This document shows, in pieces, positions 1-64,000 of a DNA stretch of 64,000 nt. How positions within the stretch are numbered: the stretch's first letter is position 1; every line of letters begins with the position of its first letter. The stretch is from contig JBIIOI010000008.1 of NCBI GenBank assembly GCA_044337025.1, forward strand, positions 43,727 to 107,726. The letters run 5' to 3'. The notes below the pieces were generated by a model, which did not search any database, had not been told where the DNA came from, and saw only the letters and a program-made list of their open reading frames with translations. The stretch comes from Planctomycetaceae bacterium (lineage in GTDB: Bacteria > Planctomycetota > Planctomycetia > Planctomycetales > Planctomycetaceae). The translations under genes and the position numbers were made by a program.

Positions 1-97
1 TATTGCCCAGCGACAGCAGGTTGTCACGGGCCTCTTCCAGAACCGGAACCGGGAGAACCGCCGGACCGGCGGAGAAGTTGAAGATTCGCTGAGACAT
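1..97 (-). CDS. serC: phosphoserine aminotransferase, N-terminal fragment (gene continues beyond the window start)
   Basis: The reverse complement of nt 1-97 reads MSQRIFNFSAGPAVLPVPVLEEARDNLLSLGN. This matches the conserved SerC N-terminus (FNFSAGPA). It is absent from the ORF track because the window edge truncates it. Confidence 0.5.
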   Translation of the reverse strand, partial: MSQRIFNFSAGPAVLPVPVLEEARDNLLSLGN

Positions 98-368
98 CAC
101 ACACCCAGGGAAATTCGAAATCCAAAGCACGAAACTCGAACATTCGGCGGAAACCGCTTCGTTTCGAATTTCGGATTTCGTGCTTCGAATTTGTACGACT
201 ATCGGTTCCAGCGGGACACACGTTGTTCCCGCGCGGTTGGCAGGTATATCGGGAGAAAACGAAATCCGTCAATCGGGGAGCCGAATCAGAGGGGAGTTTC
301 TCGATTTCCGGGCAGGAATTCAGCCTGAGCCCCCGGCGAGTACTGTACGGGTGCCGAGCTTCAAGAAC

Positions 369-584
369 TCAGCGCCCACGCTGCCCTGGACGGTCGCGTG
401 CAGGCTGCACGACGGGCTCAAAGCCAAAGTACGGATAGTCGTTCTCGATGACGTACGCTTCAGCGGGTGGGGGCTCGACCCCTGAGCCGGCGGCGGCGAT
501 GGGCGCGATGGTGACAACCAGCGAAGTGGCGACGACCGCTTTCAACGCTTCACGGCGGGTCACGGGAGATTCCGCGTTCATCAT
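369..584 (-). CDS. small hypothetical protein with a twin-arginine (Tat) signal peptide
   Basis: 71-aa ORF MMNAESPVTRREALKAVVATSLVVTIAPIAAAGSG... The TRREAL motif plus a hydrophobic region forms a Tat signal. A GGAG lies about 7 nt upstream of the ATG. It sits 18 nt downstream of the flavoprotein gene on the same strand. Confidence 0.4.
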   Translation of the reverse strand: MMNAESPVTRREALKAVVATSLVVTIAPIAAAGSGVEPPPAEAYVIENDYPYFGFEPVVQPARDRPGQRGR

Positions 585-602
585 GGTTCTCCAAGAGCGA
601 GA

Positions 603-1898
603 TCAGACTTCGCTGAAAGGTCCGGCATTCTGTCGAGCGAGGGCGTCTCGCACCTTCACCCCATCCAGGGTGCCGACTTCGGTGTTGGTCTGCATCGCCA
701 GTGCCGCTGCGCAGCCAGCACCTTCCCCGAGCGCCATCGCGGTGGCTGTCACGCGGCTAGAGGCACTGGCCTCGGTACTGGCGCTGTGGCAGCGACCGGC
801 GACGAGCAGGTTACTCACCTGCTGCGGAATCAGCGTCCGATAGCTGATGTCGTAAGGTTTCGGCTGGAAACCGGAGCCCGTGAAGGGCTTGTCGAGTGTT
901 GTTTCCGGCGGATGAATGTCGAGGAACCAGCAGCCGGTGGCGATGGCATCCGCGTGCCGCGTGGTCTGTTGCAGGTCTTCGAGCGTGAGCACATGCAGTC
1001 CGACGATGCGCCGGGTGTCGCGCACACCGATGTAAGGACCGCTCATGATGTAGTAGCTGTTCTCGAAGCCCGGCACCTTCGTCTTCCACTCGTTGAAAAT
1101 GGTCCAGGCGTCTTTGCGGCCCTGAATCTCGGCGCGGGTGAAATCGGTCGCATCGGTTGCGTTCGCGGGGACACGTGTGGCGTGAACGTAGCACTCGTCC
1201 TTTGCGAAGGCGAAGATCAACCCGGGGCCGTAAAAGTTGGGCAGACGGCCCTCTTTGTGGGCCTCGATCAGCACTTTCTTGGCGGCATCCTTGGTCTCCT
1301 TGACCGGCACCACATTGCCGATGCGGAAATGCATCGTCAGCGGCATCAGCGGCTTCGATGAGATCGTCGGGCAACCGGCCCAGTGCGCGATGTCACCATC
1401 TCCGGTGCAGTCGATGACCTGTCGAGCCTCGATGCGGGTGAGCCCGTCCTTGTTCGCGACAATCACAGCTGCGATGCGACCGTCCTTAACCTCCACATCC
1501 GCAGCCAGAGTATGATAGAGCACGGTCAGATTTTCGCGGTGCTGCAAGATGAGGTTGTCAGTCAGCAGCTTGAACTCCTCCACATTCGGAATCCAGACGC
1601 TGCCCCAATACTTGGTGATGAGATCCTGGCGCAGGTCGTCGATGTGCTTGGCGCCGTCCCGGGCCACGCCGAGTTTCTGCAGCAACTCCAGCGCGATCCC
1701 TTTCACGACGAAACGCCCGCTCGGCTTGTCGATGAGGCCGTCAAAATACGGCAGCCCGACGGTCGTGATGATGCCGCCCGAGAACCCAGCGCGTTCGATG
1801 AGCAGAGTCTTTGCCCCATGGCGAGCCGAGGAGAGAGCAGCTGCGATACCCGCGCAGCCACCGCCGCAGATGAGGACGTCAGTCTGGAGGGTCTTCAT
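603..1898 (-). CDS. FAD-dependent oxidoreductase (431 aa)
   Basis: The internal start MKTLQTDVLICGGGCAGIAAALSSARHG is a Rossmann GxGxxG FAD-binding motif. The ATG was mapped to 1896-1898. The upstream 1.5 kb of the 945-aa track ORF is antisense to prs and was discarded. Confidence 0.75.
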   Translation of the reverse strand: MKTLQTDVLICGGGCAGIAAALSSARHGAKTLLIERAGFSGGIITTVGLPYFDGLIDKPSGRFVVKGIALELLQKLGVARDGAKHIDDLRQDLITKYWGSVWIPNVEEFKLLTDNLILQHRENLTVLYHTLAADVEVKDGRIAAVIVANKDGLTRIEARQVIDCTGDGDIAHWAGCPTISSKPLMPLTMHFRIGNVVPVKETKDAAKKVLIEAHKEGRLPNFYGPGLIFAFAKDECYVHATRVPANATDATDFTRAEIQGRKDAWTIFNEWKTKVPGFENSYYIMSGPYIGVRDTRRIVGLHVLTLEDLQQTTRHADAIATGCWFLDIHPPETTLDKPFTGSGFQPKPYDISYRTLIPQQVSNLLVAGRCHSASTEASASSRVTATAMALGEGAGCAAALAMQTNTEVGTLDGVKVRDALARQNAGPFSEV

Positions 1899-2084
1899 GG
1901 GGAGATGACCTGGGTTGTCGAGTGGAAAGTCGCTGCGACTTTGCCCCCGTTGAGTGTATCGAAACTCTTGATCCGGCAAGAACTGCAGGACGATGAGCTT
2001 CTGAGTTCGAATCGCTTCTCCCTTTGATTTCGGCGGCTCAACCGGTACGCTGGCGAGACACGGACTCCACCTGCTGCGCACCCT

Positions 2085-3053
2085 ATGTACGATCACCTCA
2101 CCCTCATCAGCGGACGCGCTCACCCGAAGCTGAGTGAGGACATTGCCGAGTACCTCGGAGTGCCCCTCGCGGAAGTGGAAATCACCGACTTCCCGGATGG
2201 TGAGACCTGCGTCAAGCTGAATCACAACGTCCGTGGCCGCGATGTGTTTCTGATCCAGCCGACTGCTCCAGCCGTCAATCAGAATCTGATGGAGCTGTTG
2301 ATTCTGATTGACACCTGCAAGCGGGCCAGTGCCGAGCGGATTACGGTCGTGCTGCCGTACTTTGGCTACGCCCGGCAGGACAGAAAGGACAGCGGACGGG
2401 TGCCGATCACCGCCAAGCTGGTGGCCAATCTGATCACGACAGCCGGGGCCGACCGGGTGCTGACGGTCGATCTGCACGCCGCTCAGATTCAAGGGTTTTT
2501 CGATCTGCCGGTCGATCACCTGTACGGAGCCCGCGTGCTGGATGACTACTTCCGCACTCTCAATATCCCAGCCTCTGAAACGGTGATCATCAGCCCGGAC
2601 GAGGGCAGCATCAAGCGGGCCATGCAGCATGTCGAGAACCTCGGCGGTTCGTTGGCGATCATCGATAAGCGGCGCAGCAGCGCGACCGAGACGCGGCAAG
2701 CCAACCTGATCGGCGGCGATATCGAAGGCAAGGTGGCCTTCCTGTTCGATGACATGATCTCGACAGCGGGCTCGATCTGCGGAGCAGCCCGGATCGCTCA
2801 GCAGTTCGGAGCGAAGAAGATCTACATCGGAGCCACGCACGGCGTCTTCTGTGGCAACGCCGCTGCGAATCTGGCGGGTGTACCGATCACCGAGATCGTC
2901 GTGACCGATTCGCTGCCGCTGCGTCTCCACCCCGCCCCCCCGAATTTTAAGCAGGTCTCGATCGCCCCGATGCTGGGCGAGGCGATTCGCCGGATTCACC
3001 GCAACGAATCCGTGAGCTATCTGTTCCGCAACGGTGAGAAACACCTCGACTGA
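2085..3053 (+). CDS. prs: ribose-phosphate pyrophosphokinase (PRPP synthetase)
   Basis: 322 aa. Characteristic motifs are VVLPYFGYARQDRK and the PRPP-binding loop FLFDDMISTAGS. Confidence 0.95.
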   Translation: MYDHLTLISGRAHPKLSEDIAEYLGVPLAEVEITDFPDGETCVKLNHNVRGRDVFLIQPTAPAVNQNLMELLILIDTCKRASAERITVVLPYFGYARQDRKDSGRVPITAKLVANLITTAGADRVLTVDLHAAQIQGFFDLPVDHLYGARVLDDYFRTLNIPASETVIISPDEGSIKRAMQHVENLGGSLAIIDKRRSSATETRQANLIGGDIEGKVAFLFDDMISTAGSICGAARIAQQFGAKKIYIGATHGVFCGNAAANLAGVPITEIVVTDSLPLRLHPAPPNFKQVSIAPMLGEAIRRIHRNESVSYLFRNGEKHLD

Positions 3054-3068
3054 GATTCCAGGTGCCGC

Positions 3069-3398
3069 ATGCCTTCCAATCCGGAACTGACCGCGCGGGT
3101 CCGAACTGCGGTAAAGTCCCGCAAGGGGATCACGGAGAAGAGGATGTTCGGCGGTGATGCGTTTCTGCTCCACGGAAACCTGGTCGTGGCCGTCTGGGGC
3201 AACAGCCTGATCGTGCGGCTGGGGCTGGTGCAGGCCGAAGAGGTCCAGCATGACCCGGAGGTCGGACCGATGGATCTCACGGGGCGCCGCATGAAGGGCT
3301 GGATCATTGTCGCTCCCTCTGGCGTCGAGACGGACCGCGACGTGAAGGCCTGGGTCCAGCGGGCGATCGAGTTCGTCAAGACCCTCGTCCCCAAGTAG
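3069..3398 (+). CDS. TfoX N-terminal domain protein
   Basis: 109 aa with a RMFGGDAFLLHGNLVVAVWGNSLIVRL core typical of TfoX_N. Confidence 0.65.
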   Translation: MPSNPELTARVRTAVKSRKGITEKRMFGGDAFLLHGNLVVAVWGNSLIVRLGLVQAEEVQHDPEVGPMDLTGRRMKGWIIVAPSGVETDRDVKAWVQRAIEFVKTLVPK

Positions 3399-3408
3399 AT
3401 CGCCCGCC

Positions 3409-4095
3409 ATGCTCAAGCGTGTCCTGGAACCGGAAGTCATGGATACCGCCGAAGAGGCGGCGGACTACGACTCTATGGACCACAGCCACGTCAACGACCG
3501 GTTCGTCGAAGACTGGCACATTGCTTGCCTCACTGCGGGGCACGATCCTCTGAAGCAGCAGCGACTGCTCGATGTCGGGACCGGCACGGCGCTGATCCCG
3601 ATCGAGTATTGCCGACGGTATGCGGACTTGCAGATCGTGGCCATCGATCTGGCGGAGGAGATGCTCAAGCTGGCCCGCCAGAATGTGGAGCGGGCCGGGT
3701 TCGCCGACCGGATTGAGCTGCGACTGGTCGATGCCAAGCGAATCCCCACTGCCGATGGAGAGTTCGCGGGCGTCGTGTCGAACAGCATCATTCACCACAT
3801 CCCGCATCCCCTGCTCTCGTTCCGAGAGATGGTCCGCGCGCTGGCTCCGGGAGGCCTGCTGTTCGTGCGGGATCTGATGCGTCCCAAGAGCGAACCGCAG
3901 CTGGAGTCGCTCGTGCAGATCTATGCGGGAGACGCCACTCCCCGGCAACGCCAGCTGTTCCGGCAGTCACTCCATGCGGCGCTGACTGTGGAGGAAGTCG
4001 CCGCGATCCTCGACCAACTGGGACTCTCTGGGGAGTGTGTTCAGGCGACCTCAGACCGGCACTGGACGGTCTGTGCCTGGAAACGTGTCGATTGA
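3409..4095 (+). CDS. class I SAM-dependent methyltransferase
   Basis: 228 aa. LLDVGTGTALIP is the SAM-binding motif I; the Methyltransf_11/25-like fold follows. Confidence 0.8.
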   Translation: MLKRVLEPEVMDTAEEAADYDSMDHSHVNDRFVEDWHIACLTAGHDPLKQQRLLDVGTGTALIPIEYCRRYADLQIVAIDLAEEMLKLARQNVERAGFADRIELRLVDAKRIPTADGEFAGVVSNSIIHHIPHPLLSFREMVRALAPGGLLFVRDLMRPKSEPQLESLVQIYAGDATPRQRQLFRQSLHAALTVEEVAAILDQLGLSGECVQATSDRHWTVCAWKRVD

Positions 4096-4242
4096 CACAA
4101 GATTTCTTACACGCCCCTCGATTCTGGAGACATCGAAAATGGAATTTCGTCGTTGTCCTACTCCTTCGTAGCCAGTGCCTCCCCTCTCAACAGTCACCGA
4201 ACTCTCCTGGCCAGCGACACCCCCAACACCCATCTTTCAAGC

Positions 4243-4367
4243 GGAGGGGGTCACCCCTCCGAGTCTGTTCTGCAGGCGAGCGGCAGGGCTTCAGCCCTCC
4301 GAGACTTTGAACGCCATGGGACGATATACGACGGGAAAACTCGGAGGGCTCACGCCCTGCCGCTCGC
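4243..4367. repeat. cluster of three related GC-rich stem-loops (GGAGGGG-tcac-CCCCTCC; GCAGGGC-ttca-GCCCTCC; GGAGGGC-tcac-GCCCTGC) in a convergent intergenic region
   Basis: Read directly from the sequence. Hairpin 1 is at 4243-4260. Arms 4276-4303 and 4340-4367 are mutual reverse complements except for the loop bases, and each arm also folds on itself. Confidence 0.5.
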
Positions 4368-4573
4368 CGGGTTGACTGTTTCACATGCAACTTGATTCCC
4401 GATTCGCACGCTCATGAAGAGGCGTCTTGTGCCTTTGGCACCTAGCCAATCAGGCCGGGCCACCCCGCGAACAATTCACCTTCCAAGAGCCACGCCCTTT
4501 CGCAGAGCCTTCAGGGCGTGCCACCCGAGCCGGCAATCAGATCATGAGTAACTCCCAGTTGCGTTGTGAACCC

Positions 4574-5911
4574 CTACTCAGGGAAACACTTTCCAAACGC
4601 GACCAGCAGCTTCAGTGGTCCAGCGAGTCGAATTCTCCGCCGCACCAAAGCCCACACCACATTCTTTTCTTTCCTGAGGAAGCCGATCCACGTTTGTGAG
4701 TCTGCGGTCACATGCAAATCGGGTTGACCAGCATGGCCATCAGTGACGCTGAGTTTTTGGTCCTTGATCACGACCGTTGCCTGGCGTGTCTCATGACCGG
4801 TGAACGTGAAGTGGTAAGTGGCATTCAGTCCCGCTGACTTTCCAGGCTGAAAGACGTTGGACATTCCTCTCAGGAAAACCTCGATGCTGTTTGGCCGCAG
4901 TGAGTTTCCGACGTGCTTGATCTTTTTGCGGGGAAACCGCTTCGCAACGTAGTCCTCGGCATCCGTGTTCTTGTTGACGTAGATCGTCTCTTCTTTTTCC
5001 TGGAGAGGCTTCACGAATTCCTTGAGATGTCCCTTCCGATCAGCGAGGAACGGAGCGATGACATCTTCTCCGGCTGGGCAAACTGCCAGGCAGTACGCGG
5101 CTTTGTAGTTCGCGCCGAACGACAGACTCTGCCACATCGAGGCCGACTCCGCATCAGTGACGCGACTGCGGTAGTCGTGGGCGTTCTTGCTCTCGGCCAC
5201 CTGCTCGACCCAATCGGTAAAGCCTCCCATGAACTCACGGTAGTTATGGGTGTAGCAGGCCGAGAAGTTGAAATCGCCATTCGACGAAATCGCCCCCACC
5301 GGACAGGCGGCCACACACAGTTTGCAGTCCAGGCAAGGATTGTAATTGATCGGCTGGTTGGCTTCGGAAACCTCGGCATCCAACAAGATCTTCCCCAGCA
5401 GGATGAAATTGCCGAACTTCTCGTGAATCACATTGCGATGAATGCCCATCATTCCAAGACCAGCCGCCACGGCAACGGGCTTGTGCGACACGATCCAGAT
5501 TTTGCCGGGAAACCTGTCGACTTCCATGGGAAAGCCCATGGATGGGTTCATGGCTCGAATTCCACGATCTTCCAGCGTCTGCACCACATCACGGGCAATG
5601 TGGTTGACCTCCTCCCCACTGTGGTGGAACTCAAGATTCGAGACAGAGCGGGATGGTGTCCGAATCGCTTCGCGGTTCATGCGGACGACGAAGCTGATCA
5701 ACGTCTTTGTGTGAGGGAATGCCTTGAGAATGTCTTCACGTTGGTCGTCCAGAGCGGGTCGGCCAATCTCAACAAATCCCACGTCGTCCGCACCGGCATC
5801 GATCACCAGTTGTTTCAGCCATCCGGCATGCAGCGGTACCTTCTCCGCTGATGCGGCAGAAGCCGCTTTCTGTTGGATCTTTTGCACGGTCGGGTGGTCT
5901 TCCAGTTTCAT
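4574..5911 (-). CDS. 4Fe-4S dicluster protein, QueG/DUF1730-like N-terminal region with a C-terminal SCP2-like domain
   Basis: 445 aa. CLDCKLCVAACPVG (CxxCxxCxxxCP) and a second degenerate cluster YCLAVCPAG are present. The C-terminal ~100 aa resemble a sterol-carrier fold. Confidence 0.55.
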   Translation of the reverse strand: MKLEDHPTVQKIQQKAASAASAEKVPLHAGWLKQLVIDAGADDVGFVEIGRPALDDQREDILKAFPHTKTLISFVVRMNREAIRTPSRSVSNLEFHHSGEEVNHIARDVVQTLEDRGIRAMNPSMGFPMEVDRFPGKIWIVSHKPVAVAAGLGMMGIHRNVIHEKFGNFILLGKILLDAEVSEANQPINYNPCLDCKLCVAACPVGAISSNGDFNFSACYTHNYREFMGGFTDWVEQVAESKNAHDYRSRVTDAESASMWQSLSFGANYKAAYCLAVCPAGEDVIAPFLADRKGHLKEFVKPLQEKEETIYVNKNTDAEDYVAKRFPRKKIKHVGNSLRPNSIEVFLRGMSNVFQPGKSAGLNATYHFTFTGHETRQATVVIKDQKLSVTDGHAGQPDLHVTADSQTWIGFLRKEKNVVWALVRRRIRLAGPLKLLVAFGKCFPE

Positions 5912-5967
5912 CGCTGTTCCTTGTCAGGTGGGAGTGTGGTTGTATGTGCAACTATATGGCAAAAAAG

Positions 5968-6408
5968 TCAGCTTGCTGCATCGGCCTTGCGGACTCGCTT
6001 TACGGCGTGGTTCAACTGCTCCGCAAACCCTTCGCCAAGCAGCGTCTTGACTCGCTGCTGGGCCTGGCTCCAGGCGGGGATCACATCTTCCAGGAGCTTG
6101 CGTCCCTCTCGTGTCAAACGAAAAGGCTGCGAGCGACCATCCTCGTCCGGAACCACCTCCAGCCAGCCACGAGCTTTCATTCGATCGACGTTTCGGCTGA
6201 GAGTCGAAGCATCGAGATGGAGGTGCTCGCAAACGGAAGCGGGCCGAGCCGTTCCCATCTTGGCGGCGGCGACCAGGATGTTCATTTGGCTCGCCTTCAG
6301 ATCGCGCGACCGAAAAGCGTCATCGTAAATGTTGGTAACGATGCGATTCAGCATACGCAGCCGGACGGCAACGCACTCGCTGGCGATCGTATCAATCGTC
6401 GGTCGCAT
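5968..6408 (-). CDS. MarR family transcriptional regulator
   Basis: 146 aa. A winged-helix region NILVAAAKMGTARPASVCEHLHLDASTLSRNVDRMKARGWLE is present. Confidence 0.8.
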   Translation of the reverse strand: MRPTIDTIASECVAVRLRMLNRIVTNIYDDAFRSRDLKASQMNILVAAAKMGTARPASVCEHLHLDASTLSRNVDRMKARGWLEVVPDEDGRSQPFRLTREGRKLLEDVIPAWSQAQQRVKTLLGEGFAEQLNHAVKRVRKADAAS

Positions 6409-6761
6409 TGATTCGGCTCCTGTTCCCCGTCGGATGAAGTAATTGTATGTGCAAGTAACGGTGTGTCAAGTGGGCGTTGAGGTCGTGCCTGGCTCGAGTC
6501 GAAACCAGGAGTAAGTTGCGAGTTGGTCACCTCGCACCAGCATTCAGGAGCAAATTGACGAGAAAACGCCCACGCGGTTGAGCGCTCAGTTGGCACGCCC
6601 TGGAGGCTTTGCGAAGGGCGTGGCTGTGGTAATGACTGAGGAATTGGACTGGCCAGAAATCGCACCACTACCAACTCGTAAGACAGCCTGTCCAGGCCGT
6701 CTCGACGCGAAAGCCGAGCTGACTCAGTCCGCTGGACTTTCGTCAGAATGTCACCGCTTCG

Positions 6762-6789
6762 GTAGGACGGGCTGGAAAGCCCGTCCTAC
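6762..6789 (-). terminator. intrinsic-terminator-like hairpin (11-bp GC-rich stem GTAGGACGGGC/GCCCGTCCTAC, 6-nt loop) 10 nt after the stop of the PQQ-repeat gene
   Basis: Perfect inverted repeat seen in the sequence. It lacks a clear U-tract, which is common in high-GC genomes. Confidence 0.5.
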
Positions 6790-6799
6790 CGAGCGTGGC

Positions 6800-8104
6800 T
6801 TACTTCGCCAGGTCCACGCACACCAGTTCCTTGTCATTGCGAACATACATCCGCTTGTTCGCAAAGGCGGGGGCACACCAGACCACGTCGCGGCCGAAGG
6901 CGTTGTTGGTCGGGTCGATCACGTGGGTGCGGGAGAGTTCTTTGAACCCGTCCGGTGACAGCTGGCCAATGATCAGGTCACCGGTCTCGGCGAACATCCA
7001 GAACTTGTCCGAGTCGCCGCCCCGGACCAGGAAGACCGTTCCGCTGCCCAGCTTGCGTTCGCCCAGTGGCTGCGGCGTGGCCCAGTTGATCTTGCCACTC
7101 GGAATATCGATGCAGCGCAGCTCGCCGCTTTGATCGAGTCCATAGACCTTGCCATCCATCAGGAATGGCTGGACGTTGACCGGCGACATCGCCAGCTTCG
7201 ATTCGTCACGCCACAGCGTCTTCGCACCGGGCTTGTCGGTCGCCAGTTCCAGCATCATGTTGCGGTTGTTGTAACCGGCGATGAACAGGTGGTTCCCATG
7301 GACGATCGGGGTCATGATGATCGATCCGTTGTCGCCCTTGTACTCCTGGGTCCAGTACTGCTGGCCGGTCTTTGGATCGACTGAATAGATTGCGTCCGGG
7401 CTGCACAGGATCAGCTGGCGGGCTCCGGCCATTTCGATGATGACGGGCGGCGAGTAGCCCTGCTCCGTGGCTGTGCCGGTCCGCCAGACTTCCTCGCCAG
7501 TGTTCTTATTGAGAGCCACGCAGTGCGAGCCGTTGCCGCCCGCGAGGAGGATCAGGTTGTCGCCATCGATCAGCGGCTGGCTGGCATAGCCCCACAGTGC
7601 GGCCTTGGTCCTGTACGTCGCTTTGAGGGACTTGCCCCAGACCGGCTTACCTGTCTGAGCGTCCAGGCAGGCCAGATCGCCTTCGGCTCCCTGCACATAG
7701 ACCTTGCCCCCGTGGACCAGCGGGGTACTGCGTGGACCGGCGGGGTAAGAGATCGCATAGGTCTCTTCGTGTTCCCCCTTCCAGAGTTCCTTGCCGGTCT
7801 TTTCGTCCAGGCAGATCACCCGCTCGGTGCCGGTGGACGACTTGCGGTCAAAATTGTCGACCTTGACGTTGTCCTTGGTCACGTAGTCAGTCACGTAGAC
7901 CTTGCCACCCGCCACAGCTGGGCCGCTGTAGCCGCCCCCGACGGGAGCCCGCCAGGCGATCTTCGCTTCCTTGGGAAGGGTCTCGACCAGGCCGGACTCC
8001 CGCCAGACGTTGTCCCGCTTCGGGCCCATCCACTGCGGCCATTCGTCGGCCTGGGCCAGGGAGCCAGTTAACAGCAGAAGTCCAAGGAAGGCGGTTCGTC
8101 GCAT
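6800..8104 (-). CDS. PQQ-like beta-propeller repeat protein with signal peptide
   Basis: The internal start MRRTAFLGLLLLTGSLAQA is a signal peptide, mapped to ATG 8102-8104. PQQ/BamB-type repeats recur (GGKVYV, DGDNLIL, GKVYGLD). The first 39 codons of the track ORF were discarded. Confidence 0.8.
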   Translation of the reverse strand: MRRTAFLGLLLLTGSLAQADEWPQWMGPKRDNVWRESGLVETLPKEAKIAWRAPVGGGYSGPAVAGGKVYVTDYVTKDNVKVDNFDRKSSTGTERVICLDEKTGKELWKGEHEETYAISYPAGPRSTPLVHGGKVYVQGAEGDLACLDAQTGKPVWGKSLKATYRTKAALWGYASQPLIDGDNLILLAGGNGSHCVALNKNTGEEVWRTGTATEQGYSPPVIIEMAGARQLILCSPDAIYSVDPKTGQQYWTQEYKGDNGSIIMTPIVHGNHLFIAGYNNRNMMLELATDKPGAKTLWRDESKLAMSPVNVQPFLMDGKVYGLDQSGELRCIDIPSGKINWATPQPLGERKLGSGTVFLVRGGDSDKFWMFAETGDLIIGQLSPDGFKELSRTHVIDPTNNAFGRDVVWCAPAFANKRMYVRNDKELVCVDLAK

Positions 8105-8460
8105 GGGAAGATTCCACGAGTGAGGGGTGGTGTGAGTTGCATCGTACCGAATTCGAGGAATTCGACGAGACCGGACGCATGAAAACGAGACGTAGAGAAG
8201 GTCCCATCGCCGCCGGACCAACCGCGTTTGCGTCCCATACGACGGTGAACTTAAGGCCTTCCCCCTCTCCCCCGCACTGGTGTTTTCCTTGCGATTCGCG
8301 TCGATTACGGGGGCGAGGGAGAAAAACAGTTCCCGTCAACAACGTTCCAAACGCAAACACTGACCAGCCACTCGTTGAACGCGTTGCTCGACGGCTTTGG
8401 ACAAGGGCCGTACACTGTTGTCCAGCCTGATTCCCTGTCGTCGCTGCCGGAGGGTGCCCC

Positions 8461-8691
8461 ATGCCGATGTTCGATTTCCAGTGCCAGAAGTGCGGTCGGC
8501 AGTTCGAAGAACTGGTCCGTCGCGGCGAGACGCCCGCCTGTCCCCAGTGTCAGTCGGCCAGTGTCGAAAAGCTGCTGAGTGCTCCCGCCGGTCACGTTGC
8601 GGGTGGCGGAGGCCGCTCGCTGCCGGTGATGGGCCAGTGTTCGCCTCCGCCCGGACAGCACACCTGCGGAACCGGCTGCCGCCACGGCTGA
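8461..8691 (+). CDS. FmdB-family zinc-ribbon protein
   Basis: MPMFDFQCQKCGRQFEEL...CPQCQS. Two CxxC pairs form the FmdB ribbon. Confidence 0.7.
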   Translation: MPMFDFQCQKCGRQFEELVRRGETPACPQCQSASVEKLLSAPAGHVAGGGGRSLPVMGQCSPPPGQHTCGTGCRHG

Positions 8692-8785
8692 CACGAGGTT
8701 TATGGGTAGCAAAATTCGTAAGAATTCTGCCGTCCAGCACTTACGCCTCCCACCACGCACGAACTGACCCCCAAGGAACCTGCCC

Positions 8786-10255
8786 ATGCGCATTCTGATG
8801 GCCGCCTCGGAGGCGACTCCCTTCGCAAAAACCGGGGGGCTGGCAGACGTTGCGACCGGGCTTTCCAAGGCTCTCGCCAAACTTGGGCACGAAGTCACAC
8901 TCGTCCTGCCGTACTATCGCAAGATCACCAAGCCGGAACTGGCGGGCGAGGTGGTCGGGAAGCTCACGATTCCGATCGGCGACAAGCGAGTCGAAGGCGA
9001 AATCCGCTCGACAAAAATCCCGGGCAGCGAAGTTCGTGTACTGCTGATCGACCAGCCCATGTACTTTGACCGCGCCGGGCTGTATCTCGAAAAGGGCCAC
9101 GACTACACCGACAACGCCGAGCGGTTCCTGTACTTTTCACGCGCTGTCCTCGAGGCAGTCCGCCAGCTCGATCTGCAGCCGGATGTGATTCACGCCAACG
9201 ACTGGCAGACCGGAATCATCCCGGCCATGCTCGCCTCGGAATACCGGCTCCAGCCGTGGTTTCAGCGGACAGCCAGCGTCTTTACGATCCACAACATGGC
9301 GTTCCAGGGGAAGTATCCCTGGTGGGAGTACAAGCTCTCCGGGCTGCGCTGGGAACTGTTTAACTGGCGACAGCTGGAGTTCTACGGCGAGTTGAACCTG
9401 CTGAAGGCTGGGATCGTGATGTCGGAGATCGTCACGACAGTCAGCCCGACCTATGCCCGGGAGATCTGCCGTCCGGAGTTCGGCTATGGGCTCGACCCGG
9501 CTCTGCAGGCTCGCGGCGATGCGCTGGTCGGGATTCTGAACGGTGTCGACATTTCGGACTGGAACCCCGCCACGGACGTCCATCTGCCGGTCAAGTACTC
9601 GCTGGAGACCTTCAAAGAGGGCAAGGCGGCCTGCAAAGCGGCTCTGCAGCGGGAAATGGGACTGCCGCAGAAGCCGGACGCGATGCTGCTGGGCGTCGTC
9701 TCGCGGCTGACCGACCAGAAGGGGCTGGGGCTGATCGCGGCCCGGGCCTCGGAACTGTTCCGGGCGGATATTCAGTTCGTCGTCCTCGGTAACGGGGAGC
9801 TGAAGTACGAGAACTGGCTGCAGGAGCTGAAGAGCCAGTTCCCGACCAAGGTCGCAGCTGCGATCGGCTTCAACGAGACCTTGGCCCACCGGATCGAGGC
9901 CGGCATCGACGCGTTTCTGATGCCGAGCCAGTTCGAGCCGTGCGGCCTCAACCAGATGTACAGCCTCGCGTACGGCACCCCGCCGATTGTCAGCAACGTG
10001 GGCGGGCTGGCCGACTCCGTGGTCGACTGCACTCCGGAGTCGATTGCCAACGGGACCGGAAACGGTTTCAAGTTCACGCAGTACACCGCAGATGCCTTTC
10101 TGTCGTGTGTCTGGCGAGCTGTGGGAGTGTTCCAGCACGACAAGCCGCTGTGGAATCGGCTGATCAAGCACGGCATGTCCCGCGACTGGTCCTGGACCCA
10201 CAGTGCCCAGGAGTACGTGAAGGCCTACGACAACGCCCGCTCCCGCGTGAAGTAA
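8786..10255 (+). CDS. glgA: glycogen synthase (ADP-glucose type, GT5)
   Basis: 489 aa. The N-terminal signature is MRILMAASEATPFAKTGGLADV. Confidence 0.9.
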   Translation: MRILMAASEATPFAKTGGLADVATGLSKALAKLGHEVTLVLPYYRKITKPELAGEVVGKLTIPIGDKRVEGEIRSTKIPGSEVRVLLIDQPMYFDRAGLYLEKGHDYTDNAERFLYFSRAVLEAVRQLDLQPDVIHANDWQTGIIPAMLASEYRLQPWFQRTASVFTIHNMAFQGKYPWWEYKLSGLRWELFNWRQLEFYGELNLLKAGIVMSEIVTTVSPTYAREICRPEFGYGLDPALQARGDALVGILNGVDISDWNPATDVHLPVKYSLETFKEGKAACKAALQREMGLPQKPDAMLLGVVSRLTDQKGLGLIAARASELFRADIQFVVLGNGELKYENWLQELKSQFPTKVAAAIGFNETLAHRIEAGIDAFLMPSQFEPCGLNQMYSLAYGTPPIVSNVGGLADSVVDCTPESIANGTGNGFKFTQYTADAFLSCVWRAVGVFQHDKPLWNRLIKHGMSRDWSWTHSAQEYVKAYDNARSRVK

Positions 10256-10328
10256 ACCAGTGTCGCCTTTCGCTCTGCGAAAGAGCGTTCTGTGGCAGAG
10301 CCAGAGTCAACAATCAGGATCGATTCGC

Positions 10329-11750
10329 ATGGCTGAAACCTTCCGCACGACTCCCGAAGATACGGACAAGATGCCGTCGGGGATCCCTTACATCGTCGGG
10401 AACGAGGCGGCCGAACGGTTCAGCTACTACGGGATGAGCGCGATTCTGTTCGCGTTCATGACCAAATACATCACCGACTCCGCCGGGCAGCCGGCCTTGA
10501 TGTCGAAGGAAGATGCCACAGCCTGGGTCCACGCCTTCAAGGGGGCCAATTACTTCTTCCCGGTGCTGGGGGCGATCATCGCGGATGTCTTCTTCGGGAA
10601 GTATCTGACGATCATGTCACTGTCGATGGTCTACTGCGCCGGGCATCTGGTGCTGGCCTTTCTCGATGCGCATACCGGGATTGATCCCAAGGTCTTGCTC
10701 GGTTCGGGGCTGTTCCTGATCGCTCTGGGTTCCGGGGGGATCAAGCCGTGTGTGTCGGCTCACGTCGGCGACCAGTTCGGAGCGAAGAATAAGCACCTGC
10801 TGGAGAAGGTGTTCGGCTGGTTCTACTTCTCGATCAACTTTGGGGCGTTCTTCTCGCAGATCCTGTGCCCGTGGTTGCTCACTGCGAAGGATGCTGCGGG
10901 CAATCTGCGGTTCGGTCCGGCATGGGCCTTTGGAATCCCCGGCGTCCTGATGGGTGTCGCCACGTTGCTGTTCTGGATCGGTCGTCGGAACTACGCCCAT
11001 ATTCCGCCGGGGGGGAGAGCCTCGATCGATGAGTCGTTCTCTGAGGACGGCATTCGAGCCCTCAGCGGTCTTGTCCCCCTGTTCCTGTTCATTTCGATCT
11101 TCTTCGCACTCTATGACCAGACCTCGTCCCGCTGGATTGAGCAGGCAGAACGCATGGATCGCGAGTTCTCCGTGCCTCTCTTTGGGAAGTTCACGGCAGA
11201 CGCCAGCCAGTTGCAATCGGTCAACGCGATCTTCGTGATGGCGATGATTCCGCTGTTCACGATCTTTGTCTATCCGCTCCTCGGAAAGTCAGCCACCCCG
11301 TTGCGGAAGATCGGAACGGGGCTGTTCCTGATCGCGGGATCGTTTGCCATGACGGCCATCTTTGAGCAGTGGCTGGAGACTGGGCACAAGGTCCATGCCT
11401 GGTGGCAGATTGCCGGGTACGTGGTCCTGACGGCCGCGGAAGTCATCTGCTACGGAACGGCACTGGAGTTCAGCTACACCCAGGCTCCCCCCAAGATGAA
11501 GTCGCTGATCATGGGGCTGCTATTGCTGTCGATTTCGCTGGGGAATTTCATCACTGCGGGGATTAACAGCGGAATCAGTCGCCTGCCACCCGGCGGACAG
11601 AAGCTGTTCCAAGGCTCGGCCTACTACTGGACGTTCACGGTCGCGATGCTGGTGACCGCCGTGCTCTATCTGCTCTGGGCGCCCCGCTACAACGGGAAGA
11701 CCTATGTTCAGGGCGATGATACGGCAGAGCCGGAAGCCACGGCTTCGTGA
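10329..11750 (+). CDS. proton-dependent oligopeptide transporter (POT/PTR2 family)
   Basis: The ExxERFxYYG motif (EAAERFSYYGM) is present, with about 12-14 TM segments. Start was placed at internal ATG 10329 (MAETFRTT...). Confidence 0.85.
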   Translation: MAETFRTTPEDTDKMPSGIPYIVGNEAAERFSYYGMSAILFAFMTKYITDSAGQPALMSKEDATAWVHAFKGANYFFPVLGAIIADVFFGKYLTIMSLSMVYCAGHLVLAFLDAHTGIDPKVLLGSGLFLIALGSGGIKPCVSAHVGDQFGAKNKHLLEKVFGWFYFSINFGAFFSQILCPWLLTAKDAAGNLRFGPAWAFGIPGVLMGVATLLFWIGRRNYAHIPPGGRASIDESFSEDGIRALSGLVPLFLFISIFFALYDQTSSRWIEQAERMDREFSVPLFGKFTADASQLQSVNAIFVMAMIPLFTIFVYPLLGKSATPLRKIGTGLFLIAGSFAMTAIFEQWLETGHKVHAWWQIAGYVVLTAAEVICYGTALEFSYTQAPPKMKSLIMGLLLLSISLGNFITAGINSGISRLPPGGQKLFQGSAYYWTFTVAMLVTAVLYLLWAPRYNGKTYVQGDDTAEPEATAS

Positions 11751-11825
11751 ATCCTGGGGTTTTCACTGCCCACTGCCCATTCCCCACTGCCCAATCTTGG
11801 GGATCGAACTGCACCTGGCAACTGG

Positions 11826-12923
11826 TCAGTGAGCGACCTTCACGTAGACCTTCAGCTGATTCGGGTCTTCCAGCAGACTCATGATCTTTTGGGGATCGCC
11901 GAACCCGTCGACTGGGGTCGTCAGAATTCGCTCGGTGACTCCCGGGAACATGACTTCACCAAGGGCCAGATCGGCCAGGCCCTTCGCGAAGTGGTGGCGG
12001 TTTCCGTTGACTGAGCCCACCAGGAGCTTGTTCCCCAGCACCCACTCCAGATTGATCGCGTCGGAGGGGACGTCGGTCTTCTTCTGTCCGCCGGTCACGC
12101 TGGTCCAGACCAGGGCCCCGTTGATGTTCAGAATCCGCATGCAGTCGAAGGCGACGGCGCTGGAGCCGGTCGCTTCCACGATCAGATCAGGCTTGCCGAC
12201 TTTCTTGACAAGTTCGTCGAGCGGCGTTTCCTTCGTGCTGACATAGGTCGCACCGTAGGCTTGGCAGATCTCTTCCTTGAGGCCAGGGTTCGGCGTCCGG
12301 GCCACGGTGAAGACCTGCAGCCCCTTGAGCCGCAGCATCAGTGTCGTCAGCAGTCCGATCTGCCCCGCTCCCATGACGAAAGCCAGCTTCGGCTCCCAGA
12401 CCTGCAGGCGCTGCTGGGCCAGATAGGCCTGTTCAATCGCCTTGGCACAGACGCTGGCCGGTTCAGACAGAACGCCGAGGTGCTGGAGCCCCTGTGGGAC
12501 CTTGACGACGAACTCGCAATCGTCGACCCACCGCTCGGTCATGAACCCGTGGCGCAGGTTGATTCCGCGCTCGTAGTATTCTTCATGGCCGGTCACGTCG
12601 TTGCGGCCGATCAAGTCGAACAGCGTCGGCCCGGGGCGGCGGACGGTGCAGGTGCAATAGTCCCCCGGCTTCACGTGCGTGACGGCCGAACCGACCGCTT
12701 CGACAACGCCGAACACTTCGTGGCCCAGGACCAAGAAGTCGAACCCTTCGGGAGCCCGCCCGTACAGGGCTTCGTTGATCTCCATGTCGGTCGCGTCGAC
12801 GCCGACCTGGAGCGTCCGCACCAGGACTCCCCGTCCGTTGGGAATCGAATCGAGCTTCGGCTCGGGGAGGTCCGCAATGTGGGCGGAATGCTTGATGCCA
12901 GGTCGGACTGCCAGCGCTCGCAT
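11826..12923 (-). CDS. glucose 1-dehydrogenase-like medium-chain dehydrogenase (archaeal GDH family)
   Basis: MRALAVRPG...[13 protein letters not shown]...[10 protein letters not shown]. Start was mapped to ATG 12921-12923. The upstream 127 codons of the track ORF were discarded. Confidence 0.75.
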
Positions 12924-13206
12924 GACGCGATTCCCGATCGATCGAGTGAGTGTACGAAGCCACGAGCGGTCCGCACGGCCCCGCAGTTTAGAGCCCCCTC
13001 CACGCCAGAACCAGCGGTCCGGACAAGTGTCGCGGAACAATTCTCCCTGCCGATCAGTTCCCGTCGATGCATGGGGTCCGGCGGCAGCTGCAAACCTCGA
13101 CGAGGTTTTGGGATGCGGGATTGGGCGCCGATGTCCTCGTGTCGGTATTCTGCTGGACGCTGCCGCCCCGGAGTGGCGGCCGATCGCCCCCTCCACGGTG
13201 ACCTTG

Positions 13207-14667
<1,461 letters not shown>

Positions 14668-14698
14668 GCGCTGGCTTGCCGTGCTGCGATCCACGAGA

Positions 14699-14721
14699 CA
14701 CGTCGGGCAAGCCCGACGGCT
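14699..14721. repeat. REP-like palindromic element, copy 1 (CACGTCGGGCAAGCCCGACGGCT)
   Basis: The same 23-25 nt element recurs at 19206-19230 and 33189-33213, all intergenic. Confidence 0.45.
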
Positions 14722-14935
14722 CACCGGGCTTGGTCTCCCCAGCGGGGGGGCGAATGCCTATACTTTTCTCGTTCGCATCAGTTGGTTTCCGTGCGGCACT
14801 CCCGTTCCAAGGATTGAGGGCAGGGTGAGCGGACTGGTTTCCGGATTGATGACTCACCCTCTGAAACTCGTTCCCGATTCGGGACAGCTGCGGGCAGCCG
14901 AGGAGCCACTGCCCCGCAGCGCAAGGAGATCGCAC

Positions 14936-16189
14936 ATGGTTTGGCGAAAACTGGGATGGGCAGTGTTGTCCGCAGCGGTTGTCATCACAGGGACAAACTG
15001 GTCCATGGCGGATGAGCCCGCTCCGAAAGCGACCCCCAAGCCCGCGACGAAAGAGGCCGAGGCTGAGTCGACGGAAGAAAAGCCTGCTGCCGAAAAGAAG
15101 CCCGTGGACCCGTTCGCAGTCCCGGAAGGGAACGATCCGAAGGTGCTGCAGCTGTTCATGAGCCGCCTGCAGCGGACCCCGCCGAAGACTCGAACCGAGG
15201 CAGGGATCCTGGAGCACCTCAACAACCTGGAGAAGGTGGCCGACGAGTTGCTGACGCGGGAACTGGAAGAAGAACTGCTGACTCAAGCGGTCGGCATGAA
15301 GATTCAGATCATGGGCCTGTTGCCTCAGTTCGGCGACGAGGCGGCTTCGAAGCGGCGGTCCGAGTTCCTGGCCAAGGCTGCGGTCGATGAACGCCCGGCC
15401 GTCGCGAAGATGGCCGCGATGTACCTGAAGGTCGAAAAGGTCGAGAAGATCGCCGAACTGGAGCAGGCCGACCGCGCCGCACTGGTTCAGCAACTCGCCA
15501 AAGAGATCCAGGAAGGCGAACTCGACCAGGATGAACTGCAATTGGCTGAGCTGGCAGGCAACGCCCTGGCCGAAGCGAAGTTGAACGAAGAGGCCGCAGC
15601 GGCCATGAATCTGTTTGCCAAGTATGTCGAAGCCAACGGGCACCCGAAGGCCAGCAAGATTGCACAGGGGCTGCGGGGCACGGCCAATCGCCTCGGACTG
15701 ATGGGGAACCCGATTGAGATCGCCGGCCAGACCCTGGACGGCAAAGAGTTCAAGATCGAGAGCCTGAAGGGGAAAGTTGTCCTCGTCGACTTCTGGGCCA
15801 CCTGGTGCGGCCCATGCCGCGCCGAATTTCCCAACATGCTGGAGCAGTATGATCTCTACCACGCCAAGGGCTTCGAGATCGTCGGAATCAGCCTGGACGA
15901 AGACCGCGACGCCCTCGATGAGTTCATGAAGGAAGAGAAGCTTCCCTGGATGCAGCTGCACCAGAACGACGGCTCCGGCTGGGGGAACGAGAATGCCCTG
16001 CGCTATGGAATCAACGGCATTCCGGCCTGCTTCCTGGTCGATCAGGAAGGCAAAGTCGTCTCGCTGGAGTGCCGCGGCGATGAGCTGCCCAAGATGCTGG
16101 AAAAGCTATTGGGGCCAGCAGATAAGAAGCCCGCCAAGGCTCCGGCCGACGAGGAAGAAGGCGTGCTGAATCTTCGCAAAGAGAAGTAA
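14936..16189 (+). CDS. TlpA-like thiol:disulfide oxidoreductase (thioredoxin fold, WCGPC) with an N-terminal Lys/Glu/Pro-rich region and coiled coil
   Basis: MVWRKLGWAVLSAAVVITG is a signal/anchor sequence. An AAGGAG Shine-Dalgarno lies 7 nt upstream of ATG 14936. The redoxin motif is FWATWCGPCRAEFP. Confidence 0.8.
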   Translation: MVWRKLGWAVLSAAVVITGTNWSMADEPAPKATPKPATKEAEAESTEEKPAAEKKPVDPFAVPEGNDPKVLQLFMSRLQRTPPKTRTEAGILEHLNNLEKVADELLTRELEEELLTQAVGMKIQIMGLLPQFGDEAASKRRSEFLAKAAVDERPAVAKMAAMYLKVEKVEKIAELEQADRAALVQQLAKEIQEGELDQDELQLAELAGNALAEAKLNEEAAAAMNLFAKYVEANGHPKASKIAQGLRGTANRLGLMGNPIEIAGQTLDGKEFKIESLKGKVVLVDFWATWCGPCRAEFPNMLEQYDLYHAKGFEIVGISLDEDRDALDEFMKEEKLPWMQLHQNDGSGWGNENALRYGINGIPACFLVDQEGKVVSLECRGDELPKMLEKLLGPADKKPAKAPADEEEGVLNLRKEK

Positions 16190-16248
16190 TCCAAACGCTT
16201 CAGTGGTCTCCGCCGGTGGTAGACTACTGACAGTTCGATTCGATCACG

Positions 16249-16294
16249 GCCGTCAGGGAGCGACAAGGGCCTCCTGACGGCTGTGTCGTTTTCT
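16249..16294 (+). terminator. rho-independent terminator (9-bp stem GCCGTCAGG/CCTGACGGC followed by TGTGTCGTTTTCTG)
   Basis: Seen in the sequence 60 nt after the stop of the TlpA-like gene. Confidence 0.55.
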
Positions 16295-16346
16295 GAAGCG
16301 GAGTTCGCGATGTACGCATCAAGTCGCATGTCACAGAAGCAAGCCG

Positions 16347-16406
16347 TAGCCACGTTCGCCAGAACGTGGGTATCCATGCGAACCCACGTTCTGGCGAACG
16401 TGGCTA
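16347..16406. repeat. 25-bp perfect inverted repeat with a 10-nt loop spanning the start codon(s) of the TPR-peroxiredoxin gene
   Basis: TAGCCACGTTCGCCAGAACGTGGGT-atccatgcga-ACCCACGTTCTGGCGAACGTGGCTA. It explains the mirrored peptide strings ATFARTWV.../...THVLANVA in both strands. Confidence 0.6.
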
Positions 16407-18781
16407 TGACGCTAGTTTTGTTGATTCTCATCCCTGTGATCAGCGGCCCCGCGCTGGCTGAGGATCAAAAGCCGGTCGAACCGATGACGACCGGCCCGGC
16501 CCCGGGTCACTCGATCCACGGCGAAGTCTTCGACGAAGGCCCGCGTCAGGCCGCCATCCTGATGGGGAACACGGGTAACGTCCAGTTGCCCGTGCAAAGC
16601 CAGGTTCCGGAGGTGCAGGCCTTTATCAATCAGGGACTCGGACAACTGCACGGGTTCTGGTTCTTTGAATCGGAGCGATCATTCCGGCAGGCGGCCAAGC
16701 TCGATCCCGATTGCGCAACAGCTTATCTGGGGATGGCACTCTCGAACTTCGAGAACCAGAAGCGGGCCCGCGGATTTATCGCAGAAGCTGTCAAACGCAA
16801 GGACAAGGTCTCAGCCCACGAGCGGATGTACATCGACGCCTTCGACGCCTTTCTGAAGGAGGAGCCCAAGAAGGAAGAGCCCAAAGATGCCAAACCGCTG
16901 ACTGACAAGGAGAAGGCCGACAAAGAGAAAGAGTCCGACAAGAAACGCCGCGAGAAGCTGGCTGCGGATCTGGAGAAGATCCTGCACGAGCATCCGGATG
17001 ATCTGGAGGCGAAAGCCCTCCTCGGCTGGCACCTGTGGATGAGCCGCAGCAAGGGAGTCCCCATCGTCAGCTACTTCGCCGTCGATGCGCTGCTGCGGGA
17101 TGTCCTGGAGAAGAACCCGCTGCACCCCTGTCACCACTACATCATCCACCTGTGGGACTATGAAAAGGCCGAGCGGGCTCTCGACTCGGCCTCGAAGTGT
17201 GGTCAGGCGGCCCCGGCAATCGCCCATATGTGGCACATGCCCGGACATATCTACTCACGCGTCAATCGCTACCACGACGCGGTCTATCAGCAGGAAGCCA
17301 GCGCCCGCGTCGACTACGCCCAGATGATGCGGTACCGGATTCTGCCCGACCAGATCCACAACTTCGCCCACAACAACGAATGGCTGATCCGCAACCTGAT
17401 CCACATCGGTAATGAGAAAGCGGCTCGGGAGATGGCGACCAACATGTTGTCGCTGCCGAGGCATCCCAAATGGAACAAGGCCGATGGCGATGGCGGCAGC
17501 GCGGGGTTCGGTCGCAACCGGTTGCTGGAGACTCTCGTGCAGTTTGAGGACTGGACCGCTCTGAAGGCATTCGCCGACAGCCCGGTTCTGGAAGAGGGGG
17601 CCAGCGACGAGCAGAAGATCAAGCGGCTGCAGTACCTCGGACTGGCAGCATTCCATACGGGTGACTTCTTCGGGGGCTGTGACTATACGATGCGACTCAT
17701 GCAGATGCGGACCGCCGTCGTCGCCGAGCAGAAGGTGGCCGAGACCAAGGCTCGTGATGAAGCGACAAAAGCGATGAAGCCGCAAGCCGAGATCGACAAG
17801 GCAGGCCAAGACGCGGCCAACGGATTCAACGGTCGGCTGAATCCCTTGAAGCATGCGATTCACGACCTGGAAGCTCAGATTCATATCGCCCATCGGGCCT
17901 ATGGCGATGCCTTGAACCTGCTCAAGGACACCACGCGTGTCGACCGCCCGCTGCAGGCCCGCACCCAGCTGGCCGCCGGCGAGACCGACAAGGCGATCAA
18001 GACGGCTCAGGACTTCGCGAACTCCCACAAGAACGAAACGATCCCGCTCACACACCTGATCTCAATCCTGTGGCAGGCCGGACGCACGGGCGAAGCCAAA
18101 GCCGAGTTCGACAAGCTGCGGGCGATGTCATCGGTGATCGACCGCGACGCTCCGGTGTTTCGTCGACTCGAACCGATCGCAGCGGCTCTACAGTACCCGG
18201 CGGACTGGACGCTGCCCGCTGAGCCGCGCAGCGATGTTGGAAATCGTCCGGAGCTCGCTTCGCTCGGTCCCTACACATGGGAGCCCCAGCCCGCCCTGCC
18301 CTGGTCGCTGGCTGACCATGAGGAGAAGGCGCTCGCACTGGCCGACCTGCAAGGGAAGCCGACGATCGTGATCTTCTATCTGGGAGCCGGTTGCCTGCAC
18401 TGCGTGGAACAGCTGCACAAGTTCGGCCCCAAGACCGCTGAGTTCGCCCAGCAGGGGATCGAGATTGTCGGGATCAGCACCGACAGTCCCTCCGATCTTC
18501 AGACCGCTGTCAAGAACTACAGCGGGCAGTTCCCGTTCCGGCTGCTGTCCAACAACGACCTGTCGGCGTTCAAGGCGTACCGCTGCCACGACGACTTTGA
18601 AGGGAAGCCGCTGCACGGCACCTTCCTGATCGGAGCGGATGGACGCGAGCTCTGGCACGACATCGGAGCCGAGCCGTTCATGGAGGTCGACTTCCTGCTC
18701 AAGGAAGCCCCACGCCTGATCAAGCTGCATACTCGTTCAGTTGTGACACCCAGCGAAGGGACGGGTGCGGCTGCGGAGTGA
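16376..18781 (+). CDS. TPR-repeat protein fused to a C-terminal AhpC/TSA-type peroxiredoxin (redoxin) domain, secreted
   Basis: The signal peptide is MRTHVLANVAMTLVLLILIPVISGPALA. The C-terminal redoxin region is PTIVIFYLGAGCLHCVEQ. The start is ambiguous: ATG 16376 or 16406. Confidence 0.7.
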   Translation: MRTHVLANVAMTLVLLILIPVISGPALAEDQKPVEPMTTGPAPGHSIHGEVFDEGPRQAAILMGNTGNVQLPVQSQVPEVQAFINQGLGQLHGFWFFESERSFRQAAKLDPDCATAYLGMALSNFENQKRARGFIAEAVKRKDKVSAHERMYIDAFDAFLKEEPKKEEPKDAKPLTDKEKADKEKESDKKRREKLAADLEKILHEHPDDLEAKALLGWHLWMSRSKGVPIVSYFAVDALLRDVLEKNPLHPCHHYIIHLWDYEKAERALDSASKCGQAAPAIAHMWHMPGHIYSRVNRYHDAVYQQEASARVDYAQMMRYRILPDQIHNFAHNNEWLIRNLIHIGNEKAAREMATNMLSLPRHPKWNKADGDGGSAGFGRNRLLETLVQFEDWTALKAFADSPVLEEGASDEQKIKRLQYLGLAAFHTGDFFGGCDYTMRLMQMRTAVVAEQKVAETKARDEATKAMKPQAEIDKAGQDAANGFNGRLNPLKHAIHDLEAQIHIAHRAYGDALNLLKDTTRVDRPLQARTQLAAGETDKAIKTAQDFANSHKNETIPLTHLISILWQAGRTGEAKAEFDKLRAMSSVIDRDAPVFRRLEPIAAALQYPADWTLPAEPRSDVGNRPELASLGPYTWEPQPALPWSLADHEEKALALADLQGKPTIVIFYLGAGCLHCVEQLHKFGPKTAEFAQQGIEIVGISTDSPSDLQTAVKNYSGQFPFRLLSNNDLSAFKAYRCHDDFEGKPLHGTFLIGADGRELWHDIGAEPFMEVDFLLKEAPRLIKLHTRSVVTPSEGTGAAAE

Positions 18782-18798
18782 GAGTGCCTCGCACGGAT

Positions 18799-19080
18799 CT
18801 ATTGCAACCAAGTGGCGTCCAGTCGCTTTTTGAGTCCAGTTCTCAGAACGCTCGCCCCGGCAATGACGATTCCGACTGCGAAATAAACGATGAACCCGGT
18901 GGCGAGTCCGAGAGTAAATAATCCGATGCCGCCGATAATCATGAGGATGCCCATCACCACTTCGGTGACGCCATCCCAGCGGCCAGGTTCGCCGCAGGTT
19001 TCTTCTCGAACCTGCTCCTGGGCGGAAAGGTGCTGAAGGATTTCCTCATCCGACATAGATTCCAGATTCTTCTTCGGCAT
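18799..19080 (-). CDS. small hypothetical membrane protein (2 predicted TM helices)
   Basis: 93 aa. A hydrophobic core VVMGILMIIGGIGLFTLGLATGFIVYFAVGIVIAGA is present. The gene is convergent with the preceding gene. Confidence 0.4.
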   Translation of the reverse strand: MPKKNLESMSDEEILQHLSAQEQVREETCGEPGRWDGVTEVVMGILMIIGGIGLFTLGLATGFIVYFAVGIVIAGASVLRTGLKKRLDATWLQ

Positions 19081-19205
19081 AGGACCAGACTTCGAGACTT
19101 GGAGGGCGGAATTGAATCAGAAAATACCGACAGTCCAGAGCGAGTCAAGCAGCGTCGGCTCGTAAACATGGCAACGGGGTTGTGCAAACGGGGCGCCCCT
19201 CGAGG

Positions 19206-19230
19206 CACGTCGGGCTAGCCCGACGGCTAA
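19206..19230. repeat. REP-like palindromic element, copy 2 (CACGTCGGGCTAGCCCGACGGCTAA)
   Basis: See 14699-14721. Confidence 0.45.
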
Positions 19231-19709
19231 CAGGACTTCCCCTGTTCGAGCAGATGCACCGCGGCCCGACCGCTGATCGTTTCGCTGCGAATGAGTTCCT
19301 GTGCAATCAGTTCCACCGCCCGCCAGGTGGCTGGCTGGGACAGCAGATGCTCGACCTTGGCCAGCAACCGCTTCTGCAGTCGCTCAGCCTGCTTCTCACC
19401 CGCCCGCTGCCGTGCCAACATCGCGACATTCTGCAGGTCGCGGGCCGCTCCCCCCCACGCGTAATGGCCACTGTACCGAGCCTCAGCTGCCAGCCCGGCC
19501 AGCGAGATCAGGATCTCGCGTTCGAGCCAGTCATCGGACGGACGGGGTCGCCCTTTCTGAAACTCGCATCGGCCCAACGTCTGCTCCTTGGCCCGGATGC
19601 TCACTCGCTGCACCGACCGCCCCAGCACGAGCGCGATCACGGCGTGACCCGCCTCATGATAGGCGGTCGCAACGACGAACAAGGGAGGCGAGGGATTCGG
19701 CTCGGACAT
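19227..19709 (-). CDS. stand-alone FtsH-like M41 zinc-peptidase domain protein (no AAA+ or TM region)
   Basis: 160 aa. TAYHEAGHAVIA is the HExxH motif. The segments ...RVSIRAKEQTLGRCEF... and ...GGAARDLQNVAMLARQ... are collinear with the FtsH protease domain. Confidence 0.65.
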   Translation of the reverse strand: MSEPNPSPPLFVVATAYHEAGHAVIALVLGRSVQRVSIRAKEQTLGRCEFQKGRPRPSDDWLEREILISLAGLAAEARYSGHYAWGGAARDLQNVAMLARQRAGEKQAERLQKRLLAKVEHLLSQPATWRAVELIAQELIRSETISGRAAVHLLEQGKSC

Positions 19710-19789
19710 GCGAAGTTCGAGTGATGGCTTGCAAGTCTCGCATCATAGCGGCATTTCCGGGCACCTGTCTCACCGCTGGATCCGCCAAC

Positions 19790-19819
19790 AAAAAAACCCT
19801 CGACCGGGATGGTCGAGGG
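19790..19819 (-). terminator. rho-independent terminator of glnII (stem CCCTCGACC/GGTCGAGGG followed by T7 on the minus strand)
   Basis: The plus strand reads AAAAAAACCCTCGACCGGGATGGTCGAGGG 36 nt beyond the glnII stop. Confidence 0.65.
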
Positions 19820-19854
19820 TTTCTGGTTTCGAACCGGGGCCGATGCCTCCGGAA

Positions 19855-20883
19855 CTAGGCGGTCGGGACCGAATTGATCGTCTGGACCAGGCGGGCGATG
19901 ATCTTGTACGGATCAGCCTGCGAGTTCGGACGACGGTCTTCGAGGTAGCCCTTGTAGGCATCGTTCGCGACGAAGCTGTGCGGGATACGGATCGAAGCAC
20001 CACGGTTGGCGACACCGTAGTTGAACTTGTCGATCGACTGGGTTTCGTGCAGACCGGTCAGACGCAGGTGGTTGTCTGGGCCGTACGCAGCGATGTGCTC
20101 GTTCTTGTACTTGTCGAAGGCAGCCATGAGCTTCTCGAAGTAAGCCTTGCCACCCTTCTCGCGCATGTAGCCGGTCGAGAAATTGGTGTGCATGCCGGAG
20201 CCGTTCCAGTCGACGTCCTTGCCCAGCGGCTTGCAGTGGAAGTTGACGTCCACGCCGTACTTTTCGCACAGGCGGATCATCAGGTAGCGGGCGACCCACA
20301 TATCGTCGCCGATGGCCGTTGCACCCTTGGCGAATATCTGGAATTCCCACTGCCCCTTGGCGACTTCGGCGTTGATCCCTTCGAGGTTGATGCCGGCGTC
20401 AAGGCAGATGTCGATGTGCTCTTCGACGATTTCGCGAGCAATGTCACCGACGTTGCTGTAGCCGATACCGGTGTAGTACGGCCCCTGCGGAGCGGGGTAG
20501 CCTTCTGCTGGGAATCCGAGCGGGCGGCCGTCCTGGTAGAAGAAGTATTCCTGCTCGAGACCGATCCACAGGTCATCCATCTTGCCGACGGTCGACCGGA
20601 AGTTGGTCACGTGCGGAGTTCCATCCGGCATCATGACTTCGCACATCACCAGGAAGCCGTTCTTGCGGCCGCTGTCTGGATACAGTGCGACTGGCTTCAG
20701 AACGCAGTCCGAGCTCTTCCCTTCGGCCTGACGGGTGGAACTGCCGTCAAAACCCCACAGGGCCAGATCGGCGACCGAGGTCGGGGCCTTGTCGACCACC
20801 TTGGTCTTGCTGCGGAGGTTCGGCTCAGGGGTGTAGCCGTCCAACCAAATGTACTCCAGCTTGTACTTCGACGACGAACTCAT
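19855..20883 (-). CDS. glnII: glutamine synthetase type II (eukaryote-like GS-II)
   Basis: 342 aa from MSSSSKYKLEYIWLDG, including ...GPYYTGIG...NAEVAKGQWEFQI. Start was mapped to ATG 20881-20883. The upstream 175 codons of the track ORF were discarded. Confidence 0.9.
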   Translation of the reverse strand: MSSSSKYKLEYIWLDGYTPEPNLRSKTKVVDKAPTSVADLALWGFDGSSTRQAEGKSSDCVLKPVALYPDSGRKNGFLVMCEVMMPDGTPHVTNFRSTVGKMDDLWIGLEQEYFFYQDGRPLGFPAEGYPAPQGPYYTGIGYSNVGDIAREIVEEHIDICLDAGINLEGINAEVAKGQWEFQIFAKGATAIGDDMWVARYLMIRLCEKYGVDVNFHCKPLGKDVDWNGSGMHTNFSTGYMREKGGKAYFEKLMAAFDKYKNEHIAAYGPDNHLRLTGLHETQSIDKFNYGVANRGASIRIPHSFVANDAYKGYLEDRRPNSQADPYKIIARLVQTINSVPTA

Positions 20884-21238
20884 CAGTGTCTCCAGGGCAA
20901 ACGCGAGGCGAGGTGTCTGCATGCATTCCGGAAGGCAGGGCCAACCCCTACCCGGTGCCGATGTCGAGCGCTCCTCCGCACAGCCAGGCACCTTTATGAT
21001 GCTCTGCCGCCGGTCCGTCAACCATGCGAACGTGAGCTGGGCCCATGCCCAGCTTCTGTGCAGTGCTGCCCAACCGTTCGGCAGGCCTCTCGGGCGGACC
21101 CGAAAAAACCGGCAGAAATCGCTGGTTGAGCAACGAACTGCGACATTCGGTTCCTGGTTAGGCAAACAGCGTGCCAGTGGAAATGGCTTATGGTGGATGG
21201 CAGATGGCTTGTGGCCAGAGGCAGGGCCAGCGGGGATT

Positions 21239-23245
21239 TCAGTCGAGGTTCCGCACGCGGTAATCCCGCCCTTCGACCTCCACGAACCCCAATATCGCCC
21301 CGTCTTTCTGGGCCACGAGTACCCCTCCGTGGTACTGGGAGGTAAGTGGCAGCTCGGAATCGAGACGCCACTGCTCGCCATCTTGCTGGATCGTGCGGGC
21401 CAGGACAAACACGGGCTCCAGGCCTCCCCCCGCGACCACGAAGGCGTCCTCTGCGACCGACAACGCGCGGGACTTCATCTCGGCGTTCGCGGGCAGGCTG
21501 GCATCGGAGAGTCGAGTCCCCTGGGCAACGGCCTGCAGCTTTTGTTCGTCAAAGGTCAGTTCTCCCACTTTCACCGAACTGCTTCCCGCCAGGGCATCAG
21601 GGGGGATGAGCATCAAATCGGCCGGACCAACGAGCTGTCCGCTTTTGGGCAAGAGCCAACCGGTACGGGTCCGGGCTGCGTTGCGAAACAGCCCATCATG
21701 CGTCCAGCTCAAAGTTGCGGGCAGCAGCGTCGGCAGATTGGCCGGCGGCGGGACGGGGGTCTGACCAAGTTTGGGCTGCCAGGTCAGCCACTCTGGATCG
21801 AGTTTCGGAGCCAGCGAATAGCGATGCCCCTCGGGAACCGGTTCTCCGGACTCCGGAGGCACAGCCACTCCGATCCCGCCGGTGAGCAGCGTCTCGACCG
21901 GACCGACCTGCACGGACAACTCGGTCAGACCGCCCTGGAACCGCACTCCCGACTGGTTCCAGAAGACGGTCTTCTGCCGCATCAGATTGCGGTATTCCGG
22001 GCGGATGTAGACCCGCGCCACGACGCGGCTCTGGTCGAGATTCAGACCCGAGGAGATGATCCCGCCGATTCGCAGGCGCCGAAAGTAGACTCCCGAGCCG
22101 GGCGAGAGCCCCTGAGCATCCAGCGACTCGACCAGCACTTCGATCCCTCCGGGGGAATCCAGGTCCGGCAGCGGGGGCTCTTCGAGGCCGCGGAACTGCG
22201 AGACGCGGAGCCCATTGGTATCACCTGGCTGCACGGTCAGGTACTTGGCCCCCACGACCGTATCCAGCCCCCCGATCCCCGTGAGGTCAACCTGCGGCCG
22301 AACGATCCAGAACCGGCTCCCCTCGCGGGCCAGCTTCTCGCCGTCCGGAGTGACAGCCACATGCACGTGGACCTGGTCCAGCGAGTCATTGAACTGCACC
22401 TGATCGACTTCTCCCACCACGATCCCGTGATAGCGCAGCTGATCGCGGACCTTCAGCCCGTGGCCCTGCTGAAAGGTGATCTCGATGCGGCGGGGCTGGT
22501 TCAGCCACCCGCGCAGAACGATTCCCCCGACAATCAACAGCGTCACGAGCGGAATCATCCAGATCCCCCAGCGGCCACGATTCGGTGGCTGGGGAGCTGA
22601 CTTGGCTGTGGGAAGGGCCGGGTTGACCGGGGGCAATGCCGCAGGACCGCCTCCGGAACTGTCAGTCGACTCGGCCCACAGGCAATGCGGGTCAAACGCG
22701 AGCGAGGCACACAGACTGGCCACGACGAACATCCCGAACAGGATCACTCCCGGACCGGCCCCAAAATTCACGAGCCCGCCAAGCTTCACGAACGCCACCA
22801 TCACAGCCACCAGCAGCACATCCACCATCCCCCAGCGGCCCAGGTGTTCAACCAAGCGATACGTAACGGCCCGGTGGCGTGGCTCGAGCTGCCAGCGGTC
22901 CTGACACAAGAACATCAGCAACGACAACTTGATCAGCGGCAGGACGATCGAGAACAGCAGGACGATCACCCCCACGAAGACGTGGCCTTCGGTGAGGAGC
23001 GACTTCACCCCCTGGATCAGGCTGGCTTCGTGCAGCTGGCCAAGCTGTTCGATCCTCAGAAACTTCCAGCAGGTCGCAGGCAGGTACAGAACCAGGGCTG
23101 TCAGGCACAGAGCAATCGTCAGGCGGTTCCGCCCGTGCTCGTCCTCCCAGGGGCCCAGATGAGTATCGCATCGCCCGCACAGATCGCCCGTGGCCTGCGG
23201 AGACCATTGAATTAGTCCGCAGCAATGACAGCTTTGAAGTCGCAT
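21239..23245 (-). CDS. PqiA-PqiB fusion protein (paraquat-inducible protein A membrane domain plus MCE/MlaD domains)
   Basis: The N-terminus MRLQSCHCCGLIQW...CGRCDTHL is the PqiA zinc ribbon followed by TM helices. The C-terminal about 400 aa has MCE-type beta-rich repeats. Start was mapped to ATG 23243-23245. Confidence 0.7.
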   Translation of the reverse strand: MRLQSCHCCGLIQWSPQATGDLCGRCDTHLGPWEDEHGRNRLTIALCLTALVLYLPATCWKFLRIEQLGQLHEASLIQGVKSLLTEGHVFVGVIVLLFSIVLPLIKLSLLMFLCQDRWQLEPRHRAVTYRLVEHLGRWGMVDVLLVAVMVAFVKLGGLVNFGAGPGVILFGMFVVASLCASLAFDPHCLWAESTDSSGGGPAALPPVNPALPTAKSAPQPPNRGRWGIWMIPLVTLLIVGGIVLRGWLNQPRRIEITFQQGHGLKVRDQLRYHGIVVGEVDQVQFNDSLDQVHVHVAVTPDGEKLAREGSRFWIVRPQVDLTGIGGLDTVVGAKYLTVQPGDTNGLRVSQFRGLEEPPLPDLDSPGGIEVLVESLDAQGLSPGSGVYFRRLRIGGIISSGLNLDQSRVVARVYIRPEYRNLMRQKTVFWNQSGVRFQGGLTELSVQVGPVETLLTGGIGVAVPPESGEPVPEGHRYSLAPKLDPEWLTWQPKLGQTPVPPPANLPTLLPATLSWTHDGLFRNAARTRTGWLLPKSGQLVGPADLMLIPPDALAGSSSVKVGELTFDEQKLQAVAQGTRLSDASLPANAEMKSRALSVAEDAFVVAGGGLEPVFVLARTIQQDGEQWRLDSELPLTSQYHGGVLVAQKDGAILGFVEVEGRDYRVRNLD

Positions 23246-23414
23246 CAGAGGCTCGCCGGTAGGGAATGTTCCGCGATGTTGCGAAAAAAACACGCCCGGT
23301 TTCCGAAGCACGAGGCTCGCAACCTCGGACTTTCGTAATCGGCGAGTAAATTTTCTGCATCTGGTTCTGCGTTCTACGCGAGGAGCGCGCACCAGTCCAG
23401 CGCCGAGTGCTGTG

Positions 23415-25109
23415 ATGTTCCATGGCCTGATCCCCGAATCTCTTGCCGCAACGCCCCCCGGCGTTGTGATCGGCGGAGCACTACTCGGTGCCGGGATCTA
23501 TTTCATTCTGAAAGCAATCTGGAGCGGTGCCGCTGCGCCCGTCCCAGTCGACGACTCGGCGTTTGACGACACTCAGGAACTTCGCAACCAGCTTCAGCTG
23601 CGCGAATGGGAACTGGAACTGACGCGGCACTTTCTGCGAACCCGTGACCGCGCCGGTCGGCTGGAGATGCTGCTCAAGTCGCTGGAGATCCCCGAGGATC
23701 GCGGCTTTGCAGCTGTGTTCCGCATGGTGGGTTCCGATCTGCGTCTGGAACAGTCCCACGGGCTGAGCCCCGAGTCGAGGCAGAAGCTGTCGCTGTCCCC
23801 CCGCATGATCCGACAGACGATCTCGGGCGGCGTCACTATGACGTCGATCTCGGACGCTCCGATGAATCAGCATCTGCTGGGGCTGACCATCGCCGATCGG
23901 GCCGCGTTGACGCAGTTCTACGGAGTCCGGCTCGGGAACATCCGCCACCCGTGGGGCATATTGGTGACGACCCATCTGCCGGCTGTTCAGTCGAGCGAAC
24001 CGGCCACGCGGGATGCCTGGGAGCATCTCGCGACGATTCTGGGCGAGGAACTGGCCGCTCAGGAATCGATCTCGCAGCAGGGGGACGAGCTGGCCCTGAC
24101 CCGCGAAATGCTGGAACTGCGGTCGATGGCCGACCTGCAGTTCCGCAGCCCGACGCACCTGTTCCAGGAGTTCCTGAAACGGCTGGCGGAACTCGCCGAC
24201 TTCGAGCGTACGACGCTGATCATCAGCGGAGAAGAGTATCAGCTGACCGCTCCATCAGTCGTTCGTGGCGGAGGGGCTCTGTCGCGCGAACTGGTCTCCA
24301 TCTGGGAGGCGGCCGAGTATCGCTTGATGGCCGAAGCGGCCCGGGCTTCGGGGGGCACGATCTGGACCGAACGTGATCTGTCTCAGATCGGCTTGCAAGG
24401 TCCGTTCAATATGGCGGTCGTGCTGCCGCTGCGGTACCGCGAGTGGATCGTCGGACGACTGTGCCTGACGCGACGATCAGGAGGGGCCGTCAATGAGAAC
24501 GACCGCCGCCTGATCCAGTGGGGAACTGAATTCCTGGTCGACCTGATCGCGAGAACGGTCGATCGCGCTGCGGTGGAACAGCTCGCCCGGCTGGACGGCT
24601 TGACGCAGCTGGCCAATCGACACACCTTCGATACAGAGCTGGATCGGGCCATCGATCGCGCGAACCGGACCGGAGACGAGTGCGCGTTGATCATGCTCGA
24701 TATGGACCACTTCAAGGCCGTGAACGACACGCACGGTCACCTGGGCGGAGATGCCGCCTTGGCCACGGTCGCCCGCGTTGTGGAACGCTCAGTGCAGGCC
24801 TCGCGAACTGATGACCATCCACTGGTCGCACGGTACGGAGGGGAAGAACTGGTCGTGCTGCTCCCCGGAGTGGGTGAACCGGGAGCTCGCCGAATCGCCG
24901 AGTCGATTCGCGAGGCCATCGGACGAACGCCGATTCATCACGACGATCGAGAGTTTCGTATCACGGTCAGCGCCGGAGTGGCTGCCCGCAATGGAGTCAT
25001 GATCACCTCGCGGCACCTCGTCGGCTCCGCGGACTCGGCCCTCTATCGTGCGAAGCAGAACGGACGAAACCGGGTGGAAGTCGCCGAAAGAGCCATCGCC
25101 AGCACTTGA
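23415..25109 (+). CDS. GGDEF-domain diguanylate cyclase with N-terminal TM and GAF-like sensor region
   Basis: LANRHTFDTELDRA...RYGGEELVVLL is a GGEEL active-site variant. The track start 23412 is GTG; the ATG is at 23415. Confidence 0.85.
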   Translation: MFHGLIPESLAATPPGVVIGGALLGAGIYFILKAIWSGAAAPVPVDDSAFDDTQELRNQLQLREWELELTRHFLRTRDRAGRLEMLLKSLEIPEDRGFAAVFRMVGSDLRLEQSHGLSPESRQKLSLSPRMIRQTISGGVTMTSISDAPMNQHLLGLTIADRAALTQFYGVRLGNIRHPWGILVTTHLPAVQSSEPATRDAWEHLATILGEELAAQESISQQGDELALTREMLELRSMADLQFRSPTHLFQEFLKRLAELADFERTTLIISGEEYQLTAPSVVRGGGALSRELVSIWEAAEYRLMAEAARASGGTIWTERDLSQIGLQGPFNMAVVLPLRYREWIVGRLCLTRRSGGAVNENDRRLIQWGTEFLVDLIARTVDRAAVEQLARLDGLTQLANRHTFDTELDRAIDRANRTGDECALIMLDMDHFKAVNDTHGHLGGDAALATVARVVERSVQASRTDDHPLVARYGGEELVVLLPGVGEPGARRIAESIREAIGRTPIHHDDREFRITVSAGVAARNGVMITSRHLVGSADSALYRAKQNGRNRVEVAERAIAST

Positions 25110-25258
25110 GCTGAACTCCAAGTCCCGGCACGAGTTGGCCTCGGGCGAGTCGCGGTTCGAGCGACTTTTCGCCTGTCGGACGCGTGATTCCCGCGCCCGG
25201 CCCTCCTACAATGCTCGATTCCCCGCAGGGCGGGGATGGCGAGGTTCTCTCGCTGCCG

Positions 25259-25317
25259 GAACCAGCAGGTCTTTCTGAGGCCCGCTGGTTCGTCTGTTTT
25301 CGAGACCTCTCGAAAAC
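25259..25317 (+). promoter_or_regulatory. two adjacent hairpins in the guaA 5' leader (8-bp GAACCAGC/GCTGGTTC; 9-bp GTTTTCGAG/CTCGAAAAC)
   Basis: Seen in the sequence 33-90 nt upstream of the guaA ATG. Their function is unknown. Confidence 0.3.
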
Positions 25318-25349
25318 CCGGCAGCGAGCACAGAAGGTTCGGTGAGGCA

Positions 25350-26939
25350 ATGTCCACCCAGTCCCCTGGTTCCACTTCTCCCCAGTCCAGCTCGAACGTC
25401 CAGGGCGAAAAGATCCTGGTCCTCGACTTCGGCTCGCAGACGGCCCAGCTGATCGCCCGCCGCGTGCGTGAGCAGAATGTCTTCTGCCAGATGGTGCGGC
25501 ACGATCTGTCCGCAGACCGGATTCGCGAGATCGCTCCCAAGGCCCTGATCCTCAGTGGCGGCCCGGCCAGCGTCTACGAGAAGGGCTCGCCGCTGCCTGA
25601 CCCGCGAATCTTCGAACTGGGGATTCCGATCCTCGGTATCTGTTACGGGATGCAAGCCGCGTGCCAGGCTCTGGGCAGCAAGGTCCAGCCCGGCGAGTCG
25701 CGCGAGTTCGGGCACAAGACCTGCCACTCACACACGACCGATCCGTTCTTCGCCGATGTGCCGACCGACTCGACGGTCTGGATGAGCCACGGCGATCAGG
25801 TCCAGGATCTCGACCGCGACTTCATCTCGCTGGCATCGACCGACACCTGCCCGCATGCAGCCATTCGGCACAAGACACGGCCGATCTACGGGCTGCAGTT
25901 CCACCCCGAAGTCACGCACAGCGAGTGCGGTCCCCAGCTAATCGCCAACTTCGTCAAGAAGATCGCCAAGTGCGAGGGACACTGGTCGATGGCCAGCTTC
26001 ATCGACCAGCAGGTCAACGAAATTCGCCAGCGCGTTGGACACCGCCGCGTGATCTGCGGCCTGTCGGGCGGAGTCGATTCGTCAGTCACTGCGGCCCTGC
26101 TCTTCAAGGCGATTGGTTCGCAGCTCTCCTGCATCTTTGTGGACAACGGTCTGCTGCGAAAGGGGGAATCGGATCAGGTTCGCGACCAGTTCGGCGACCA
26201 CTTCAAGACCGATCTGCATGTGGTTGATGCCTCGAAGCAGTTCCTAGGCGAACTGGCCGGAGTGGCCGATCCGCAGAAGAAGCGCAAGATCATTGGCCGC
26301 GTCTTCATCGAGGTGTTCCGTCACGAAGCCAAGTCGATCAAAGACGCCGACTTCCTGGCTCAGGGAACGCTCTATCCCGATGTGATCGAATCCGGTGCCA
26401 ACCCCGATGGCCCCGCTGCCACCATCAAGTCGCACCACAACGTGGGTGGCCTGCCCGCCGAACTCGGCTTCGAATTGATCGAGCCGCTGCGGGATCTGTT
26501 TAAGGACGAGGTCCGCCGCCTGGGGCTGGAGCTGGGCCTGCCGGAGCACCTGATCTGGCGGCATCCGTTCCCCGGTCCGGGACTGGCGGTGCGGTGCCTG
26601 GGAGCTGTCTCGGAGCAGCGGCTGAATGTGCTGCGTGAGGCCGATGCCGTGTTCCTGGATGAACTCGAAAAGGCGGGCCTGTATCGCCAGGTGCAGCAGG
26701 CCTTTGCCGTGCTGCTGCCGCTGCAGACGGTCGGTGTGATGGGCGACGGGCGGACTTACGAAGATGTGATCGCAATCCGCTCGGTCAACACCGACAACTT
26801 CATGACAGCCGACTGGTCGCGGTTGCCGTATGACCTGCTGCAGAAGATCTCCTCCCGGATCACCAACAGCGTCCGCGGCGTGAACCGCGTGGTCTACGAC
26901 ATCAGCTCGAAGCCGCCCAGCACGATCGAATGGGAATAA
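25350..26939 (+). CDS. guaA: GMP synthase (glutamine-hydrolysing)
   Basis: 529 aa from MSTQSP...[22 protein letters not shown] GATase domain, an ATP-PPase SGGVDSSV loop and the C-terminal IEWE are present. ATG was mapped to 25350. Confidence 0.95.
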
Positions 26940-27220
26940 CCTGTGGAGTGGGAACGATTTATGGTCGCTCCGCGTGAGACAAACGTGCGAGACTGCCTGG
27001 AGCCAGAGTCCGCCCGGAGACCATTAGGTGTTGCTCTCAAAGGGGTTACGATGAGCAGTCCTCTCGGCTGCGTCTCAGGTATTGTCCACTTTGAATACGT
27101 TCGGGACTGAGTTGAAGACCATCCTGATTTTCCGCATAATGCTGCGTTCCGGTCTTCGCGGCGTGCGATGGCCGATTCCGATGAGCCGGTCCGCGAAGGA
27201 CCTTGATCCGAGATCAATCC

Positions 27221-27517
27221 ATGGCCATGAATAGCAGCGGCAACCCGATGAACAAGACCGACATCCGGAAGATCCGGAAGAAGCGGCAGCGGCTGAAGAA
27301 GAAGATGAAGTGCCGCTTCGCTCCGGACGGTGTCATTCCGCGTCCAGTCTATGTCGACTACAAAGACGTTCGTCTCCTCAAGACACTCGTCGACCGCGAA
27401 GGCCGGATTCAGCCTCGCCGCCGGTCGGGAACCTCTGCCTTGTTTCAGCGGGCTGTCCGCGAAGCTGTGCTGCGGGCTCGCTTCATCGGTCTGATGCCGT
27501 ACGTGGCTGACGAATAG
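27221..27517 (+). CDS. rpsR: 30S ribosomal protein bS18
   Basis: The CRF...[33 protein letters not shown]...LMPYV segment is present. The track start 27203 is TTG. ATG 27221 or 27227 is more likely. Confidence 0.85.
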
Positions 27518-27536
27518 TCCACACGTTGACATTCAC

Positions 27537-27573
27537 AACAGGCACGGTGAGCTGACAGCTGACCGTGCCTGTT
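27537..27573 (+). terminator. 12-bp stem hairpin (AACAGGCACGGT/ACCGTGCCTGTT) between rpsR and yggS
   Basis: Seen in the sequence. It is followed by a weak U-tract (TCTCGTCTCC). Confidence 0.4.
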
Positions 27574-27592
27574 CTCGTCTCCGGACCTGGCC

Positions 27593-28279
27593 ATGGCCGA
27601 TCTTCGCACTCAGCTCGCAGCCAATCTCGCGCATGTCCGCGAGCGAATCACAGTGGCCTGCCAACAGGCCGGGCGATCCCCCTTCGAGGTCACGCTCGTC
27701 GCGGTCACCAAGTACGCCCAGCTCGAATGGATCGAGGGGCTGATCGAGCTCGGCGTCATGGACCTCGCCGAGAATCGACCGCAACAACTCGTTGAGCGGC
27801 AGGCCCGCTGGCCTCAGGTCCGCTGGCACCTGATCGGGCAGCTGCAGCGCAACAAGGCCAAGACGGTACTCGGCCCGGCAGCCCTGATTCACTCCGTCGA
27901 TTCCCTGCGACTGGCCGAGCGTCTCTCGAACCTGGCCGAAACGCCGCAGCGCATCTTGTGCGAGGTCAATGTTTCCGGAGAAGCCACAAAGGCCGGGTTC
28001 ACGCCGACTGAACTTCAAGAGTCCTGGGACAAGCTACTGGCACTCCCAAACCTCCTGGTCGAGGGCCTGATGACGATGGCCCCACTGTCGGAGAATCCCG
28101 AAGATGCTCGCCCCGTGTTCTCGGAGTTACGCCAGTTGCGGGACTTGCTGCAGCTGCGTTCCCCACAGAGCGTGTCGCTGTCGCACCTGTCGATGGGGAT
28201 GAGCGGCGACTACGAGGTGGCGATCCAGGAAGGAGCCACACTGGTACGAGTTGGCAGCCGACTGTTCGAAGGTCTCTGA
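27593..28279 (+). CDS. yggS: YggS-family pyridoxal-phosphate homeostasis protein
   Basis: 228 aa with the typical segments VTLVAVTKY...[12 protein letters not shown]...SMGMSGDY. Confidence 0.9.
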
Positions 28280-28328
28280 GAGTTGTTTCTGACTTCCAGG
28301 CCAAGAACCTCATCCAATACGTTAGATT

Positions 28329-28450
28329 CCCACTGCCCACTGCCCACTGCCCACTGCCCACTGCCCACTGCCCACTGCCCACTGCCCACTGCCCACTGCC
28401 CACTGCCCACTGCCCACTGCCCACTGCCCACTGCCCACTGCCCACTGCCC
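28329..28450. repeat. (CCCACTG)n heptanucleotide microsatellite, about 17 tandem copies
   Basis: Seen in the sequence. It generates the spurious ORFs HCPLPTA... (+) and GSGQWAV... (-). It lies between the convergent yggS and arfB-like 3' ends. Confidence 0.9.
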
Positions 28451-28451
28451 T

Positions 28452-28946
28452 TTATTCCAACTCCCGCAGACCGCGCCGCGATCGGTCCTCGTTAATCCGC
28501 AGCAGGGCTTCAGGAGCCTTCTTCCATAGCTTCGTCAGCTGGCTGACTGTCGTCCCCAGCGCTGCAGCCACTTCCTGCAGGTGGCCATCGAGTTGCGCAT
28601 GCAGATCGAGCGACTCAGCCAGCAGCGGTGGAAAGTCGTCATGTGTTTCACTGATTTCAAGACACGTCCCACGAAGCCGGGATTGCCATAGAGGACTGCT
28701 TCCTGGCTCCCGCGCTGTGCGAATGCGTATTGCCAGTTGGACACGCAGTCGGAACAGCGCCATCTGCTGGTTCTCGGCCTGGCTGCGGCGTTCGCTGGCC
28801 TGAGCTGTGACGCCGGTGGGGCGATGAGCCAGAACAATCGCGGTCTCGACCTTATTCCGATTCTGCCCGCCCGGCCCCGACCGGCGAGTCCGCGTCACCT
28901 CGCACTGTTCCAGCAGTTCCGAGGGAGGGAGGTCCGCAGGGTGCAT
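28452..28946 (-). CDS. ArfB-like peptidyl-tRNA hydrolase / class-I release-factor domain protein (GGQ motif)
   Basis: [39 protein letters not shown] is present. Start was mapped to ATG 28944-28946, 5 nt after the stop of the upstream kinase gene. Confidence 0.7.
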
Positions 28947-28951
28947 GGGAA

Positions 28952-30442
28952 TCAGTGCGTACCCAGAACTGGGCGACGGACCGGAAGCGGCGTCTCTTGG
29001 GACGCCCGGTGCATCCAGACATAGACCCCATACCCGCCCGCGCAAGCCAATCCGGTCAGCATCATCCACATCTTCCAATTGCTGGGATCGGGGGCCTGGC
29101 GCAATTTGGAGACAGCTGTGCCCGCCATATCGCGAATGTCGCGATCCTGGTCATCTTTGCTCAGCCGCATCAGCGTCGGAATAAACGGCTTTCCCGCAGT
29201 TCCCGCCTTGGAGACGGCGACGACGGCGGCCACACGGACCCCGGGATCGTAGTCTTCCAGAACCTGCGAGACAGCTTCGAGACCATTCGGGGAACGTCCT
29301 TCCAGAGCTCCAAGGCTATTGATCGCCCGGATTCGGACTTCGCGATGCGGGTCGCGAATCGCTTCGATCCACTGCGATTCCAGCTGAGTGGCCAGATCGT
29401 GATGGTTGTCTCGACTCAGGCTCCAGACCAGTGAACCGACGAGTGCCACAATCAGGCCCACGAGGGTGATCTGGTCAGACTTGGAGCGTTTATAGGGCCC
29501 GACAATCGGTTCCCCGAAATCAGACCGCATCACCGGAGGCAGTTGAGGTGCGTCCGCTCCGCCTTCAATCAACAGCCGCTTCGGGTCAATCTTGACGGTA
29601 ATCGTGTTCGAGACCGTGCGCAGCTCGCGGGCCACTTCCGCGGCAGACTGCGGACGCTGCGAAGGCTCCTTGGCCATCAGCTTGGAGATCAGCTTCTCCA
29701 GCCCTGGCGGACAATCCAGAATCGACTGCGACACGCGCGGGATATCCGACCGGCAATGCATGTGCATCGTCTGGGCCGGGGATTCACCCACATAGGGAGG
29801 CTTGCCGGTCAATAGTTCATAGAACACGCAGCCCAGTGCATACAGGTCGGTCTGAGGCGTCAATTCGCCTCCCCGGATCTGCTCGGGAGACATATACAGG
29901 AGCGTGCCCGCAGTCTTTCCCGCCGCAGTAATACGCCGCGAGGCCGCCACGCTGGCCAGACCAAAGTCGCTGAGCTTCAGCCGCTGGTCACTGCCGATCA
30001 GGAAGTTACTGGGCTTGATATCTCGATGAATGACCTTGTTCTGGTGAGAACATTCCAGAGCGGCGCACATTTGCAGCCCGTAGGTCACAACCTGCTCGAC
30101 AGAGAGTCGACCGCGGCGTTGAAGCTCGTCCTCCAGGCTGCCGCCTTCGACGAGTTCCATCGCGTAGAAGCGCTGCTTGTCTTCGCTGACACCCCCAAAA
30201 CACCGCACGATATTCGGGTGCTTCAGGTTCTTGAGAACTTCCAGCTCGCGCTCAAAACGGGCCAAGGCGACTCGATCAGTCACATCGCCCGGCAACATCT
30301 TCAGGGCGACTTCCCGGTTATTGACCACATAACGGGCACGATACACGATCCCCATCCCGCCTTCGCCGATCTGCTCGATCAGCTCAAACGGCCAGATCCA
30401 GCGAGAAGCTGGAGTGACAGCGGTGGTCTTCTGAGTCGCCAT
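28952..30442 (-). CDS. serine/threonine protein kinase with a C-terminal TM segment and HEAT/PBS-lyase repeats
   Basis: The kinase motifs GEGGMGIVYRA...VALK, HRDIKPSNFLI and DFGLA are present. The C-terminus has REVRIRAINSLGALEG / DPGVRVAAVVAV repeats. ATG was mapped to 30440-30442. Confidence 0.85.
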   Translation of the reverse strand: MATQKTTAVTPASRWIWPFELIEQIGEGGMGIVYRARYVVNNREVALKMLPGDVTDRVALARFERELEVLKNLKHPNIVRCFGGVSEDKQRFYAMELVEGGSLEDELQRRGRLSVEQVVTYGLQMCAALECSHQNKVIHRDIKPSNFLIGSDQRLKLSDFGLASVAASRRITAAGKTAGTLLYMSPEQIRGGELTPQTDLYALGCVFYELLTGKPPYVGESPAQTMHMHCRSDIPRVSQSILDCPPGLEKLISKLMAKEPSQRPQSAAEVARELRTVSNTITVKIDPKRLLIEGGADAPQLPPVMRSDFGEPIVGPYKRSKSDQITLVGLIVALVGSLVWSLSRDNHHDLATQLESQWIEAIRDPHREVRIRAINSLGALEGRSPNGLEAVSQVLEDYDPGVRVAAVVAVSKAGTAGKPFIPTLMRLSKDDQDRDIRDMAGTAVSKLRQAPDPSNWKMWMMLTGLACAGGYGVYVWMHRASQETPLPVRRPVLGTH

Positions 30443-30853
30443 CCAAACACAACTCGGGGACAAAGCCAGCAGGTCAAGAGAACTGCACCCCTAACGTACC
30501 CGCCACTTCTTTGTCCGTCTGGGGAATTATTGCATCGGCCCCACAGTCGCCCAGTCCCCTTTCGGGATCAATCCAATCGCACGGGTTGTGACACGGAACA
30601 TGGACAAATCGTCAGAATCCGCACAATCCGCATAATCGGCGGGCGGCTGTTTCCATCGTGGAAAATTCCACTTGTCCCCCATGAAGAAAACCACACGACG
30701 CGAAAACAGCGTCCTCAGAATCGAACCTCGGGCAGGACCAGCGTGTCCCGTTGCCTGTCCGCAAGTGCTGTTCGTCCAGCGGCATCGGCGCCACTCAACA
30801 GAGTTTGGCAGTCGGTGTTCCGAACATGGGTTCTGAAGCTATGCATTTGTGGT

Positions 30854-30925
30854 CCAAGGCTAGCTCAACGGTAGAGCACCAGACTCAGAATCTGGCTGTT
30901 GCGGGTTCGATTCCCGTGCCAAACC
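30854..30925 (+). tRNA. tRNA-like element (canonical D-arm TAGCTCAACGGTAGAGC, anticodon stem-loop with CAG at positions 34-36, T-arm GCGGGTTCGATTCCCGT) but acceptor stem largely unpaired; possible pseudo-tRNA or remnant
   Basis: Folded manually from the sequence. The 5' CCAAGGC pairs with the 3' GCCAAAC at only 3 of 7 positions. No CCA is encoded. Confidence 0.4.
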
Positions 30926-31442
30926 GGTCCCTGTGGCCGGTAACCGACGTTTCCTGTCGGAAGACGTTGCAAGCGTCTTGTGAAGCCCGAGGGAGGCGAA
31001 CGTCCGAACGATCCGTGGATGACCTGATTGGCGATTGCTGATCGCGGGCTCAGGAACTCCACAACGCGAGGCCCCACTTTGCGGAGCATCGACAGAGTTG
31101 CCCCTCGCTCGGCTACGGGGAGTGAACGGAATCGACGATGAATCGCGGGGCTCGCCTTGCGATGAAAGTGATTCTCGATACGCACTGACGCCCAGCGAGA
31201 CAGCTCGGGACATGCTTCCCGTGAGACCGCGCGGGATGGTCGAGCGTTTCGCCTTCTGAGGGTGTTTTTGTTGGCAGATGGCGAATAGCGAATGGCAGGT
31301 GGCTTGTGGCCAGAGTCGCGCATTGATGGCTCGAAAAACTGGACGTTCGCCGGTGAACTTGCGTTCTCAACGAGTGTCTGAAACCCAATCGAACCGTCAG
31401 GAAGTCTGTTGAAATTCGGAGTGATATCCGAGGAGGTGTGTG

Positions 31443-32558
31443 ATGTTCAAGCGTTTCCAAATCCGCAGCTACGAAGCTGGACTGCTGTTTCGCAACGGTG
31501 AGTTCCTGGAACTGCTCGCGCAGGGAACTCGCTGGTTCTTCGATCCGCTGGACAAGGTCCGGGTCGATGTCGTTTCTCAGCGTGATCCCTGGCTCCTCCA
31601 CGAGAAACTCGACCTGATTGTGAAGTCGGGCGTCCTGAAGGACCGCGCGGTGGTGCTGGACCTGAAGGACCACGAGCGGGCTCTGGTTTGGGTTGAGAAC
31701 CGGTTCAGCCACATCCTGCCAGCGGGGCGGTTTGCCTACTGGACGGGGCAGAAGAACGTCCGCGTGGAGATCGTTGATTCGCGCAATGTGCGTTTCGAAC
31801 ACGAAGAGCTGAAGGTCATTGCCCGATCTCCGCTCGCACAGCGTGTACTCGATGTCTGCATGATCGAACGAGATCGCGCGGGTGTGCTGTTCATCGACGG
31901 TCGCTACATCGAAACGCTCGAACCGGGGCTGTACGCCTTCTGGAAGGGCCGTTCGGAGGCCAAAGTCGTTGAGGTCGATCTGCGCGAAACGATGGTCGAT
32001 GTTGGAGGTCAGGAAATCATGACCGCCGACAAGGTCACGCTGCGGCTGAACGCAGTAGCGACCTATAAGATCGTCGACGCGAAGAAGACCATCACGCAGA
32101 CCGACGACGTTCGCCAGGCTCTGTACCGCGAGACCCAGCTTGTTCTGCGCAGCGTAATCGGAGCCCGCGAACTCGACGTCTTCCTGACCGACAAAGATGC
32201 GGTTGCGAAGGAGATCGAGGACGCGGTCCGCCGCCGGGCCGGAGAACTGGGACTGGCGATCGCCTCGGTCGGTATCCGGGATGTCATCCTGCCGGGTGAC
32301 ATGAAGGATCTGATGAACAAGGTGACCGAAGCCCGCAAGGCGGCCGAGGCCAACCTGATCGCCCGTCGAGAAGAAACGGCTGCCATGCGCAGCCAGGCGA
32401 ACACCGCCAAACTGCTGGCGGACAACCCGGTGCTGATGCGGCTGCGCGAACTGGAAGTCCTGGAGAAGATCGCATCTGGCGGTAAGCTGAGTATCGTTCT
32501 GGGGGACCGCGTTCCGGGCGAGAAAGGTCTGACCGACAAGGTGATCAACCTCCTGTAA
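31443..32558 (+). CDS. SPFH/band-7 domain protein (slipin/flotillin-like)
   Basis: 371 aa. A strong AGGAGG Shine-Dalgarno is at 31431-31436. The SPFH core and a C-terminal coiled coil (KAAEANLIARREETAAMRSQANTAK) are present. Confidence 0.85.
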   Translation: MFKRFQIRSYEAGLLFRNGEFLELLAQGTRWFFDPLDKVRVDVVSQRDPWLLHEKLDLIVKSGVLKDRAVVLDLKDHERALVWVENRFSHILPAGRFAYWTGQKNVRVEIVDSRNVRFEHEELKVIARSPLAQRVLDVCMIERDRAGVLFIDGRYIETLEPGLYAFWKGRSEAKVVEVDLRETMVDVGGQEIMTADKVTLRLNAVATYKIVDAKKTITQTDDVRQALYRETQLVLRSVIGARELDVFLTDKDAVAKEIEDAVRRRAGELGLAIASVGIRDVILPGDMKDLMNKVTEARKAAEANLIARREETAAMRSQANTAKLLADNPVLMRLRELEVLEKIASGGKLSIVLGDRVPGEKGLTDKVINLL

Positions 32559-32674
32559 CCCCACGTGAGACGAGCACCCCAGGTCCGAACACTCGGGCCT
32601 GGGGTGTTTTCGTTGGTTGCGGGGCACTTGTGGACGCGTCGACTTCGATCTTCGACTCGATCGGATGAGTGGTC

Positions 32675-33052
32675 TCACCCATCGCTCGCTTCGTTCCGCG
32701 ATTCGGTTCCGAGCCAAAGGACATTTCCGTCAGGGTCTTCGAACTTCATTTCATAGGCCCAGGTCCAATTCTGTGGCTCCTGCCGAACCTTGGCCCCGGC
32801 CTTCCGCCACTCTTCAAACAGAGTGTCGTCCTTCATTCCTATCCACACCCACTGAGGAGGGGCGTTCGAAAACCCCTCAGCCAGCATGATCGGGCAGCCA
32901 TCGCACGACACCGAAGCAATGATGCTCCCCGGGCCACCGCCCCAGTCCAGCTGGAACCCCAGAGTCTGGGTGTAAAACTCCAAGCTCCGAGCCAGATTGC
33001 GGACCGGCAGCACGGGGATGGTGTTCTCGACACGCGCAGTTCCAGGTGACAT
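32675..33052 (-). CDS. VOC/glyoxalase-bleomycin-resistance family protein
   Basis: 125 aa, IPVLPVRNLARSLEFYTQTLGF... Confidence 0.75.
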   Translation of the reverse strand: MSPGTARVENTIPVLPVRNLARSLEFYTQTLGFQLDWGGGPGSIIASVSCDGCPIMLAEGFSNAPPQWVWIGMKDDTLFEEWRKAGAKVRQEPQNWTWAYEMKFEDPDGNVLWLGTESRNEASDG

Positions 33053-33188
33053 GGCACACTTTCGATGGGACCGAACTCCGGAGGGAATCGGAGAATCGGT
33101 TGCGGATCATAGAAGTCCTGGCTGGCAATTCGCTCGGATTCTCGCCGACTCCACGGTAACGCAGTTGGAGATATTGGGTCCCAGGAGG

Positions 33189-33213
33189 CATGTCGGGCAA
33201 GCCCGACGGCTAA
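33189..33213. repeat. REP-like palindromic element, copy 3 (CATGTCGGGCAAGCCCGACGGCTAA)
   Basis: See 14699-14721. This copy lies upstream of the secretin gene. Confidence 0.45.
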
Positions 33214-33539
33214 GCCACGCGGGTCTCTCGTGGTCCCCGGAATCCGGCATTCCTCGCCGGTAAAACGCTGGAAAACTCCGTTTTCGGCAGGAGTTGCGCC
33301 TCCGGGAAAAACTTTTCGGGAGCCCTATTGACCCTTCGAAATCGGTTGGGATACACCGGCCACCCTCGAACGGTCATGTCCTGTTCCCACATCGAAACTG
33401 GACTCCCTCACACACCTCGAACGAACCCGTTTTCCCGAGCTCTGACCCGTGCCCCCCACGGTCAGATCACTCCGGATCCCCGATTCGGTCGAGTCGTCCC
33501 GGATCGTCTCCAACCCCGGAACTCCAGGCTGGTGCTTCT

Positions 33540-36500
33540 ATGGCGCGAAAATCTTCCAATCCCCGGAACGCGGATGCCGCTCCCAAGATGGGGCGAACCT
33601 TGAAGCGGTTCCTCGGCCTGATCGCCTGCGGTGGTCTGGTCAGCGCGAGCATCTGGATCAACAGCCAGATTAACGCTCAGGATCCCGAAGCGGGCTCAAA
33701 CCCCTTCGAGCGATACAAAACCAATTCGCCCGCCATGGGCAAAAGTGCCAAGTCGGCCAAACCCTCCGACGTGAACCGTCGCCGGGTGGAAGACCAGATG
33801 CGGCAAGCCCGCCTGGCCCTCCGGAACGGGAACAGCGAGGAAGCCCAGCGGCTGGCCACGGTGGCGGACAATATGTCCCGCCAGCTGAAGGTCACCTTCC
33901 AGGCTGACGAGCAGACCCCAACCGAGCTGCTCGCCCTGATTCAGGGGCCGGTTCCCTCGGACGAAGTCCAGCTCGCCAGCAGCGAGTCGAGTGGTCGGAA
34001 CGTGCAGCAGGCAGGAGCCAGCGACGATCCGCACGCCTTCGTTCAGGCTCTCCTCACCGAGGCTCGCGAAGATATCCGCCGCGGCGAACTGGAGACCGCT
34101 CGGCAGAAGATCGAGCAGGCCAGTGCGACCGAAGTCGAGTACGGGAACTTCGACGTTCGCCCGGAACATGTCCTTGCGGAACTGGCCAAGAAGCAGGCCG
34201 CCAGCCCGGATGGCCCCTCCGACACGTTCGCCGAAATCCAGCGGACCCCCAAGGCTGGCTGGTCCGACTCGGAAGCTCCCGCTCCGGCTGCGGACCCCAG
34301 TGAAGCTGGCTCCAGCGATCTGAAGGCTCAGGCCACGGAGCTGGTCGCTCTGGCTCGTGAGTCCCTGGAAAAGGGTCACCTGGAAGAGGCCCGCGCCTTC
34401 GCGATGGAAGCTCAGAAGCTGGACGTCGAGTACGGCCTGCTGGATGAACACCCCCAGCACGTGCTGGCCGAAATCGAACGGCGTTCAAAGTCGGTCGTGA
34501 TCACCAAGCGGGCAGGCAAGGCCGTTCCGGTTGCGAACACCGATGAAGGCACCGCCAGCAAGGAAGCCGCTCTGAAGCTGCTGAGTGAAGCTCGCCAGTC
34601 GCTGGCAGCTGGCAACGTCAAGGAGGCCAAGGCCAAGGCCAGCCAGGCTCAGGATCTGGATGTCGCCTACGGCATCTTCGATGACACGCCGGATCTGGTC
34701 CTCCAGGATGTGCGAAACACCGAATCCCGCGCTTCGATCGCAGCCTCGCGGCAGACAGGCACTCAGAACGTCGCCTCGTCCGGACAGAAGGAAGCCGCAC
34801 TGAAGCTGTTGTCCGATGCTCGTCAGGCACTGAAGACCGGCGATGTCACGAAGGCCAGCAAGCTGGTTTCGCAGGCCGAGCGGATCGATGTCGCCTACGA
34901 AACGTTTGATGACCGCCCGGAAATCGTCCGCGAAGACATTGAGCGTCTGGTGGCCGGTCAACCGGGTGCTCCAGCCGCTCCGGCTTCGGACCTGAGTGCT
35001 GAAGACCAGAAGAAGGCCGCTCTGTCGCTGCTCAAGCAGGCTCGTGAAGCGATGGAACTCGGGAACTCCCGAGTGGCCCAGACCAAGGCTCAGCAGGCCG
35101 CTCAGTACGATGTGACGTACGACCTGTTTGAAGACACCCCGGAGATGATCCTCGCGGAAGTCGAGCGCGGTGCGGCGGATGCCGTCGCTGCGAAGGCTCC
35201 AGAGGCCAATGCAATGGCCGCTGCGGAAAATCAGTTCGAAGAGGCCCCGGTTCTCAATGGGTCCGCTCTCGAACTCTACAACCAGGGCGTGGACTCTCTG
35301 CGTCAGGGGGATCGCGCCCAGGCTTACAATGCCTTCCTTGCGGCCTACCAGACCGGCGAGAAGCTCGACAACTACCGCCAGCAGCAGCTGCAGGACAAGC
35401 TGCGTGAGCTGGCTCCCCGCAACCAGATTCAGCAGGTCGCCAGTGAGGTTGTCGAAGGCCAGGACTCCGGCCATATCGACATGGCTGTGCAGGAGCACGA
35501 AGCCAAGTTTGACAAGCTGCGGACCGAGACGCTCAACAGCGTCTTCCGTGCCGGAAACATGAAGGAACGCAAGCCCGATCAGGCCAAGAAGCTGCTCGAA
35601 GATCAGCTGGCCGCGATTGAAGCGTCCGGATTCGCTCCCGAGCAGGTCGAGCCGTTGGCAGGGACCGTGCGGAGCAGTCTGAGTGACGTCGACTCCTACA
35701 TGAAGCAGCGGGCTCCGATTCTCGAACTGGAGCGGAAGAACGCCGAGACCCGTGAACTGGTCGAGCGAGAAATCCAGACTCGCGTCCGCGTGGAGCAGGA
35801 ACTGGCCACTCTGGTCGAGAAGTACAACGACCTGAAGGAACAGCACCGCTACGCCGAGGCTCACGCTCTGGCGAAGCAGGCTCTGGAACTCGATCCGAAC
35901 AACGCGATCGCAGTCCAGATGGAGCTGACCGCCAAGTTCGCCATGCGAAATGCCGAGATCGAACGACTCAAAGCCGACAAGGAAGAGTCGTTCTATGAAG
36001 GCCTGCAGGACGTTGAGCGTTCCGCCATCAACGTCCTCGCCAAGGGCGATTCGATTAAGTACGACGCCAAGAGGTGGGGCGACATCCAGAACCGTAAGGC
36101 CAGCCCGGTCGATGGCACGGAACACAGTGCTGTCGAAGAGCGGATCTACTCGGCTCTGAAGGCTCCGGTCTCACTGCACTTTGACAACACTCCTCTGCAG
36201 GACGTGCTGCAGCACATCGCCGACAATCAGGGAATCGCTGTCGTTGTCGACGCCGAGGGCCTGAATGAGGAAGGCAACACCGCCAGCACCCCGGTGACGA
36301 TCAGCGTCGACGGAATTCGTCTGGAGAGCGCACTGAACCTGCTGCTCAAGCAGTTGCATCTCGACTATGTGGTCGAGAATGAAGTGCTGAACATCACCAG
36401 TGCCAGCCGTCGTCAGGGAGACATGAAGGCCATCGTCTATCAGGTGGCTGACCTGGTGACTCCACTGAACAGCCACCAGAGCCCGACCTCGGTCCTGCAG

Positions 36501-38051
36501 GCGGGAACCGGTTATGGCAGCGGCGGTCAGTTCTCGGTCGGCTTCGGGGGATTGGGACAGCTCCCAATCGAATCGAACCCGCTGATGTCGAACTCGAGTC
36601 CGGACGGACTGGAAGGCCAGCAGCCCGGTGTTCCGAACCATGACTTCCGGGCGTTGTCCGACCTGATCATGACCACCGTCGACCCGGATTCCTGGGAAGA
36701 TAACGGAGGTCAGGCCTCGATCTCGAACCACGGCAGCACGCTGAGCTTGGTCATCCGCCAGACTCAGAAGGTCCACCAGGAAATCGCCGATCTGCTCAGC
36801 CAGTTGCGGCGGCTCCAGGACCTGCAAGTGACGATCGAAGTCCGCTACATCACGATCAACGATCGGTTCTTCGAGCAGATCGGTGTCGACTTTGACTTCA
36901 ACGTGAACGACTCGATCGGCGGTCCAAGCACCGACACGGCGTTCAACCCCTTGCGAGCATTCGGCACCGTCGACCCGGTCAACGGTGTTCAGGGTGGTGC
37001 CGGTCAGACCGGAAACCAGCAGCAGCAGGGTGGCCAGGGTGGCCAGCAGAATCAAGGCGGTCAGCAGAACCAGGGTGGTGCGACTAGCTTCGTGGGTGCA
37101 GTCGGTCCGTTTGCTCAGGGGCCACGGCTCAACATGGTGGGTCGTGATCGGTGGCCATCTCGAACAGTCGTCGGCATGAGTGCTCCCGGACAGTTCGCGG
37201 GTGACCTGGATGTACCGTTCCGGCAAGGTTCGTTCGATCTGGCAGCCCCGGCGTTCGGTAACTTCGACCCAGCTGCGGGTATCCAGTTCGGGATGGCCAT
37301 CCTGAGCGATATCGAAGCGTTCCTGTTTGTGCGAGCCGCACAGGGTGATCGCCGGTCGAACATCATGTTTGCTCCCAAGGTCACGACCTTCAACGGGATT
37401 CAGGCCTCGATCTCCAGCGGTTCTCAGCGTCTGTTCGTGACCGGACTGACGCCTGTATCCTCGGGCTTCTCGATTGGCTTCCAGCCGCAGGTGACTCCGA
37501 TCTTCGAAGGCACCCAGCTCACAGTTCTGCCGGTGGTCTCCGCAGACCGCCGGTATGTCCGCCTGAGCGTGCAGCCGAACTTCCAGAACATCACCGATGT
37601 GCAGACCTTCTCCTTCGCCGGTGGCGGGGCAGGTGGCCTGACCGGCCAGGGTGGCCAAGGTCAAGGCGGATTCGGTGGTCAGGGTGGTGGCCAGGGTGGA
37701 TTGGGTGGCCAGCAGGGTGGTCAGCAGGGTGGCCAGCAGGGTGGTCAGCAGCAGAACCAGAACGGTGGTAACGGCCAGGCCGCTGCCGTTCAGCAGCCAG
37801 TCGTCGCTGTCGTGACAGTTGGTACAACTGTCAGCGTTCCAGACGGTGGTACGGTCCTCCTGGGTGGCGTGAAGTCGCTGAGCGAAGGCCGCAACATGGC
37901 TGGGGTGCCGATCCTGAACAAGATCCCCTACATCAGCCGTCTGTTCCGCAACACCGGTGTCGGTCGCGAAACCAGCAGCCTGATGATGATGGTGACTCCG
38001 CGAATCATTATTCAGGAAGAAGAAGAGCAACTGCTCGGTCTGCCTGAGTAA
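33540..38051 (+). CDS. secretin-family outer-membrane channel (GspD/PilQ-like) with about 900-aa N-terminal extension
   Basis: The C-terminal secretin signature is GVPILNKIPYISRLFRNTGVGRETSSLMMMVTPRII. STN/secretin_N-like modules are present (LHFDNTPLQDVLQHIADNQGIAVVVDAEG...). The signal peptide is MARKSSNPRNADAAPKMGRTLKRFLGLIACGGLVSASIW. The start could be 33294, 33540 or 33588. Confidence 0.85.
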   Translation: MARKSSNPRNADAAPKMGRTLKRFLGLIACGGLVSASIWINSQINAQDPEAGSNPFERYKTNSPAMGKSAKSAKPSDVNRRRVEDQMRQARLALRNGNSEEAQRLATVADNMSRQLKVTFQADEQTPTELLALIQGPVPSDEVQLASSESSGRNVQQAGASDDPHAFVQALLTEAREDIRRGELETARQKIEQASATEVEYGNFDVRPEHVLAELAKKQAASPDGPSDTFAEIQRTPKAGWSDSEAPAPAADPSEAGSSDLKAQATELVALARESLEKGHLEEARAFAMEAQKLDVEYGLLDEHPQHVLAEIERRSKSVVITKRAGKAVPVANTDEGTASKEAALKLLSEARQSLAAGNVKEAKAKASQAQDLDVAYGIFDDTPDLVLQDVRNTESRASIAASRQTGTQNVASSGQKEAALKLLSDARQALKTGDVTKASKLVSQAERIDVAYETFDDRPEIVREDIERLVAGQPGAPAAPASDLSAEDQKKAALSLLKQAREAMELGNSRVAQTKAQQAAQYDVTYDLFEDTPEMILAEVERGAADAVAAKAPEANAMAAAENQFEEAPVLNGSALELYNQGVDSLRQGDRAQAYNAFLAAYQTGEKLDNYRQQQLQDKLRELAPRNQIQQVASEVVEGQDSGHIDMAVQEHEAKFDKLRTETLNSVFRAGNMKERKPDQAKKLLEDQLAAIEASGFAPEQVEPLAGTVRSSLSDVDSYMKQRAPILELERKNAETRELVEREIQTRVRVEQELATLVEKYNDLKEQHRYAEAHALAKQALELDPNNAIAVQMELTAKFAMRNAEIERLKADKEESFYEGLQDVERSAINVLAKGDSIKYDAKRWGDIQNRKASPVDGTEHSAVEERIYSALKAPVSLHFDNTPLQDVLQHIADNQGIAVVVDAEGLNEEGNTASTPVTISVDGIRLESALNLLLKQLHLDYVVENEVLNITSASRRQGDMKAIVYQVADLVTPLNSHQSPTSVLQAGTGYGSGGQFSVGFGGLGQLPIESNPLMSNSSPDGLEGQQPGVPNHDFRALSDLIMTTVDPDSWEDNGGQASISNHGSTLSLVIRQTQKVHQEIADLLSQLRRLQDLQVTIEVRYITINDRFFEQIGVDFDFNVNDSIGGPSTDTAFNPLRAFGTVDPVNGVQGGAGQTGNQQQQGGQGGQQNQGGQQNQGGATSFVGAVGPFAQGPRLNMVGRDRWPSRTVVGMSAPGQFAGDLDVPFRQGSFDLAAPAFGNFDPAAGIQFGMAILSDIEAFLFVRAAQGDRRSNIMFAPKVTTFNGIQASISSGSQRLFVTGLTPVSSGFSIGFQPQVTPIFEGTQLTVLPVVSADRRYVRLSVQPNFQNITDVQTFSFAGGGAGGLTGQGGQGQGGFGGQGGGQGGLGGQQGGQQGGQQGGQQQNQNGGNGQAAAVQQPVVAVVTVGTTVSVPDGGTVLLGGVKSLSEGRNMAGVPILNKIPYISRLFRNTGVGRETSSLMMMVTPRIIIQEEEEQLLGLPE

Positions 38052-38136
38052 TAGAAAATGTGACGGCACTCTCCGTCTGACCGCCATCCGTTCTCTCCGA
38101 CGGGTGGCGGTTTTTCATTTGGTGAATGGCAAGAGA

Positions 38137-39081
38137 TTAGAGGTTCGCCAGGCTGAGGATTTCCTCGCCGGTCTGTTCTGCGGACTCATCTCCTCGGAGA
38201 TTGACTGGGGTCAACTCTTCGAGGTTTCGAAACCAGGTCCATTGCCGTTTGGCGAACTGATGAGTATGCGTCTTAAGCCGGGAGATCGCTTCGGAAAGCG
38301 GCAGGCCCTGTTCAAGGTGATCCAGTGCTTCGCGATAGCCCAGTGCCTGTCGGGCAGTCCGACCGAGTCCTTGCGGAGATCGCAGAAGCTCCGTCACTTC
38401 GGCGACCAGTCCCGCATCAATCATGGCATCGACACGTCGATCAATCCGTGATCGCAGCGTGTCTCGATCAGGATTCAGCCAATAGACATGCTGCGGTCGC
38501 TGATCGGGAGGCAGCGGAGTTTCCTGCTGCAATTCCGAAGCAGGGCGTCCCGTGATCGCGTGAATTTCCAGGGCTCGAATGACCCGTCGCTGATCGTTCA
38601 CGTGCAGTCGCCTGGCGGTGGGCGGGTCGACTTGGGCGAGTTGCTTGTGCAAAGCTGCGGCACCCTGCTCCGCAGCCACCCGTTCCCACTGATGGCGCAG
38701 TTCCCAGTTCGCGGATGGTCCTTCGAAAACACCTCGTAACAACGATCGGAGATAAAGCCCCGTTCCCCCTACGAACAGCGGTGTGTGACCGCGCGCGATG
38801 ATCTGCTCACAGGCAGTCAATGCGGTGGCCATGTACTCGGCTGTCGAAAACTCTTCATGAGGCTCCCGCAGGTCAAGCAGGTGATGCGGCACCGTACTCC
38901 GCTCTTCGCGAGTCGGCTTGGCCGTGCCGATATCCATTCCGCGATAGATCGTCATCGAATCCAGACAGACAATCTCGGCGCGAATTCTCTGCGCCAGCCA
39001 GATCGCCACAGCTGTCTTGCCCGACGCAGTCGGACCGGCCAGGAACCAGCAGTTCTGAAGGACGGAAACGGGAAATCGCAC
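38137..39081 (-). CDS. miaA: tRNA dimethylallyltransferase
   Basis: AGPTASGKTAVAIWLAQRIRAEIVCLDSMTIYRGMDIGTAKPT is present. The track ORF extends to 39231. The likely start is GTG near 39081 (VRFPVSVLQNCWFLAGPTASGKT), but it is uncertain. Confidence 0.8.
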   Translation of the reverse strand: MRFPVSVLQNCWFLAGPTASGKTAVAIWLAQRIRAEIVCLDSMTIYRGMDIGTAKPTREERSTVPHHLLDLREPHEEFSTAEYMATALTACEQIIARGHTPLFVGGTGLYLRSLLRGVFEGPSANWELRHQWERVAAEQGAAALHKQLAQVDPPTARRLHVNDQRRVIRALEIHAITGRPASELQQETPLPPDQRPQHVYWLNPDRDTLRSRIDRRVDAMIDAGLVAEVTELLRSPQGLGRTARQALGYREALDHLEQGLPLSEAISRLKTHTHQFAKRQWTWFRNLEELTPVNLRGDESAEQTGEEILSLANL

Positions 39082-39322
39082 TCGAGACCTGTAACACGAA
39101 CGGTGGATTGGACTCGCCGGAGGATAACAGGCCGCTCGACTGGAAAGAACGAAAAGACGATCCACGATGCGATTGGGACGGCAAGTGTGTTGCGGGAACG
39201 AATCCATCCGTCGGCTTTTCCGATTCCCCACTGCCCACCCCTTCTACTCGACGCCACATTGTCGAACCTTCCCGACCACGGGTAAGATCGTTGTGGTTTG
39301 TCCCTGAGTTCCGGAATCGTTC

Positions 39323-42300
39323 ATGCCCGCGATTCGTCACGATCTCGAAACGCTGCGGCGGAGTACGCTTCGCTGGATGGCGGTTCGTGGACTGGGTGCC
39401 GGGCTGGCTGCGTTGCTGATCATGGCGATCTCGCTGGGGCTGCTCGATTGCCTGATCCGCTGGCACAGCCCTGCAGCACGCTGGGGACAGACGCTGATTT
39501 GGCTGGCGGTGTCGGGCTACGTCGCGTGGCGAATCCTGCTGCTTCCTCTGCGGTCCCCTCCGAATGAGACCGATCTAGCGAAGGCCATTCATCGGCGCTG
39601 GACTCGGGAAACTCCCGATTTGATCTCGGCGACCGAATTCGAGGCCGCTGGAGTGACCGAAGAAATCGGCGCTCCGCTACTGCAGCAGGTCACCATCAGC
39701 CGGGCCCAGCTGCAACTGGCAACGGTTCCCTGGCAACAGGTCATCGACAAGCGTCCGGTGGGAATCGCCTGCGGAGCGGCGCTGCTGGGCCTCGTCGTGG
39801 CTGGGCTGCTCGTGTCGATCAAGCCCGAACTGTCAGCAATCGGTGCCATGCGACTGTTGTCGCCCACATCGACCCTCGACTGGCCCCGGCGGACGACACT
39901 GGTCTATCTGAATGCCGACTTGGAGCGAATCGACACTGCACGCGATCCGGCGTTGCGGGCGGGGCAAGGCGACCCGTTGACAATCTATGTCGAGAATCTG
40001 GAGGGGACGCTGCCCTCCAGTGTGACCTTCGAGCGACGGTCGAAGGTCGGAGCCCCGGAACGCGGTGAACTGCGGCAGACCACTTTGCGAGACAAGCAGG
40101 GCCGATCCCACACCGTGGCGGTCGCGACCCTCCCAACATCCGCCCCGTTTGAGTTCCGGGCTCAGGGCGGAGACGATGACCGGGCGGGGTGGATTGAGGT
40201 CGATGTGGTCCCGCCCCCGAAAGTTGAAACGTTTGAGATCACAATTACCCCTCCGCCCTATTCGGGTCGCACCGTCGAAACCCAAGAGAGCGGCGTCGGG
40301 CACTTGCAGGGACTCGTCGGCAGCCAGGTTCAGATCCGCTGCCGCTCGGTTGGTCCCCTCAAGTCAGTACAGATCAACCGTGGCAACGAGCCCCGGCAAA
40401 CCGTCCCGCTCGATGCCACAAAACGCGAGTTCGAGTGGTCCTGGACGATTGCGACTGCGGAACGGACGACCTATTGGCTCGATCTGGTTGACCCGTATGA
40501 CTTGAGAGCGGCCAACCCGCCGCGCTATGAGATTCGCGGAGTGGCTGACCTCGAGCCGGTCGTCACGCTGGCTGTCCCCGCGACCGACCTGCGCGTCACC
40601 TCCGAAGCCGAGATTGAGATCAGCGGCGAGGCCCGCGACGATCTGGGACTGGCCCGAGTGGAACTGGCCTACGAGATCCCGAACATCGCCGATCCAGCTG
40701 CGGGGTCAATCACGAAGACGATCCCGCTCGGCCCGGAACCGGTCGGTCCTGACAAGTCAGCAGTCACGGACCATGCGGTGAAGACGACCTGGAATCTGAC
40801 CGACTTGAAGCTGAACCCCGGGGCCCAGGTGCGGTTCTGGCTGCAGGCAACCGACCAGTACAACCTGAATGGAGCCCAGGGGCAGACCGGGCGCAGCGCG
40901 ACACGCATCCTGTCGATCCTGAGTGAGCCCGACAAACGCCAGGAGCTAGCCGCCCGGCAGACCCAGCTGGCCGACCAGATATCCCAGCTGCGCGACAAGC
41001 AGGAGTCCCTGACGGAGACGACCCGCGAGCTGACCAAGCAGTGGAACGCCGTCGGCGAGCTGCGGCCCTCGGAGCAGGTGGAACTGGATCGAGTCCAGAC
41101 CGATCAGCGTGATCTGGCTCAGAATCTGGCAGCCACGCCGCGAGGCGTCCTCACCGAGCTACGGGCCCTGCAGAAGGAGCTGTCGCAGAATCGGATCACC
41201 GCTCCGGAGATCGCGGAATCGCTGGCGAAATGGGAGGCCGGAATGACCCCACTCACAGAGCAGACCTTGCCACAAGTCGACCAGAAGCTCGACGCAGCCC
41301 GGCAGGCCGCAGCCCCCAAGCCGGGTGGCAAGACTCCTCCTCAAGAGCAGACAGCGGCGAACCTGGAGCAGGCCCTTGCCGGGCAGCAGCAGACGCTCGA
41401 TGAACTCAGCCAGCTGTCGAATGAACTGGCCCAGTGGCAGAGGGATAAGGACCTGGAGTCGAAGTTTGCAGAGCTGGCCGGCAAGCAGGCAGCGCTCCGC
41501 GAGCAATCGCTGAATGTCGGGAAGCAGACCTCCGGGAAGACTGTGCCGGACCTTTCGTCTCAGGAGCAGGCGGACCTCGCCCGCGCCGCGGATCGCCAGG
41601 CGAATCTGGCTCGTGACGTTGAACAGCTCGCCTCGCAACTGGCGGCCGCAGCTGAAAAGACCGAGAACGGGCCGCAGCAGAATGAAGCCTTTGGTGAGAT
41701 GGCCAAGCGGCTGACCGAGCAGGCCGTCGCAGCTGCGATGCGGGGTATCGCGGATGAACTGCGTCAGAATCATGTTCAGTCGGCCACCGAGGCCCAGCAG
41801 AAGCTGCTCGACTCGCTGGACGAGATGCGCAAGGAGATGGACCGCAGCAAATCGCTGGCAGCGCAATCGCAGGTCGAAGAACTTCGCAAGCAGGTCGACG
41901 ACATCGAGTACCTGGAGAATCGCCAGGAAGAGATGATCAAGCGGACCGAGGCACTGGCTTCGCCCACAGCCGATACCAACCGGCAAGCAGAACTCGAACA
42001 GCTGATGAAGCTCGAGAAGGAGATTGCGCAGCAGACATCGCAGCTGGCTCAGAAGCTGAGGAAGGAACAGCGGCGGAGTGCTTCTCAAGCGGCTCAGCGA
42101 GCCAACCGGCAGATGAACGAGGCGACCGAGACGCTGGAGAATGAACAGATTGCCGATTCGCTGGAGCGGCAGCGGGAAGCCTTGGATGAGCTGGAACAGG
42201 CGCAGGAGTCGCTCCAGCAGGAGCTGGCCAATGCCCAGCAGCAGGCGGAGCAACAGGCCCTGACCGCCGCCGCGCTTCTGGTGACTTCGCTGCTCGAACG

Positions 42301-42913
42301 GGCAAAGTCGACACGCGATGAGACGATCCGGCTGGAGGAATTGCGAGTCAGCAGTGGCAAGTGGTCACGCAGCCAGCTCAAGTCGGTTCAGCAGGCCGCT
42401 GAAGCTCAGCGTGAGATTGCCGACAGTGTTCGCGAAGCCGGTCAGGACCTCGGTTCGGAAGGAGTGCTGAACCTGTGCCTGGAACTGGCAAATGAACACT
42501 TCGGGGCCGCTGCAACCCGGCTGGCAGAACGCGATGCGGGGCTTGGAACGCAGTCGCAGCAATTGGCAGGGGAGTCGCTGCTGCAGCAGTTCCTCGCCAG
42601 TCTGGAGACTCCTGACCCGACTTCGCAGCCACCATCGCCCCCGGGCGAGAACGGCGAGGGAGAGCCCCAGGGCGGTGATGAAGCCGGGCAACAGTCGGCG
42701 TCGCCGTTACTTGCCGTCGAAGTGCGGCTGCTCTTGGGAATGCAGCAAGGCTTGCTGACACGGACGCAGGCTCTGAACACTCTCAAGGCTCAAGGCCACG
42801 AACTGACCCCCGATCAGGTCACCGAAGTGAAACAGCTGCGAGACCGCCAGAAGCGCTTGGTCGAAACAGCCCGTCAGATGGTCCGGGAAGAAGCGATGGA
42901 GGCGTTGCCATGA
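39323..42913 (+). CDS. large hypothetical membrane-anchored protein (N-terminal double TM, beta-rich region, about 600-aa Gln/Ala/Glu-rich coiled coil); DUF4175-like architecture
   Basis: 1196 aa. Two TM helices lie near the N-terminus (LGAGLAALLIMAISLGLL; LIWLAVSGYVAWRILLL). The central to C-terminal region has long heptad-like Q/A/E/L-rich stretches. Confidence 0.6.
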   Translation: MPAIRHDLETLRRSTLRWMAVRGLGAGLAALLIMAISLGLLDCLIRWHSPAARWGQTLIWLAVSGYVAWRILLLPLRSPPNETDLAKAIHRRWTRETPDLISATEFEAAGVTEEIGAPLLQQVTISRAQLQLATVPWQQVIDKRPVGIACGAALLGLVVAGLLVSIKPELSAIGAMRLLSPTSTLDWPRRTTLVYLNADLERIDTARDPALRAGQGDPLTIYVENLEGTLPSSVTFERRSKVGAPERGELRQTTLRDKQGRSHTVAVATLPTSAPFEFRAQGGDDDRAGWIEVDVVPPPKVETFEITITPPPYSGRTVETQESGVGHLQGLVGSQVQIRCRSVGPLKSVQINRGNEPRQTVPLDATKREFEWSWTIATAERTTYWLDLVDPYDLRAANPPRYEIRGVADLEPVVTLAVPATDLRVTSEAEIEISGEARDDLGLARVELAYEIPNIADPAAGSITKTIPLGPEPVGPDKSAVTDHAVKTTWNLTDLKLNPGAQVRFWLQATDQYNLNGAQGQTGRSATRILSILSEPDKRQELAARQTQLADQISQLRDKQESLTETTRELTKQWNAVGELRPSEQVELDRVQTDQRDLAQNLAATPRGVLTELRALQKELSQNRITAPEIAESLAKWEAGMTPLTEQTLPQVDQKLDAARQAAAPKPGGKTPPQEQTAANLEQALAGQQQTLDELSQLSNELAQWQRDKDLESKFAELAGKQAALREQSLNVGKQTSGKTVPDLSSQEQADLARAADRQANLARDVEQLASQLAAAAEKTENGPQQNEAFGEMAKRLTEQAVAAAMRGIADELRQNHVQSATEAQQKLLDSLDEMRKEMDRSKSLAAQSQVEELRKQVDDIEYLENRQEEMIKRTEALASPTADTNRQAELEQLMKLEKEIAQQTSQLAQKLRKEQRRSASQAAQRANRQMNEATETLENEQIADSLERQREALDELEQAQESLQQELANAQQQAEQQALTAAALLVTSLLERAKSTRDETIRLEELRVSSGKWSRSQLKSVQQAAEAQREIADSVREAGQDLGSEGVLNLCLELANEHFGAAATRLAERDAGLGTQSQQLAGESLLQQFLASLETPDPTSQPPSPPGENGEGEPQGGDEAGQQSASPLLAVEVRLLLGMQQGLLTRTQALNTLKAQGHELTPDQVTEVKQLRDRQKRLVETARQMVREEAMEALP

Positions 42914-43635
42914 CGAACTCTCTGAGATCGATTGAGTTGTGCGGCGCCTTGGTGCTGGGGCTGTCGTGCTTCGTGTATTGCGCCGAGCCCGTGAAGCCAC
43001 CAGCCGAGACGACGCAGGAACCCGATCCGCTCAAGGAGGTCTCGGATCTGGCTGTGCCGGAAGCGACGGACGACAAGCCAGCGGAGCCGACTCCGCCAGA
43101 CGTTCCCGGCGGCGCTGAGACGTTGCTGGGGGGGGAGGAAGACCCGCTGAAGCTGCTCGATGAAGCTCTGGCTGCCATGGACGAGGCCGCCGAGGAACTG
43201 GCGGGCGATACGACGACCGACAAAGCGGTCGAGCATCAGGAACACGCCATCGAACAACTCAAAAAGCTGTTGGAGGCGGCTCAGCAGTCGCAATCGAAAC
43301 AGCAGCAAAGCTCGAAGAAGAACTCGTCGAGCCAGGGGCAGCCGCAAGATCACTCGCAGGGGCAGGACCCGCAGCAGTCTTCGTCCGATCCGATGGGAGC
43401 CAGCGGGAAGCGTCGGCAGGATGACGACAAGTCGGGAGATGCGAGCGAGCGCGTCGACGGAGCGACCCAGGCGTCGGACGGTGCTCTGGGCCCCGGCGGC
43501 AAGACCAACGCCGTGTGGGGGCACTTGCCTCCCCGCGAGCAGGAAGCGCTGTTTCGTTCGCTGAGCGACAAGTTCCTTCCCGAATATGAAGCGATGATCC
43601 GCAAGTACTACGAGACTCTCGCCGAAGAGAAGTAA
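42910..43635 (+). CDS. hypothetical secreted acidic/Gln-rich protein, translationally coupled (ATGA overlap) to the preceding gene
   Basis: 241 aa. The signal peptide is MTNSLRSIELCGALVLGLSCFVYCAEP. The protein is rich in D/E and has a Q/S-rich stretch (QQSQSKQQQSSKKNSSSQGQPQDHSQGQDPQQSSSD). Confidence 0.5.
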   Translation: MTNSLRSIELCGALVLGLSCFVYCAEPVKPPAETTQEPDPLKEVSDLAVPEATDDKPAEPTPPDVPGGAETLLGGEEDPLKLLDEALAAMDEAAEELAGDTTTDKAVEHQEHAIEQLKKLLEAAQQSQSKQQQSSKKNSSSQGQPQDHSQGQDPQQSSSDPMGASGKRRQDDDKSGDASERVDGATQASDGALGPGGKTNAVWGHLPPREQEALFRSLSDKFLPEYEAMIRKYYETLAEEK

Positions 43636-43690
43636 CCCGGTCGTCGCCTGACTGGCGACTCACATTCCTCACTGCCAAGCAACCTCCCTC

Positions 43691-44188
43691 ATGTCCCGCA
43701 TCGGTCTCTACGCTGGCTCCTTCGACCCCGTCACGCTGGGCCATCTCGACATCATTCGGAGAGGAGCACGGCTCGTCGATCAGCTGATCGTCAGCGTGGG
43801 TATCAACCCGGATAAGAAGCCGCTGTTCACCTCGACCGAGCGTGTCGAGATGTTGCGCAGTGTGCTGGGAGATGTCACGAATGTCGAAGTCGACTGCTTC
43901 GAAGGCCTGACCGTTGACCACGTTCACCGCCGGGGAGCGATCGTCATGATCCGCGGCATTCGGACCGTCTCCGACATCGAATCGGAATTCACGATGGCCC
44001 TGACCAATCGGACGCTCTCTCCGAATGTGGAGACGGTGTTCCTGATGGCCAGTGAGAAGTACTCGCACATCTCCAGTACGCTCATCAAGCAGATCGCCCA
44101 GATGGGTCGCGGGCACAGCCGCAATCAGTTGCAGCAGTTCGTGCCCCAGGAGATTGTCGACCCGCTGCTGAAGAAGGTGCGGGGATAG
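43691..44188 (+). CDS. coaD: phosphopantetheine adenylyltransferase
   Basis: MSRIGLYAGSFDPVTLGHLDIIRRG is the HxGH-type nucleotidyltransferase motif. 165 aa. Confidence 0.95.
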   Translation: MSRIGLYAGSFDPVTLGHLDIIRRGARLVDQLIVSVGINPDKKPLFTSTERVEMLRSVLGDVTNVEVDCFEGLTVDHVHRRGAIVMIRGIRTVSDIESEFTMALTNRTLSPNVETVFLMASEKYSHISSTLIKQIAQMGRGHSRNQLQQFVPQEIVDPLLKKVRG

Positions 44189-44225
44189 CGGAACGGAACC
44201 GGATGGAGTTGTGTGCCTTGAGTCG

Positions 44226-45428
44226 TCAATACTTGACCACCCGCCGCAGTACCCAGACCGCCACGACTCCCAGCACCAGATTCCCCAGCCACATGCCGAT
44301 CAGCGGATCAACATTCCCCTTCTTCGCCTGCGTCATCATCCCCAGCACCAGCGGGTAGTACACAGCCACGATCGGTCCAAAGCAGAACAGGAAGCTCGTC
44401 AGGAACTGGTTCTTCCCTTGCCAGACCGCAAAAGGGCCGCCGAGCAGCGCGAAGAAGAAACAGCTGCAGGCCAAGGCGTAGCGGCTGTGCTTTTCGGTGT
44501 GGAGTTTGTGGTACCAGCCGGTCCGTTCCTTGAGGCTCTTGCTCGTCGAGGACGGAGCGGCAAGCGCATCGAAGTCTCCGAGCGTCAGGGCAAACAGGGA
44601 CTCGATCGTCTGACGATCCTGCGTGCGGGCCGTCTCCTGAGCAACCGTGGCCATCTCCTCATCGATCTGGGTCACCGCGAGATAGCGGGCCTTCGGCTTG
44701 CGGGCATCTCCGTCCCAGGGGAAGGTCAACGACAGCTTGTCCCGGTTTCGCAGGCTCTGGTTTCCCGGCAGAGTGCCATACCAGTTCTTGAGCGTGACCT
44801 GGACTTTGCGAATCTTGGGTTGCAGGTGAATCGTGGCTGTCTCGGCCCGGATCGTGGTCCAGCTTTCCGGCTCGTCTCCTTTGGACTTCTTGCGCATCTG
44901 AATCACCGGGCGAATCAGATCGTGCTCATCGATTCCAGCGACTGTGATGATGATCCCGTGCTTGGGGTCTTTGAAGCCGTTCTGCGATCGGAGCTTCTCG
45001 AACAGGATGTCTTCCATGGCCCGGACGATCGTGCGTTCAATCTGCGTCTCGGCCCAGGGGATGACCTGATCGGTCAGGAACAGCGACACCACGCTCAGGA
45101 ACCCACCCAGAATCAGCGAGGGCCAGAGCAGCGACATGACGCTGATTCCCGCAGCCTTGGCGGCGGTGACCTCATGATCACCCGAGAGTCGACCGTAGAC
45201 CAGGCAGACCGTCATCAGCAGTGCCGCCGGAATCGTGAACGGCATCATGCTGGGGATGACGTAGGGCAGGATCAGCAGCGTATGCTCGATGCTGAGCCCC
45301 TTTTCCATCGCCTGCTGGATCACCCCGGCGAAGATGGTCAGGACCGTGACCGCCGACAACACAAACAGAAACGCGCGCGTCAGCTCTCCGAAGACGTATC
45401 TCTGAATCAGAGGGATGGGAGAGAACAT
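44226..45428 (-). CDS. LptF/LptG-family (YjgP/YjgQ) permease
   Basis: 400 aa. The N-terminus is MFSPIPLIQRYVFGELTRAFLFVL. It has six TM helices with a central periplasmic beta-jellyroll-like insert. Confidence 0.8.
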   Translation of the reverse strand: MFSPIPLIQRYVFGELTRAFLFVLSAVTVLTIFAGVIQQAMEKGLSIEHTLLILPYVIPSMMPFTIPAALLMTVCLVYGRLSGDHEVTAAKAAGISVMSLLWPSLILGGFLSVVSLFLTDQVIPWAETQIERTIVRAMEDILFEKLRSQNGFKDPKHGIIITVAGIDEHDLIRPVIQMRKKSKGDEPESWTTIRAETATIHLQPKIRKVQVTLKNWYGTLPGNQSLRNRDKLSLTFPWDGDARKPKARYLAVTQIDEEMATVAQETARTQDRQTIESLFALTLGDFDALAAPSSTSKSLKERTGWYHKLHTEKHSRYALACSCFFFALLGGPFAVWQGKNQFLTSFLFCFGPIVAVYYPLVLGMMTQAKKGNVDPLIGMWLGNLVLGVVAVWVLRRVVKY

Positions 45429-45585
45429 GGGTCAGCGCACAACGGTGGCGGGGGATTCCTCGTGAATCGCATCGGTCGTATACTCCGGAACGGAAAAAAT
45501 GGTCAAGGTGAGTCGGTGATTTATGACTGTGGGGAGTGGGCAGTGGGCAACCTGAAACAGGAGGTCTTCGGTCGAAGACTGCGGA

Positions 45586-47031
45586 TCACGAACCGAATGC
45601 CAACTTCGATAGCCACGGAACTGGCAGGTCGGGCTGGATGAGCGGGACGGGTCTCCCAAGTCGTTTGAGGACGTTCTCCGCAGCCAGATATCCGCTGCGG
45701 ACAGCTCCCTCCATCGTTGCGGGCCAGCCGGTTTGGGTCCAGTCGCCCGCCAGCTGGAGATTCTCGATCGGACTCTGCTGGACCGGTCGGAGGGCATCAA
45801 TTCCGGGCGTGACCGAAAAGACCGCTCGTCGCTCGACCACGACTCGACCGCGCAGGAGTTTCGCATCGCGGGCCTCCGGCCAGATCGCCCGCAACTCATC
45901 CGCGACAGCACTGATCGTCGCCTCGTGCCCCAGAGCTTCGACATCGCGGCTGGCACTGATGACCACCTGGCAGTACCAGCTGTCCTCTCTGGCTCCCCTC
46001 TCCCCCTGGGAGAGGGGCTGGGGGTCAGGGTACGTGACCTGCGAGTCGACCGACCGGTTAAACATCCACTGCCCCAGTCGATCAACCAGCACCGCATGCC
46101 GCAGGTTCGTCAGCGGGCGATCAAACCACAGGTGAACACTGGCGATCGGGGCTGTCTCCATGGTCACGAGCTTCGACCAAAAGCCTTCCAGGTCCCCTCT
46201 CCCCCCGCGGACCATCGGAATCAGGCGATACGGAGGGACAGCTGCAATCAACTCTTGAACGTCGATCGACTCCCCAGCCCGAGTCGTGACGTGCGTCACG
46301 CGCTGGCCATCACTGTGAACCACTTCGACGCCGCTCGACCGCTCGATTGTCACCCCGTGCGAGGTCAGCCAGGTGGCGGCATATTGGTCATACAGCTCGG
46401 TCAACGACACGGTCGGGATCAACACCTCCCACCCGGAGCGGTTGCGGGCGAACCCATCCAGCAGGACCTTGCGGGCATAGGCGGCATCGATTCGGTCGAG
46501 CGTCTCACTCAAGGCACTGACCAGCACCAGATGCCAGAACCCGCTTCGCACCCGCTCGCCCTGCCCTGCTTGATCCAGCCAGTCTGAGAGCCGCTGCCCG
46601 CGCAGCTTCTCGGTGGGAGTCCGCAGCAGCTTCGACAACCCGCGCAGCAGCTGCAGCCTTTCTCCCCAGTTCATCCAGTGCAGCGAAGCCAGTGACGGGA
46701 ACAGATGCAGTGGAGCTGGGAGCGGGCTGGCCCGCATGACCGTCGAGCGCCCCGTCGGTCCAATAAACGTCAGCTCGGTCTCGCGCTGAAAGCAGTCGCC
46801 AGCTCCGATTGTCTCACAGAAATGAGTCAGATTGGTGCAGCAGCCCATGCTGACGTGCTGGCAGTTATCGAGAACTTCGCCGGTCTCCGGATCAACAAAC
46901 GATGAGGCCCGCCCGCCCAGCTGTTGCCTCAGTTCCAACAGGCGGCAGGCGATCCCTTGCGAGGCCAGCCCCACCGCAGCTGCGAGTCCGGCCAGTCCAC
47001 CGCCGACGATGATCACTGGAGGGGTGGACAT
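45586..47031 (-). CDS. FAD-dependent amine-oxidase/phytoene-desaturase-family oxidoreductase (HpnE-like)
   Basis: MSTPPVIIVGGGLAGLAAAVGLASQG is a dinucleotide-binding motif. ...LGGRASSF follows. ATG was mapped to 47029-47031. Confidence 0.65.
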   Translation of the reverse strand: MSTPPVIIVGGGLAGLAAAVGLASQGIACRLLELRQQLGGRASSFVDPETGEVLDNCQHVSMGCCTNLTHFCETIGAGDCFQRETELTFIGPTGRSTVMRASPLPAPLHLFPSLASLHWMNWGERLQLLRGLSKLLRTPTEKLRGQRLSDWLDQAGQGERVRSGFWHLVLVSALSETLDRIDAAYARKVLLDGFARNRSGWEVLIPTVSLTELYDQYAATWLTSHGVTIERSSGVEVVHSDGQRVTHVTTRAGESIDVQELIAAVPPYRLIPMVRGGRGDLEGFWSKLVTMETAPIASVHLWFDRPLTNLRHAVLVDRLGQWMFNRSVDSQVTYPDPQPLSQGERGAREDSWYCQVVISASRDVEALGHEATISAVADELRAIWPEARDAKLLRGRVVVERRAVFSVTPGIDALRPVQQSPIENLQLAGDWTQTGWPATMEGAVRSGYLAAENVLKRLGRPVPLIQPDLPVPWLSKLAFGS

Positions 47032-47518
47032 GGGGAGTGTCGAACGGTTGTCAGCGGCGCGGGAGGGCGAAAAGCCCCGCAGCACTCTACCGGCCACCGC
47101 CTATTGCCTCAATCGGATGACCGGAATGGCCGCTGAGTGACGCCTGGCAGACAGCGTTCCCACGAGCCGCGAGGCACCTCCTCCGTCACAATCGTTCCAT
47201 CTGGTCGCGAAAACGCAACAGAAAGATGTTGCCTGACTGCAACCTGTGTCGTAGGTTTGGTGACCCTTCAATTCGTTGCTCCCAGCTGAGTCCTCTTTCC
47301 CGGTCGTGGATGTTCGGGATGTGAGGACCGCGATGCCTTGTGGCTTTCCCGCCACAGGGTGTCACCGTGATGTTCCTTGGCGACCTGTCCGGTCCCGGGC
47401 TTGCGGTGGAGCACGTCTATTCCTCTGGACTCGCTTCGCCAGCTGCCTCGGATCTCAGATTGCCGCGTCCGCCCATTCGCCGGACGACGTCTGTCCAGAA
47501 CTGCCCCCGAGGCTCCCG

Positions 47519-48916
47519 ATGACTTACCACGGTTCACTGCTGGTTGTTGATGATGATCGCCATATCTGCGAGGCCATGGCGGACTATCTCCGCAGTCTCG
47601 GCCATCGCACCGAAACTTCGGTCAACTGCCGCGATGCGATGACCCGCATGAAGGAGTTCAACTTCGATGCGGTCATCTGCGACGTGAACCTGCCCGACCA
47701 GGACGGGTTCCAGTTGCTGGAATGGGCCGTCCAGGCCAAGCCCGATACAGCGGTCATTCTGCTGACGGGTTATGGCACGATCGAAAGTGCCGTCGAGGCG
47801 ATCCGCCTGGGTGCCTTCGATTACTTGACCAAGCCGGTCATTGATGACGAGCTCAACTTCTCGATCCAGCGTGCCCTGGGCCAGAAGAAGATCGTCGAAG
47901 AGAACAAGAAGCTGAAGAAGCAGCTCGATGAGAAGTTCGGGCTCTCGCACATCATCGGCCGCGACTACAAGATGGCCAAGATGTTCGACCTGCTGGAAAG
48001 CGTCTCCGACACGCGGACCACAGTGCTGATCCTCGGCGAGAACGGGACTGGGAAGACAATCACGGCCCGCTCGATTCACCAGCTCAGCAGCCGCCGCGAC
48101 AAGCCATTTATTGAAGTCGCCTGCGGTGCTCTGCCCGATACACTGCTTGAGAGCGAGCTGTTCGGTCACGTGGCCGGGTCGTTCACCGGAGCCACTCACG
48201 ACAAGCCCGGCAAGTTCCTGCAAGCCGACGGCGGCACACTGTTCCTCGACGAAATCGGGACCGCTTCGCCCAGCCTGCAGGTCAAGCTGCTGCGGGTACT
48301 GCAGGATCGCGAGTTCGAGCCGGTCGGCGGCAACAAGACCTACAAGGTCGATGTCCGGCTGGTTCTGGCCACGAACGAGAACCTCGAAGAGCGGGTCAAA
48401 CGCGGCGAGTTCCGCCAGGACCTGTTCTACCGCATCAACGTGATCTCGATCACTCAGCCCCCATTGCGGGAACGGATCGGCGACATCCCGCTCCTCATCG
48501 AACACTACCTGCAGGAGTTCAACGACCAGAACGGCAAGCGGGTCAAGGGATTCGAAGAGGACGCGATCCAGCTGCTGCAGCGCTACCAGTGGCCCGGCAA
48601 CGTTCGCGAGCTGGTCAACGTGGTCGAGCGCGCGGTCGTGCTGTCCAAGGGCGAAATGATCAGCATCGGCGAGCTGCCCGAAGTGATCCGCCGCGACCAG
48701 ATCGATGTGTCGGGTGCGGTCAATCGCCTGTCGGGTGGCAACCTGAAGTCAGCCCTCGCCAATCCCGAGCGGCAGATCATCATCGAGGCCCTGGAGTCGA
48801 ACGGCTGGAACCGCCAGGAAACAGCCCGCCTGCTCGGGATCAATCGCACGACGCTCTACAAAAAGATGAAGAAGTACGACATCGAGTACGAATCGCATGT
48901 GGAGATTGGGATCTAA
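47519..48916 (+). CDS. sigma-54-dependent response regulator (NtrC/Fis family bEBP: REC + AAA+ + HTH)
   Basis: LLVVDDD...D(54)VNLPD is the receiver domain. GENGTGKT (Walker A) and GAFTGA-like GSFTGA are present. The C-terminal Fis-type HTH is [23 protein letters not shown] was mapped to 47519. Confidence 0.9.
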
Positions 48917-48950
48917 CGGTCGGCGGTTTTGCGGTTGATGGCCCTCCGTT

Positions 48951-48986
48951 CCGCAGTCGGACGCTCCTTGCGTGTTCCGACTGCGG
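48951..48986 (+). terminator. hairpin (11-bp stem CCGCAGTCGGA/TCCGACTGCGG, 14-nt loop) 35 nt after the regulator stop, followed within 30 nt by a T5 run
   Basis: Seen in the sequence. Confidence 0.5.
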
Positions 48987-49058
48987 TTGAGGTCCAACAG
49001 GGCGTAGTAGTTTTTGATTTCGAAGCTCGGGGATCTGTCAGGCAACACAAAACTGCTA

Positions 49059-49196
49059 TTCATCCCGAAGGGATGAGAGATCATAGCCGGTGGCCGAGCG
49101 CAGCGAGTCCACCGGTCATGATCCGCTTGCCAATCCATCCCGGCGGGATGGGAGAGGGGCAGTTCGCCGGAGCGTTCTCGCATCCCTGCCGGGATG
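49059..49196. promoter_or_regulatory. three palindromes with the shared core CATCCC-N3/4-GGGATG (49059-49075, 49134-49150, 49179-49196); candidate regulator-binding (UAS) sites
   Basis: Seen in the sequence. They lie between the sigma-54 activator gene and the metzincin-like gene and are spaced about 75 and about 45 bp apart. Confidence 0.4.
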
Positions 49197-49426
49197 CCAA
49201 TCGCCAGCGCTCCGTGTCCGGTGGTTTCGCGACCGCTCAACCACCGGCTATTCTCTCTGACCCCATCCGGGGTCGAAGAGCAGGCACTTCGAGTTTCCGT
49301 AGAAACCGAAATCCCCTCCTACATCCGTTCAACGTTTCCCGTCCAGACCCCAGGCACCAGGCGACTCATCGTTCGTCAGTCGGTAAGATTCCGAATCCTG
49401 CCGCTGACTTCGTGTGAGAGCTGTCC

Positions 49427-51169
49427 ATGTTCGCGTTCGTCCTGCGCCATGTTGCGTTTGCCTGTGGTTTGCTGGCGACGGTGACGAGCCTGTCCGCCGG
49501 GACGCGAACCTGGGATGGCAAGCACTCGACCGAGCAGATCGAAGTCACGGTCGTCTACTTCCTGCCCAGCGATCGTCAGCCGCTGCCCGATTGGAAGGAC
49601 CGCGTCGACTACTATGCCGAGCGGATCACGCAGTTCCATGCGCGCGAGTTCGGCGATCAGTCGACTCTGACCACCATCGTTAAACCCGAGCCGTTTCGCT
49701 CCGCTCGCACGACCGAACAGCTGCGCGGCGGCGATGCGAACTTCATCTTCTTCCGGACCCTGGAAGAGGTCCATGAGGCCCTGAACTTCGGGGCGGGCGA
49801 GCACAAGGCGTTTCCGATCCTGCTGGTACTTAGTGACATCAACTGGAAACCGCTCGATGACTTTTACCGGCTGCGGCCCGGTTCGAAGGGGCTGGAGCAT
49901 GAGGGCAACATGAGTGGCCAGCGTCACTTCCCCGGAGCCGAGGGTGGTGGTGCGCGGGCCACGTACCTCGCCGATCGTGGAATCGGCTGGGGGCTGGTCA
50001 GCGGCGATGGCTGGCGGGTTCCGTATCGAGGCAGCGACTGCGTCGTCTACCACGAGGGCGTCGGCCACACGGTCGGACTGCCGCATCCCGAACCCGGGAA
50101 TCCCTCGGTGATGAGCCTGGGACAGTATCACGGCTGGATCAGCGAGTCGTTCCTCGACGACGACCAGAAAGAACGGATGAAGTGGACCAAACCCGCTGCC
50201 CCAGTCCGGCCTTCTCTGTTCACCAGGTTCCGGGCAGTCCCCGAGCCCGATGGTCCGAAACCCGGCGAGGCGGTTTGGCTCCGCTGTGACTGGCCCGATG
50301 AAGCCCAGTTGCAGACCTGGAAGGTCCGCGTGCAGACTGACATCTGGGGCCCTTGGCACGACATCGAATCGCCCGTCCCCGCCGATGGCCACACCCCAGA
50401 GATGATCTCGCTGGGCACGTTTGATCGCCCGACCCCCGTCAGCTACCGGATCGACGCGACTCTGAAGGATGGCCAATCGGTTGAGCTGTGGGGCTACCTG
50501 CAAGTTCGAGCCCACGAGGACCAGCCGCCGCTCCCTCCGTTCCCGCTGCCTGACCTTGTACCCGCCGGGCGCAACGCGGAGGCCTCCACATTTCTTGGTC
50601 CGGCATCGGCTCCCGACGTGGAGCTGTTACCACTGGTCAATCTGGACCAGGACTCCGTCAGTGGAAAATGGTCATTGGAGGATGGCGTGCTGACCTCACC
50701 CAAAGGGTACGGAGCGCGCGTCCAGCTTCCCTACTCCCCACCCGAGGAGTACGACCTGACCGCCATCGTGGAGCCGCTGGATGAACCGAACGGTTTGATC
50801 CTGGGCCAGCGCAGCGGCGGCCAGCGGTTCCTGGTGCTGCTCAGCTACCAATCCGGCGAGTCCTCCGTCAGCGCTATCGAGAACATTGACGGGAAGAACG
50901 TCGGCAACGTCTCGACCCACGGCGGCCCGGTCTTCGTGAAAGGCCGCCCGGCTCAGGTGATCTGCTCGGTCCGAAAGACCAGCGTCCAGGTCCAGGTCGA
51001 CGGTCGTACTGTCATCAACTGGACCGGCAAACCGTCTCAGCTGTCGCTGGGTGAATACTGGGAAACACCGAACAAAGAGACGCTGTTCCTGGGCGCTTAC
51101 GACTGCCGGTACCGAGTCACCCGTTTGACCCTGACTCCACGCACCGGCGAGGGCAAGAGCACACGTTAA
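49427..51169 (+). CDS. hypothetical secreted metzincin-like zinc metalloprotease with a C-terminal beta-rich domain
   Basis: The signal peptide is MFAFVLRHVAFACGLLATVTSLSAG. VVYHEGVGHTVGLPH is an extended HExxHxxGxxH motif. Confidence 0.6.
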   Translation: MFAFVLRHVAFACGLLATVTSLSAGTRTWDGKHSTEQIEVTVVYFLPSDRQPLPDWKDRVDYYAERITQFHAREFGDQSTLTTIVKPEPFRSARTTEQLRGGDANFIFFRTLEEVHEALNFGAGEHKAFPILLVLSDINWKPLDDFYRLRPGSKGLEHEGNMSGQRHFPGAEGGGARATYLADRGIGWGLVSGDGWRVPYRGSDCVVYHEGVGHTVGLPHPEPGNPSVMSLGQYHGWISESFLDDDQKERMKWTKPAAPVRPSLFTRFRAVPEPDGPKPGEAVWLRCDWPDEAQLQTWKVRVQTDIWGPWHDIESPVPADGHTPEMISLGTFDRPTPVSYRIDATLKDGQSVELWGYLQVRAHEDQPPLPPFPLPDLVPAGRNAEASTFLGPASAPDVELLPLVNLDQDSVSGKWSLEDGVLTSPKGYGARVQLPYSPPEEYDLTAIVEPLDEPNGLILGQRSGGQRFLVLLSYQSGESSVSAIENIDGKNVGNVSTHGGPVFVKGRPAQVICSVRKTSVQVQVDGRTVINWTGKPSQLSLGEYWETPNKETLFLGAYDCRYRVTRLTLTPRTGEGKSTR

Positions 51170-51293
51170 CGTCGTTTCGGTATTGGTCTTTCACTCGGAG
51201 ACTCCGCAAAGTTTGACTCTGGCCCGCGAAATTGCGCCAACAGGTGCCCCGGCGATCGCGTAACCCCGAACGCCAACCCTCGTCGCGGCGGGC

Positions 51294-52424
51294 GTGCATT
51301 CGACAATTGTCGAACCGCCCGACACACTGCGAAGGCGGAATTCTCCGCCGGTCTCGTTTTTCCTCTGGAGTCCCGCCCTCGTGGCGATTTCTCAGCCACT
51401 GACTGTTTCCGAACTGCTGCTGCTCAATGAGGAGCTGCGGTTGGCGCTGCGTTCTGGGGTCCCGCTTGATCTGGGGCTGCAGGATTCGTCGGGGCACCTG
51501 CCGCGCCGGCTGGCGCGGCTGGCGGAGCAGTTGGCGACGCATGTCAGCGAGGGACAATCGCTGCCAGCCGCCCTGGACCGCCTGGATCCCCCTCCGCCGG
51601 TCATCTATCGGGTCCTGGTCGCAGCGGGACTTCGCGGAGATCAGCTGGAGCGGGTGTTGACCCAGCTCGACGAGTTTGGGCGTGTGCTGATTGAGATGCG
51701 CGAGGCGCTGCGCCGGGCGATGATCTACCCCATGTCGGTGCTGATCGTCGGATATGCGGTGGCCTGCCTGACGATCCGGTTTGGAGTTCCTCCGCTGCGG
51801 GATTTTCTCGTCGATCTGCGAGCCCAGCCCAGTCCGCCGATCCAGGCGATGTACTGGCTGAACGAGAATTTCGCGGTCTGGGCGATCGGGTTGCCTGTGG
51901 CGTTCTTTCTGCTGACGGGTGCCGGTGTGCTGTACGACTGGGTTCAGTCCGGTCGACTGGGATCTCTGGGGCTCTTGCGGTTCGTGCCGGGGCTGAACGC
52001 CGTCCGCAAGAACTTTGAGATGTCGCAGCTGGCTCACCTGTTGTCGATTCAAGTGGAGCATGGAGTCCCGCTCCCCGAGTCACTTCGCCGCTGTGCCGAG
52101 TTTGCGGGTCACGGCCGTTTGGGTCGCGACTGCGAGAACGCCGCACAGCAAGTCGAAGCGGGAGCCCCGATTACACAGTTCCAATCCGCCCCGCCGTTTC
52201 TGCAATGGATCCTGACGGTCCCCGTGTCGCAGTCAGAACTCGTCGCGAACTCGCGTCAGGCGGCTGAGCTCTACCGGGATCGCACGGCGCTACAGGCCGA
52301 GTGGATCGCGCGGGTCATTCCAGCGGTTCTCACGCTGGGACTGGGAACACTGATCGTGGGAGGATATGGCTGGGTGGTGATGGACAGTCTCGCGGTTGTC
52401 TGGAAAAGGTTGATGCATGAATAG
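51294..52424 (+). CDS. type II secretion/type IV pilus platform protein F-family paralog 1 (GspF/PilC-like)
   Basis: 376 aa with a GTG start. T2SSF-like repeats are present (LRLALRSGVPLDLGL; LAHLLSIQVEHGVPLPESL), and 3-4 TM segments. Confidence 0.7.
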   Translation: MHSTIVEPPDTLRRRNSPPVSFFLWSPALVAISQPLTVSELLLLNEELRLALRSGVPLDLGLQDSSGHLPRRLARLAEQLATHVSEGQSLPAALDRLDPPPPVIYRVLVAAGLRGDQLERVLTQLDEFGRVLIEMREALRRAMIYPMSVLIVGYAVACLTIRFGVPPLRDFLVDLRAQPSPPIQAMYWLNENFAVWAIGLPVAFFLLTGAGVLYDWVQSGRLGSLGLLRFVPGLNAVRKNFEMSQLAHLLSIQVEHGVPLPESLRRCAEFAGHGRLGRDCENAAQQVEAGAPITQFQSAPPFLQWILTVPVSQSELVANSRQAAELYRDRTALQAEWIARVIPAVLTLGLGTLIVGGYGWVVMDSLAVVWKRLMHE

Positions 52425-53451
52425 CCGCGATGAACTGCCGTCTGAGGAGGATCTGCCGGTCGAGGCAGTCCAGCGTCTGGTTCAGGCCGGAATGCCGCTG
52501 GCGCACGGGCTGCGAGCTTACGCCGAGGAGTTCCCGTCCAAGTCGGCCACCGCCCTGCGTCAATTGGCCCAGGCGGTCGAGTCCGGGACTCCGCTCAGCT
52601 CAGCCATCCAGCAGCCGGGAATTTCGATCCCGACTTACCTCGCCGGACTGATCGAAGGAGGGCTGCAGTCGAACATGATCGGAGTGATGCTGGAGCAGTA
52701 CCTGCATCAAAGACGCCGCCAGCGCCGGCTGGGACAGAGGGCCGTTCTCGACTTCGCCTACCCGCTGGTTGTGCTGCTGCTTTCCTGCGTGATCGGGTTT
52801 GCGCTGCTGACATGGCTGGTCCCGATGTTCAGAGAGATGTTCGATGACTTTGGCATCGAACTGCCATTCATCACGCGATTCGCTTTCTCATTGTCCTCCG
52901 CAGCATTGCTCCTCAAGTGGCCCATCATGCTGGGGCTGGTCGGCGCGGCGCTGACGCTCATCGTCTTGTTCGCGGGGTCGCGCTGGACGATTGCGGTGTT
53001 TGATCGCATTCCGTTCCTGGGGCGATCGGCTCGGTATGCCACGATGGCCGAGTTCTGTTCGTTGCTGGCCCCCCTGGTGCAGGCCGGCGTGCCGATCACT
53101 CGCTCGCTGCAGGCTGTCGCGTCTGCGATGCAACCTTCGATGGTCCGATCGGGCACGATTCACCTGTCTGCATTCTACGACGGCTCCGAGACGCTGGCCG
53201 ACCTGGCGGATGAGCGGCGTCTGCTGCCAGCGGAACTGGTCCACCTGCTCCGCTGGGAAGATCGCGGGAACGCCTTTGCGGAGATCCTGAAGTCCTGGTC
53301 AGAGCTGTTTAGCCGCATGGCGTCGGGCCACTCAGCCAAGGTCTCGGCACTGCTGGCACCGCTGCTGATGCTGGGGATCGGGATGTTCGTTGGATTACTG
53401 GTGATCGCGTTGTTTATGCCCCTCGTCAAGTTGCTGAACGAATTGTCCTGA
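52417..53451 (+). CDS. GspF/PilC-family paralog 2
   Basis: 344 aa. It overlaps the preceding gene by 8 nt. The T2SSF repeat RQLAQAVESGTPLSSAI is present, and the C-terminus LVKLLNELS matches that of paralog 3. Confidence 0.75.
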   Translation: MNSRDELPSEEDLPVEAVQRLVQAGMPLAHGLRAYAEEFPSKSATALRQLAQAVESGTPLSSAIQQPGISIPTYLAGLIEGGLQSNMIGVMLEQYLHQRRRQRRLGQRAVLDFAYPLVVLLLSCVIGFALLTWLVPMFREMFDDFGIELPFITRFAFSLSSAALLLKWPIMLGLVGAALTLIVLFAGSRWTIAVFDRIPFLGRSARYATMAEFCSLLAPLVQAGVPITRSLQAVASAMQPSMVRSGTIHLSAFYDGSETLADLADERRLLPAELVHLLRWEDRGNAFAEILKSWSELFSRMASGHSAKVSALLAPLLMLGIGMFVGLLVIALFMPLVKLLNELS

Positions 53452-53460
53452 GACTCACTC

Positions 53461-54981
53461 ATGTGGATCGTGCTGCTGACACTCCTAGTTCCGCTGGTCG
53501 GAGTCGCCTTACTGGTGGCCGACGCCTGGCGACAGACTGCGCTGCCGTTTCACACGCGCCAGGTGTGGACCCATGCGGTGCAGGGGGCGAGCGTGATCAG
53601 CCTTGCACTGGCTGCAGGATTGGTTGTCTCCGCGCTGATCGTGTCGTTGGATGCGACTCAGCCATGGCTGCTCCTGCTGCCACTGCAGGGGATTCTCGCG
53701 TTCATCGTCGGTGGCACGGGCTATCTGGGGCTGCATGTGCCGCGCTCCTGGCCGAAGGACAACGAGGACTGGGACGACCCCGCGGTGATCGAGCGCTGTA
53801 CACCGCATTCTCTCCTGGATCACCAGACCACCGCGCGACTCCGCAGCGGTGCCTGGGTCATGGTGCTCTATCCGCTGCTGTTCCTGGTTCCAATTCTGGG
53901 GTTCTTCGGAATCGCTCTCTTCCTGCTTGGCACCATAACGCTGACGACCATCGTTCATGTGCGACGCGGGTTCCAGTCACAGCTGTTGTGGCTGCTCGCC
54001 ATCGCTCTGCGGCATCAGTTGCCGCTGTCTCCCGAGCTGCGACAGCTTGGCACTCGACGTGGTGTCAGTGTGCGAATACGGCTCAATGAGGCCGCGAACA
54101 ATCTGGAGGGCGGCGATCCGCTGTGGCTCGTCCTGGAGCGTGCGCGGCTGCTGCCCGCAGCTGCAGTATCGGCCATTCGGGTGGCTGAAGGCGGCGGGCG
54201 GCTGGAAGAGACCGTCCGCCGGCTGGCGATCAACTCGACGGAACGGTTGAAGGTGTTCAGTCTCTCGGGACTGAGCGACGTGCTGACCCAGTTCATCGTG
54301 ACTCTCATGGCGATGGTGGCGATCACGGGATTCCTGATGTACTTCATCATTCCCAAACTCAAAGATATCTTCGAGGGGTTTGATGTCGAGTTGCCAGTTC
54401 CAACGCAGGCCCTGACCAACAGCAGCAACTACGTGGTGAATCGCGGCTTCACCCCGGTCATTTTCTGGGTCGGGCTGGCGCTCGTCAGTCTGGTCTGGAT
54501 GCTGCTCCGACATATCGTGGGGTGGAGTTCCCTGTCGGTGCCGATTCTGATGCACTTCCATCCGCGGCGCGACGCCCCGGAGATATTGCGAGTCCTCGCG
54601 GGGTTGATTCGGGACCAGGCCGCGCTGCCCGAGAAACTCAAAGACCTCTCGCACCGACGCGGGCGGCCTGACCTGGGTGCCCGTTACCACCGCATGGGCG
54701 ACCGGCTGATGGCGGGGGAGTCACTCTCTCTGGCCTTGTTCAACGAGGGGGTGCTGAGCCCCGCACAGACCGAAGCGGTGGCTGCGGCGGAACGGGGAGG
54801 ACATCTGGAGTTCGTACTGTTTGCGATGGCGGATGCCCTGGAACAGCGTGAGTTTCGGCAGAGTTCCACTTGGGCGGAACTGGTCAAGCCGGTGTCTACG
54901 CTGATCTGTGCGGCGCTGGTCGGGTTCTTCGTACTCGCCTTCTTCCTGCCGCTGGTCAAGTTGCTGAAGGAGTTGAGCTAA
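53461..54981 (+). CDS. GspF/PilC-family paralog 3 with an extra N-terminal TM region
   Basis: 506 aa. ...LLWLLAIALRHQLPLSPELRQLG...AIRVAEGGGRLEETV... is present. The C-terminus is LPLVKLLKELS. Confidence 0.7.
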   Translation: MWIVLLTLLVPLVGVALLVADAWRQTALPFHTRQVWTHAVQGASVISLALAAGLVVSALIVSLDATQPWLLLLPLQGILAFIVGGTGYLGLHVPRSWPKDNEDWDDPAVIERCTPHSLLDHQTTARLRSGAWVMVLYPLLFLVPILGFFGIALFLLGTITLTTIVHVRRGFQSQLLWLLAIALRHQLPLSPELRQLGTRRGVSVRIRLNEAANNLEGGDPLWLVLERARLLPAAAVSAIRVAEGGGRLEETVRRLAINSTERLKVFSLSGLSDVLTQFIVTLMAMVAITGFLMYFIIPKLKDIFEGFDVELPVPTQALTNSSNYVVNRGFTPVIFWVGLALVSLVWMLLRHIVGWSSLSVPILMHFHPRRDAPEILRVLAGLIRDQAALPEKLKDLSHRRGRPDLGARYHRMGDRLMAGESLSLALFNEGVLSPAQTEAVAAAERGGHLEFVLFAMADALEQREFRQSSTWAELVKPVSTLICAALVGFFVLAFFLPLVKLLKELS

Positions 54982-55401
54982 GTGTTCTCTCGTACAAGCA
55001 CACCGCAGAACGTCGCGAGATCAACCCGAGCTGGCATGACACTGCTGGAAGCCACTGTGGCGCTCGCGGTCGTGGCCATCGTCGTGGCTGCCATCATTCC
55101 AGTCCTGTCACGAACGGCCCGGATTCGGGATCAGGTCGAGCACCGCGAAGTGGCCCTGCAGGCCGTAGCCAATCTGCTGGAGCGGGCTGCGGTCCTGCCC
55201 GAGCGGACAGAGACCAGCCTGCAAGCTGTTGTTGCGACCGTTCTGCCTGCAGATCAGCTCCCGCAGCCAACATGGGTCTTCACTGTGCAGGCTGAAGAGC
55301 CCGCCCTGCAGCGAATCGAGGCCCAGCTCACCTGGCAGCACAGTGGCCAGACTCCTCGCTCGGTGTCACTGGTCCGCTGGTATCCCGGAGGACAGCCATG
55401 A
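54982..55401 (+). CDS. pseudopilin (prepilin-type N-terminal cleavage/methylation domain)
   Basis: Leader ...ARSTRAG followed by the mature N-terminus MTLLEATVALAVVAIVVAAIIP (Glu at +5). GTG start; AAGGAG lies about 10 nt upstream. Confidence 0.7.
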   Translation: MFSRTSTPQNVARSTRAGMTLLEATVALAVVAIVVAAIIPVLSRTARIRDQVEHREVALQAVANLLERAAVLPERTETSLQAVVATVLPADQLPQPTWVFTVQAEEPALQRIEAQLTWQHSGQTPRSVSLVRWYPGGQP

Positions 55402-55913
55402 AGCGGGATACCCGACTTGTCCGTGAACGCCGACGCGGCTGGATGCTCGTGGAGCTGCTGATCACGCTGACACTGATTGCTATCGCGGGAGGCACTGCCG
55501 TTTTCCTGATCGCTCGCATGCTGCGCACCAGCCAGGTGCAGGCTGATGCGCTGGTTCTGAACCGGACCTTGCATGAGTGGGAGGACCAGTTCCGTCAGGA
55601 CAGCCGTTCTTCCCAGACGGCCCGAGTGCTGACGGGGGCCACCCCCTCGATTCAGTTCCAACAGGGCGAGACCCGCGTGACGTATCTGTCGGTGGCTGCT
55701 GGCATCGAACGGCGAGTCAACGACCAGTTGGCGGGGCGCTGGCAAACGCGCGGTGAGTGGCAGTACACACTGGACGAGAGTGCGGGAATCGTGAGGGCAG
55801 AACTGCATCGTTCGTACGAGCTGTCGTCCTCCGAGCAGCTGACGAAGGGACAGAAGGAACTGCCTCGGCGTCGTCTGCTCCGAGTTGAAGCTGCGATCGG
55901 GAGGACGCCATGA
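55398..55913 (+). CDS. pseudopilin-like protein
   Basis: Leader MKRDTRLVRERRRG followed by WMLVELLITLTLIAIAGG (Glu at +5). ATGA overlap with the preceding gene. Confidence 0.65.
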   Translation: MKRDTRLVRERRRGWMLVELLITLTLIAIAGGTAVFLIARMLRTSQVQADALVLNRTLHEWEDQFRQDSRSSQTARVLTGATPSIQFQQGETRVTYLSVAAGIERRVNDQLAGRWQTRGEWQYTLDESAGIVRAELHRSYELSSSEQLTKGQKELPRRRLLRVEAAIGRTP

Positions 55914-56335
55914 AGGGCCGACCAACATCTTCATCGTGGCATCGCATTCGTCGTCGAGGGCTGGCTTTGTTGTCAGCTCTCGTCTGTGTGGTGGTCCTGG
56001 CCGCTCTGTCGCTGACGCTGACTCGAACGGTTCTCGCCCGCGTCCGTGAAGCCGAACTGCACCACCAGCGGCTGCAAGCGAATGCTCTCGCCGAATCCGC
56101 CTACGTGCGAGCCCAGTCGCAGTGGCGAGCCAACCCGGACTGGACCGGAGAAATCTGGTCCCCGAAAGCCGAAGGGCTCTTCCAGCTGCAAGCCGAGATT
56201 CGAGTCCCAGCTGCGGATGCCGAACCGCAGCTGCACGTTGTCAGCCAGGTCAGTGCCGGTCCCGATTCGGTCGTACGTGTCGAACGCCGTTTCCCCTGGC
56301 CCCCCGCCCCGAAGTCACAGGTCGCCAACCCATGA
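55910..56335 (+). CDS. pseudopilin-like protein lacking Glu+5 (GspK-like N-terminus)
   Basis: Leader ...HRIRRRG followed by [21 protein letters not shown] overlap. Confidence 0.5.
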
Positions 56336-57237
56336 ACACAGCCACGAATACGCCTGGCGCTCGGGAAGTCTCTCCGTGGGGATCATCGATGCGGCATGGG
56401 TTCACGCTCATCGAACTGCTCGTCGTAATCGCCATCATCGCGGTTCTGATCGCCCTGCTGCTGCCCAGCGTGCAGCAGGCCCGCGAGGCGGCAAGGCGAT
56501 CACAGTGCCAGAACAATCTGCTCCAGCTGGGCCTGGCGCTGCACGATTACCATCTGGCCCATCGGACCTTTCCGCCCGGGTCCGTCAATCTCACAGGCCC
56601 CGCTGACAATACTCGATCCGGTTACAAACATGGCTGGGGCGTTCAGATCCTGCCGTTTCTGGAGGAACCGGCTCTGGCCCGGGCGATCGATCCGAATCGG
56701 GGAATCTTTGAACAGGTGCAGACCGACCTGGGACTGCTCGCCCCCTCCACATTCAGCTGTCCGAGCAGCCCGTTGAATTTCTCCTCGACGGGCGGGCGGG
56801 GATCGTACGCCGGATGTCACCATGATCAGGAGGCCCCCATTGATGTCGATCAGAACGGCATGCTGTTCCTCAACAGCCGAGTAACTCTGAATGACGTCGA
56901 GGACGGGCAGCAGTACACCCTGCTGGTCTCGGAAATGCGCGACCACGGTCACTGGGCGGCGGGGAATCGACTGTCGCTCCGCAATACGGGGGCTAAGATT
57001 GACAACCTGAAGAACGTCACTGCTCCGACTGGGCCAATCGCCACAGCGATGACGGTCGAAGAACTCGACCCGGTCCGCAAGAGTCTGCACGTCGGCGGCT
57101 TCGGCAGCTATCACTCGAACGGAGCGAATCTGCTGATGGTCGACGGATCGATCCGGTTTGTGAATACGAGCGTGGATACTGCGATCTACCAGCACCTGGG
57201 CAATCGCCGGGATCATCAGATCATCGGGGAGTTCTAA
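56332..57237 (+). CDS. DUF1559 (H-X9-DG) protein with prepilin-type N-terminus
   Basis: ...[44 protein letters not shown]...[19 protein letters not shown] is present. ATGA overlap with the preceding gene. Confidence 0.8.
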
Positions 57238-57239
57238 CG

Positions 57240-58307
57240 ATGACGATCCCGCATGCACGCACGCGACACGGCTTCACGCTGATCGAACTGCTGGTCTCGA
57301 TTGCGATCATGGCCATCATCGTGGCAATGACGATCCCCGCTGTTCAGGGGGCACGACAGGCGGCTCACGCCATCCGCTGCCGGGGACAGCTCGCTCAGCT
57401 GGGGCAGGCGTTTCACGCTTACCACCTCGCGCAGGGATCACTCCCCGCCGGCTCCGTCGACTTGAAGTCGCCCGCCATCGCGGAGCCCAGTCGCTTCGTT
57501 TGGGGCTGGTCGTTACAGCTGCTTCCGCATCTGGGCGAAGGGAACCGCTACCGGGCGCTGGATGCCAAGCTCGGGATCTTCGCAGCTCCCAATGCGCAAG
57601 TCCTGGCGAAGACGCCGTCTCTCTTTCAGTGCCCAGGCAGCAGTCGGAACGACACGATCGGATACGCGGGCTGTCATCACGACCGGACCGGCGAGATTCA
57701 CGAATCGAATACGGGAGTGCTGACCCTCAATAGCCACGTGCGGTTTCAGGACCTGCCGGATGGAATGCATCAGACGATCCTGCTGGGTGAAGCTGCCGAG
57801 GTCCGGTGGGCCGAGGGAGCTCATGGGAGCCTCCGCAGCACGGGCGAGCCGTGGGTCAAAACACACACGCGAGCCCCCCTCACCGCCGAGGAGGAAGCGA
57901 AGCTGCAGAGCATCCAGGAATCGATCCGCGCGGAGGAAGAAGAGCTGGAAGCCGCGCGATTGACCTATGTCGATCAGGTTCAGTCGGATTACCCGCCTCC
58001 GCCGCCGATGGTTGAACCGATCTCCAGCGACGACGAGGAGATGTTTGCGGCCGAGGAAAGGTCTGGCTTGGAGATGTGGGAGATGGGAGCGGAATCCGGG
58101 ATGGGTGATGGAAGCGTGCCTCCCCCGCCGCCCGCGCCCGAGTCGCTGCCCGCTTCGCGAGCCTTCGGGTTCTGGACAGCTCACCAGGATGGGGGCCATT
58201 TCCTGCTCGTCGATGGGTCGGTCCGCCTGATCTCTCAAAGTGTGGATCAGGAAGTCCTGCGGCGGCTGGCGAATCGTCGGGACACTCGCGATCCGGGAGA
58301 GTTCTAG
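57240..58307 (+). CDS. DUF1559 protein with prepilin-type N-terminus and an acidic/Pro-rich insertion
   Basis: [51 protein letters not shown]...[16 protein letters not shown]. The insert is [21 protein letters not shown]...PPPPPMVEP...PPPPPAPE. Confidence 0.8.
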
Positions 58308-58308
58308 G

Positions 58309-60144
58309 ATGTCCCCACGGAACATCAGCTCCTGGAAATTCGCGGTCTTGTGCCTCGTCATCTGGTGCGGTTTGGCAGAGCGCAGCTGGGCCCAGAGTGA
58401 TGACTCCGAAGCGGACATCCAGATCGTCGACGCCAAGTGGGGCTTTGACGGCCACGTCCGGCACAAGACGTTCGTGCCACTGCGAATCATCATCAAGAAT
58501 CGCGGCATGCAGCCTCGCACGCTGCTGTTGCGGCTGACTCGCGCGGATGCGTTCAACGCGATCGGAGAGTCCATCGAGCAAGAGATCACGATCTCCGCCG
58601 ACACGACGCGGCTTGTGCAGATGACACCGTTTGTTTCCGACCCGGGAGAGTCCTGGACCCTGCGCTGGGGTGACTTGGATCTGGAATCCCACACAATCAA
58701 GGGGATCTCTGCCGATGACGGGATCTGCCTGATCACGAGTTCCCGAGAGATCTCGCAGCGTAGCGGATTCCTGTCCACGATGGATGAGGACGAGTTCCCG
58801 ACCTCGGTCACGGGGCTCGATGCGCTGCGGTTCCTGTTCCTCGATCACGAACCCCAATGGCCCCCGCCACGCCGCAAGGCTCTGGAAGAGTGGCTGCTCA
58901 AGGGGGGCACCGTCGTGATCTTGAACCGGGCCGATGGCAAGGCTCCCGAGTTCATCGAGATGCCGTTTCTCAATACAACCGGTAAGGCGACCGCGTATGG
59001 CCAGGGGGTGATCCTCCGGCTCCAACAGACGCCGGTCTCGATCACGAAGAAGTTTCTTGAGGAGCAGATACTCGGTCGGTCGATGACCAGCGGGGATCTC
59101 GACCAGCGGCTCAAGGCCTACAACCAGACAGTTCCGCAAGGGAGTTCCTGGTGGAATGGCAGCTTCGAACTCGCCACCTACTCTCGCGATCAGGTGTTGA
59201 CCCAGTTGATGGACGTGGCCGGGACCCGCCAGCGCTGGGGACTGATCTACCTGACGCTGCTGATCTATGTCGGCTGGCAGTGGCGTATCGGTTGGCGCTG
59301 GGGGTTGATGGAGAAACAACCGAACCGACACTACGCCTGGTTGTTCGGTCTGGCTGTGGCCTTTTCGCTGATCTTTTACTTCTCAGGCCGCTCTGGATAT
59401 GGGAACGACCGCGTCCGCTCGATTGTCGTGGCCAAGCGGATCTCGGCGGGTCTCTTCGATGTGGAGGGCTGGAGCGTGATGGCCACCAGCCTGACCGGTG
59501 ACCGAAAAGAGATCTCGTTCCCCGGCACCGGACAGCTCTACGGCGGAGCCGAGTCGTTCGGCCAGAATCCCATCACGATTCGCGACGGCAAGATGCAGGT
59601 GGAACTCAATGCGTTCTCCTCGCAGCGACTGGCATTTCGCACTCGCGTTGAGATGCCGGACATTCCGTTCCAGCTTCAAGCTTCCGGTCCCGATATGTGG
59701 CAGAGCAAATCGGCCCGACTGGTGATCGACCCGGCCTACCCGGGGAACGTCTACGCCGCAGTCGTGGCGATCGAGGACAGTCTGTACGAATTCGAACCCA
59801 AGCTCGGGGCACTGGCTCCAACAACCCACTGGTCCGAGAAGACTGAGTACTGGCTCCACCCGCAGAACCCGCGCAGAAATGTCTGGCGGTTCTCACTCTT
59901 CAGCAGGCTCTTCGACTGGCGAATGACGGAAGAAATCTACCTAGAGGCGTTCTCAAGCGTCGTGGGGAACGGATTCAACGTCGGCTCGAACGTCTACCCG
60001 GACTCGTTTGTCGTCCGTCCTGGGTACGCCCGCGTGATGCTGTTTGTTGACTGGCCTGCAGAGCTGAACTGCCAGGGCACCTTCGGGGACCAGGGGGGAC
60101 GCATGCTGTATGTGCAGGACGTCCCACTGGGGGGCCGACCATGA
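58309..60144 (+). CDS. hypothetical signal-peptide protein with a central hydrophobic segment (611 aa)
   Basis: The N-terminus is MSPRNISSWKFAVLCLVIWCGLAERSWAQS. The ATG lies 1 nt after the preceding stop. Internal TM-like segments occur around WGLIYLTLLIYVGW and YAWLFGLAVAFSLIFYF. Confidence 0.5.
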   Translation: MSPRNISSWKFAVLCLVIWCGLAERSWAQSDDSEADIQIVDAKWGFDGHVRHKTFVPLRIIIKNRGMQPRTLLLRLTRADAFNAIGESIEQEITISADTTRLVQMTPFVSDPGESWTLRWGDLDLESHTIKGISADDGICLITSSREISQRSGFLSTMDEDEFPTSVTGLDALRFLFLDHEPQWPPPRRKALEEWLLKGGTVVILNRADGKAPEFIEMPFLNTTGKATAYGQGVILRLQQTPVSITKKFLEEQILGRSMTSGDLDQRLKAYNQTVPQGSSWWNGSFELATYSRDQVLTQLMDVAGTRQRWGLIYLTLLIYVGWQWRIGWRWGLMEKQPNRHYAWLFGLAVAFSLIFYFSGRSGYGNDRVRSIVVAKRISAGLFDVEGWSVMATSLTGDRKEISFPGTGQLYGGAESFGQNPITIRDGKMQVELNAFSSQRLAFRTRVEMPDIPFQLQASGPDMWQSKSARLVIDPAYPGNVYAAVVAIEDSLYEFEPKLGALAPTTHWSEKTEYWLHPQNPRRNVWRFSLFSRLFDWRMTEEIYLEAFSSVVGNGFNVGSNVYPDSFVVRPGYARVMLFVDWPAELNCQGTFGDQGGRMLYVQDVPLGGRP

Positions 60145-61688
60145 CCCCGCTGGGACTGCTGACTCTGCTTGGACATTCCTTACGGCACGAGTCGCGCAGC
60201 CGCGCTGCGCACTGGTTTCGGATGGGGAGCCTGTTCATCGCGACGTGGCTGCTGATCTCGGCTCATTATTCGTCGTGGGCCGTCGGATCGGTCGGTCGAA
60301 CATTTATCGAGTCGCTGACGTATCTCAATCTGCTGCTGATCGTGATTGCCGGCAGCAGTTACTTTGGTTCAGTCATCACGGAAGAGAAGGAACAGGGCAC
60401 GCTGGGACTGCTCAAGCTGGCGGGGTTCTCGAATGCCGGGCTGATGCTGGGCAAATCGACAGCTCGAATTCTCTCGGCCCTGGTGATCTTCGGGATGCAG
60501 CTGCCGTTCGCCTTTCTGGCGATCGTATTGGGAGGGATCTCGGCTCCGAGTATCTTCGCAGCCTATCTGGCACTGGGGGCCTATCTGATCTTTCTGGGGA
60601 ACGTCGGCCTGCTGATGTCGACCGTGTGTCGACGCAATGCTCTGGCCACGTCGACGACATTCTTGATCGGGGCCCTGCTGGTCTGGGGCGGAAAGATCGC
60701 TGCGTTCAGCAGCACCGCAGGGATCGCCAAAAGCGTCGGCTGGGTCGGCAGTGCCGTGGACAAGTTCACGGAGTTCGAGTCGTGGTTCTCCTTGCATGAG
60801 AGATTGCGCGAGATCATCACGGTTCGAAATGCCCCCATCGTGACAGCTCAGTTCTGGGTTTCGCTCGGACTGGCGGCCGGACTGTTCGGTTTGTCATGGC
60901 TGCTGTTTGACCGCTTCACGGAGTACACCGAGAGCATCGATCCGCACCGTTCCGGTTCCAAATGGGCGAGGTGGCAGCTGGCAGTTTCGCGCCCCTGGCG
61001 AAACGCACTGGCCTGGAAGGAGTACCAGTTCAGCACCGGCGGGCACACCACATTCGGCTTGAAGCTTGTGCTTTACGCCGCAATCATCGCGAGCGGCGTG
61101 GTGCTGCGGGACTGGGGCGAGAAGAAATATGGAGTCAAGCTGCCGGATCTGGTGTTTGGTTCGATCTGCGGAGTGTTCCTGCTGGAGTGCCTTGGCTTCT
61201 CCGGGACCTTCCTGGGCAGTGAGTACGTTGGTGGCACGCTGCCCAACCTGATCCTGATGCCAAAATCGGTCGCCCGGATCGTGGCTGCCAAGCTCTTCGG
61301 CGGGCTGATATCCGTGTTGCCAACCGTGATCGCGATCGTCGTAGCCAGCCGATTTCTGCCGCCAGATACGATCTTGTTCGACTGGCGCACGCGGGATCTC
61401 GTGCTGGTGACGAGCTATCTGCTGCTGCTACATCTCACCGCGTTCTATTCGATCCGCGTACGACGCGGCGCGATCGCCTGGGCGGTCGGCACGCTGATTA
61501 TCGGAGGAGTGGTCGTCGTGCCGCTGCTCGAAATGGTGCGGATGTCGCTGCTGCCCCTGGGGAGGAAAACTCCCTGGCAGGAACCGGGAGCCGAGTACTG
61601 GGCTCCGCTGACTTACATCACCGTGATGTTCTGCCTGGCCCTGCAGGTGGGGATCGGCGTTCGCTTGAAGAATGCCGTGGGCGAGTAA
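60141..61688 (+). CDS. ABC-2 family transporter permease (double-length, about 12 TM)
   Basis: 515 aa with an ATGA overlap. The ABC-2 signature region is SVITEEKEQGTLGLLKLAGFS. Confidence 0.6.
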   Translation: MTPLGLLTLLGHSLRHESRSRAAHWFRMGSLFIATWLLISAHYSSWAVGSVGRTFIESLTYLNLLLIVIAGSSYFGSVITEEKEQGTLGLLKLAGFSNAGLMLGKSTARILSALVIFGMQLPFAFLAIVLGGISAPSIFAAYLALGAYLIFLGNVGLLMSTVCRRNALATSTTFLIGALLVWGGKIAAFSSTAGIAKSVGWVGSAVDKFTEFESWFSLHERLREIITVRNAPIVTAQFWVSLGLAAGLFGLSWLLFDRFTEYTESIDPHRSGSKWARWQLAVSRPWRNALAWKEYQFSTGGHTTFGLKLVLYAAIIASGVVLRDWGEKKYGVKLPDLVFGSICGVFLLECLGFSGTFLGSEYVGGTLPNLILMPKSVARIVAAKLFGGLISVLPTVIAIVVASRFLPPDTILFDWRTRDLVLVTSYLLLLHLTAFYSIRVRRGAIAWAVGTLIIGGVVVVPLLEMVRMSLLPLGRKTPWQEPGAEYWAPLTYITVMFCLALQVGIGVRLKNAVGE

Positions 61689-61742
61689 CTCGACTTGAGC
61701 TTCACATCCTGTGCGAGTTCGCGACTGGCCCGCTCAGCCACA

Positions 61743-62462
61743 CTAAGGCTTGTCGGGTTCCACAAGCGTTGGCTCGTTGTTCGTCGAATCGACGGTCTGG
61801 CGGGGCTTGGTCACCAGAATCTGCGGCTTCACACCGTCATGAACTCGAACCTGGCTGATCATCTCCTGCTTCAGCAGAGTCCCCATCGCCTTCTTCAGGT
61901 TCATCAGAGCCAGAGAGTAGGTCAGCTTCGAGTTGGCAAAGTCCGACTCAGCCTGGGTGGCCTTGGCCTGGGCCTCCAGAAGAGTATTCAGGAACAGCGG
62001 GCCGCTCTGATCCTCGCCGGGTAGTTTCTCCCAGCGATTCTTCAGTGCGCCGACTCGCTCCACTGCGGCGTTCATCGATTGATACTTGAGCTGCATCTCG
62101 GCGTAACTGGTTTCCACTTCGCGGACCGCGACTTCCGCCTCCAGGCTCAAAGTCGCGATCGTCGTGGCGAGCTGACTCTGCATCTGACGCAGCTCCAGCT
62201 CTCGACGTGAGTAGCGACCTCGGGCCTGGCGATTTCCGATTGGGATGTCGAACATCAGACCGGCATTGGCACTGGGACGCCCGCTGGAGAACTGGTCGAC
62301 CCAGGCATCCGACATCTGAAAGTCGCCCTGCAGTCCTTCGGCATAGACACCGAAGACCGCGTTGAGCTGTGGCAGCAGTTCGTTCTTCGACATGTTCAGT
62401 CGAATGCCAGCCGCGTGAACCTGCTTGATGTTCTGTTGAATCTCGGGCCGCTGCGCGATCGC
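61743..62462 (-). pseudogene. C-terminal half of a TolC-family outer-membrane efflux protein; N-terminal half absent
   Basis: The minus-strand ORF reads ...AIAQRPEIQQNIKQVHAAGIRLNMSKNELLPQLNAVFGVYAEG...VETSYAEMQLKYQS...LEAQAKATQAESDFANSKLTYSLALMNLKKAMGTLL, i.e. OEP repeat 2. Upstream of about 62462 the minus-strand reading is antisense of the SdrD-like repeats and shows no TolC similarity. Confidence 0.55.
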
Positions 62463-62492
62463 GGTCGTCTGCACATCGGCCAGTTCAAACGG

Positions 62493-64000
62493 AATGTTGA
62501 TGGCAACGGCACCACCGACGTCACGTTGACCGACACGACGGATGCCAATGGGAACTACCTGTTCAGCAACCTCCCCGTGGGCGACTACACCGTCCGGGTG
62601 ACCCCGCCAGCGGGATTCGACCAGACGTTCGATGCCAACGGAGCCCTCGACAACACGTCGATCCACACGCTCGGTGCAGGCGAGAACAACGTCGCTCAGG
62701 ACTTCGGCTACACCGGCCAGGGGTCCATTGGTGACCGCGTCTGGTTTGATGCCGACCAGGATGGAGTTCAGGACGCGGGCGAGCCGGGCTTCCCGAACAT
62801 CACGGTTCAGCTGGAAGTCGATCTCAACGGCGATGGCACCGCCGACTACACAACGACAACGAGCACGGACAACAACGGCAACTACCTGTTCCAGGATCTG
62901 CCACCGGGAGACTACACGATCTCGGTGCTGACCCAGCCCTCGGGAGCCACGCCGACCTTCGACGCGGACGGAGGACTGGATCAGACCTCTGCTCTCACAC
63001 TCGGGGTCAACGATGACAATCTGGCTCAGGACTTTGGATACAAAGGGGCCGGTTCGATCGGCGACCGCGTGTGGCTCGATCTCGATGGGGACGGAGCACA
63101 GGACCTTGGCGAGCCAGGTATCGTGGGCGCGACAGTCCAGCTTGATCTGGACCTGACCGGGGACGGCGTGGCCGATTACACCACGACGACGGTCACCGGA
63201 GTTGACGGACAGTATCTGTTCAGCGAGCTGCCGGTCGGAGACTACACGATCACTGTCACTCAGCCAGCGGGCACGGTGCAGACATTCGACAACTCCGGAG
63301 CGCTCGATAACGCCTCGCAACATACGCTGGGAGCCGATGAAGACAACGTTGCTCAGGACTTCGGGTATCAGGGCACCGGCTCAATCGGTGACAAGGTCTG
63401 GTTCGACCAGGACGGAGATGGAGTCCAGGACGTCGGCGAGAATGGGATTGTCGGAGTCGATGTCGCTCTCGACATCGACTTCAACGGCGATGGCACCTTC
63501 GACGCCACGCTGACGACGACCACCGACCAGAACGGGAACTACCTGTTCGACAATCTTCTGGCTGCAGACTACACCGTGCGAGTCACTCCGCAGGTGGGGT
63601 ATGTCCAGACATTCGACAGTGACGGTACTGCCACCTCGAACGCCTCGGACCACACACTGGCCGCCGGGGAGAACAATACGGCTCAGGACTTTGGCTATCG
63701 CGGCACCGGTTCGATCGGCGATCAGGTCTGGCTGGATCTCGACGGAGACGGCGTGCAGGACGGTGGGTTGGAAGTCGGTTATCCGAGCGTGCCGGTCCAG
63801 CTTGACATTGACTTCAACGGCGATGGCACCATCGACCAGACGTTGAACACGACAACCGACGCGACGGGGAACTACACGTTCAACAATCTGCTCCCGGGTG
63901 AGTACACGGTCACCGTGACTCCGCCGAGTGGGACGACGCAGACGTTCGACAACGACGGGACCGGGACAGCCAACGTCTCGCAGGAGACACTGGCCCCGGG
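62493..64000 (+). CDS. SdrD/Cna-B-type repeat array (about 110-aa period; DxDGDGxxD Ca-binding-like motifs); no start codon or N-terminus identifiable; runs off the window end
   Basis: The frame opens after a TGA at 62208-62210. Periodic units ...GSIGDRVWFDADQDGVQDAGEPG...DLNGDGTADYTTTT.TD.NGNYLF..LP.GDYT..VT.P.G...TFD.DG... repeat about 4.5 times. There is no Met anywhere in the frame. Confidence 0.6.

Follow-up and report, generated by a model that had tools for sequence, protein, structure and literature searches.

Results

Gene organization and conservation of the locus

Ten tightly packed genes occupy the + strand between positions 51294/51381 and 61688 of the window, that is, of the whole 64-kb stretch of DNA that was analysed, and all ten could be confirmed. 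In order, their products are three GspF/PilC paralogs of full length (Fa, Fb and Fc), three minor pseudopilins (pp1, pp2 and pp3), two DUF1559/HX9DG proteins (DUF1559a and DUF1559b), a 611-aa envelope protein (p611) and a putative double ABC-2-type permease (p515). The longest ORF of Fa starts with a GTG at 51294 and would yield 376 aa, the length given in an earlier, sequence-only reading of this DNA, whereas gene callers on identical contigs place the start at 51381 (347 aa); the three consecutive GspF-family genes of that reading therefore stand, with the first shortened and the others at 344 and 506 aa as described. Neighbouring genes overlap at four of the nine junctions, by 8 nt between Fa and Fb and by 4 nt, in the form of ATGA, at pp1/pp2, pp2/pp3 and p611/p515, while gaps of 9, 0, 53, 2 and 1 nt separate the remaining pairs, so that the overlaps of 4–8 nt previously attributed to the array apply to those four junctions and not to the other five. 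From this gene spacing we infer co-transcription of the ten genes; no −24/−12 promoter was found ahead of the operon. Other Planctomycetaceae MAGs have the ten genes in the same order between different neighbours, and the arrangement is therefore not due to chance.

Seven of the genes, Fa-Fb-Fc-pp1-pp2-pp3-DUF1559, show position-by-position orthology in distant Planctomycetota, including the cultured Thalassoglobus neptunius. All related loci with sufficient flanking sequence show this order (L005/L014, L006, L010, L011, L016, L018/19, L020, L021-23, for which gene order only was compared, and L024 of T. neptunius), every gene matching best its positional counterpart in the window; L025 and L026 carry Fb and Fc as one fused gene. 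Orthologues of Fa take the first position in L005, L006, L010, L011, L016, L018, L020, L024, L025 and L026, and pp1, pp2 and pp3 have positional orthologues in all related loci, whose flanking genes differ. DUF1559b is missing from L018, L020, L021, L024 and L026, the single DUF1559 gene of L018, L020 and L024 matching DUF1559a best, and the core occurs without p611 and p515 in L018, L020, L021 and L026. The operon is thus a composite of a conserved seven-gene core and lineage-specific DUF1559b, p611 and p515. The gene-neighbourhood comparison by which the sequence-only reading proposed to check itself bears it out for the core, its view of all ten genes as a single unit holding for these seven and not for the last three.

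Three divergent platform paralogs

Fa (51381–52424), Fb (52417–53451) and Fc (53461–54981) each contain two Pfam T2SSF (PF00482) stretches, the two domains per polypeptide that characterize the GspF/PilC superfamily, with scores of 73–95 bits against a cut-off of 25.2; the search for T2SSF domains that had been suggested with the sequence-only reading was accordingly positive for all three (4.8e-27, 4.9e-27 and 1.9e-20). Fb aligns end to end (residues 20–340) with Myxococcus xanthus PilC (3jc8; 2.9e-22). The scores of Fa, Fb and Fc with the GspF equivalog model TIGR02120 are, respectively, 71, 132 and 87 bits, against a cut-off of 424, and those with the PilC equivalog 29–96 bits, against 700. 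Since they share only 20–23% identity with one another, the three proteins are ancient paralogs and not recent duplicates; their orthologues in distant lineages are 26–54% identical. The C-termini of Fb and Fc read PLVKLLNELS and PLVKLLKELS, respectively, confirming that two of the paralogs have the C-terminal motif LVKLL(N/K)ELS in common. Fc is extended at its N-terminus by ∼170 aa of membrane helices, and its AF2 model (pLDDT 75) has five long helices ahead of the first cytoplasmic domain.

PulF is reported to be trimeric, its channel lined by a Tyr-Pro motif in TMS1 and a Glu-Pro motif in TMS3 (Y168 and E370), both of them conserved throughout GspF/PilC (PMC10790770). None of the three paralogs retains the full motif pair, and the deviation is paralog-specific and conserved in each. 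Fa retains the TMS1 Tyr-Pro and has, in TMS3, a hydrophobic residue instead of Glu before the Pro. Fb likewise keeps Tyr-Pro, with Ala in place of Glu in the window copy and a small or polar residue (A/G/T/Q) followed by Pro across the family. The window copy of Fc lacks the TMS1 Pro and has Lys in place of Glu, its family showing Tyr or Gln without Pro in TMS1 and Arg/Lys/Gln-Pro in TMS3. An Fc family profile gave 2599 matches at E ≤ 1e-30; among the best 150 representatives, all scoring at least 271 bits, the TMS1 Pro is present in 7, the Glu in 9, Arg or Lys in 63 and the second Pro in 144. The Glu that is absent from all three paralogs is the residue suggested to be important by the work on PulF (PMC10790770); a different mode of action of the platform, or a regulatory role for some of the paralogs, is therefore conceivable.

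Natural Fb::Fc fusions of 774–839 aa were found in at least 15 protein clusters (15 among the best 150 of the 2599 Fc-family matches). Their N-terminal halves score best with the Fb profile (157–245 bits) and their C-terminal halves with the Fc profile (157–231 bits). In L026, the fusion lies inside a cleanly called operon, T2SSE-Fa-Fb::Fc-pp1-pp2-pp3-DUF1559, where Fa and the fusion again sum to three platform units. The fusion is evidence of functional linkage and says nothing on stoichiometry. The linker has three hydrophobic segments in 12 of the 15 fusions, and the extension of stand-alone Fc five helices; such odd numbers fit an Fc N-terminus that comes after an outward-facing Fb C-terminus.

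Minor pseudopilins and DUF1559 proteins

The products of pp1 (54982–55401, 139 aa), pp2 (55398–55913, 171 aa) and pp3 (55910–56335, 141 aa) have prepilin N-termini of the G↓(M/W/L)xLxE type (the arrow marks the end of the leader) and weak N-terminal matches to PilV/GspI, GspH and GspK, respectively. The leader of pp1 ends in RAG↓MTLLE; besides N_methyl (9.4e-5), the protein matches PilV (5.1e-8) and GspI (3.6e-6), both under the cut-off. In pp2 the sequence is RRRG↓WMLVE, with a GspH match of 9e-4. The corresponding RRRG↓LALLS of pp3, which matches the GspK N-terminus at 8.1e-7 and PilX_N at 0.059, lacks Glu5, in agreement with the GspK-like member previously noticed among three short prepilin-type proteins.

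DUF1559a (56389–57237, 282 aa) and DUF1559b (57240–58307, 355 aa), which are 46% identical, were correctly recognized as DUF1559 (H-X9-DG) prepilin-like proteins. Both show the prepilin N-terminus, SBP_bac_10 domain and C-terminal H-X9-DG that define the family, carry the GFTLIELL motif and pass all three models (PF07596, PF07963 and TIGR04294, the HX9DG C-terminal domain). The SBP_bac_10 matches are at 2.9e-51 for DUF1559a and 6.4e-33 for DUF1559b, and those to N_methyl at 7.4e-8 and 2.5e-8; for DUF1559a, TIGR04294 matches at 7.6e-8 and the GspG N-terminus at 6.4e-10, while DUF1559b carries an acidic, Pro-rich insertion. With the GspG model TIGR01710, DUF1559a and DUF1559b score 39 and 38 bits over the N-terminal 61–66 residues only, below the cut-off of 88.85, and the homologues of DUF1559a among solved structures (GspG, PilE and geopilin) are limited to helix alpha-1. 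DUF1559a is presumably the major subunit. Proteins combining N_methyl and SBP_bac_10 are encoded by at least 41 genes per Planctomycetales genome and have been found in membrane fractions (PMC8567305); Planctopirus limnophila has 68 DUF1559 paralogs, two of them essential (PMC10632474).

The p611/p515 pair

After its signal peptide, the p611 protein (58309–60144) has two periplasmic domains separated by a membrane hairpin of two helices. It belongs to no known family, no Pfam domain being detected; one of the big periplasmic domains is possibly ThuA/GATase1-like. PF09822 (ABC_transp_aux/GldG) gave no match, even at an E-value of 10, in p611 or its homologues from Victivallis and T. neptunius. 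The putative p515 permease (60141–61688) has about 12 TM segments, and its ABC2_membrane_2/3/4 matches (3e-5 to 2e-4) reach 21–24 bits with PF12679/PF12698/PF12730 (best, 23.8 versus 27.2), below the gathering cut-offs of 27–31.6. The earlier assignment as a double-length ABC-2 permease without a cis ATPase thus remains sub-threshold for the window protein itself. It gains from a Victivallis orthologue (L017; 2e-29 to p515), which, at 29.2 bits, passes the gathering score and has an ABC_tran gene before it; the orthologues of L005 and L024 also carry ABC2_membrane matches. The lack of an ABC ATPase gene in cis was confirmed for the window locus, L005, L006 and L024.

In the Victivallis MAG, the homologues of p611 and p515 lie on either side of an ABC ATPase gene, in an ABC-transporter cluster that contains two ABC_tran genes, four further double permeases and no GspF. 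In the window clade, L005/L006 and T. neptunius L024, the pair lies downstream of the DUF1559 gene or genes. Across these three Planctomycetaceae groups, p611 identity falls to ∼45% or lower and the flanks differ, and the ABC ATPase seen between the pair in Victivallis has been lost in all three.

ATPase, secretin and flanking genes

When the large ORFs in the window were scanned with Pfam, no T2SSE ATPase, no prepilin peptidase (peptidase A24) and no PilT came up, in keeping with the earlier statement that the operon contains neither a GspE/PilB-type ATPase nor a secretin. The sole secretin among the scanned ORFs, 13 kb away as had been indicated, lies at 33294–38051 (33540–38051 in the sequence-only reading). 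No classical alignment proteins were detected in the operon, either GspC, GspL and GspM (Pfam and NCBIfam, all ten products) or PilM/N/O/P (Pfam). The upstream gene described as metzincin-like encodes the motif HEGVGHTVGLPH, but its product has no Pfam or NCBIfam match; like the sigma-54 activator gene and the distant secretin, it is not a conserved neighbour in relatives.

A short GspE-type ATPase gene lies directly 5′ of Fa in three lineages (L018/L019, L025 and L026). That of L018 encodes a short canonical GspE with Walker A GPAGSGKT and a tetra-Cys motif, and overlaps the start of Fa; that of L025 adjoins Fa and its product is 52% identical to the L018 protein; in L026, a 425-aa T2SSE gene precedes Fa. 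The linked ATPase scores 361 bits with TIGR02533 versus 35 bits with the TadA-family model. In the T2SSE protein encoded beside the T. neptunius locus, Walker A is degenerate (GPPMSGVT). Because of the gene beside Fa in these three lineages, the missing ATPase is no property of the system, and the copy of the window organism must be encoded elsewhere.

Discussion

The locus is related to T2SS, T4P and Com pili. We consider, with a probability of about 0.6, that its products form the core, in the cytoplasmic membrane, of a type IV filament superfamily member specific to Planctomycetota, in which a hetero-oligomeric platform assembles DUF1559 pseudopilins. Fa, Fb and Fc would replace the GspF/PilC homo-oligomer with a single hetero-oligomer, most simply, and probably, a 1:1:1 heterotrimer, and pp1, pp2 and pp3 would form a priming or tip complex. 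Starting from this complex, the GspE-type ATPase, acting via the platform, may then polymerize DUF1559/HX9DG subunits, those of the operon and plausibly many paralogs encoded elsewhere, into a short periplasmic or envelope-spanning pseudopilus, whose output might be secretion, surface display or substrate capture. In the window organism, this ATPase, like the prepilin peptidase and any secretin, would be supplied in trans. In the same lineage, an ABC-transporter module may have contributed p611 and p515, which would together serve as an accessory component of the envelope. The suggestion that the locus specifies a pseudopilus or secretion apparatus peculiar to its lineage and so far not dissected by experiment is upheld by the positive HMM searches and the conserved neighbourhood; no description of the three-platform locus was found in the searchable literature.

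It is conceivable, albeit doubtful, that the array joins two unrelated units, a pseudopilus core and an independent ABC exporter made of p611, p515 and a trans ATPase. The loci in which the core stands without the pair, as well as the Victivallis homologues in a pure ABC-transporter cluster, would be readily explained in this way. Against it, three diverged groups of Planctomycetaceae with differing flanks keep the pair in the same place after the DUF1559 gene or genes, all three having lost the ATPase that intervenes in Victivallis, and only 1 nt separates DUF1559b from p611 in the window. Side-by-side operation of three separate machines, in which each GspF paralog forms its own homo-oligomer with its own ATPase around a common pilin set, seems unlikely. 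Extension, retraction and a second filament could then each fall to one of the paralogs. Planctomycete genomes are indeed rich in GspE/PilT paralogs (eight GspE-like genes in P. limnophila, whose essential Plim_0410-0407 cluster places three ATPase genes beside one GspF), and each of Fa, Fb and Fc is a complete two-domain protein. Yet the three stay together in constant order at every locus examined, ATPase-linked loci have one ATPase gene per three platforms, the Fb::Fc fusions put two platforms in one polypeptide and no paralog retains the motif pair of homo-oligomeric PulF. One trio of minor pilins and one GspG-like DUF1559 gene beside three platforms likewise fit one machine, not three. 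The plain annotations that the platform products bear in public sources (PulF, PilC or T2SS F-family protein) would suit an ordinary T2SS with a recently duplicated platform gene whose extra copies are redundant or decaying. This is very improbable and is contradicted by the divergence of the paralogs, their distant orthologues and the size of the Fc family; moreover, the ORFs are all intact in many genomes, the GspF equivalog scores are far below the cut-off, GspC, GspL and GspM are missing from the operon, and the major subunit is of the DUF1559 and not the GspG type.

Among known systems, the GldA/GldF/GldG ABC-2 transporters resemble the p611/p515 pair in combining a permease, which p515 putatively is, with a large membrane protein with big periplasmic domains, and in the ABC ATPase gene between the Victivallis homologues. 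The resemblance is architectural only: p611 has no ABC_transp_aux/GldG domain, p515 would be a fused double permease and no ATPase lies in cis. The Com (ComG) system is likewise a minimal single operon with one ATPase, a platform, a major pilin and few minor pilins, and without alignment proteins of the PilMNOP or GspLM type; however, it has a single ComGB platform, another pilin fold, a function in DNA uptake and a monoderm host, and the locus products score below the ComGB and ComGC-G cut-offs. Of the set that marks type IVa pili (PilB/PilT, PilMNOP, PilQ and a PilA-type pilin), PilM/N/O/P gave no match in the operon and PilT none among the scanned window ORFs. The P. limnophila operon Plim_0410-0401 (GspE, PilT, GspE, GspF and six planctomycete-specific proteins), essential by Tn-seq in a study that also notes two essential DUF1559 genes (PMC10632474), is also type IV filament-like and from a planctomycete; its downstream genes are lineage-specific, and a repeat-domain protein is encoded after them. 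Its three ATPase genes and one platform are the reverse of the window locus, and the P. limnophila T2SSF paralogs (Plim_0407, 0156, 0425 and 1294) include no tandem platform triple.

Within the survey of PMC6668835, TadB/TadC (Tad/Flp; archaeal Epd) is the sole type IV filament machine described with more than one platform gene, and TadB and TadC, with one T2SSF domain each, arose by fission of a two-domain gene. The locus shares the multiple platform genes, but all three of its proteins are two-domain, so that the platform has been tripled, not split; the ATPase linked to the core in relatives is GspE/PilB-type, not TadA-type. The T2SS (Klebsiella Pul) and the locus have in common a polytopic T2SSF platform with two domains, a major subunit whose N-terminal helix is GspG-like, a minor pseudopilin set including one GspK-like member without Glu5 and, in relatives, a GspE-type Zn-finger ATPase encoded immediately upstream. 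The T2SS differs in having one platform gene instead of three, four minor pseudopilins instead of three, and GspC/L/M, a secretin and a peptidase; in the locus, by contrast, the major subunit has a ∼250-aa DUF1559/HX9DG globular part, the Tyr-Pro/Glu-Pro channel motifs are altered and NCBIfam equivalog scores stay below their cut-offs. The PulF trimer model nevertheless offers a natural frame for three paralogs, and since three anciently diverged platform proteins stand where one is usual, the locus provides a natural test case for the number of platform subunits in T2SS/T4P-like machines.

Results

The operon comprises ten plus-strand genes at 51294–61688, as defined by ORF listing and translation. 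The first three, Fa, Fb and Fc, encode GspF/PilC platform paralogs of 376 aa (longest ORF; 347 aa on identical public contigs), 344 aa and 506 aa, respectively, each with two T2SSF domains in Pfam/NCBIfam searches. They are followed by genes for three short minor pseudopilins with class III signal peptides, pp1 (RAG/MTLLE), pp2 (RRRG/WMLVE) and pp3 (RRRG/LALLS, without Glu5), and for two pilin-like proteins, DUF1559a and DUF1559b, in which N_methyl, SBP_bac_10 (DUF1559) and HX9DG were all matched. The last two genes encode p611, a 611-aa envelope protein for which Pfam/NCBIfam returned no family, and p515, a 515-aa double-length permease with ~12 helices and sub-threshold Pfam matches to ABC-2 permeases. 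The genes overlap by 8, 4, 4 and 4 nt or are separated by 9, 0, 53, 2 and 1 nt, and the GC content is uniform in the window. The ten-gene description of the sequence-only reading thus held in outline upon ORF and Pfam/NCBIfam analysis, while small details of starts and overlaps did not. Pfam scans of the remaining large ORFs in the 64 kb found neither a T2SSE ATPase nor a prepilin peptidase.

The similarity of pp1–pp3 to PilV/GspI, GspH and GspK is restricted to their N-termini. GspK has a tip-cap role, and by analogy pp3, which lacks Glu5, would fit a GspK-type tip cap. The first ~60 residues of DUF1559a resemble GspG, PilE and geopilin; no solved homologue was found for the remainder of the protein.

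Exact-sequence look-up placed the window locus on several metagenome contigs. Relatives were fetched via p611 homologues, and more distant ones were reached via Fc. In the former, MAGs labelled Planctomycetaceae or Planctomycetota, the ten genes occur in identical order, as positional best matches, between differing flanks. The latter retain only the first seven genes (Fa-Fb-Fc-pp1-pp2-pp3-DUF1559), again as position-wise best matches. The cultured Thalassoglobus neptunius (GCA_007859735.1) carries Fa-Fb-Fc-pp1-pp2-pp3-DUF1559-p652-p516, the last two being homologous to p611 (8e-56) and p515 (2e-64), respectively. Since the distant loci stop at DUF1559, the unit is a seven-gene core, of which DUF1559a is the conserved DUF1559 copy, and DUF1559b and p611/p515 are lineage-specific additions. 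A p611 profile scan of genome contigs recovered only close MAG relatives and a single match in Victivallis.

The neighbourhood of the core is variable. The only secretin in the window (1585 aa, 33294–38051, plus strand) is not conserved as a neighbour of the core; unrelated genes, among them miaA, one of LptF/G type and one for an amine oxidase, lie between it and the operon. This protein is unusually long: the good Secretin-domain match covers only its last ~100 residues, with a faint STN match near residue 960. Downstream, a 526-aa minus-strand ORF (61743–63323), for which exact look-up gave no match, was rejected as a real gene. Its C-terminal 216 aa (61743–62393, minus strand) match OEP/TolC, covering half a protein only, which may be a remnant; the remainder overlaps a plus-strand gene, so that the ORF is an over-extension of this fragment. 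The plus-strand gene starts at ~62415 and encodes a 1701-aa SdrD_B/CarboxypepD_reg repeat protein (62415–64000) that extends past the window end. In Planctopirus limnophila, too, the essential T2SS-like cluster is followed by a gene for a 'conserved repeat domain protein' (Plim_0400; PMC10632474 supplement).

Upstream lie a sigma-54 activator gene and a gene (49427–51169, plus strand) whose 580-aa product carries a predicted signal peptide and a metzincin-type HExxHxxGxxH motif, HEGVGHTVGLPH, and gives no Pfam or NCBIfam match. Neither is a conserved neighbour among related loci, the 580-aa gene adjoining the operon only on contigs with an identical Fb protein. Control of the operon by the neighbouring activator was rejected on these grounds and because no −24/−12 promoter was found: TGGCAC-N5-TTGCW with up to two mismatches does not occur ahead of either Fa or the 580-aa gene, window-wide counts equal chance, and a GG-N11-GC element at ~51219 has the wrong spacing for a sigma-54 site. 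Simple scans for promoter and terminator signals over the operon likewise gave the same counts as shuffled controls. In the 510 nt that separate the activator gene from the 580-aa gene, three CATCCC-N3/4-GGGATG palindromes cluster within 135 nt (49061–49196); none lies elsewhere in the 64 kb, in which 0.05 are expected. They may represent binding sites for the activator, or else a small element of structured or REP-like type; downstream of them, no −24/−12 promoter was found.

Fa, Fb and Fc share 20–23% pairwise identity, which indicates that the paralogs are old. Exhaustive HMMER searching of 1.84 billion representatives with the Fc profile returned 2599 matches at E≤1e-30, a family size that word-index protein searches, reaching to ~30% identity, do not reveal. 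The best 150 of these matches all score at least 271 bits, as against ~112–116 bits for ordinary GspF and MshG. Among these 150, 82 are 450–600 aa long, 46 are 330–449 aa and 15 are 761–850 aa. The 15 long proteins are natural Fb::Fc fusions, with N-terminal halves matching best the Fb profile (157–245 bits) and C-terminal halves the Fc profile (157–231 bits). The gene calls are clean in one such locus, on a 522-kb contig, which reads T2SSE-Fa-Fb::Fc-pp1-pp2-pp3-DUF1559. The linker contains three hydrophobic segments in 12 of the 15 fusions, and in the AF2 model of Fc on its own (pLDDT 75), five long helices precede the first cytoplasmic domain; both numbers are odd, as needed if the Fc N-terminus extends an outward-facing Fb C-terminus. 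One 1342-aa protein (P0205), in which Fb::Fc is apparently read through into pp1-/pp3-like sequence across a garbled stretch, is probably a frameshifted or mis-called gene and not a true giant fusion.

PulF has been modelled and cross-linked as a trimer by Guilvout et al., with Tyr168-Pro of TMS1 and Glu370-Pro of TMS3 lining a central channel and reported as conserved across GspF/PilC (PMC10790770). The three paralogs deviate from these motifs in ways that are specific to each and stable across lineages. Fa and Fb retain the TMS1 Tyr-Pro, and their TMS3 has hydrophobic-Pro in Fa and Ala/Gly/Thr/Gln-Pro in Fb (Glu in one lineage). Fc has lost the TMS1 proline and carries Arg/Lys/Gln-Pro in TMS3. 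Among the best 150 Fc representatives, the TMS1 tyrosine is present in 131 and the proline in seven; TMS3 has Glu in nine and Arg or Lys in 63, while 144 keep the second proline.

An assembly ATPase gene is found next to Fa in several relatives. In one locus (L018/L019), a 406-aa GspE/PilB-type ATPase (TIGR02533, 361 bits; Walker A GPAGSGKT; tetra-cysteine motif) overlaps the Fa start by 4 nt, in another (L025) an ATPase 52% identical to it adjoins Fa, and in the 522-kb contig a 425-aa T2SSE gene precedes Fa. The T2SSE and Fa genes of L025 contain assembly frameshifts. In T. neptunius (SIHI01000016.1), a T2SSE-family gene (4849–6378) is located one gene upstream of the triple-platform operon; its product has the Walker A lysine replaced (GPPMSGVT), shares only 24% identity with the canonical ATPase of L018 and may be a catalytically dead GspE-like partner. 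No T2SSE gene was found near the operon in the window lineage or in four related loci (L005, L006, L020 and L021). The linkage to Fa in relatives indicates that the system has a dedicated assembly ATPase family, the gene for which is predicted to have moved outside the locus in the window lineage.

Discussion

The oligomeric state and the role of the GspF/PilC platform, long assumed to be a dimer, are among the least settled questions of type IV filament biology. The strict co-occurrence of the three paralogs, the pairing of three platforms with a single ATPase gene and a single pilin set, the fusion and the complementary divergence of the channel motifs together point to a single hetero-oligomeric platform, built from Fa, Fb and Fc or from Fa and Fb::Fc. 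Most simply, this would be a heterotrimer: three full-length paralogs always found together, or one plus a two-in-one fusion, are what one would expect a trimer to look like at the level of genes. It is tempting to go further and to propose an obligate, asymmetric 1:1:1 Fa–Fb–Fc heterotrimer, serving as a dedicated assembly machine for the expanded DUF1559 family, in which the central constriction would have been rebuilt, lacking Glu and receiving a single Arg/Lys from Fc. We give this reading a probability of roughly one in three. If true, it would represent a motor for type IV filaments in which three-fold symmetry is broken and provide independent natural evidence that GspF/PilC platforms are trimers. 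Three distinct platform genes also permit subunit-specific mutagenesis, which is impossible in homo-oligomers. The operon bears directly on both the stoichiometry and the mechanism of the platform.

DUF1559/HX9DG proteins, which are expressed and membrane-associated, form the largest paralogous family in many planctomycete genomes, with 41 to 100 genes. Planctomycetales genomes encode at least 41 N_methyl+SBP_bac_10 proteins each, and 25 of the 91 in Tuwongella were detected in detergent-soluble fractions (PMC8567305); in P. limnophila, two of 68 DUF1559 paralogs are essential (PMC10632474). In the literature searched, we found neither a link between DUF1559 and a specific assembly machine nor multiple full-length platform genes. 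The operon is the first concrete candidate apparatus for handling these proteins and is relevant to what the largest protein family specific to planctomycetes does. If the heterotrimer reading is true, it would offer a handle on the purpose of dozens of DUF1559 proteins per genome, for example as fibres for capture or display in the enlarged periplasm of planctomycetes.

The p611/p515 pair has a different affinity. In a Victivallis MAG, a p611 homologue (24% identity) lies within an ABC-transporter cluster, in the order ABC_tran, four double ABC-2 permeases, p611 homologue, ABC_tran and p515 orthologue. By this arrangement, the planctomycete pair looks like an ABC module whose ATPase gene would have been lost when it joined the pseudopilus operon. 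The pair may work with the filament, for example in place of the GspL/M/C-type envelope partners that are missing, or may act independently with an ATPase supplied in trans. Taken by itself, the Victivallis cluster (CAZRKP010000003.1, 2149–14263) is an unusual ABC system with multiple permeases: it combines two ABC ATPase genes with the p611 homologue and five paralogous ABC-2 permeases of double length, and a gene whose 712-aa product belongs to no known family precedes it.

The locus is real and conserved, and the sequence-only reading of it holds in outline. The operon belongs to the type IV filament superfamily and falls outside canonical T2SS, T4aP, Tad and Com as these are defined. In bacteria, it is unusual for type IV filament-like genes to be essential. 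In P. limnophila, Tn-seq scored as essential PilM (Plim_0076) with the two following hypothetical genes, and the GspE-PilT-GspE-GspF cluster Plim_0410-0401 (PMC10632474 supplement). Mapping of the present system onto these Tn-seq data was rejected: with three ATPases and one GspF, Plim_0410-0401 has the opposite make-up, and the T2SSF paralog group of P. limnophila contains no tandem triple. The multiple platforms listed in a broad survey of the superfamily (PMC6668835) are confined to TadB/TadC, which arose by fission, and some pairs in archaea. What distinguishes the present operon is a platform of three paralogs, or of one plus a fused two, coupled to DUF1559 subunits, a combination that is, as far as we found, undescribed.

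Follow-up and report, generated by a model that had tools for sequence, protein, structure and literature searches.

In the 64-kb stretch of DNA analysed here (64,000 nucleotides, hereafter the window), the 3' part of a gene for a TolC-family outer-membrane protein abuts, head to head, the 3' part of a giant gene for an SdrD-like repeat protein, and the junction between them was very probably left behind when an uncultured Planctomycete lost a chromosomal segment in a single collinear deletion. The junction is real, its breakpoint is exact, a collinear intact allele exists in a sister strain, and the genes that are missing between the two remnants are absent from the window. We infer that one event, and not several, made the junction. 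The window is Planctomycete chromosomal DNA that carries guaA, glgA, a gene for a POT transporter, a secretin/T2SS-F cluster and genes for DUF1559/N-methyl pseudopilins, and its nearest genome matches are Planctomycetota MAGs. The original prediction had stated that both genes are truncated at one junction and had put forward a genomic rearrangement, an insertion of the repeat gene into the TolC-family gene or an assembly mis-join as possible origins. Two headless remnants do in fact meet at 62497|62498, and of the three proposed origins the genomic rearrangement is the sole survivor, sharpened here to a collinear deletion relative to the intact sister allele. The features discussed below are collected in Table 1.

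Table 1. Features at and around the junction, in window coordinates
Feature	Position	Strand	Basis or remark
ABC-2-like permease gene, convergent with the TolC remnant	60141..61688	+	conserved flank, 94.6% nucleotide identity to L083
3' remnant of TolC-family outer-membrane protein gene	61743..62497	-	Pfam OEP, TIGR01844, alignment with intact allele
216-aa ORF, metagenome-pipeline call inside the remnant	61743..62393	-	ATG 62393, MSKNELLPQLN...
Spurious 526-aa ORF	61743..63323	-	family match aa 281-481; alignment with intact TolC aa 277-526 only
GTG start codon chosen by gene callers for the 1701-aa product	62415..62417	+	inside TolC-derived DNA
Deletion junction	62494..62499	.	three-way alignment of window, intact allele L083 and paralogous repeat unit
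3' part of giant adhesin gene	62498..64000, on to about 67520 beyond the window	+	SdrD_B profile matches, repeat period, product P0211

TolC-derived sequence extends up to base 62497, and sequence clearly derived from the adhesin gene sets in at 62499, so that the break is located at 62497|62498 within about 2 nt; a possible microhomology comprises no more than 4 nt (ATGT). The sequence across the junction is unique, no repeat is shared at the break, and neither inverted repeats nor mobile-element ends were found beside it. At least five independent assemblies, stemming from several samples and different assemblers, cross the junction base for base: JGI 3300059473 and 3300034094, ENA ERZ27272067 and ERZ27272077 (both MEGAHIT) and Logan SRR10955595. 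These assemblies were located by exact-protein look-up with the ABC-2 permease and the 216-aa TolC ORF. The Logan contig (L001, SRR10955595) matches window positions 56401-62708 at 100%, two ENA contigs (L018, L019) and one JGI contig (L020) agree with the window across the junction at 99.96-100% identity, and the four contigs for which DNA is available extend 200 to 3500 nt past it. Furthermore, the gene calls at the junction match in the JGI and NCBI contig of sample 3300059473. Recurrence of this kind is far beyond chance, and the deletion allele is the allele found in this population across several samples.

What is left of the TolC gene comprises codons 337-586 and the stop codon of the 586-aa intact allele, that is the second OEP repeat only. 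The encoded residues are identical to residues 337-586 of the intact protein P0144 in 247 of 250 positions (98.8%), the first residues 'IPFE' included, and homology to intact orthologues begins at window positions 62495-62497 on both the protein and the DNA level. The original prediction had placed the TolC similarity on the minus strand from 61743 up to about 62462; the partial gene was borne out, but its edge lies at 62497. Proteins of the family contain two tandem OEP structural repeats, and two stretches are accordingly seen in intact orthologues, whereas the remnant has one: in the 526-aa minus-strand ORF the PF02321 OEP match is limited to aa 281-481 (E = 6.9e-14) and the TIGR01844 match to model positions 214-411 of 414, the second structural repeat. 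This ORF is the TolC remnant lengthened through a stop-free antisense frame of the repeat array. The 216-aa ORF called by metagenome pipelines starts inside the second OEP repeat, and inspection by eye revealed no signal peptide in it; the intact allele begins with MDRLLSRLWFGLRRSALRTLTVGTVVLACANSGYSQ, as opposed to MSKNELLPQLN in the remnant ORF. Genes for partner periplasmic adaptors (HlyD/MFP) are not present within the window, whereas three of them flank the intact allele. Thus, the remnant resembles the TolC/OEP family (PF02321; TIGR01844) in being homologous to the second OEP repeat and differs from it in possessing one of the two protomer repeats, no signal peptide and no adaptor genes, these having been deleted; it is a gene fragment and not a working family member.

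On the plus strand, the presence of a periodic SdrD/Cna-B repeat protein that is entered in the middle of a repeat had been predicted correctly. The window contains five SdrD_B units (PF17210, E = 6e-88), which recur every 327-333 nt, and the array is entered mid-unit, at the 'NGDGT' position of an SdrD_B unit. The window's complete called product, P0211, was recovered by exhaustive HMMER search and consists of 1701 aa, in which 14 units, each 109-111 aa long, are followed by a C-terminal module of about 260 aa that is not repetitive; the units are 63-79% identical to each other. Also in accordance with the original prediction, which had described the protein as lacking an ATG, any methionine and a signal peptide, the plus frame, which runs for 596 codons between the preceding stop (62208-62210) and the end of the window, contains no ATG codon and no methionine. 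The sole possible starts in this frame are GTG 62415 and TTG 62436, neither of which is followed by a signal-like sequence. The 26 residues ahead of the first repeat are the antisense of TolC codons. Since GTG 62415 resides inside TolC-derived DNA it is not the ancestral start, and both caller starts, ATG 62393 and GTG 62415, are fortuitous. The window product lacks the native N-terminus of the family, which is found in L083, L021, L028, L040 and L075 and comprises an LE..LEE(R)I.F leader and, behind it, a DUF11-type region of about 1000 aa. A word-indexed protein search with the SdrD array returned matches of at most 56% identity, all shorter than 880 aa, and neither an orthologue nor the product of the window itself.

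Comparison with syntenic loci in related genomes, proposed as a check in the original prediction, yielded the collinear intact allele in the sister strain L083, represented by a 17.8-kb contig from sample ERR14048183. This contig is 94.3% identical to the window over positions 55337-62497 (L083rc 1-7160); DNA homology ends exactly at 62497 and nothing matches beyond. On the near flank, L083 has the gene order of the window, with a gene for a 515-aa ABC-2 permease, a 611-aa gene, two DUF1559 genes and two small genes. In the orientation of the window, the intact order is ABC-2 permease (+), TolC (-), MFP297 (+), HlyD651 (+), M50-HlyD fusion (+), a 108-aa gene (+) and a giant adhesin gene (+). 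MFP297 is a 297-aa RND-type adaptor, HlyD651 a 651-aa protein of the HlyD family, and in the third adaptor, of 744 aa, a HlyD domain is fused to an M50-type intramembrane metalloprotease. The giant gene encodes a DUF11/isopeptide-domain protein of at least 1058 aa and runs off the contig. The segment of L083 without a counterpart in the window amounts to 10.6 kb (at least 10,601 nt), and none of the missing genes, i.e. the N-terminal half of TolC, the three adaptor genes, the 108-aa gene and the 5' part of the giant gene, is found anywhere in the 64-kb window or its 2-kb extension from L018. A small deletion between adjacent divergent genes was also considered and rejected, because three adaptor genes and the 108-aa gene intervene in L083.

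Other relatives agree with L083 in the position at which homology ceases. The closest genome orthologue, L021, and L022 (77% nucleotide identity) contain intact TolC genes, in L021 with an identical divergent adaptor layout; the nucleotide match to the window ends at 62497 for L021, at 62489 for L022 and again at 62497 for L002. A search with the N-terminal half of the L021 TolC protein led to P0144 and returned many full-length proteins of 586-590 aa. Among the GTDB loci, 61 of 62 contain a full-length TolC gene in one frame, and the exception is cut by the end of its contig. When the ABC-2 permease was used as the query, no relatives were found in genome contigs and only L007 in metagenome contigs; synteny in L007 stops right after the ABC-2 gene, which renders it uninformative on the junction.

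The SdrD array in the window is likely to represent the distal part of an L083-type giant gene, as suggested by its collinear position, its orientation and the more distant homologues. The giant gene of L083 is located on the same strand and the same side as the SdrD array in the window, and the contig ends after 1058 codons, before any SdrD array is reached; none of the close relatives displays the gene in full. Orthologues of the N-terminal region of the L083 giant protein adjoin this TolC family in eight of the 62 GTDB loci. One of the relatives, L040, encodes an L083-like N-region, DUF11/DUF7619 domains and, from about aa 2290, five SdrD_B units in one uninterrupted ORF of more than 2815 aa. 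Among the best 150 HMMER matches the L083-type N-region occurs in 19 giant proteins; in P0220 (3676 aa), P0217 (3403 aa), P0242 and P0293 it is combined in one chain with an SdrD array and a C-terminal module of the P0211 type, and P0360 and P0243 show the same combination with an incomplete N-region. Residues 1441-1701 of P0211 match the extreme C-termini of P0220 (E = 3e-36), P0217, P0360 and P0242. P0211 thus looks like the C-terminal half of a giant protein whose N-terminal part is seen in L083. SdrD_B was detected within the 10-kb flank of just one of the 62 GTDB loci, a low count that is largely accounted for by the flank limit.

Taken as the product of one deletion, the junction would have arisen by illegitimate recombination with 0-4 nt of microhomology that joined TolC codon 337 to a point deep in the SdrD_B array of the giant gene. 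It is the limited extent of shared sequence, 4 nt at most, that argues for illegitimate and against homologous or site-specific recombination. The event would have eliminated codons 1-336 of TolC, the divergent promoter region shared by both sides, the three adaptor genes, the 108-aa gene and the first codons of the giant gene, and with them both native starts, the TolC signal peptide and the N-terminal leader of the adhesin. The giant gene would have lost at least 1058 codons and, by analogy with homologues, probably about 1700-2000. This would put the deletion at 10.6 kb or more in any case and probably at about 12-14 kb, if giants of 3400-3700 aa are taken as a guide. Deprived of promoters, of their native starts and of export signals, the two remnants are in all likelihood pseudogenes that are not expressed. 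The arrangement shares with other deletion-generated bacterial pseudogenes a collinear intact sister allele, a sharp break, microhomology of no more than 4 nt, lost promoters and starts, and remnants that have not degraded. Nothing essential differs, the sole oddity being that one event beheaded two divergent genes that were more than 7 kb apart in the ancestor.

The deletion appears to be recent. The TolC remnant differs from the intact allele in 21 of 750 nucleotides, only three of which change an amino acid (dS 0.105, dN/dS 0.059), and dN/dS ratios of 0.06-0.09 were obtained in comparison with L006 and L002. The neighbouring intact genes yield similar values against L083, namely 0.077 for the ABC-2 permease gene and 0.089. 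Such a low ratio, close to that of intact neighbours, points to a remnant that spent nearly its whole history under selection within an intact gene and, therefore, to a young deletion. The adhesin frame of 1701 codons, which is still open, agrees with a recent event.

A small probability has to be assigned to a more complex rearrangement, be it an inversion or translocation whose reciprocal junction lies in another part of the genome, two or more deletions in succession, or the horizontal acquisition of an SdrD-type gene that took the place of the ancestral giant gene. That the SdrD gene corresponds to the giant gene of L083 is deduced from homologues, the region varies among relatives to the point that synteny with L007 is lost right after the ABC-2 gene, and the source contig runs on into genes of a defence or immunity type (HamA, SMI1_KNR4), all of which would be compatible with a more eventful history. 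A second, intact copy of the locus might also exist elsewhere in the genome. On the other hand, order and orientation of the remnants are exactly those predicted by a simple deletion from the L083 arrangement, no fragment of the missing genes occurs in the window, and the homologous giants display the required domain order in a single ORF. Insertion of the repeat gene into the TolC gene, which had been among the predicted options, would leave the TolC 5' half beyond the repeat gene, and this half was found neither there, as judged from the gene list of the source contig, nor elsewhere in the window. The option is likewise unsupported by the intact allele, in which the giant gene already has the same orientation and lies on the same side. 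A mis-join or chimeric contig, finally, can be dismissed with near certainty, although repeat arrays often break or confuse short-read assemblies and both genes end abruptly at one point: the identical junction in at least five assemblies from different assemblers and samples excludes this third option, and the junction does not lie on repeated sequence, the units being only 63-79% identical.

It is very unlikely that the present arrangement is functional in the sense that a TolC-like protein of half the usual size and an adhesin shortened at its N-terminus are both expressed from the junction region and kept by selection. Continued selection would produce the same dN/dS ratios of 0.06-0.09 against L083, L006 and L002, and it would also keep the 1701-codon adhesin frame open; in addition, a half-TolC gene abuts a truncated giant gene in the distant relative L008/L009. 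Low dN/dS is, however, expected of a young remnant. Neither product has a signal peptide or the native N-terminus of its family, the first SdrD_B unit is cut in mid-domain, and the adaptor genes that a TolC-type system needs are gone from the window. Promoter-like or terminator-like sites were not found in 61500-62800 in a scan for sigma-70-type consensus sequences only, which makes this weak evidence. Moreover, the breakpoints in the TolC genes of other broken alleles are scattered (codons ~348, 401, 443 and 494), and the loci in genomes are full-length in 61 of 62 cases. A collinear deletion that left two remnants behind accordingly remains the preferred reading of the junction.

The idea of a conserved functional architecture, in which half a TolC gene stands beside a start-less giant gene, arose from the first search with the TolC fragment, which returned mostly fragments such as that in L008. 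It was rejected in view of the full-length loci, the scattered breakpoints, the lack of signal peptides and the intact alleles in close relatives. The broken alleles as such are diverse. L006 carries a collinear 4.0-kb deletion that corresponds to L083 6884-10919 and removes half of HlyD651, MFP297 and TolC codons 1-442. In the distantly related L008/L009, TolC is preserved from codon 348 or earlier and lies head to head, at a distance of 17 nt, with an orthologous giant gene that is missing about 553 codons. TolC is truncated at about codons 401 and 494 in L016 and L017, respectively, an in-frame TGA is present in the TolC gene of L002-L005 (four assemblies), the frame of L013 is interrupted by a TAG, and in L014 an internal deletion is accompanied by a frameshift. 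The non-coding flanks downstream of the TolC remnants in L006 and L017 could not be aligned, as expected at a dS of about 1, and are uninformative. The first search, made with a 3'-fragment query, was enriched for such alleles; a query of this kind is blind to complete losses, and genome representatives are almost all intact. The pattern is therefore partly an ascertainment effect but may still point to recurrent loss of the cluster.

The repeat protein shares tandem SdrD_B-type units of 109-111 aa and DxDxDG-like motifs with the SdrD B-repeat/Cna-B adhesins (PF17210), the family of the staphylococcal MSCRAMM proteins SdrC and SdrD. In contrast to these, the window sequence reaches NCBIfam scores of just 208 and 160 bits as compared to cut-offs of 1700 and 2500, and P0211 has neither an LPXTG motif nor an A domain but B-type repeats only. 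As judged from its domain composition, with a DUF11-type N-region in the homologues and a distinct C-terminal module, the protein appears to belong to a class of giant surface proteins of Planctomycetes. Planctomycetes are rich in giant genes, most of which encode surface proteins (Kohn et al., 2016, PMC5177795; Reva and Tummler, 2008, as cited there).

The layout of the intact cluster bears the possibility that it serves as an export route for the giant protein. In Pseudomonas, the giant adhesin gene lapA is linked to the divergent TolC/HlyD-type export genes lapEBC. The intact cluster in L083 is similar in that a TolC-family gene stands in divergent orientation to genes for adaptors and for a giant repeat adhesin. 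It differs from lapA/lapEBC-type clusters in that no gene for an ABC exporter is seen inside it and that one adaptor is fused to an M50-type metalloprotease.

The event described here is a case of ordinary gene loss or gene-cluster decay and opens no long-standing question; independent breaks of the same cluster in other lineages are mildly interesting. For annotation, it means that two entries of several public metagenomes, the 'outer membrane protein' of 216 aa and the 'SdrD-like protein' of 1701 aa, are to be regarded as remnants of one deletion and not as real genes. Beyond that, a clean and dated case of the loss of an adhesin/export cluster in an environmental Planctomycete population is provided, and attention is drawn to a conserved and uncharacterised cluster in which a TolC-family gene is linked to a giant surface-protein gene and to three genes for HlyD-type adaptors. 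It is a tentative and rather doubtful proposition that the deletion in the window is one of several independent natural knock-outs of the cluster of TolC, triple-HlyD and giant adhesin, perhaps reflecting recurrent selection against a costly or dangerous surface structure in free-living populations of Planctomycetes. If this were true, the structure that is switched off might be a receptor for phages or predators, or an attachment apparatus that is superfluous to a planktonic lifestyle, and the cluster would represent a dedicated, as yet undescribed route by which giant surface proteins are exported with the aid of a HlyD adaptor fused to an M50 protease.

Independent disruptions of the TolC/HlyD/giant-adhesin cluster also occur in other metagenomic lineages. 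Since the cluster is intact in nearly all genome representatives, in contrast to these metagenomic alleles, the pattern of disruption is partly an ascertainment effect.

Disrupted alleles of the TolC/HlyD/giant-adhesin cluster on contigs of other metagenomic lineages
Contig(s)	Coordinates	Feature
L006	1-2489	Collinear 4.0-kb deletion in the cluster
L008/L009	L008 3-4764	TolC half and truncated giant gene, head-to-head
L016, L017		Further 5' truncations of the TolC gene
L002-L005	about 7718-7720 in L002	In-frame TGA, in four assemblies
L013	1690-1740	In-frame TAG
L014	5300-5960	Frameshift and internal deletion

One relative has different genes at this position. Its contig L007 matches window 54472-61692 with 81% nucleotide identity, and synteny ends directly past the stop codon of the ABC-2 permease (L007 7237-12817 versus window 61692 onward), where a 174-aa membrane protein, a glycerol-3-phosphate-dehydrogenase-like gene and a sulfatase-like gene take the place of the cluster. 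Some relatives thus have the TolC/adhesin cluster and others lack it. A single 7159-nt contig with a TolC reading frame open over 1305 codons is contained in two MAGs (L025, WVZU01000343.1, and L026, WVYN01000018.1), whose taxonomic labels disagree (Planctomycetales versus Gammaproteobacteria); it is a binning duplicate.

The SdrD_B array itself possesses a higher-order repeat, that is, a block of about seven units occurs twice, at window 62499-63550 and at 64806-65863 in the extension derived from the same-allele contig L018. The two copies share 79% nucleotide identity, well above the 63-75% found for adjacent units. On the antisense strand, a frame of 276 codons without a stop continues into the TolC remnant and forms with it one ORF of 526 aa (61743-63323, minus strand), which is spurious. 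Further long antisense ORFs run across the array, e.g. at 63381-63653 (minus strand).

Beyond the window, past the giant-gene remnant, the source contig encodes a GDSL lipase, an immunity-type SMI1_KNR4 protein and a HamA-like protein of Hachiman defence, followed by citrate synthase (window-equivalent about 67.6-71.7 kb). This gene content suggests a variable or defence-island neighbourhood downstream of the remnant. Upstream of the junction resides an unusual T2SS/T4P-like cluster (window 33294-38051, plus strand, and 51294-54981). It includes a very large protein of 1585 aa that carries a secretin domain at its C-terminus only and, farther along, three T2SS-F-type genes in succession and DUF1559 pseudopilins.

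A TolC-like relative of 431 aa, P0008 (L010-L012), is missing roughly the N-terminal 240 residues typical of the family but has a hydrophobic, signal-like N-terminus of its own. Its gene is part of an operon (FtsK, TolC-like, SecA-like, adaptor) conserved on three independent contigs.

Genes of this TolC family show a conserved linkage to genes for HlyD-type adaptors and to a gene for a giant surface protein (sister-strain contig L083, 1-9277; L021, 1-8691; L028, L040 and L075). One of the adaptors is a fusion protein that includes an M50-type intramembrane metalloprotease with a daptide-HExxH-like match below the cut-off. The product of the giant gene carries the motif 'LE..LEE(R)I.F' at its N-terminus and ends in a shared C-terminal module. 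The cluster could constitute a dedicated export system, which is apparently uncharacterised.
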